This document shows positions 1-26,338 of a stretch of DNA of 26,338 nt, in pieces (position 1 is the stretch's first letter; each line of letters begins with the position of its first letter). Made by a program: the position numbers and the translations under genes. Source of the stretch: Planctomycetota bacterium (GTDB lineage Bacteria > Planctomycetota > UBA8108 > UBA1146); the NCBI GenBank assembly GCA_036338595.1, contig JAYZBV010000040.1, forward strand, positions 1 through 26,338. The letters are read 5' to 3'. The notes under the pieces were generated by a model. It saw only the letters and a list, made by a program, of their open reading frames with translations, ran no database searches and was not told where the DNA came from.

Positions 1-37
1 GGCGCCGCACCGGTTCGATGTGAACGGGTGCGGCGCC
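1..37 (-). terminator. GC-rich hairpin just downstream of the 56..2677 gene; probable intrinsic terminator (any U-tract would lie off the left edge)
   Basis: GGCGCCGCACC(1-11)-G-GTTC-GATGT-GAAC-G-GGTGCGGCGCC(27-37): 11-bp perfect stem plus a 4-bp inner stem, 18 nt past the stop codon. Confidence 0.6.
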
Positions 38-55
38 TGTGGAACTCGACACCCC

Positions 56-2677
56 TTATCCCCCCTGTGGGCCGCTGTCGTTACCTTCGCAGGCGGGGAA
101 GTACTCACACCCGAGATTGCCGGAGGTCTCATCGACCCCGCACTGTTGATACGGCGGCCATGGCGATGGCCCGCCGCCAAAGAGTGCCTCGAGGCTGAAG
201 ATGGTGTCCCCAATATCGACCGTCTCGTCATCATTACTATCGAGCGCGACCAAGCACGGCACCGATTGGCCCTGGAACAGGTAGTCGAGGCTGCCGATCA
301 CATCGGAGATGTCGAAGGCTCCATCGGAGTTAGCATCGCCACGCAGAAACTCGGGTGGGGGAGGTGCGAAGGGAATCACGCAGCAGCCCTGTTCGACGAA
401 GTCGCCAACCGCCGGATCGAAGCAGTGGAGACACCAGGTTCCTGACATGCTGCTCAGGTTGTCGATAGTACTCAGGATCTGCGCTGAGCCTGCGTTGGGA
501 TCCACTGACATGTATTTGACGCCATCGAGATAAACGGTCATCTCCAAACAGCAGTCTGCTATCGGCGGACTCCAGAAAATCTCGACATCGAGAACTGCAT
601 CGCCATCGAAGTCCTCGCTTAGTGTGCATCCCTCCACCAAGACACAGGGCTCGGTATCCCCGCCCGGAATCGTGATGCAATGAACAATGCCGCAGCATTC
701 ATTGAGGGTGGCATCGTGCATGGTGATCTGGAAACAGATCTCAGCGCCCGGTTGCGCGCCGGAGATGGTGGTCGACAGGGTGATCTGATCGCCATCCATC
801 AAGGTGCCGAGATCGTGCCATTCGTTGGAAATGGTGACTCCCGGTGGACTGATCACGCTCATGAACAGGTGGCCCGCCACGGTCGGAGCCAACCCGCCCA
901 GGTTGGTCACGGTAAATGTGTACTGGGGATCTCCAGTGGCCGCATCGAAGGTGATCGATTCCTCGCTGATGTCCATGCAACAAGCCGGTAACTCGACACA
1001 GACCTCGGTTCCGCAGCATTCAAAGAGGTTGCCGTCATCATCCTTGGCCAGCAGGCCGACCGGAATGCAGACGATGTCGCCAGCAATTCCTCCGTTGAGG
1101 AAGATCTGAACACCGGTCAAGGTATCACCATTTGGAAGAGGTACGGCCAGGTCGATGATATTCGGAGAGACGGAAACACCTCCGACAAGCCCTGGAATGA
1201 CCAGCTTGGTGACATCAAAACCGGAGTTGTTGACGACATCAAAGGTCACGGTGAACTCGTCACCAGTTGTGGCGGAACCGCACAAGATGGTGGGGTTTTC
1301 GGTCGAACAACCGCTACATGCGTTTGTTGTTCGGTAGCACTCAACATCGAAAACAAAGTACTTATCGGCCGCACTATTCGGACTGCAGTCGTTGTCTACC
1401 AGGTAACTATTGGACATGAAGGGAGCTACGGGTGCAGAACCCGTTGAGGGCATCAGTGCGCTACCATAAATAACCTGTGGACCGAATTGCAGGGCATCTC
1501 CGGTAGCCCAGACATTTCCCTCTGAGTCAAAATCGACCCCACCCGTTGAATTGGTTCCGCCGAATGTGGTGGCGCCGATCCTAAATTTGTCGACGGAACT
1601 CATTGCCCATGCACCAGCACTACCCGTGCATTCGAGTACCCTGGAAGCATGCGCCGAAGCCGTCCAATCGGTGCCAGTTGGGGATGTGGAGAGTACCCGA
1701 GCGCATCTTTGTGCAAGCATCATTCTTGTTCCACAGTAAAACGAGATATCTGTAATGGGCCACTGGAAGAAACTAGTCCCGGCGTTTTGGATCGCCGGAA
1801 CCAAGACTTCTAATTGTGGCGAATCCACCAAGAACGAGCCGTCGACAGGACTGATCTCGATCGACCAGATCTGAGTTTCGGTACCGGCTCCTGTAGTGTT
1901 GACCGCATTGGTCATCGAGACGGAGTAATAAAGTCGATTCTCTGGTTCGTTGACTCCTAATCCCCAGACTCTACGTCCAATAGGGGTGAGTTCGTTACCA
2001 TCACCTGGAACCGGCAAATAGCCCCCAAGCGGTCCGCCGTTGTTTCCATGATCGAAGGTGTCAATAATTCCACCACCAGGGACATCCAAAGCAGTCAACA
2101 ATCCATCATCTAGATTACTGACGTAAATCACTTCCACCCCGGAAGAAAGAGTGACGTGGTCAATCTGACCGAGTGCGGCGGTGTCACCGGAAACAAGTGC
2201 AGCGAAAGGATCGATGTTGCCGTTTGCTCCATTCAGTTTGTAAATGCCACCTCCACCTAGGACCCCGAGAGTATTCAGACAACCTGGAAAGGGACCCGGA
2301 AGCGCAGTAGCGCTGACATAGATATTCGGTGGGCTTGCGTTGTCCAGGGTGATGCCAAAAACTTGGCCAAGATTGTCGCCAGTCCAAGCATTTGGATCTC
2401 CCGGATTGGTTCCCGTGCCCGGTCCACAATATCTTACAGGCGCCCAATTGAGGTCGGTGCCGGGAGCATTGATCGCGGGATCGCGGGTATCAAATATGCC
2501 TACTACATAGTTGTCGGGATCGAGGCAACTAAACCATGTGGACGCGATCATTCCAGGTTCCATGTCCATGTGCCCGGGAGGCGTTGGACACTGACCAGGA
2601 GCAGGAGTCGACAGGAAAGAGAGAATCAAAACCAACACAAGAGGACTACCCAGAACTGATGGACGAATGCACAACAT
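56..2677 (-). CDS. Secreted modular protein: signal peptide, large beta-propeller-like N-terminal domain, two Cys-flanked Ig-like repeats, beta-rich linker domain, C-terminal dockerin with Cys/Pro tail
   Basis: 873-aa ORF; GAGGAGG Shine-Dalgarno upstream of the ATG; hydrophobic leader ending APG|Q; paired Ca-binding loops DANSDGAFDISD and DSNDDETVDIGD after FLRG; collinear paralog of 5322..7982. The propeller and Ig fold calls are inference from residue patterns. Confidence 0.85.
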   Translation of the reverse strand: MLCIRPSVLGSPLVLVLILSFLSTPAPGQCPTPPGHMDMEPGMIASTWFSCLDPDNYVVGIFDTRDPAINAPGTDLNWAPVRYCGPGTGTNPGDPNAWTGDNLGQVFGITLDNASPPNIYVSATALPGPFPGCLNTLGVLGGGGIYKLNGANGNIDPFAALVSGDTAALGQIDHVTLSSGVEVIYVSNLDDGLLTALDVPGGGIIDTFDHGNNGGPLGGYLPVPGDGNELTPIGRRVWGLGVNEPENRLYYSVSMTNAVNTTGAGTETQIWSIEISPVDGSFLVDSPQLEVLVPAIQNAGTSFFQWPITDISFYCGTRMMLAQRCARVLSTSPTGTDWTASAHASRVLECTGSAGAWAMSSVDKFRIGATTFGGTNSTGGVDFDSEGNVWATGDALQFGPQVIYGSALMPSTGSAPVAPFMSNSYLVDNDCSPNSAADKYFVFDVECYRTTNACSGCSTENPTILCGSATTGDEFTVTFDVVNNSGFDVTKLVIPGLVGGVSVSPNIIDLAVPLPNGDTLTGVQIFLNGGIAGDIVCIPVGLLAKDDDGNLFECCGTEVCVELPACCMDISEESITFDAATGDPQYTFTVTNLGGLAPTVAGHLFMSVISPPGVTISNEWHDLGTLMDGDQITLSTTISGAQPGAEICFQITMHDATLNECCGIVHCITIPGGDTEPCVLVEGCTLSEDFDGDAVLDVEIFWSPPIADCCLEMTVYLDGVKYMSVDPNAGSAQILSTIDNLSSMSGTWCLHCFDPAVGDFVEQGCCVIPFAPPPPEFLRGDANSDGAFDISDVIGSLDYLFQGQSVPCLVALDSNDDETVDIGDTIFSLEALFGGGPSPWPPYQQCGVDETSGNLGCEYFPACEGNDSGPQGG

Positions 2678-2972
2678 CTAAACCCTCCTCACGAAGCCAG
2701 ATTGCGAACTAGAATTGACTCTCACCAGAACGGCGAAGACGATGGCGATCAGCGGGCAGATTTCCCGCAGACGGGGCATCGAGCCCCGGCCGAGCGGCCA
2801 AGGTGTTCAGTCGTTTCCTGTAAGAGATCTCAGAGCCGTTGTCGGCATTGTACGAAGCAATTTTGTTCGACCCACAACAATATGGGCCCTCCACCCGGTG
2901 TTTGAATACGCGAATGACTGACTTGTAATGAGCATCGGGTGTTCAATACGCAACTTCGCCCAACTGGGTAGT

Positions 2973-3006
2973 AAAAAGCGGCCGCCCCCCGCAGGGAACG
3001 GCCGCT
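2973..3006 (-). terminator. Rho-independent terminator of the 3041..4174 gene
   Basis: Minus strand reads AGCGGCCGTTCCC-TGC-GGGGGGCGGCCGCT-TTTT: GC stem followed by a T run. Confidence 0.8.
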
Positions 3007-3067
3007 GTTGCTCGGTCTGGTTGTGTCTGCCTTCCAGCCGCTACGGACAGGGCGGGAAGGAGGCGCA
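3006..3067. repeat. 62-bp direct repeat, copy 1 (end of CDS, stop codon and 3'UTR of 3041..4174)
   Basis: Matches 4498..4559 at 57 of 62 positions by manual alignment. Confidence 0.9.
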
Positions 3068-4174
3068 TCCTAACGGATCGGTGGTCGGATCTGTTCCGCA
3101 ACCCGGGTAGGGCGCGGGTGGTGGGGGTCCGCCGATGAAGAGAAAGGACAATTTGAAGACGATATCGCCGATGTTGACCGCCCCGTCATCATTGATATCG
3201 GATGCGTCGTCGCAGGGACAGGATCCACTACCGATGAAGAGACACTGCAAGAGATTGATTACATCAGCGACATTGCAAATTCCATCTGCATTGGTGTCAC
3301 CCCGGATGAATTCCTGCAGCAATCCGGTGACTGTCGATCCAGCCTTGACCGGAGCAGAGACCACGGAGCAGCCGACCGTACTGCTCGATCTGGAGCAGAG
3401 AGCCACGGGCACAGGCATGATGCCGGCCATGTTTCCGAAGGTCAGGGCATGAACTCCTGGAGTCAGAACCTCGTATTGAACCACCGCAACCACATGAACG
3501 CCCGGAGTGTAACCGAACGCCCCGATCAGCGATGGAATGATATTGAGGTTCACCCCTGTGGGGTGCGTCTGAAAGATAAAGGAATCGGGTACCAGGGGGC
3601 CAGGAGCCACGCTACCGGAGACCATCTGCAACTCGGCAGGATCGTGGCAGAAACCGAAGGAGATGCCAGTAACCTCCTCTGTCGGGGGAACTGAAAGCTT
3701 TACCTCGACAGTGACGATGCTTCCAACGAGACCGCTGCCGCTTCCTACCGGAGAAATCTCCAGAAGAAAGCCAGGATTCAGGGTGTAACCGGGGAAGGAG
3801 ATGCAAGGAGCCGCACATCCGAGCGCATCGGGAGTGGGATCGGGCCCGCACGCGGGGAAGGGAGCGGGCAGCAGGGATGATGTGATGCCGCTGTTCAGGT
3901 TGTCTATCACGTCTAGGAGATTGAGCACCCCGTCGTCATTGGCATCTGCGCCATCTTCACAGGCGACCGTCGCACATCCCGCAAGGAGATTCTCGGTCAG
4001 CGCTACCACATCTCCGACATAGAAATTGGTGTCGCCATCGCCGTTGGCATCGCCACGGATGAAGTTCTGGGCAGAAGCTGGCGCAGGCAAGGCCACCAGC
4101 ATCGCCAGCAACAAGCAAAGGAAAGCCCCCCGTACTACTGGTGTCTGGGCGGTAGAAAAAGTACTCGAGTTCAT
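3041..4174 (-). CDS. Secreted dockerin-cohesin-dockerin protein (adaptor/scaffoldin-like)
   Basis: 377 aa; GGGAG SD; signal peptide ending ASA|Q; N-terminal dockerin FIRGDANGDG..DANDDGVLNLLD; central cohesin-like beta domain GSIVTVEVKL..VTGISFGFCHDPAELQ; C-terminal dockerin FIRGDTNADG..DINDDGAVNIGD. Confidence 0.8.
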   Translation of the reverse strand: MNSSTFSTAQTPVVRGAFLCLLLAMLVALPAPASAQNFIRGDANGDGDTNFYVGDVVALTENLLAGCATVACEDGADANDDGVLNLLDVIDNLNSGITSSLLPAPFPACGPDPTPDALGCAAPCISFPGYTLNPGFLLEISPVGSGSGLVGSIVTVEVKLSVPPTEEVTGISFGFCHDPAELQMVSGSVAPGPLVPDSFIFQTHPTGVNLNIIPSLIGAFGYTPGVHVVAVVQYEVLTPGVHALTFGNMAGIMPVPVALCSRSSSTVGCSVVSAPVKAGSTVTGLLQEFIRGDTNADGICNVADVINLLQCLFIGSGSCPCDDASDINDDGAVNIGDIVFKLSFLFIGGPPPPAPYPGCGTDPTTDPLGCASFPPCP

Positions 4175-4462
4175 GGAAGTCTCCCATCGGTTGGATTGTT
4201 TGCTGCCGGATCCCTCTTGAACTCTCGACCATCGCCACGACCTTCGTCGGGTAGGTCACCTGTCGAGTGATTCCGGATCGTCTTCTACGACAGATCCGAT
4301 CCCGATCGAGTCCCGGACCCGATTTTCAAGAATTGCAGACTGCTGCCCATCGAAGGCTCGATCGACCGCAGGAGAGGCGGGAGTGCTGGATTAACAATGG
4401 ATATTTGTAAGTGAAAAGATGCGGTGGCTGGTGGGGGCTGTCCGCCATGCGAGTTTCATGCG

Positions 4463-4495
4463 AAAAAAAGGGGCTGCCCCCATCAGGGGGCGACC
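4463..4495 (-). terminator. Rho-independent terminator of the 4533..5228 gene
   Basis: Minus strand GGTC-GCCCCC-TGAT-GGGGGC-AGCCCC-TTTTTTT. Confidence 0.8.
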
Positions 4496-4497
4496 GA

Positions 4498-4559
4498 TGT
4501 TGATCGGTCGAGTTGTGTCTGTCTTCCAGCCGCTAGGGACAGGGCGGGAAGGAGGCGCA
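4498..4559. repeat. 62-bp direct repeat, copy 2 (end of CDS, stop codon and 3'UTR of 4533..5228)
   Basis: Matches 3006..3067 at 57 of 62 positions. Confidence 0.9.
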
Positions 4560-5228
4560 GTCGAGGTTGTCGGGCGTTGGATCGGGGCCGCACTCTGGAT
4601 GGGGCGAAGGTGGAGGGGATCCACCGCTGAAGAGGTAAGATAATTTGCAGATGGCATCGGCGATGTTGACCTGGCCATCGTCATTACAGTCGCAAGCATC
4701 CATGCAGGAACAAAATCCACCCCCGAACAGAAATGTGAGCATGTTGATGGCGTCTCCGATGTCGCAACCGCCATCGCGATTGGAGTCACCTCGGATGAAG
4801 AGCACTTCGCAGATCGGCAACTCGAAACAGAATTCCGTTCCGCAGCATTCGAACTCTTCACCCAAGTCATCCTTGGAAATCAATCCGATAGGTAGGCAGA
4901 TCCCCGCACCAGGAGCCCCCCCTGTGAGATAAATTTCAACATCAGTCGCAATGTCACCCACCAAGATTGGAGGGATGAGATCTATGATGTTCGGGCTGAT
5001 ACCAAGCCCGCCGACATCGCCCGGGATGAAGAGTTTATGGACGACGAAGTTGGTATTGTTGATGACATCGAAAGTCACCGTGTAGTCGGCATTATTCACT
5101 GCGGAACCACATTCGATGGCCAAGTTCTCAATAGAACAGGAGTCGCCGCTGCCTCCCTGTGAGTATCCAGGGCTCACAAACAAGCTGAGCAATAGCAGTA
5201 GGGCGATGGAAAAATGGAAGTTCTTCAT
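4533..5228 (-). CDS. Small secreted protein: one Cys-flanked Ig-like domain plus C-terminal dockerin
   Basis: Start moved from 5309 to the ATG at 5228 (MKNFHFSIALLLLLSLFVSPGYS|Q is a typical signal peptide); the domain YTVTFDVINNT..HKLFIPG..FECCGTEFC is homologous to the first Ig-like repeat of the two large paralogs; dockerin FIRGDSNRDG. Confidence 0.85.
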   Translation of the reverse strand: MKNFHFSIALLLLLSLFVSPGYSQGGSGDSCSIENLAIECGSAVNNADYTVTFDVINNTNFVVHKLFIPGDVGGLGISPNIIDLIPPILVGDIATDVEIYLTGGAPGAGICLPIGLISKDDLGEEFECCGTEFCFELPICEVLFIRGDSNRDGGCDIGDAINMLTFLFGGGFCSCMDACDCNDDGQVNIADAICKLSYLFSGGSPPPSPHPECGPDPTPDNLDCASFPPCP

Positions 5229-5321
5229 GGAGTTAGTTCGTGGGCTTTCTTCATCGGGGGAGATTTTCGAGCGGCATCGATCTGGCTTCAGACCGATGCC
5301 GCTCGTCAAATTTTCAAGCCA

Positions 5322-7982
5322 TCAATCGTTTGCACTGATGCAAGCCGGGAAATCCTCACAATCGAGATCTCCTGGCGTGCCGTCGGTGCCGCAAGTCTGA
5401 TACGGAGGCCACGGCGATGGCCCACCTCCGAACAGAGCTTCCAGGCTGTAAATGCCATCGGCGATGTCGACGAAGTCATCATCATTTGCATCGAGAGCGA
5501 CCAGACACGGAACAGCCTCTGAAGCGAACAAGAAGTTCAGAGTCTGGACCACATCGGCGATGTCAAAAGAACCATCGGAATTACTGTCACCACGCAAGAA
5601 CTCGACCGGTGGAGGCAGCAACGGAGTGCACGTAACATCGCAACAAGCTTGTATCTGGAGAGTTCCGTCGGCAGCATTACATGCGATGCAGTACTGACCA
5701 TCGATGCAATCGACGGTGACAGAGCCTGCAAATGGATTTGCCGATCCGACAACGTTTCCATTGGAAAGGATGATCAGATCACCCGGGCAGCAATCGTCCG
5801 TGTTTGGTACGGGCCAACTGAGGAGGACATCCAGAACGCCATCGGCATTGGGATCTCCCAGTGGTTTACAGATCAGCGATGGAATGCAAGGTCCGGGCCC
5901 AGGTCCTTCCCCTGGCATCGTGATGCAATGAACGATACCGCAGCATTCGTTCAAAGTGGCGTCGTGAATGGTGATCTGGAAGCAGATTTCCTGGCCAGGC
6001 TGAGCGCCGATGATGACGGTAGAAAGTTGCGTCGAAGATCCGTCTCCAAGGCTGGGCAGAGCCTGCCATTCATCGGTAATGGTGACACCAGCGGGGCTGA
6101 TGACATCCATGAAGAGGTGATCCGCTACAGCAGGAGCTTCTCCAGCCAAGTTGGTCACGGTGAAGGTATATACGGAGTTGCCATCGGCATCCAATGTGAT
6201 GGTCTCGCCGGTGATTGACAGGCAGCAGGGGGGGATTTCAATGCATACCTCGGTGCCGCAACATTCGAAGAGTTCGCCCGCATCGTCCTTGGACATCAAG
6301 CTCATCGGAATGCAAACGAAATCGCCAGCGTTGCCTCCAGTCAGAGTTAGTTGAATACCAGTAGCTGTATCGCCATTGGCCAGCGGAGGAACCATGTCGA
6401 TGATGTTTGGTGAAACTCCGATGCCACCGACGAGACCCGGGATCAACAACTTGTGAACTTCGAAACCCGAGTCGTTGACGACATCAAAGGTGAGAGTGAA
6501 GTCTCCGGAATTGGTTTCTGATCCACAGAGAATGGTAGCATTTTCAGTTCTACAGCTAGTTCCACAGTTATTGCTGACAGGTCGACAGACTTCGACGTCA
6601 AATGGGAAGAACTTGTCCTGGCTACCGTCATTTACACAATCGTTATCGATCAGGTAGCTATCGATGGTAAATGGACAAGCCAGTCCTCCTCCGGTCGAAG
6701 GAACGATGGCGAATCCGTAAATCGAATCTGTAAAAGGGCAAGGGACTGCAGAGCTTCCGAAGTGTAGCGCGTCACCTGTAGCGACTACATTACCATCGGC
6801 ATCGAAATCAATTCCTCCAGAGGTATTTGCTCCGTTGCCATAACTACCGACGTTGAACTTGTCCACTGGGCTCATGGTCCACGCGAGATGAGCCCCAGTG
6901 AACTCAAGCGCTCGCGTATGATGTCCATTCGTCGCCCAGTTGACACCATTGAAAAAAGCACCCCTTTGTGTCACTACCATTCTGGTACCGCACTCAAAGG
7001 CGATGTCCGACACAGGGTTTTCCCACATCTGGTTGAACGATTCTAATGCGGGAATCGTGGCCTCAAGGGTGGCGCTTCCGGTTATGAATAGACCTGTAGT
7101 GGGGTCGACCTCCACTGACCAGATTTCATTGTCATTGAGCGGATCGGGTTCGTTTCCTAAAGGAGCGGTCAGCGTGGTTGTATTCCAGACAGCGTAGTAG
7201 AGACGATTTTCTGATTCGTTGATTCTCAATCCCCAGATTCGACGACCGGTAGCAGTAACTGTCACATCCGGATCGTCGGCGATGGGGGGAAGTCCCGCTG
7301 CATTGAGACCTTCAATGCCGTGATCGAATGTATCGGTAATCGTTCCTGCTGGTACCGACAGAGCGGTAATCAATCCATCGGAAAGATTGCTAACATAGAT
7401 CGTTTCGTTTCCAGAAGGGAATTGGACATGATCCAGTTGCCCTAGACCGGCTGAAGGATCGGAGACAAGAGAAGCAAAACCAGCGATCAGGCCAGTCCCG
7501 CCATCGAGTTTATAAATTCCACCCGGCCCCTGTGGTCCGAATAGAGCTCCCGAGCAACCAGGAAATGTCCCTGGCATTACGGTAGCGCTGACATAGATGT
7601 TGGGAGGTACGGAATCGTCGAGAGTGACTCCAAATACCTGACCTAGATTTGCAGCGGTCCACGCATCTGGATCGAGAGGATTGGTGCCTGTACCGGGTCC
7701 TGCGTATCGAGTTGGAGTCCAGAGAAGATCTGTCCCTGGAGCATTGAGAACTGGATCTCGCGTATCAAATACAGCCACAACATACTGATCTGGATCCATG
7801 CAGCCGAAGAAGGTCGACACTGACATCCCGGGCTCTATTGACATGTGACCTGGAGGAGTAGGGCACTGTGAAAACGACGACGTTGACGAAATTGAGAATG
7901 TCACGAGAAACAACAGAAGGCAGAAGAAATTCCGAAGGATGGTTTTACAGGTCATCGATGAACAGAGATGTGAAAATTTCAC
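5322..7982 (-). CDS. Secreted modular protein, paralog of 56..2677 (propeller-like domain, 2 Ig-like repeats, linker domain, dockerin)
   Basis: About 886 aa; the GTG at 7982 follows GAGGAAG (alternative starts 7997 or 7955); shares blocks such as QCPTPPGHM, NLGQVFG, PNIYVSAT, FECCGTEVC, HDATLNECCGIVHCIT and SLEALFGGGPSPWPPYQ with 56..2677. Confidence 0.85.
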   Translation of the reverse strand: MKFSHLCSSMTCKTILRNFFCLLLFLVTFSISSTSSFSQCPTPPGHMSIEPGMSVSTFFGCMDPDQYVVAVFDTRDPVLNAPGTDLLWTPTRYAGPGTGTNPLDPDAWTAANLGQVFGVTLDDSVPPNIYVSATVMPGTFPGCSGALFGPQGPGGIYKLDGGTGLIAGFASLVSDPSAGLGQLDHVQFPSGNETIYVSNLSDGLITALSVPAGTITDTFDHGIEGLNAAGLPPIADDPDVTVTATGRRIWGLRINESENRLYYAVWNTTTLTAPLGNEPDPLNDNEIWSVEVDPTTGLFITGSATLEATIPALESFNQMWENPVSDIAFECGTRMVVTQRGAFFNGVNWATNGHHTRALEFTGAHLAWTMSPVDKFNVGSYGNGANTSGGIDFDADGNVVATGDALHFGSSAVPCPFTDSIYGFAIVPSTGGGLACPFTIDSYLIDNDCVNDGSQDKFFPFDVEVCRPVSNNCGTSCRTENATILCGSETNSGDFTLTFDVVNDSGFEVHKLLIPGLVGGIGVSPNIIDMVPPLANGDTATGIQLTLTGGNAGDFVCIPMSLMSKDDAGELFECCGTEVCIEIPPCCLSITGETITLDADGNSVYTFTVTNLAGEAPAVADHLFMDVISPAGVTITDEWQALPSLGDGSSTQLSTVIIGAQPGQEICFQITIHDATLNECCGIVHCITMPGEGPGPGPCIPSLICKPLGDPNADGVLDVLLSWPVPNTDDCCPGDLIILSNGNVVGSANPFAGSVTVDCIDGQYCIACNAADGTLQIQACCDVTCTPLLPPPVEFLRGDSNSDGSFDIADVVQTLNFLFASEAVPCLVALDANDDDFVDIADGIYSLEALFGGGPSPWPPYQTCGTDGTPGDLDCEDFPACISAND

Positions 7983-8240
7983 GACACACTTCCTCACTAA
8001 TGCTATGCAATTAGTTTCTAGCTGGAAGCAGTCGACGAGAACTGCCAGCAGGGATGGAATTTAGAAAATTCCCGCAAGTAAACAGAACTACATTTGCGGG
8101 GATTTCGTCACCGAACAAGGGCGTGCAAACCCCTAGTTCAATGGTATGGACAAGTAAGGAGGAGCAGAGGTGAAAAATTTACCGATTCGTGGTGTGGGTC
8201 ATCCCTCATCGACCACCCATGACTGTTGAGCTAAAAATGT

Positions 8241-8470
8241 TCAGTTACACCCCGGAAGTGACTGACAGTCGAGGAAGTCGAAGATCGGATCAGTTCCGCA
8301 GTCGGGGAAGGGATCTGGCGGTGGGGGAACACCCGGGCAGAAGAGTGCACACAACACATTCACCGCATCGGTGATGGTGATGGTCGGGTCGAAAGTGGTC
8401 ACCGCCGGCGAGATGGTGGCGTTGCCATCTGGGTCGACAACTTCACCGGGCAGGAACAGCTTGTGGGCGT
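8241..8470 (-). pseudogene. Remnant of an Ig-like + dockerin gene, internally deleted, with no signal peptide or proper start
   Basis: Manual translation of the minus frame ending in TGA at 8243-8241: AHKLFLPGEVVDPDGNATISPAVTTFDPTITITDAVNVLCALFCPGVPPPPDPFPDCGTDPIFDFLDCQSLPGCN*. The first part matches HKLFIPGDV..ISPNII of 4533..5228; the second part is the last dockerin helix plus the Cys/Pro tail. Confidence 0.75.
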
Positions 8471-8506
8471 TGGCTGGCTGCGGTTGGTAGTGGCAGCAGT
8501 GACGAG

Positions 8507-9070
8507 TCAGGGGCAGCCGAAGTATTCCCAGCAGTGGAAGTCATCGTCGGTGGGGTCGAAGCCGCAGTCGGGGTAGGGCGGGGCGATGACGGTGACGTCG
8601 CAGAAGATGAAGAGACACTGCAACAAGGAGATGGGGTCGGCGATGTTGGCGGCGCCATCGTCGTTGACGTCGACACTGTCGAGACAGGGAATCGCCATGT
8701 CGAGGAACAGGTGCCCGAGCATCAGGATCGGATCGGCGATGTCGTGCTGGCCATCGCCGTTGGCATCGCCGCGGGAGAAGTAGCCCGGTGTGGGCATGCC
8801 GTAGCAGTTTGAATCCTGCAGATCGATCAGCCCATCGCAGTCGTCGTCGATTCCGTTGTCGCAGATCTCGATGCAGTCGGGATCGCCGACACAATCGCTG
8901 TCGCAGCAATCGATGTTGCCATCGCCGTCGTCATCGATGCCGTTGGAACAGCTGTCGGGAATCGCCGCATCTTCCTGAGCCGGAAGCGGCAATCCGGAGC
9001 CGAGCCACAGCAGTAACAGCGCAGCGAGCGACGCCCTGCGGCACCAGGTCTGGCCAGGGCGATTTGCCAT
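8507..9070 (-). CDS. Small secreted protein with two acidic Cys-rich putative metal-binding repeats and a C-terminal dockerin
   Basis: Probable start is the ATG at 9070 (MANRPGQTWCRRASLAALLLLWLGSGLPLPA|Q); repeats CSNGIDDDGDGNIDCCDSDC and EICDNGIDDDCDGLIDLQDSNC resemble the MopE-related/EICDGxDNDCDG motif; dockerin FSRGDANGDG. Confidence 0.8.
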   Translation of the reverse strand: MANRPGQTWCRRASLAALLLLWLGSGLPLPAQEDAAIPDSCSNGIDDDGDGNIDCCDSDCVGDPDCIEICDNGIDDDCDGLIDLQDSNCYGMPTPGYFSRGDANGDGQHDIADPILMLGHLFLDMAIPCLDSVDVNDDGAANIADPISLLQCLFIFCDVTVIAPPYPDCGFDPTDDDFHCWEYFGCP

Positions 9071-9274
9071 CGAGGTGGTCTGTTTCGTTGAAGCGATGGT
9101 GGCATCCTTCGCTGATGGATCACGATGAGGATCCAATTGGAGATCAATATCCAGAGTCTACAGCCCACATATTGTATCTGCTCGGTTCTGGCGAACCATG
9201 CGGGAGTTAGCAGGTGCCATAGCCATACGGTATCATCGAGGTTCGACTCGTCGAAGAGTGATGGGAGCATCTCG

Positions 9275-10375
9275 ATGCTGCGAATCGGTTCCTGTGCCAG
9301 GTTTCTGCTGATGCTGGTACTCATCCTGCAAACCACCGAGATGTCTGCGCAGCAGACCAACGGAGATTTCCGCCGTGGCGATTGCCATGTCGATGGTCAT
9401 GTGGACCTGGCGGATGTCGTGCAGGTGATCGACTACCTGTTCGGTGGTGTGGCGCCGATCGATTGCGCCCTTGCCTGCGATGGCAACGATGACGACATCA
9501 TCGATGTGCAGGACATCATCACCATCACATCCTACGTGGTACTTGACGGGACCTTGCCACCGCCGGTCGGATCGTGTGCACAAGACCCGACGCCAGGAAC
9601 TCTCTTCTGTGATGTGCCGTGTGATCCTCCGGTGGTGCCACCGCTCTCTACAGAACACAGGTTCGAGATGCTGGTGGCCCCCCCGCTGCCACAATTTCTT
9701 GCACTGAGCATCGCTTCCACCAGCCCAGATCCGTTACACGCATTTTCCTTCGGAGTGTGCCACGACCCGAGCGAGGGGTCGGTGCAGCAGCTGGATCTGG
9801 GTGTCGACCTGCAATCGAACCCTCCCGATTTCATCGAGGTTGTCATCGAACCGGGAGGATGGACTGCGGCTGTGGTGATGAGTTTCCTCAACTCACAGCC
9901 CTTTCCAGCCGGTAGCGAGCAACGGGTCTTCGAGGCGCAGTACGAGATCGACCTCACTTCGCCAGTGGGCTTCACCGAGTTCTGTCCGTGTGAAACTATC
10001 GGAGATCCACCACTGGCGATTCGCATGGTCACGGAGGCTGGCGAGTCGATTTGGCCCGAGTTCGAATGCTTTTCGCTCGTGATCGTGGATCCGATCTTCT
10101 TCGTGCGTGGGGATTGCAACGGCGATGGAGGCATCAATGTCGCCGATGCGGTGTACCTGCTCGATTATCTCTTCATCGGGTCGGTCGTGCTTCCCTGTGA
10201 AGATGCCGGCGACATCGACGATGACGGCGCCCTCAACATCGCCGATCCCATCAACTTCCTCGCCTACCTCTTCTCCGGAGGGCCCCCGCCTGCACCACCC
10301 AACCCGGTCACCGGCTGTGGTGAAGATCTCGACGACAGCGATTCACTGCAGTGTGAGCAACTGAACTGCCCCTGA
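9275..10375 (+). CDS. Secreted dockerin-cohesin-dockerin protein (second adaptor/scaffoldin-like protein)
   Basis: Start moved to the ATG at 9275 (GGGAG at 9263-9267; MLRIGSCARFLLMLVLILQTTEMSA|Q); dockerins FRRGDCHVDG and FVRGDCNGDG flank a beta domain with AFSFGVCHDP, matching ISFGFCHDP in 3041..4174. Confidence 0.8.
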   Translation: MLRIGSCARFLLMLVLILQTTEMSAQQTNGDFRRGDCHVDGHVDLADVVQVIDYLFGGVAPIDCALACDGNDDDIIDVQDIITITSYVVLDGTLPPPVGSCAQDPTPGTLFCDVPCDPPVVPPLSTEHRFEMLVAPPLPQFLALSIASTSPDPLHAFSFGVCHDPSEGSVQQLDLGVDLQSNPPDFIEVVIEPGGWTAAVVMSFLNSQPFPAGSEQRVFEAQYEIDLTSPVGFTEFCPCETIGDPPLAIRMVTEAGESIWPEFECFSLVIVDPIFFVRGDCNGDGGINVADAVYLLDYLFIGSVVLPCEDAGDIDDDGALNIADPINFLAYLFSGGPPPAPPNPVTGCGEDLDDSDSLQCEQLNCP

Positions 10376-10434
10376 TCTGACAACAGGTGGTCGGCTGACA
10401 GCAGGAGGCCCATCTGGACAGTGAGTCCGATGCG

Positions 10435-11949
10435 ATGGATCCTGTCGTGGCGATAGGGGGCAGAGTGCAGAGTGATCCACTGATCGATCAACTGCGAGCA
10501 GTCATTCCTGCTCGTCGCATCCTCACCGATGAAGATGAATGTCGGCTGTATGACAGTGATGGCCTGACTCTGCATCGTGGTGAGACTCCAGGTGTGCTGT
10601 TGCTGGAGAACGAAGTGGAGGTCGTCCACTCGGTTCGCGTACTGGCAGCTGCGGGTATCCCCTTCGTGGCGCGAGGTGCAGGAACGGGACTCAGCGGCGG
10701 TGCGGTTCCGATGGATGGTGCCTGGGTTCTCGATGTGCACCGGATGCGGCAGATCATCGAGGTCGATCCCTTGCAACGCAGTGCAGTGATCGAGCCGGGC
10801 GTGATCAATCTTGATCTGGATAAGGCCGCAGCGGCTCACGGACTGCGATTTGCTCCCGATCCATCGAGCCAGCGAGCCTGTACCGTCGGCGGAAACATCG
10901 CCGAGAACTCCGGCGGGCCGCACTGTTTTCTTCATGGCATGACGACACGGCACATCCTGTCCATCCGAACGTTGCTCACCGATGGCACGGTGGTCGATCT
11001 GGAACGAGATGGGGGAGGCATCGATTGGCGCGGCGCCTTCATCGGTTCCGAAGGCACCTTTGGTATCACTACCCGAGCCACGGTGAGGCTGGTACCGCGA
11101 CCTCCGAGCGTGCGAACTTTTCTGGTCTCCTACTCATCGCTGGAAGCATCGTGCGAGGCGGTCGCGACCATCATCGCCGCGGGCCTGAGGCCAGCTGCGC
11201 TGGAAATCCTGGACAGGTTGACCATCGGTGCTGTCGAGGCATCTGTGTTTCGTGCCGGATATCCAGAAGATGCGGAAGCGGTGCTACTCATCGAACTCGA
11301 GGGGCTCCCCGATGAGGTGGAGGAAGCAGCGGTTGCCGTGCGAGAGGCCGCTCACCTGGATGAGACCATCGGTTTCGAGGAAGCACTCGACGAGGAATCG
11401 AGGGAGCGATTGTGGCGCGGCAGAAAAGGTGCCTTCGGAGCGATGGGTCGGATCGCCAGTGATCTCTATGTTCTCGATGCGGTGGTTCCCAGAACCCGGA
11501 TGGCGCAGGCGATCAGTGCAATCCAGCAGATCGGACGCAAGCACAATGTGGTCCTGAGTAATGTCTTTCATGCCGGAGATGGAAACCTGCACCCGAACAT
11601 CTCCTTTGATTCCAACGATGCACAGCAACGGCAACAAGTGCTGGCGGCCGGCGATGAAATCCTGAAACTGTGCGTCTCTCTGGGAGGAACCCTGTCGGGA
11701 GAGCACGGCATCGGCATGGAGAAGCGAGATCACATGCCACTCATCTTCTCGCCAGAGCAACTGGAGACCCAGATGTTACTGAGAGAAGCGGTGGATCCGA
11801 CAGGGCTGGCGAATCCGGGCAAGATCCTGCCGACTGGACGCGGTTGTACCGAGGCTGGTTTTCGTGGTGCAGCCCACCTGGAAAGAACCGAGCAGATCTT
11901 GCGACCTGATGTCCCGCGACACGATGTCCCGCGGCCCGATGAAGAATAG
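10435..11949 (+). CDS. glcD: FAD-linked oxidase, glycolate oxidase subunit GlcD / D-2-hydroxyacid dehydrogenase family
   Basis: Motifs ARGAGTGLSGGA, APDPSSQRACTVGGNIAENSGG, GSEGTFG, FHAGDGNLHP, GEHGIG, NPGK; the start may be the GTG at 10465 after AGGGGG. Confidence 0.88.
   Translation: MDPVVAIGGRVQSDPLIDQLRAVIPARRILTDEDECRLYDSDGLTLHRGETPGVLLLENEVEVVHSVRVLAAAGIPFVARGAGTGLSGGAVPMDGAWVLDVHRMRQIIEVDPLQRSAVIEPGVINLDLDKAAAAHGLRFAPDPSSQRACTVGGNIAENSGGPHCFLHGMTTRHILSIRTLLTDGTVVDLERDGGGIDWRGAFIGSEGTFGITTRATVRLVPRPPSVRTFLVSYSSLEASCEAVATIIAAGLRPAALEILDRLTIGAVEASVFRAGYPEDAEAVLLIELEGLPDEVEEAAVAVREAAHLDETIGFEEALDEESRERLWRGRKGAFGAMGRIASDLYVLDAVVPRTRMAQAISAIQQIGRKHNVVLSNVFHAGDGNLHPNISFDSNDAQQRQQVLAAGDEILKLCVSLGGTLSGEHGIGMEKRDHMPLIFSPEQLETQMLLREAVDPTGLANPGKILPTGRGCTEAGFRGAAHLERTEQILRPDVPRHDVPRPDEE
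11901..11941 (+). repeat. 15-bp tandem repeat, about 2.7 copies, at the 3' end of glcD
   Basis: gcgacctgatgtccc / gcgacacgatgtccc / gcggcccgatg, encoding RPDVP-RHDVP-RPD. Confidence 0.75.
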
Positions 11950-11964
11950 AACAGTGATGAATAG

Positions 11965-11995
11965 AAAAGGGGTGCCTCCTGAAGGAGACACCCCT
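11965..11995 (-). terminator. Rho-independent terminator of 12033..14633, lying between convergent genes
   Basis: Minus strand AGGGGTGTCTCC-TTCA-GGAGGCACCCCT-TTT: 12-bp stem with one G-U pair, then a T run. Confidence 0.85.
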
Positions 11996-12032
11996 GACAA
12001 ACACCTCCGCGACGGGTCGTGGAGTCAATTCA

Positions 12033-14633
12033 CTAGCAAGATCCCGTGTACTCACAATCTGCGAGGGAATCAGTTGTTGGGTCTTCCCCACAACTGTCCG
12101 GGCCTGGCGCCGGTGGGGCATCACCACCCGAGAAGAGCGTGGCAAGGCCGAAGATGGCGTCAGCAATGTTGACACTACCATCGTCATTGGCATCGCAAGA
12201 ATCTTCACAGTCGCATGGATCACCAGCGGAGAACAGGGCGGCGAGCAAGAAGATGTAGTCTGCAATGTTGTGACCGCCATCTTGGTTGGTGTCGCCGCGC
12301 TTGAACTGCGGATTGCCGCTGGGAGCACCACCCAACACTCCGACATATCTGAGAGCCAGATCATTCTGGTCACCACCGAAGCCGCCGAACTCCCAGGATT
12401 GGCTGAGCACCAGTCCGCCAGAGTCAGTGTTGTAGAGGACGCCAGCGCCAACTCCGGCACCGAAGGACTGGCCATCCGGCTCCCAGACGAGAGCCGAGTT
12501 GGGGCCGAGAGCATCGAGTGTTCCGGGTGAAAGCTCATCGGTCCAGTCACTCGCAGTCGCCTGGTCCTGGTTGTAGGCGATGTCCTGGAGGTCACTGAGA
12601 TCGAGTCCAAAACCGCTGTCGAGGCCATCCATGATCAGGTAGGTGTCGCCACCGTCAACGACGCCATCGGCGATCCCGTCGATGGTGTTGAAGTCGGTCG
12701 CTGCATCGAAGCCCCAGATATCTCCACCTTCAACATAGATGTGCTTACCTGCGGATTGAGCGATCATGAGGGCAACACCGTCGGCGGCAGACAGAGCGCG
12801 GGCATTGGGGTAGGTACCACCCATGTACCAGATGCGCTCAAGTGTGTCATCGGTGAGACAGGCGAGATCTCCGGGTCCACCGGGAAGAATATCGACAACC
12901 AGGCCCAGAGATTCGAGGGCGGTTTGCAGAGCAGCTGCGCTGTCGATCCCCGAGGGAGTCTCTCCGATGATGATGATATCGGTGTATCCACCACCGCCTT
13001 GGACATTGACACTCACTTCAGTCACAACACTGGTGCCTTGAGTGGTGCAGTTACCTACGATCTCGTAGATGTGCGGTCCTGGAGGCGCAGCAACGTCGTT
13101 ATACGAGGTAGTGCCAAAGGGCAGCGCGCTGGCCAGTACCACTCCATCGCGAATGATATCGTAGGTACTGAAACCGGCAGGGTTCCAGCTCAGGGCGACA
13201 TCTCCAGTACCACAATCGACGACACCGATCACGCCTGTGAGACCAAAGTCGCACAACTCTTCAATGATCAGGTCACCGGTCAAGATTGCGCCTGCCTGCG
13301 GGTCATCCCAGGAACCACAGCGAACGATGTAGGTGGTTCCGGCTGTGCAGGAGAAGTTGAGGTCGGAACTGACTCCACAGGAGTCTCCGTTACATGTGAC
13401 ATCGATCTTGGTGCCACAAGCACCGCTGGACTCGTAAATGGCCAGATCGGTATCGATGGTGTTACAGGTGGAAACCCTCAGGAAGGAATTGGTGTTCGCC
13501 GTATAGGTGAACCACATGTCACTGTAGAAGCCTCCGAGGAAGGTACCCGCGCAATTGAGTCCGGCAACCGGATCAGGGCTATCAGTCATTAGCTCCAGAT
13601 TGAAAGCATTCGCGCCAGAGACTGCAGGGAATGCATCGCAGCACTCATCTCCTGCGATCGGCGGTGGGCAAGGCCCTCCGGTGCACGCAACGCTGCACAT
13701 GGCGGTCGTCGTGGAGCCGCCTCCGCAGTCACCGATGAGCTCGTAGACATTCAACCCCAGTGGAGCATTGAGATCGTCGTAGACGGTTGCATCACCCGGC
13801 AAGGTGTCGAGAACGACGCCATTACGCACTACCTGGATTCCATCAGCGTACCCACCAGGGACATTCAGGAAACTGGTCCAGTCCATCGTGACATCATTTG
13901 TGGTGCAGTCGATGTTGCAGTTGAAGGCATCAAATGGCAGACAGCCACAGGCACCCACACATGAGATCTGAACATCGTCGTAATAGAAGATACCGGGGTT
14001 GCCGGTGTTGTAGAGGTCGAGGCATTCCATCGCTTGCTGGCCACCAGCACCGTACCAGGTGCCATCGAGGACGATCTGGTTGCCGTTGAAAAAGGCCTGG
14101 TAAAGGTTGGCATCCAGATCTACATCGACGCGCACTTCGGTCCAGGCATCGTAGACGATGGGTGTGTCGGTGAATGTTCCACCGCCACCCGAGACATTGT
14201 CGCCACTGACGAGTCCTGTGCCGTCGGACATGTGAATCTGTCCAGACCAGTCGTAGCCTGATCCACTTCCATCGTATGTATTCATCAGGATGAAGTAGTA
14301 GTCACCCGCTTGCCCCGCAGGGATGTATACGTTGGATGTGAAAGAGAAAGCACCGCTGGTCAGTCCTCCGAAGAGGCGAACCACATCGTCATTGGGGGTC
14401 AACTCGATGCACCGATCTCCACCGGGTGTGGAGTTGTAGAGATCAACTACGTCGGAATCAACTCCGGGAGCGCCGTCCCATGTATCCCAGGAACCCTGTC
14501 CTGCGATGCCGGAACCCACGGCATAACTCTCGAAATCATCGAAGTCGAGCAACTGCGCGTGTAGCGCAGGAGTAAAAAAGAACGCCATACCCAGGCACAC
14601 TGCCGTGAGGGTTGGCAAGACACGAATCCTCAT
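12033..14633 (-). CDS. Large secreted multidomain protein: jelly-roll/ConA-like domain, FN3-like repeats, Cys-rich beta-sandwich, alpha/beta domain, C-terminal dockerin
   Basis: Start moved to the ATG at 14633 (AAAGGAG SD; MRIRVLPTLTAVCLGMAFFFTPALHA|Q); DDFESY..GQGSW..W and YYDDVQI bound the first domain; FN3-like MDW..VVRNG..YDD and LSW..IIRDG..YND; dockerin FKRGDTNQDG..DANDDGSVNIAD. Confidence 0.85.
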   Translation of the reverse strand: MRIRVLPTLTAVCLGMAFFFTPALHAQLLDFDDFESYAVGSGIAGQGSWDTWDGAPGVDSDVVDLYNSTPGGDRCIELTPNDDVVRLFGGLTSGAFSFTSNVYIPAGQAGDYYFILMNTYDGSGSGYDWSGQIHMSDGTGLVSGDNVSGGGGTFTDTPIVYDAWTEVRVDVDLDANLYQAFFNGNQIVLDGTWYGAGGQQAMECLDLYNTGNPGIFYYDDVQISCVGACGCLPFDAFNCNIDCTTNDVTMDWTSFLNVPGGYADGIQVVRNGVVLDTLPGDATVYDDLNAPLGLNVYELIGDCGGGSTTTAMCSVACTGGPCPPPIAGDECCDAFPAVSGANAFNLELMTDSPDPVAGLNCAGTFLGGFYSDMWFTYTANTNSFLRVSTCNTIDTDLAIYESSGACGTKIDVTCNGDSCGVSSDLNFSCTAGTTYIVRCGSWDDPQAGAILTGDLIIEELCDFGLTGVIGVVDCGTGDVALSWNPAGFSTYDIIRDGVVLASALPFGTTSYNDVAAPPGPHIYEIVGNCTTQGTSVVTEVSVNVQGGGGYTDIIIIGETPSGIDSAAALQTALESLGLVVDILPGGPGDLACLTDDTLERIWYMGGTYPNARALSAADGVALMIAQSAGKHIYVEGGDIWGFDAATDFNTIDGIADGVVDGGDTYLIMDGLDSGFGLDLSDLQDIAYNQDQATASDWTDELSPGTLDALGPNSALVWEPDGQSFGAGVGAGVLYNTDSGGLVLSQSWEFGGFGGDQNDLALRYVGVLGGAPSGNPQFKRGDTNQDGGHNIADYIFLLAALFSAGDPCDCEDSCDANDDGSVNIADAIFGLATLFSGGDAPPAPGPDSCGEDPTTDSLADCEYTGSC

Positions 14634-14880
14634 CGTTGTTCTCCTTTCCGGAGAGCTTTGGGGGAAGACCCCACCGGATGTCTGCATTTTGTCTCGCGAG
14701 CTGATCGCAACCTCAGGTACTCGGTCGCCCCGATCGAGGCGGATGCCCAGAGCGCCTGGTTGCATGAAAACCCAAATTTTCTTGTATCTCAGAACCCAAG
14801 CGTCGCAATGAGCAGCCGGTAATGGTGTTGATCAGAAACCAACGTAATTCCGGATTCTCGTCATACTTGACGCTGCCTCC

Positions 14881-14909
14881 ATCTTAGAGGGCAATAGCGG
14901 TGTCGACAA
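14881..14909 (-). promoter_or_regulatory. Sigma70-like promoter candidate for 12033..14633
   Basis: Minus strand TTGTCG-17 nt-TAAGAT, implying a leader of about 240 nt. Confidence 0.5.
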
Positions 14910-14924
14910 CTGCCTAGTGTCCCC

Positions 14925-16124
14925 ATGGAAAAGGCTCTTTCTCCGGGTTATTGGGCACTTATGACGGGATTCACAAAGAGTTGCTGCCCATATTTTGCCG
15001 ACCGCAGCGGTGGGGGTAGGCTCTGTGGTGAATTCAGCGACAGGGAATCGGGGGACAGCATCGAAGAAACAACACCTTCTCCCCCGCCGGACTCCCGTCG
15101 CGATGGGATCTGGGCACCCGGCAGCGGCAGTCGTGGATTGCTCCCAGCAGGGGTGCACTTCTCGACGCAGGTGGCGATTTCAGATCAGATCGAATCGCTG
15201 GAAGTCGCCGAGATGGTGGCCACCGTCGGAGCGGCAACTCCCGTGAGTGCGATTCGCGATGCTGCCGCCAGGCATGGACTCATCTCGAGTGGAGTGCTTC
15301 CCGATGAGACGGGAACCATCGGAGGTCTGTTTTCCGATCCCAGAGAAGGACCTGCGGATCCTGCCACCGGAAGATTTTGCGATCATGTCCTTGGCATCGA
15401 GGGTGTTCGAGGCGATGGATCGCCGATTTTGTCTGGCGGAACGGTCGTAAAAAATGTCACAGGCTACGATTTGATCAGACTGATGGGCGGGGCTCTGGGA
15501 GCACTGGGAGTGATCACCAGATTACACATCAGACTGGAAACAGCAGCGGCTTGCTGGAAGTCGCTTTCATTCGGGTTTCTGAATCGGCCGGAGGATTGGA
15601 GTGTTCTGGACCAACTTCGAAGGATGCCCTTCGAGCCGTACTTGATGTCGATCAAGCCTGCTCAGCAGCAGGTTCAACTGTTGCTATCTGGAACTCAAAG
15701 GGCAGTCGATGAGATGGCGTCATTCATCCGGGAAACCGTTGGAGATGTGGAAACAACGGAGTTCGATCGTGAACAGATGATCTCATTTCATCGAGAGCTA
15801 CGATCCAGGGAGGGAACGGCTCTCAGAATCAGGGTTGGATGGAAACACTGGTGCTCGATAGTTGCCCACGACGCTGGAACCTGGCGCGCCATCTGTCCTT
15901 CTGCGGGATACGGACTACTTGAACGGTGGCAACCAGGTTCCGACCTCGATTTCCTGGTCGAGAAAGTCGCATCCGTAGGTGGATCGGTGACTGCAGAAGA
16001 TGTCGAGGCCTGTGAGCGATCGGGTATCCCGCTGGTTCACCCCAGCGCCTCTGACACTCTGACCAGGAGCCTGAGGATGCTATGGGATGCCGACGGAAAA
16101 ATACCATGGCAGGGAGATCGGTGA
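14925..16124 (+). CDS. glcE: FAD-binding subunit, GlcE-like
   Basis: GTIGG, GGTVVKNVTGYDLIRLMGGALGALGVIT; stop overlaps the glcF start (GTGA at 16121-16124); the N-terminal start is uncertain (14925 or 14961). Confidence 0.78.
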   Translation: MEKALSPGYWALMTGFTKSCCPYFADRSGGGRLCGEFSDRESGDSIEETTPSPPPDSRRDGIWAPGSGSRGLLPAGVHFSTQVAISDQIESLEVAEMVATVGAATPVSAIRDAAARHGLISSGVLPDETGTIGGLFSDPREGPADPATGRFCDHVLGIEGVRGDGSPILSGGTVVKNVTGYDLIRLMGGALGALGVITRLHIRLETAAACWKSLSFGFLNRPEDWSVLDQLRRMPFEPYLMSIKPAQQQVQLLLSGTQRAVDEMASFIRETVGDVETTEFDREQMISFHRELRSREGTALRIRVGWKHWCSIVAHDAGTWRAICPSAGYGLLERWQPGSDLDFLVEKVASVGGSVTAEDVEACERSGIPLVHPSASDTLTRSLRMLWDADGKIPWQGDR

Positions 16125-17296
16125 ACAACATCGACGCTTCGACGATTCCGGCGCTGAAGGATTGTGTCCACTGTGGACTCTGTCTTCCGGAATGCCCGAC
16201 CTATTTCGCCAGCGGTAGAGAGGCTGAATCTCCCAGGGGCAGAATTGCTGCACTGCGCGCCGTGGTAGAGAGTCGATCCAGCATCAGCGATGCCATCCAT
16301 GATGGGATGGAAAGTTGTCTCGTATGCCGTGCATGCGAGAGCGCATGTCCTTCAGGCATTTCCATGGAACACTTGATGGCGCACTACCGTCACGAGAGTC
16401 GACCGCATCGTGGCGATCTTTCATCGGGAATCGAATCCTGGCTGTTGAAGAGAGTGATACCGCATCCCGGTCGCATCGGTGCACTGCTTGGTGGCTTGCG
16501 TTTGCTTGGACCCCTGTTGCGAGTCTTGCCGGCGACTCATGATCTACCGTCGGCGAGCCGATTGAGACCAGAGCCGGAGATCCCTCACCTGATCGAGGCG
16601 AAAGGGAGTGTTCGCGGAACGGTGTCCATCTTGCGTGGCTGTGTGGCGGACCGTCTCTTTCGCAGGGAGACGCATCTCTCTGCCCGATTGCTATCCGCGG
16701 CCGGGTGGAGGGTGGTGGTTCCCCCCGCTGGTTGCTGTGGTGCCCTTCACCATCATGCGGGCCTCGTTGAGGAAGCCAGGCAGCACTCGTCGCATCGCTG
16801 GAAAGATCTCCACGCACAGGGAATCGACCATGTTGTCGTGGATGGGGCAGGTTGCGGTGCCCATCTGTTATCAGAGGCACCCCCGGGCGCACCGCCCATC
16901 ATCGATACAGCCACCTTGCTGGCACAATCAGGGAACTTTGATATCAAGCAGAAGTTGACGGGACGATCGGTGTTATCGGTGCCGTGTCATCAAAAACACT
17001 CGGCACTTTCACTCGATGGTGGAACAGAGCTGCTCGATGCCTGCATCGAGGAACGGGTCGAACTCCCCGAGCCGGATCACTGCTGCGGGGCGGCTGGAAT
17101 GTACCTGCTTCGCCGAAGAAAAATGTCACGACTCATCGGCGACCAGGCCAGGAATCGCTTCGAGAGATCTGGAGCCGATACCATCATCAGCGGAAATCCT
17201 GGATGTCTGTTGAGATGGGAGGGGCTGCTCGGGCCAAAAAACGCCATCCACCCGGTTCGCCTTCTGGCCCATGCGTGCCATCTGGAGCCGCTTTAG
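16121..17296 (+). CDS. glcF: Fe-S subunit, GlcF-like (two [4Fe-4S] motifs plus two CCG domains)
   Basis: CVHCGLCLPECP, ESPRGRI, CLVCRACESACP, GCCGALHHHAG, HCCGAAG, GNPGC; GTG start at 16121 with AGGGAG SD, coupled to the glcE stop. Confidence 0.88.
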   Translation: MNNIDASTIPALKDCVHCGLCLPECPTYFASGREAESPRGRIAALRAVVESRSSISDAIHDGMESCLVCRACESACPSGISMEHLMAHYRHESRPHRGDLSSGIESWLLKRVIPHPGRIGALLGGLRLLGPLLRVLPATHDLPSASRLRPEPEIPHLIEAKGSVRGTVSILRGCVADRLFRRETHLSARLLSAAGWRVVVPPAGCCGALHHHAGLVEEARQHSSHRWKDLHAQGIDHVVVDGAGCGAHLLSEAPPGAPPIIDTATLLAQSGNFDIKQKLTGRSVLSVPCHQKHSALSLDGGTELLDACIEERVELPEPDHCCGAAGMYLLRRRKMSRLIGDQARNRFERSGADTIISGNPGCLLRWEGLLGPKNAIHPVRLLAHACHLEPL

Positions 17297-17434
17297 TGCC
17301 GAAGCAGGACAATTTGATGCAGATGTGGCATGATCTCTATCGTGGACGGTAGTGGCCATAAGGTGTCTGCTGTTTCGATAGGCATATCTCGTAACAGACA
17401 TCGTTTCTAGCAGGGGAAAAAGGCGGATTCCACC

Positions 17435-20400
17435 ATGTCGATGTTCACCCGACTTGCTGCTGTCATTTTCACCTTCATGCTCTTCTACATCTCGATGTTG
17501 CTCTTTCAAGAGACGCTTCCGCTTCCGGAAGAACTTTCACTCCTATCCGCAGACTTTTTCTCCCTGATGGCACGATTCGTGGGGGCCTGCCTCGTGGCGA
17601 CCGTTGGCCTTGGAATCCTGATGGAAGTGGGTGTCATCCCGGACTGGGGGAATCTGCGGCAGCGAACGGGTGGAGGAGCCACACTGCCAGGGGATATGGC
17701 TGAAGGTCATGGAGAAGATGAGCATTCGGGTCACGGTGGAGATCCTGGAGAGATGATGGTGCTTCACGGGGTTGCTGTTCCGAAGGAAGTGCTGGATCAG
17801 TTACAGGATGAGGAAATGTCCGACGAGACCCTGATCTCCATCGCCAACAACTTTGATGATTATGAACCGTCGGTGAGCGCTTTGATCATCCTGAGTGATC
17901 GACAACGCGGTTCTGCGGAACTCGATGGTCTAGTGATCACGCAGAATACGCCTCCGGCATGGGATCGGCTGGCAGCGAGAGCCCTGATGAGGCGAGATCC
18001 TCGGTTCACCCTCAGTGAGTGCCTGATCAAGTTTCCATGGTCAACCGATGAGGAGATGCAGAAGGTCATCTCGGAACATCTTGAGATCGTGGTTCATCGG
18101 AGCACCCCCGATGAGGATGCTGATCGAGTTGCTCAATGGATCAGTACGTGGCAGGGCCAGGTCGAACCGGGTCTCGACCTGATGCGCCGTTTCCTGCACG
18201 AAGAGTTCATGGAGATTCTCAGCGAAAAACTGAAAGCAAAAAAAAGTGCATTGACGATCGACTCTGTGGCCAGTCTCTGGAGCGAAGAAGAGATCGAAAG
18301 AAACAAGCAGGAGTGTGTCGAACTTCCTGGAGCAGAGAAGTATCGGACCAGCATCCTGAAGCGACTCGAAACCGCTGAGCCGCGATCGATGTTGCTTGTC
18401 GGTGCCAGTGGTGTTGGAAAAGAAACGCTGATCCGCATGGTGCTGTCGGATCTTGCAGCTGACGGCTGGTCGATCGTGGAAGCATCCGCACAGGATCTGG
18501 TAGCCGGAATGATGTATATCGGCCAGATGGAGGAGCGCTGGAAAGAACTGGTAGGGCAGCTTTCTGCTCCACGAACAGTTCTCTTCATCCCCGATTTCAG
18601 CGAGATGGAATCTGCCGGTCGTCACATGAACAATCCGGTCAGCCTGCTCGACAGGATGATCATAGAAATTCGCCGAAACAGATTGGTAACCGTCGGGCTG
18701 GTCGACGGTTCAGATGTCGAGTCGTTATTGCGGAAAAACCGCTCGATAAGAAAGGTCTTCGATCTGGTCGAGGTGGAGTCGCCCGGTGAGGACGCCACTG
18801 TGGCGGGGCTTCAACTGTGGTTGCAACATGAATCGATCATCAAGGAGTCCGCTGAGCCGATCTCCATCACAGAGGAAGTTCTCAGGAAAATCGTCACGCT
18901 GTCGCAACAGTATCTGACGGCTCAGGATGCCTTCGGATCTTCCTTTGATCTGCTCAAATCGATCCTTGATCGGAAGCGCCAGGCCGGTGAGAGCGAAATC
19001 ACCTATCAGGATGCAGTATTCGCAATCACCGAGCGTTCAGGGATGCCGCGCGTGATCGTCGACGATGAAGAGTCCCTGGATCCGCAAGAAGTGCAGAGAT
19101 TTTTCGGTAAGCGAATCATCGGTCAAGAAGAGGCGATCCAGTGCATGGCTGATCGAATCACACTGATGAAGGCGGGCCTTACCGATGCGGGTAGGCCGCT
19201 TGGCGTCTTCTTCTTCGCAGGTCCGACGGGAACCGGAAAAACAGAAAGCGCCAAGGTACTCGCCGAATATTTGTTTGGCTCGAAGGAGCGACTCGAACGC
19301 CTCGACATGAGCGAGTTGCAGACGGCTTCGGACCTGGGACGTCTGGTTGGATTTCCGGATGGCGGATCGGGCGCATCCCACCGGAGTCTACTCGATGCGA
19401 TCCGACGCCAACCGTTCTGCGTTGTTTTGCTCGACGAGTTCGAGAAGGCGCATCCCAATGTGTGGGACATGTTCTTGCAGGCGTTCGACGATGCTCGGAT
19501 GACTGACACGCGCGGCCAGACCGTGAACCTTCGCCATGTAGTATTCATCCTGACGAGCAATGTTGGTGCGCGAGAAGCTGCACAGGGGGCATTTGGATTC
19601 AATCCAGAGTCAGGCAAAGAAAATATCTACGAAAGAGCTCTCCGTGAGACCTTCAGACCGGAGTTCCTCAATCGAATAGATCAGGTCGTGACATTCCGCC
19701 CCTTCTCAAGAACCGAGCAGAGAGCGCTGCTCGAGATGGAACTCAAGCGGGTCCTTTCTCGAAGAGGCCTGAAGGACCGACCATGGGCCGTGGAATGGGA
19801 AGAGTCTGCCATCGATTTTCTGTTGTCTCATGGCCTGACTTCGCAACTGGGTGCACGGCCACTGCGGCGAGCGGTAGAGAAATTCGCACTGACTCCGATC
19901 GCACAGGAGATGCTCATTCACGACATTCCGAAAGGAGATCAGTTCCTGTTCGTTCGTAGCGATGGGAAGAAGATCGAGGTCGATTTCGTGGATCCTGACG
20001 CGGCGACACAGGAGGCTGAGGAAGCTGAACTACCACCGGTCGAGATCTCAGGTGCGGATCTTCGCAGCGGATCGGAAGCGGTGGCGAGAGTTGCGCTGAG
20101 AGGTTCAGGCAGGCTCGAAGAAGTGATGATACTCGCTGACAGAGTTGAGGTACTCGAGGTCAGAATTGACTCGGAAGAATGGGACGAAGCAAGAAATGGA
20201 GACATGGAACAGATGACCGAGGCTGGTTTCTGGGATTCTCAGGATCGGCTTCCTGTGCTGGCATCGGCGGAACTGCGTGACAGGATCGAATCGGGAACAC
20301 GGACTGCCAGGTCGCTCCTTGATCGACTCGGAGGCGATGCGGAAAATTCTCGTGATCGTTATCCATCCGAGGTCATCCGCCGCCTCGCCATGCAGATTCA

Positions 20401-20965
20401 CTTGCTCGAAAATGCTCTTCAGGTTCTCGATGAGAAATTGCCTCAGGATGCCTTCATCCGGATCACTCCAGTGAAACGAGACAAGGAATCCACAGAAGAT
20501 GGTGCACAGTGGGCCAAGCAGGTGACGGAGATGGTCACGACATGGGCTACCAAGCGAAACATGAACCTCCAGGAGTGTGAGAATTCAAACGGGGTCCATC
20601 AGCCTGAAGGGGCCTGGGTAGCAGCCGTGAACGGATTTGCCGCCTATTCCTTGCTCGAACCACTCGCAGGTATCCACGAACTGGAGCGCCCCGAGGCGAG
20701 TCGCAATGACCGTCGCCTTCATGTCCGAATCGAAGTCGTTCCCAGACCCCTCGGAATCGCACCCAGTGGCGATGCCGGACTCGCGACTCAAGCGAGAGAA
20801 GTATTGACTGCTGGTTCCAGCATCGATGAGGTAGTGCGCAGGTATCGGGTTGGAGATAATCCGAAGCTGGTCGATCTTCGCCAGGGATGGCGTTGTGCTT
20901 CACCCGGTGATGCTCTGGCTGGAGACTTCGATCTGGTTGGAAGTTTGGCTGCCTTGACCCGGTGA
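17435..20965 (+). CDS. ClpA/ClpB-like tandem AAA+ ATPase with two N-terminal TM segments and a C-terminal release-factor (RF2/PCRF)-like domain lacking GGQ
   Basis: D1 Walker A GASGVGKE and LVAGMMYIGQMEER; D2 IIGQEEA, GPTGTGKTE, RLDMSE, VVLLDEFEKAHP, ILTSN, FRPEFLNRID, GARPLRR; C-terminus QMTEAGFWD..WAKQVTEMVTTWA..GFAAYSLLEPLAGIHELER..VVRRY..DLRQG..LAGDFD. Confidence 0.85.
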   Translation: MSMFTRLAAVIFTFMLFYISMLLFQETLPLPEELSLLSADFFSLMARFVGACLVATVGLGILMEVGVIPDWGNLRQRTGGGATLPGDMAEGHGEDEHSGHGGDPGEMMVLHGVAVPKEVLDQLQDEEMSDETLISIANNFDDYEPSVSALIILSDRQRGSAELDGLVITQNTPPAWDRLAARALMRRDPRFTLSECLIKFPWSTDEEMQKVISEHLEIVVHRSTPDEDADRVAQWISTWQGQVEPGLDLMRRFLHEEFMEILSEKLKAKKSALTIDSVASLWSEEEIERNKQECVELPGAEKYRTSILKRLETAEPRSMLLVGASGVGKETLIRMVLSDLAADGWSIVEASAQDLVAGMMYIGQMEERWKELVGQLSAPRTVLFIPDFSEMESAGRHMNNPVSLLDRMIIEIRRNRLVTVGLVDGSDVESLLRKNRSIRKVFDLVEVESPGEDATVAGLQLWLQHESIIKESAEPISITEEVLRKIVTLSQQYLTAQDAFGSSFDLLKSILDRKRQAGESEITYQDAVFAITERSGMPRVIVDDEESLDPQEVQRFFGKRIIGQEEAIQCMADRITLMKAGLTDAGRPLGVFFFAGPTGTGKTESAKVLAEYLFGSKERLERLDMSELQTASDLGRLVGFPDGGSGASHRSLLDAIRRQPFCVVLLDEFEKAHPNVWDMFLQAFDDARMTDTRGQTVNLRHVVFILTSNVGAREAAQGAFGFNPESGKENIYERALRETFRPEFLNRIDQVVTFRPFSRTEQRALLEMELKRVLSRRGLKDRPWAVEWEESAIDFLLSHGLTSQLGARPLRRAVEKFALTPIAQEMLIHDIPKGDQFLFVRSDGKKIEVDFVDPDAATQEAEEAELPPVEISGADLRSGSEAVARVALRGSGRLEEVMILADRVEVLEVRIDSEEWDEARNGDMEQMTEAGFWDSQDRLPVLASAELRDRIESGTRTARSLLDRLGGDAENSRDRYPSEVIRRLAMQIHLLENALQVLDEKLPQDAFIRITPVKRDKESTEDGAQWAKQVTEMVTTWATKRNMNLQECENSNGVHQPEGAWVAAVNGFAAYSLLEPLAGIHELERPEASRNDRRLHVRIEVVPRPLGIAPSGDAGLATQAREVLTAGSSIDEVVRRYRVGDNPKLVDLRQGWRCASPGDALAGDFDLVGSLAALTR

Positions 20966-20989
20966 TGAATGCCAGATCGTCCGACCCCG

Positions 20990-22306
20990 CTAGCGATTCG
21001 GACGCTGACCGATCGGTTTATTCTTGGCAGGTTGCGGGGTAAGAATTCCGGTGACTGAGTTTTCTGATCCCAGGTATTTTTCTCTCAGCTGTTTCAACTG
21101 TGCATCGGAATGACGCCCAAAATTATTCCTGAGTTCATCTTCGTTCATGTTGAAGACACGCCTGAGCATCAGAGAAACTGCTGCCGGATGGGGGTCGCGC
21201 ATCGATGTTGCCTCGTGTACTCGATAGGCACCGAGTAGAATTCCGATACCACTTTTAGCCTGCACTAACTGCTCTCCGGAGACGGGCGTTTCGAGAGCAT
21301 AAGCAAACGCACCATCCATCTGATGCAGTGCTCGGGTTGTGCGTTGCTCAAGAGGTGCTGTACTGGCAGCTACTGGCTGCTTCAGGATGACCACCTCTGG
21401 ATCGAGGATCGGATCCCAGTAACAACTGCCCCCCTCCACTTCCAGGACTCGATTTGCCCGCGGAATGAAGAGACCCAGAGCCAGCGCATCGATCGATCCT
21501 GGCGCGGGAACACGCCACCCACGAGCAACCATCCCGGTATCCGGAATCGAGGAGGCTGCCGCTTTGATTTCTCCTGGATCTGGAACTGCCCTCGGAGGAG
21601 CGTCCAGTGCTCGACCGGGAGAGAGGGTTGCGAAGGTCTGCTCGATCAGTGTGATCACAGGAGCAGGATCGAAGGGTCCTGCGATGACAATCCGCACGGT
21701 TCCAGGGTGATAGGTCCGGGCAAGAAATTTGCCTACATCGTGACCCTGGATGAGATCGAAATCAGCAGCTCCACGAGGTCCGGCGGCGAGCGGATCGAGC
21801 CGATCGAGAATCAAGTTGGTGAGACGTTGCGAATCGTTTGAATGTAATCGGGATAACTGCTCAACGATTCTTTCTCGGCTCATCTGAAGATGTTTTTCAT
21901 CCACATCTCGATCACCGAAAATAAGGGCCATCGCTTCGAGACTATCGATCAACCGAGAGGGGTGTATTTTTTCGGTGATCCAGGTGTGTTTGCTTCCCGC
22001 TCTGATCTCCCGCCTGACTCCGTTTGCAGATTCTCCACTGCTGGCTAACCATTGTGCAGACAAATGGGTTCGTCCCGCGAGACTGGCGCGATCGTGGTGG
22101 GCGCCCACATTCCATGTCGTGACGATGGTGACTTCCTGCATCGAGGGAGCGATCAGAGATGGTATCGGAAGGACGGCCACCTCGAGGCCGTTATCGAGCG
22201 TGTACCAGACCTGCCGAAGGGTTTCCTTCGGTGGCGTCTGAGATGCCTGTTCGCCATCCGCTGACAACATGAACGGCAGTAGCCAGGCGAGGAGGATGGT
22301 TGTCAT
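20990..22306 (-). CDS. Secreted M16 (insulinase)-family peptidase-like protein, probably catalytically inactive
   Basis: YTLDNGLEVAV, WNVGAHHD, FLARTYHPGTVRIVIAGPFDP, GWRVP; the HxxEH site reads GRTHLSAQW; probable start MTTILLAWLLP at 22306. Confidence 0.7.
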   Translation of the reverse strand: MTTILLAWLLPFMLSADGEQASQTPPKETLRQVWYTLDNGLEVAVLPIPSLIAPSMQEVTIVTTWNVGAHHDRASLAGRTHLSAQWLASSGESANGVRREIRAGSKHTWITEKIHPSRLIDSLEAMALIFGDRDVDEKHLQMSRERIVEQLSRLHSNDSQRLTNLILDRLDPLAAGPRGAADFDLIQGHDVGKFLARTYHPGTVRIVIAGPFDPAPVITLIEQTFATLSPGRALDAPPRAVPDPGEIKAAASSIPDTGMVARGWRVPAPGSIDALALGLFIPRANRVLEVEGGSCYWDPILDPEVVILKQPVAASTAPLEQRTTRALHQMDGAFAYALETPVSGEQLVQAKSGIGILLGAYRVHEATSMRDPHPAAVSLMLRRVFNMNEDELRNNFGRHSDAQLKQLREKYLGSENSVTGILTPQPAKNKPIGQRPNR

Positions 22307-22378
22307 GCAGAAGGTCCCTTCGGATGGACATCTGACGGAACAGACGCTCACAGATCAACCGTTTGCTGCCCACTTCAT

Positions 22379-23638
22379 CTATCGTCCTCGCTGGTGTCGA
22401 AGTTGAGTGATGATCGCAGCAGGACGGTGTTCCCGGGGGAGAACGACTGGAACTGCCGGATCGTTCCTTCGCAGGATCATCAACGCCTGCTGAACCGGAG
22501 TGAAATTGGATCCCATGAATGTCGCAGGGGCATTGTCTCGCAGCCGTGCATCGAGGCGCTTTGCGAGCAGTCGAAGCAAGGCGATGGATACCATCTCCCC
22601 TGGATTTATCGGCTCGCTCCACACCTCGACGCGAGGTTCGAGTGGTCCCACCGCAGCGAGTGGACTCGCCGCATCCGCGATCCAGCCAGCCACGATTCGC
22701 TCCGGTTCTGCGGGGAGATCTTCGATACCAATCGTCGGAGGAGAAACGATGGTTCGACACGGCCTGAGATCATCCTCTTGGTCGATCGCTGCTGGCATGA
22801 AAAGGATCGGGGAGGAGCGCAGTGTGCTGTTGATCTCCCTGCTGAGTGTCGCTCTGACCGCTGCATGATTCAGATTTTCAGAGCATTCAAATATCAGCAC
22901 TGTAGATCCGGCATGAATGTGTTTTTTGCGCCACTGATCGACGGTGTCTGTTCGCAGTTGAGCTGCCCTTCGAGGGCAACCGCTTCGGCGTGTTCCCCGC
23001 GGCAGTGGATCGATCGCTTCCACCATCCGGTGAATGATTCTCTGATGAGGCCGACAGCAGCATCGAGAGATACATGCGCATGGTCTGTGCTTGTCGACAG
23101 AGAGTTCGGCAAGTCCATCGATGGCACGACGGGTCTCGATCGGTGCTTGCGTGCCGTCGAGCAGTCTGCGAATTCGATCGAGCAGCCTGGGCAAGTCGGA
23201 GTCGAGATGGTGAATCCAGATGACTCCATCATTGGAGCCGATTTCTGGCCACGCATGGATACTCCCGAGACGAGGATCTGAATCGGAGAGAAGGTGGCAA
23301 CTGGCCAGCAGTGCGGCGCGAGCGGCAGATCCGCCGTACTCGGTGTCGAAGCGCACACCACACCGAGCTGCCAGGATCGAGGTACAGTGTCGTGAAGGGG
23401 CCTGACGCAGGCGAATCCGGGGCCCCATCCGATCATCAGCATCCAGGCCACTGTCGATCGGCGGAGCATCCATGAGATCGCCTGGATGATGTCCTTCGGC
23501 GTTGGGTCCTGTATTCCCGGTAGCCGGGCCGGTCCGGGCCGAGATGTCAGGATCGGGCGAGATCAGCAGTACCAGTGCCATCGTCAGGAGCGGGTACCTG
23601 CAACTGGGCACTGCAGAAGGGGTCATTCGGGCTCGCAT
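22379..23638 (-). CDS. Hypothetical exported protein, possibly a highly diverged M16-like partner subunit
   Basis: ATG at 23638 with AAGGGGAG SD; hydrophobic LLTMALVLLISP; TVDQWRKKHIHAGSTVLIFEC weakly resembles the M16 'F...Y.P.N.VLVV.G' segment; no HxxEH. Confidence 0.55.
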   Translation of the reverse strand: MRARMTPSAVPSCRYPLLTMALVLLISPDPDISARTGPATGNTGPNAEGHHPGDLMDAPPIDSGLDADDRMGPRIRLRQAPSRHCTSILAARCGVRFDTEYGGSAARAALLASCHLLSDSDPRLGSIHAWPEIGSNDGVIWIHHLDSDLPRLLDRIRRLLDGTQAPIETRRAIDGLAELSVDKHRPCACISRCCCRPHQRIIHRMVEAIDPLPRGTRRSGCPRRAAQLRTDTVDQWRKKHIHAGSTVLIFECSENLNHAAVRATLSREINSTLRSSPILFMPAAIDQEDDLRPCRTIVSPPTIGIEDLPAEPERIVAGWIADAASPLAAVGPLEPRVEVWSEPINPGEMVSIALLRLLAKRLDARLRDNAPATFMGSNFTPVQQALMILRRNDPAVPVVLPREHRPAAIITQLRHQRGR

Positions 23639-23810
23639 CTGGGCTCCCCTTTCCATCGGTTGAAGTGCGGAGAGTGGGACTACCGCAACGGGAATGTCAG
23701 CGCCAGTTCCCGGGATCGGCGACCGACCCCCTTCGGTCGCCTCGTTGACTCCCTCTCTCCTCTCGTTGACGATCATATCCGTGGCCCATCGGCCGCCGGG
23801 AGGAGTGAAG

Positions 23811-26338
23811 TTGTCTTCGAGAAAGCCCAATTACCTGCTGATGACGATGGTGCTGTTGTTCTCTGGCACCGGCCTGGTTCGTTCCCAGGATGAAGGACGC
23901 GAACAGGCGATTCGTGCTGTCAGAGACGGCGCGTGCTTGCAATGCCATGAGGCCGAGGGGGAATGGTCCAGCTGGTTACGGTCGGTTCCGCCTCCGCTCC
24001 TCGATGGGGCCGGATTGCGACTTCGTCCCGACTGGCTGATCGACTGGATCTCTGATCCTGTGACGGATGAGCCGGGCACCCGTATGCCGCATGCTCTGGC
24101 CGCGGTACCCGAGGATCAGCGCCGCGAAGTGGCGACCGACATCACGCATTTCCTCATCGCGCGAGATCGCGGACCCGGTGACTGGAGCCCGGTGCAGTTC
24201 AACGGTGCCGATGTGGATCTGGGTAAACGGTTTTTTGACACCATCGGATGTGCCGCCTGTCACGACGGGCCTGCGCTGTCGGCACGGATGGCGCGGAGAA
24301 CGACCAAGACCGCTCTTACCGGGGAATTGCAGCAATCTCATGCCATCCATCGTTCCGGGAGAATGCCGCAGATCAACATGGAGCCGAGCGAGGCTGCTGC
24401 CATCGCCACGTACCTGATTCGCGATCAGGCCACCGATGCCAACGGCGATCCCTTCATCGATGTGATTCCTGGTCTGAGATACGAGGCCTATCTGGGTCGA
24501 TTCGAGAATTGCGAAAAGATCGTCGATGGAGAGCTGGTGGCGAGCGGATACGCCGAAAAGATCTCGGTCGACCCGAAGCCGAGACAGGACAACTTCGGTA
24601 TCCGCTATTTCGGCGAGTTTCTGGTGTCTCAAGCGGGCCAGTATCAGTTCTCGTTACGAAGTGATGACGGTTCAAAGCTGTGGATCGACGGTGTTCTGGT
24701 TGTCGACAACGATGGTGTCCATGGACCCACGACCAGGACCGGAAGCATGACACTGACCAGCGGCTGGCACGGTTTAGATGCGAGGGTTTTTGAGCACGGT
24801 GGTGGAGAAACGATTCTCGTCCAGTGGTCGGGTCCAGGTATCGAGAAAGAGCGCGAGTTCAGGCCTGCGGAATTACGAACCCGATCCAGTGTTGCCTTGC
24901 CGGTGGAGCCCCCCTTTCGACTGGAACCGGGGCGTATCATCCGAGGTGGTCAGGCATATTCCACATACGGCTGCAATGCTTGCCATGAGCCGAAGGCAGC
25001 CCCGAACCAGAAGAACTGGAATCAACTCCGAGCAGAGCCTGTCGGGTGTCTATCGACCGATCCTCCGGTGGGAAGTCCTGCATACAATTTCGATGATGAG
25101 ATGATCAAGAGTTTGCTCGCCTTGATCGATTCCGTCGAGTTCGAGATCGCACTCGAACCGGGTGCTCATGCCGAGTTACTCATCGACGACGCGGGTTGTA
25201 CCAGCTGTCACCAACGAAATGGCCGAGGTGGACCCGACGCCGAGAAGAACAAGACTTTTCTCGGCACCGCAGAACTGGGTGACGAAGGACGTCTGCCGCC
25301 ACTGTTGACCGGGGTGGGCACGAAGCTGAATTACGATGTTCTGCACAAGACCATCGCCGAGGGTCTGAAGGTGCGGCCCTACGTGGTCAGCCGTATGCCC
25401 TCCTACCCTGCAGCACTTGCAGAGGAAGTGACTCGCGCCATCTTCGCTGGCGACAACGAGCCGCCATCCGAACCGTTGGTTCCCGCATTCAGCATCGAGT
25501 CGCGCAAGGTAGGGCATCAACTCACCGGCACTGACGGGTTCCGATGCATCGATTGCCACAAGTTTGCAGGACACGATTCCCTCGGCGAACCCGCCTATGA
25601 TCTGGCCGTGATGGCGGCGAGGTTGCAACCGCGCTGGTTCCACGAGTACATGATCGATCCGCAATCGAAGCGCCCCGATACGCGAATGCCGACCTTCTGG
25701 TTCGATGATGTGAGTCTGTTTCCTGATCTTCTGGGGGGGGATACCGATGCCCAGGTCGAGGCTCTCTGGACCTACCTGTCCGGAGGAGCGGCTTCGCCTT
25801 TCCCCAAGGGCTTGATCATCAATCGCAGTGATTTCGATCTGTTGCCCACTGCCGAGGAACCGACGATGGTCGGTGTCTTCATGCGTGGACTCAGTGGCAG
25901 GGTCGTTGCGGTGGGTTATCCCGATCGAGTCAGCGTCGCCTACGACATGGAAAATGTCCGACTGGGTAAGGCGTGGCGAGGAGACTTCATCAACGTCAAG
26001 GGCACCTGGGTGGGGCGTGCAGGATCGCTGGAATCTCCTGCGGGGACCGATGTCATCGACTTTGCGCCCGGGCTGCCGGTCGCCATCATCGAGCAGAGAG
26101 ATTCGAAGTGGCCCGATGATCCGGTTCGCGATCAGGGCTGGCGATATCGTGGCCATCGAAGAGATGCCGAGCGCAAACCGATCTTCCGCATCTCCGGCCC
26201 CGGCGGGGTCGAGATGACCGAGTTGGTGGTGCCGCTGGTGGCTGCGGATGGAATTCATCTGCGGAGAATTTTCCGCTTCGAGGGGGATTCGTTGCCACGC
26301 AACCTGGCGATGCGGTTTGCCCGATCGAAACAGATCTC
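23811..26338 (+). CDS. Multiheme c-type cytochrome (at least 5 CxxCH) with an internal PA14 domain; truncated by the window edge and absent from the ORF track
   Basis: Manual translation from the TTG at 23811 (GGAGGA SD at 23799-23804) stays open for 842 codons; signal peptide ending VRS|Q; CLQCH 23934, CAACH 24249, CNACH 24972, CTSCH 25197, CIDCH 25545; PA14 signature DNFGIRYFG..YQFSLRSDDGSKLWIDG..DNDGVH..FEHGGG. Confidence 0.9.
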   Translation, partial: MSSRKPNYLLMTMVLLFSGTGLVRSQDEGREQAIRAVRDGACLQCHEAEGEWSSWLRSVPPPLLDGAGLRLRPDWLIDWISDPVTDEPGTRMPHALAAVPEDQRREVATDITHFLIARDRGPGDWSPVQFNGADVDLGKRFFDTIGCAACHDGPALSARMARRTTKTALTGELQQSHAIHRSGRMPQINMEPSEAAAIATYLIRDQATDANGDPFIDVIPGLRYEAYLGRFENCEKIVDGELVASGYAEKISVDPKPRQDNFGIRYFGEFLVSQAGQYQFSLRSDDGSKLWIDGVLVVDNDGVHGPTTRTGSMTLTSGWHGLDARVFEHGGGETILVQWSGPGIEKEREFRPAELRTRSSVALPVEPPFRLEPGRIIRGGQAYSTYGCNACHEPKAAPNQKNWNQLRAEPVGCLSTDPPVGSPAYNFDDEMIKSLLALIDSVEFEIALEPGAHAELLIDDAGCTSCHQRNGRGGPDAEKNKTFLGTAELGDEGRLPPLLTGVGTKLNYDVLHKTIAEGLKVRPYVVSRMPSYPAALAEEVTRAIFAGDNEPPSEPLVPAFSIESRKVGHQLTGTDGFRCIDCHKFAGHDSLGEPAYDLAVMAARLQPRWFHEYMIDPQSKRPDTRMPTFWFDDVSLFPDLLGGDTDAQVEALWTYLSGGAASPFPKGLIINRSDFDLLPTAEEPTMVGVFMRGLSGRVVAVGYPDRVSVAYDMENVRLGKAWRGDFINVKGTWVGRAGSLESPAGTDVIDFAPGLPVAIIEQRDSKWPDDPVRDQGWRYRGHRRDAERKPIFRISGPGGVEMTELVVPLVAADGIHLRRIFRFEGDSLPRNLAMRFARSKQI

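Follow-up and report, generated by a model that had tools for sequence, protein, structure and literature searches.

In bacteria, stalled ribosomes are rescued by tmRNA, by ArfA, ArfB and BrfA, by PrfH and by RqcH, and in all of these routes the nascent chain is released or tagged first and degraded by separate proteases. PrfH and ArfB are bacterial release factor (RF) paralogs used for rescue, and both keep the GGQ domain. In RF2 (PrfB), domain 4 is the part that faces rRNA. Dom34/Pelota is described in a release factor survey as a catalytically dead release factor paralog in ribosome rescue, and Vms1/ANKZF1 as a release factor homolog that interacts with the AAA+ ATPase Cdc48 (PMC6514570). 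Plant PrfB3 is described as an RF2 homolog that has lost SPF and GGQ and has been repurposed to bind RNA, namely the petB 3' UTR (PMC5897788); this chloroplast protein stands alone and has neither an ATPase nor an anchor. Among the Clp ATPases, a GF loop is described as separating the partners of ClpP from ClpB (PMC10149685), and ClpB has a long M-domain and no LGF loop.

The gene described here joins two of these protein types in a single polypeptide. It lies in the window, the whole stretch of 26,338 nucleotides that was analysed, and encodes a membrane-anchored Clp ATPase joined to a GGQ-less RF2 body (Table 1).

Table 1. Coordinates of the gene and its features in the window
Feature	Position	Strand	Residues	Remarks
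Whole gene	17435..20965	+	1176 aa	TM anchor, HEAT-like domain, degenerate D1, D2, GGQ-less RF2 module
Two predicted TM helices	17453..17638	+	7-25, 50-68	hydropathy
Disordered acidic tether	17639..17746	+	69-104	pLDDT <50
Helical N-domain, HEAT/alphaRep-like	17750..18274	+	about 106-280	replaces Clp_N; profile against PDB
AAA+ D1, degenerate	18275..19042	+		Walker A GASGVGKE; Walker B LFIPDF, with PD for DE; Tyr361 of the pore loop present; M-domain absent
AAA+ D2 and small domain	19067..20002	+		Walker A/B, sensor 1, Arg finger and sensor 2 intact
Site of D2 pore loop 1	19340..19390	+		GYVG missing; loop variable in length and sequence
ClpP-docking-type loop, FGF	19592..19600	+	720-722	flexible in AF2 model
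RF2 domain 1 helical bundle	20111..20440	+	about 893-1002	FWD motif
RF domain 2	20441..20743	+	about 1003-1103	helix-5 tip loop and SPF loop replaced by variable sequence
Linker in place of GGQ domain 3	20744..20830	+		29 aa, one helix
RF domain 4	20831..20962	+	1133-1176	Arg-enriched in the family

Architecture of the protein

The position and length of the reading frame agreed with the original prediction, and all four RF2-like sequence blocks that it had quoted were found in the protein. Pfam matches in the query were AAA (319-411), AAA_2 (587-750), ClpB_D2-small (761-836) and PCRF (981-1096), which bears out the two AAA+ modules first proposed, with the refinement that neither is canonical. 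RF-1 (PF00472) was unmatched in the query protein. The full-length AF2 model had a pLDDT of 88 and a pTM of 0.76. An assembly chimera or fusion artefact was ruled out, since 68 of 80 family loci were fused in one frame and relatives with 53-93% identity in the RF region were similar in length. The promoter/terminator scan found nothing promoter-like ahead of the gene, and Rfam had no match within 16000-23000. The three RNA runs among four runs compared gave only short low-identity pieces, which speaks neither for nor against expression.

The membrane anchoring that had been proposed was upheld by the two hydrophobic segments in the query and, by hydropathy, by at least one TM segment in the first 150 aa of 69 of the 87 full-length members of its clade (clade I; 0/87 in a control window). 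Lysine and arginine averaged 2.9 after the TM segment versus 0.3 before it in clade I, and most members are predicted to have one reverse signal anchor and a cytoplasm-facing topology. A profile of 35 N-domain sequences matched alphaRep4 in the PDB (E 7.8e-10), and HEAT_2 was detected by Pfam in 2 of the 35 members and in four of eight proteins of the sister clade (clade II). The N-domain of the query itself had no Pfam match, Clp_N was matched neither in the query nor in the family scan, and the ESM Atlas held no usable match for this domain. The HEAT-like N-domain, the ClpP-docking loop and the TM-less sister clade were not part of the original prediction.

Clp modules with altered motifs

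Like ClpC and ClpA, the protein has tandem D1-D2 Clp modules with a GF loop in the same place, and its top structural matches were ClpC in ClpCP complexes (E 5.7e-35). The AF2 model had no coiled-coil insert (M-domain) between D1 and D2, a feature shared with ClpA; the missing long M-domain in the model and the GF loop both set the protein apart from ClpB. The query scored about 281 bits against the NCBIfam ClpA and ClpB models, far below their cut-offs of 993 and 1232. Unlike ClpC and ClpA, the family has a TM anchor and a HEAT-like domain in place of Clp_N, carries a C-terminal RF module, and lacks the D1 Walker B and the D2 GYVG loop. Like them, it retains the D2 ATPase motifs.

Proline replaced the Walker B aspartate of D1 in 74 of the 87 clade I members, and the D1 pore position was Y, F, W or H in 82, so the aromatic is retained there. 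In D2 the key ATPase residues were kept in 85-87 of the 87 members. GYV was found in none of the 87 D2 rows (one row being all gaps at this site) and GYVG or GYIG in none of 49 further proteins; both ClpC-like proteins encoded by the same genome carry GYVG. The Walker A of the query was more diverged than the family consensus. Conserved patches were seen in D2-small at R776-R777, W784-A785, Q836-L838 and F851-D855. With no GYVG loop in D2 and a degenerate Walker B in D1, the Clp-type unfolding or extraction activity proposed at first becomes less likely in its canonical form.

The loop motif of the IGF/LGF type found in ClpA and ClpC was present in the family. In clade I its G was kept in 85/87 and its F in 86/87 members, the preceding residue being L, I, F or V in 77/87, and in clade II the GF loop was kept in 27 of 32 proteins. 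Docking on ClpP received weak support from a complex model of D2 and three copies of ClpP, with a score of 0.38 versus 0.00 for the best control. The score may reflect memory of solved complexes of the same kind (ClpCP, ClpAP), and it falls in the range at or below 0.60 where only 18 solved pairs, plus both mismatches, passed the mark. In all, 116 of 157 solved pairs passed, as did 2 of 215 mismatched ones. At least 56% of the contacts agreed between model runs, and partner pLDDT was at least 68.

The RF2-like module

RF2 likeness over the last ~270 aa (~900-1176), as originally predicted, held up, and the start was moved to near residue 893, giving about 284 aa. The last 302 aa alone matched PCRF at 26.4 bits (Pfam cut-off 24), with RF2 as the top match in the PDB (E 1.8e-4). 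A profile of 64 family sequences matched Bacillus subtilis RF2 with an E of 8.8e-17 in two parts, 4-214 and 294-352, which leave out domain 3. The AF2 model of the module (pLDDT 94.3), compared with 48,161 chains, had RF1/RF2 in its four top rows. The prediction had been staked beforehand on superposition on domains 2 and 4 of RF1/RF2, and these matched with a Z of 16.9 and an rmsd of 3.2 A over 148 residues, the first unrelated row having a Z of 10.6; the same domains matched PrfH at a Z of 9.7. When domain 1 was included, the match to 6szs had a Z of 16.2 with 251 residues aligned and an rmsd of 9.3. Whole-module rmsd to ribosome-bound RFs was mostly 8-16 A, domain 1 being placed differently, and the best whole-module TM was 0.54, to free RF2 (1gqe). 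The module is closer to RF2 than to RF1, with 265 aligned columns with the genome's own RF2 and 90 with its own RF1. Chance resemblance to RF2 was ruled out by profile, fold and family conservation.

Both profile and fold thus show domains 1, 2 and 4 of RF2 in the family. It differs from RF2 in that clade I lacks domain 3 and clade II has it only without GGQ, the SPF and helix-5 tip motifs are absent, the module sits behind an ATPase, and domain 4 is basic. The part that ArfB keeps is in essence the part that this family has discarded. The replacement of domain 3 by a linker of ~28 aa had been anticipated and was measured at 29 aa, versus 97 aa for domain 3 in the genome's own RF2. The distance from GxH to RxY had a family median of 57 (measurable in 131/164) versus 127 in RF2 (26/29). 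GGQ occurred in 2 of 164 family members, both times away from the domain-3 position. The absence of SPF, also foreseen, extended to all 164 family C-termini (0/164 in the last 330 aa, versus 28/29 RF2), and the GGT loop of the helix-5 tip was likewise lost, this tip being unconserved in the family. Stop-codon-like decoding is unlikely because both of these codon-reading elements are lost. From its sequence, the RF body is predicted neither to hydrolyse peptidyl-tRNA nor to read stop codons.

In both clades conservation peaked in domain 4, and the query's copy was more diverged than the family consensus. The net charge of the 31-aa block of domain 4 was +3.6 in clade I and +3.7 in clade II versus -1.2 in an RF2 set that was not GC-matched. 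Part of the arginine enrichment may stem from the high GC content of the hosts. In domain 1, E946, D949, R950 and R964 are nearly invariant, are specific to the family and are not shared with RF2, and covariation over about 150 effective sequences suggests that this domain is packed firmly on domain 2. Tentative couplings between D2-small and the RF module (H829-N1042, K816-I911 and H829-T955) ranked 20-28, mixed with likely noise.

Distribution and genome context

The family comprised 492 clusters at 50% identity, and the labels of its loci named a dozen or so phyla. Three of the carriers are cultured: Pseudoxanthomonas helianthi, Rudaea sp. and Solirubrobacter taibaiensis. The RF domain was kept across the family, a conservation on which the original prediction had also been made to depend. 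All 55 long matches to the RF-module profile carried AAA_2 and ClpB_D2-small, and no free-standing RF module was found among the 80 loci where upstream sequence exists. What clade II retains of domain 3 is a remnant without GGQ, and comparison of the two clades suggests that the domain was lost in steps. None of 29 full-length clade II members had a TM segment, and therefore the Clp-RF design is independent of the membrane anchor. Distribution in the phylum was patchy, with 301 genomes yielding 9 strong and 21 weaker matches, and groupings in the D2 tree mixed phyla; this tree has only two ClpC outgroups and cannot show origin, and its support for clade II is weak (82/51). One clade II row (L099) was out of frame in alignment A5 and was left out.

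The same genome encodes RF1, RF2, an ArfB-like protein and two ClpP. The fusion is therefore an addition and not a replacement, and a role as stand-in for a missing RF2 was ruled out. When 3175 ORFs from the 80 loci and the window were clustered, neighbours recurred only within related lineages, and local synteny was kept within the host family. No theme emerged from Pfam analysis of 103 flanking ORFs, among which families of ClpP, release factors, ribosomal proteins and RtcB were all absent, in contrast to PrfH, which adjoins rtcB. Ffh/SRP54 occurred once only; the flanking genes were mostly metabolic or transport genes, the sole conflict-like ones being one PIN and one DUF4062 gene. The neighbourhood survey proposed with the original prediction thus yielded no conserved translation-linked neighbour to back a ribosomal role.

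Databases automatically name many family members ClpC, and three ESM Atlas clusters at 0.97 carry automatic AAA/Clp names. No description of a Clp-RF fusion was found in the literature covered, from which subscription journals were mostly absent; 'Clp' is absent from the main text of the release factor survey (PMC6514570), and 'release factor' is absent from PMC7159879. The family is a conserved yet undescribed Clp class, whether or not the ribosome link holds.

Possible functions

We tentatively favour the reading that the protein is a membrane-tethered partner of ClpP in which a putative dead RF2 mimic finds ribosomes so that nascent chains are cleared. The ring (about 0.8 MDa) would assemble and dock on ClpP, and RF domains 2 and 4 would contact rRNA in or close to the A site when a ribosome is stalled or vacant, whatever the codon, as a dead mimic by analogy with Dom34/Pelota; Dom34/Pelota and Vms1/ANKZF1 have the unrelated aeRF1 fold and a separate ATPase, so this is a functional analogy only. 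ATP turnover in D2 would power docking and release and not forceful threading, while the D1 pore aromatic would grip an already unfolded chain and hand it to opened ClpP. Weak threading need not block such a role because ClpP opened without an ATPase is described as attacking nascent chains at ribosomes (PMC8182300). The clade I anchor would focus this activity on membrane-bound ribosomes. The ribosome reading is favoured because the RF fold and the fusion are kept family-wide, ribosome or RNA recognition is helped by a domain 4 that is both basic and the most conserved block, and the partnership with ClpP is favoured by a GF loop kept in both clades. Against the ribosome reading stand the lack of a neighbour conserved across lineages, the loss of both codon-contact loops, and a domain 1 posed unlike that of ribosome-bound RFs and, as covariation suggests, packed on domain 2. 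The membrane part is disfavoured by the TM-less clade II, and the reading as a whole by the more diverged domain 4 and Walker A of the query.

The loss of all decoding and catalytic motifs, together with neighbourhoods that have no translation link, also fits a module repurposed as a protein-interaction or regulatory domain on the ATPase ring, which would replace the M-domain or an adaptor and select or gate ClpP substrates with no ribosome role. The domain 1 residues unlike RF2, the conserved D2-small patches, the fixed domain packing suggested by the full-length pTM and the D2-small/RF couplings all point this way. We consider it rather unlikely, however: the strongest conservation and the charge gain are in domain 4, the couplings come from few effective sequences with noise likely mixed in, and packing on the ring is compatible with RNA binding too.

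The basic domain 4 and the precedent of PrfB3, likened here by description, would suit binding of a non-ribosomal RNA (an mRNA end, tRNA or ncRNA), with the ATPase remodelling an RNP or ClpP degrading its proteins at the membrane. This is improbable, since neither a conserved neighbour nor an Rfam match indicates a target, and a single specific RNA target is hard to reconcile with the spread over many phyla. The patchy distribution and the mixing of phyla in the D2 tree would fit an effector for conflict or stress, one that responds to infection or damage by blocking or splitting ribosomes or by setting ClpP loose, and the HEAT repeats could act as its sensor; given the mostly metabolic and transport neighbours and the synteny kept within the host family, we regard it as very improbable.

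The preferred reading, a ClpP partner guided to ribosomes, can be extended, more doubtfully, to a bacterial ribosome quality control system in one polypeptide. Here the putative dead RF2 mimic would dock codon-free on stalled ribosomes, and a rewired Clp ring, with D1 gripping and D2 hydrolysing, would bring ClpP to the chain or split the ribosome. Bacteria would then have their own equivalent of Dom34/Pelota plus an ATPase, with membrane-bound (clade I) and soluble (clade II) branches. D1 and D2 have lost complementary motifs, and the family therefore tests the accepted threading model. If the ribosome reading is true, ribosome recognition would be coupled directly to proteolysis in a single protein, and in clade I this coupling would be sited at the membrane, where the clearance of stalled secretory chains is poorly understood. 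The cultured carriers open the family to testing.

A release factor 2-like module at the end of a Clp ATPase

The original prediction, a Clp-type ATPase whose C-terminus resembles release factor 2 (RF2) without its GGQ domain, was correct. Of the Pfam domains it had named, AAA_2, ClpB_D2-small and PCRF (981-1096) were found, as was AAA, and RF-1 was not. The last 302 aa alone matched PCRF at 26.4 bits (cut-off 24), and their closest solved structure was RF2 (E 1.8e-4). A profile of 64 family C-termini matched Bacillus subtilis RF2 (E 8.8e-17) over residues 4-214 and 294-352, leaving out domain 3 in the usual release factor numbering. In place of that domain the protein has a 29 aa linker, versus 97 aa in the host's own RF2. 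This C-terminal part (domains 1, 2 and 4), the RF module, shared 265 aligned columns with the host RF2 and 90 with its RF1. Its AlphaFold model (pLDDT 94.3, pTM 0.91) also had the predicted fold: RF1 and RF2 led the Foldseek matches and filled the first four places among 48,161 chains in VIA-align, where domains 2 and 4 scored Z 16.9 (rmsd 3.2 Å, 148 residues) and the first unrelated chain Z 10.6.

In release factors the SPF loop and the tip of helix 5 serve in stop-codon reading. The predicted absence of SPF held for the family C-termini compared (0 of 164, versus 28 of 29 RF2s). The loop at the helix-5 tip was unconserved as well, so codon-specific reading by the module is unlikely. The best-kept block in both clades described below was domain 4, whose 31-residue core had a net charge of +3.6 and +3.7 in the two clades versus -1.2 in RF2, in sets that were not GC-matched; with that caveat, a basic domain 4 would suit RNA binding. 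The modeled orientation of domain 1 was unlike that in ribosome-bound factors (rmsd 9.3 Å over 251 residues to 6szs), and the best TM score of the module, 0.54, was to free RF2. Domain 1 also had new invariant residues, and the top covarying pairs linked it with domain 2, while weaker ones reached the small domain of the second AAA+ module, D2 (191 sequences, about 150 effective). The reorientation, the new residues and the covariation argue against simple A-site mimicry.

Distribution and two clades

The RF-like domain was conserved in homologs, as predicted. A search with it returned 492 representatives at 50% identity (E up to 0.001), 150 of them listed; 87 of the 163 proteins collected had at least 1000 aa. 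Among GTDB genomes, 159 stretches were confirmed with one strict peptide pattern, and 80 of them were retained as loci. Their titles named Eisenbacteria, Acidobacteriota, Actinomycetota, Pseudomonadota, Gemmatimonadota, Bacteroidota, Planctomycetota, Thermodesulfobacteriota/Deltaproteobacteria, Latescibacterota, Methylomirabilota, Verrucomicrobiia and one Heliomicrobium, and included three cultured species. Clp and RF parts were fused in a single frame in 68 loci. Six were flagged as multi-frame (five look frameshifted, one has merely a stray extra match), a contig end cuts the gene in five, and one spans part of D2 together with the RF module in a single frame. None of the 80 showed a free-standing RF module in the upstream sequence available. 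All 55 long matches to the RF-module profile carried AAA_2 and ClpB_D2-small, and many were named ClpC by their sources. A relative with 67% identity over the RF region was labelled Planctomycetota.

Among 301 genomes of the phylum, 9 matched at E < 1e-100 and 21 at 1e-25 to 1e-38. Ten of the weaker 21 were retrieved, and the eight of them that were readable were a sister form, clade II, with domain 3 shortened and GGQ absent; four of the eight had HEAT_2 repeats. Between GxH and the domain-4 RxY, RF2 had a distance of 127 (measurable in 26 of 29), clade II 110 (15 of 15) and clade I, the anchored form, 57 (measurable in 131 of 164; the Planctomycetota protein, one of the 33 on which the pattern failed, gave 56 in a separate measurement). 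None of 29 full-length clade II proteins had an N-terminal transmembrane segment. Clade II members (loci L098-L100, L102-L104, L106 and L107; proteins P0166-P0211) are soluble HEAT-Clp-RF2 fusions. In a D2 tree clade I was supported at 98/97 and clade II weakly, with the protein's subfamily on a long branch within clade I. On the simplest reading, RF2 would have fused a single time with a Clp ATPase, GGQ would then have been lost, and clade I would later have lost domain 3 and gained an anchor, in a tree whose two outgroups, both ClpC, cannot prove the order of events.

The predicted membrane anchor was supported: of 87 full-length clade I proteins, 69 have a hydrophobic segment within their first 150 aa, and none of the 87 has one in a control window. 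Since basic residues follow the segment (mean 2.9) rather than precede it (0.3), it fits a reverse signal anchor with the remainder in the cytoplasm. The Planctomycetota protein has two such segments, then a modeled disordered tether, then about 175 residues whose profile matches HEAT-like alphaRep proteins (E 7.8e-10); searched one by one, just 2 of 35 members matched HEAT_2. Neither Clp_N nor an M-domain was present.

ATPase modules and ClpP docking

In an alignment of 87 clade I proteins, the first AAA+ module (D1) kept the Walker A lysine in 83 and a pore-loop aromatic in most (Y 55, F 21, W 2, H 4), the Walker B aspartate was proline in 74, and the arginine-finger region was poorly conserved. 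D2 retained Walker A, Walker B, sensor 1, arginine finger and sensor 2 in 85-87. The GYVG of the D2 pore loop was present in both ClpC-like proteins of the host and in 0 of the 87, where the loop varied freely. Clade II showed the same pattern in both modules. The D2 loop is the main motor of ClpA, ClpB and ClpC. Passages of PMC9035409 describe how ClpX grips its substrate with pore-1 aromatic residues. Strong processive unfolding by the family is therefore doubtful.

The loop that follows sensor 1, flexible in the model, kept its G in 85 of the 87 and its F in 86; passages of PMC10149685 describe LGF loops that dock on ClpP and set ClpC apart from ClpB. D2 co-folded with three copies of the clpX-linked host ClpP scored 0.38 versus 0.00 for the best control (at least 56% of contacts agreeing between runs, partner pLDDT at least 68), weak support that may reflect memorization by the predictor, since like complexes have been solved. 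Of 157 solved pairs 116 reached the mark, as did 2 of 215 mismatched ones, but just 18 of those solved pairs, and both mismatches, did so at a score of no more than 0.60.

Without GGQ and SPF the family falls outside RF2; without Clp_N, D1 Walker B and D2 GYVG it falls outside ClpA/ClpC, and it falls outside ClpB too.

Genome context

The host genome retains RF1, RF2 and an ArfB-like gene, with two ClpC-like ATPases, ClpX and two ClpP. The two ClpC-like proteins, both with GF loops, were the only double-ring Clp ATPases seen besides the Clp-RF protein, and prfC (RF3) had no match above cut-off; as the genome is 88% complete, these may be gaps in the assembly.

No neighbor recurred across lineages in the 80 loci. 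The 103 flanking ORFs scanned, each trimmed to 450 aa (from about 149 candidates in 46 loci, after removal of family fragments and near-duplicates), were chiefly metabolic and transport genes, and none belonged to ClpP, release-factor, ribosomal-protein or RtcB families. A search for expression data turned up none. In one of the 46, from Eisenbacteria, ffh (SRP54; L023:2703-4031) lies immediately upstream on the same strand.

Features of the window
Coordinates	Strand	Feature	Remark
56-10375, 12033-14765		Seven ORFs, large or small, with a similar RGDxNxDG calcium-binding-like domain at or near the C-terminus	Domain presumably dockerin-type; most with signal-peptide-like starts
56-2677, 5322-7997		Two of these ORFs	Look paralogous
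10435-17296		FAD oxidase, FAD-binding and CCG/4Fe-4S proteins	Taken to be glcD/glcE/glcF-like; interrupted by an opposite-strand 910-aa ORF
17435-20965	+	Clp-RF gene	1176 aa ORF
20990-22351	-	Weak Peptidase_M16_C match	Its end and the Clp-RF stop codon are 24 bp apart; such a gene adjoins in three relatives (L108 convergent; L109, L110 co-oriented downstream)
23694-26336	+	Cytochrome c and PA14 matches	Frame open to window edge; neighbor in three relatives too

Possible function

The protein probably works like a ClpP partner. We tentatively favor, at somewhat short of even confidence, a mechanism in which the dead RF2 body would dock on stalled or vacant ribosomes, the D1 pore would hold the unfolded nascent chain, the chain would be fed to opened ClpP, and D2 hydrolysis would cycle the complex; ring formation, ribosome binding and the identity of the substrate are presumed here. 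The missing D2 loop would not be fatal to this mechanism, because ClpP opened without an ATPase attacks nascent chains at ribosomes, as passages of PMC8182300 describe. The full reading as a rescue machine is rather doubtful. It is unlikely, though worth weighing, that the module is instead a protein adaptor or regulator; that it binds some other RNA, by analogy with PrfB3 (passages of PMC5897788), is improbable, and that the protein is a conflict effector is very improbable.

The architecture is already in databases, under automatic names. The listings of the literature searched yielded no description of the fusion, and a term search gave no mention in the main texts of PMC6514570 and PMC7159879, whose supplements may list such architectures. 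As judged from its motifs, the family appears to be a variant of Clp ATPases for which we found no published description, and ribosome docking, if true, would make it a new kind of quality control for translation in bacteria.
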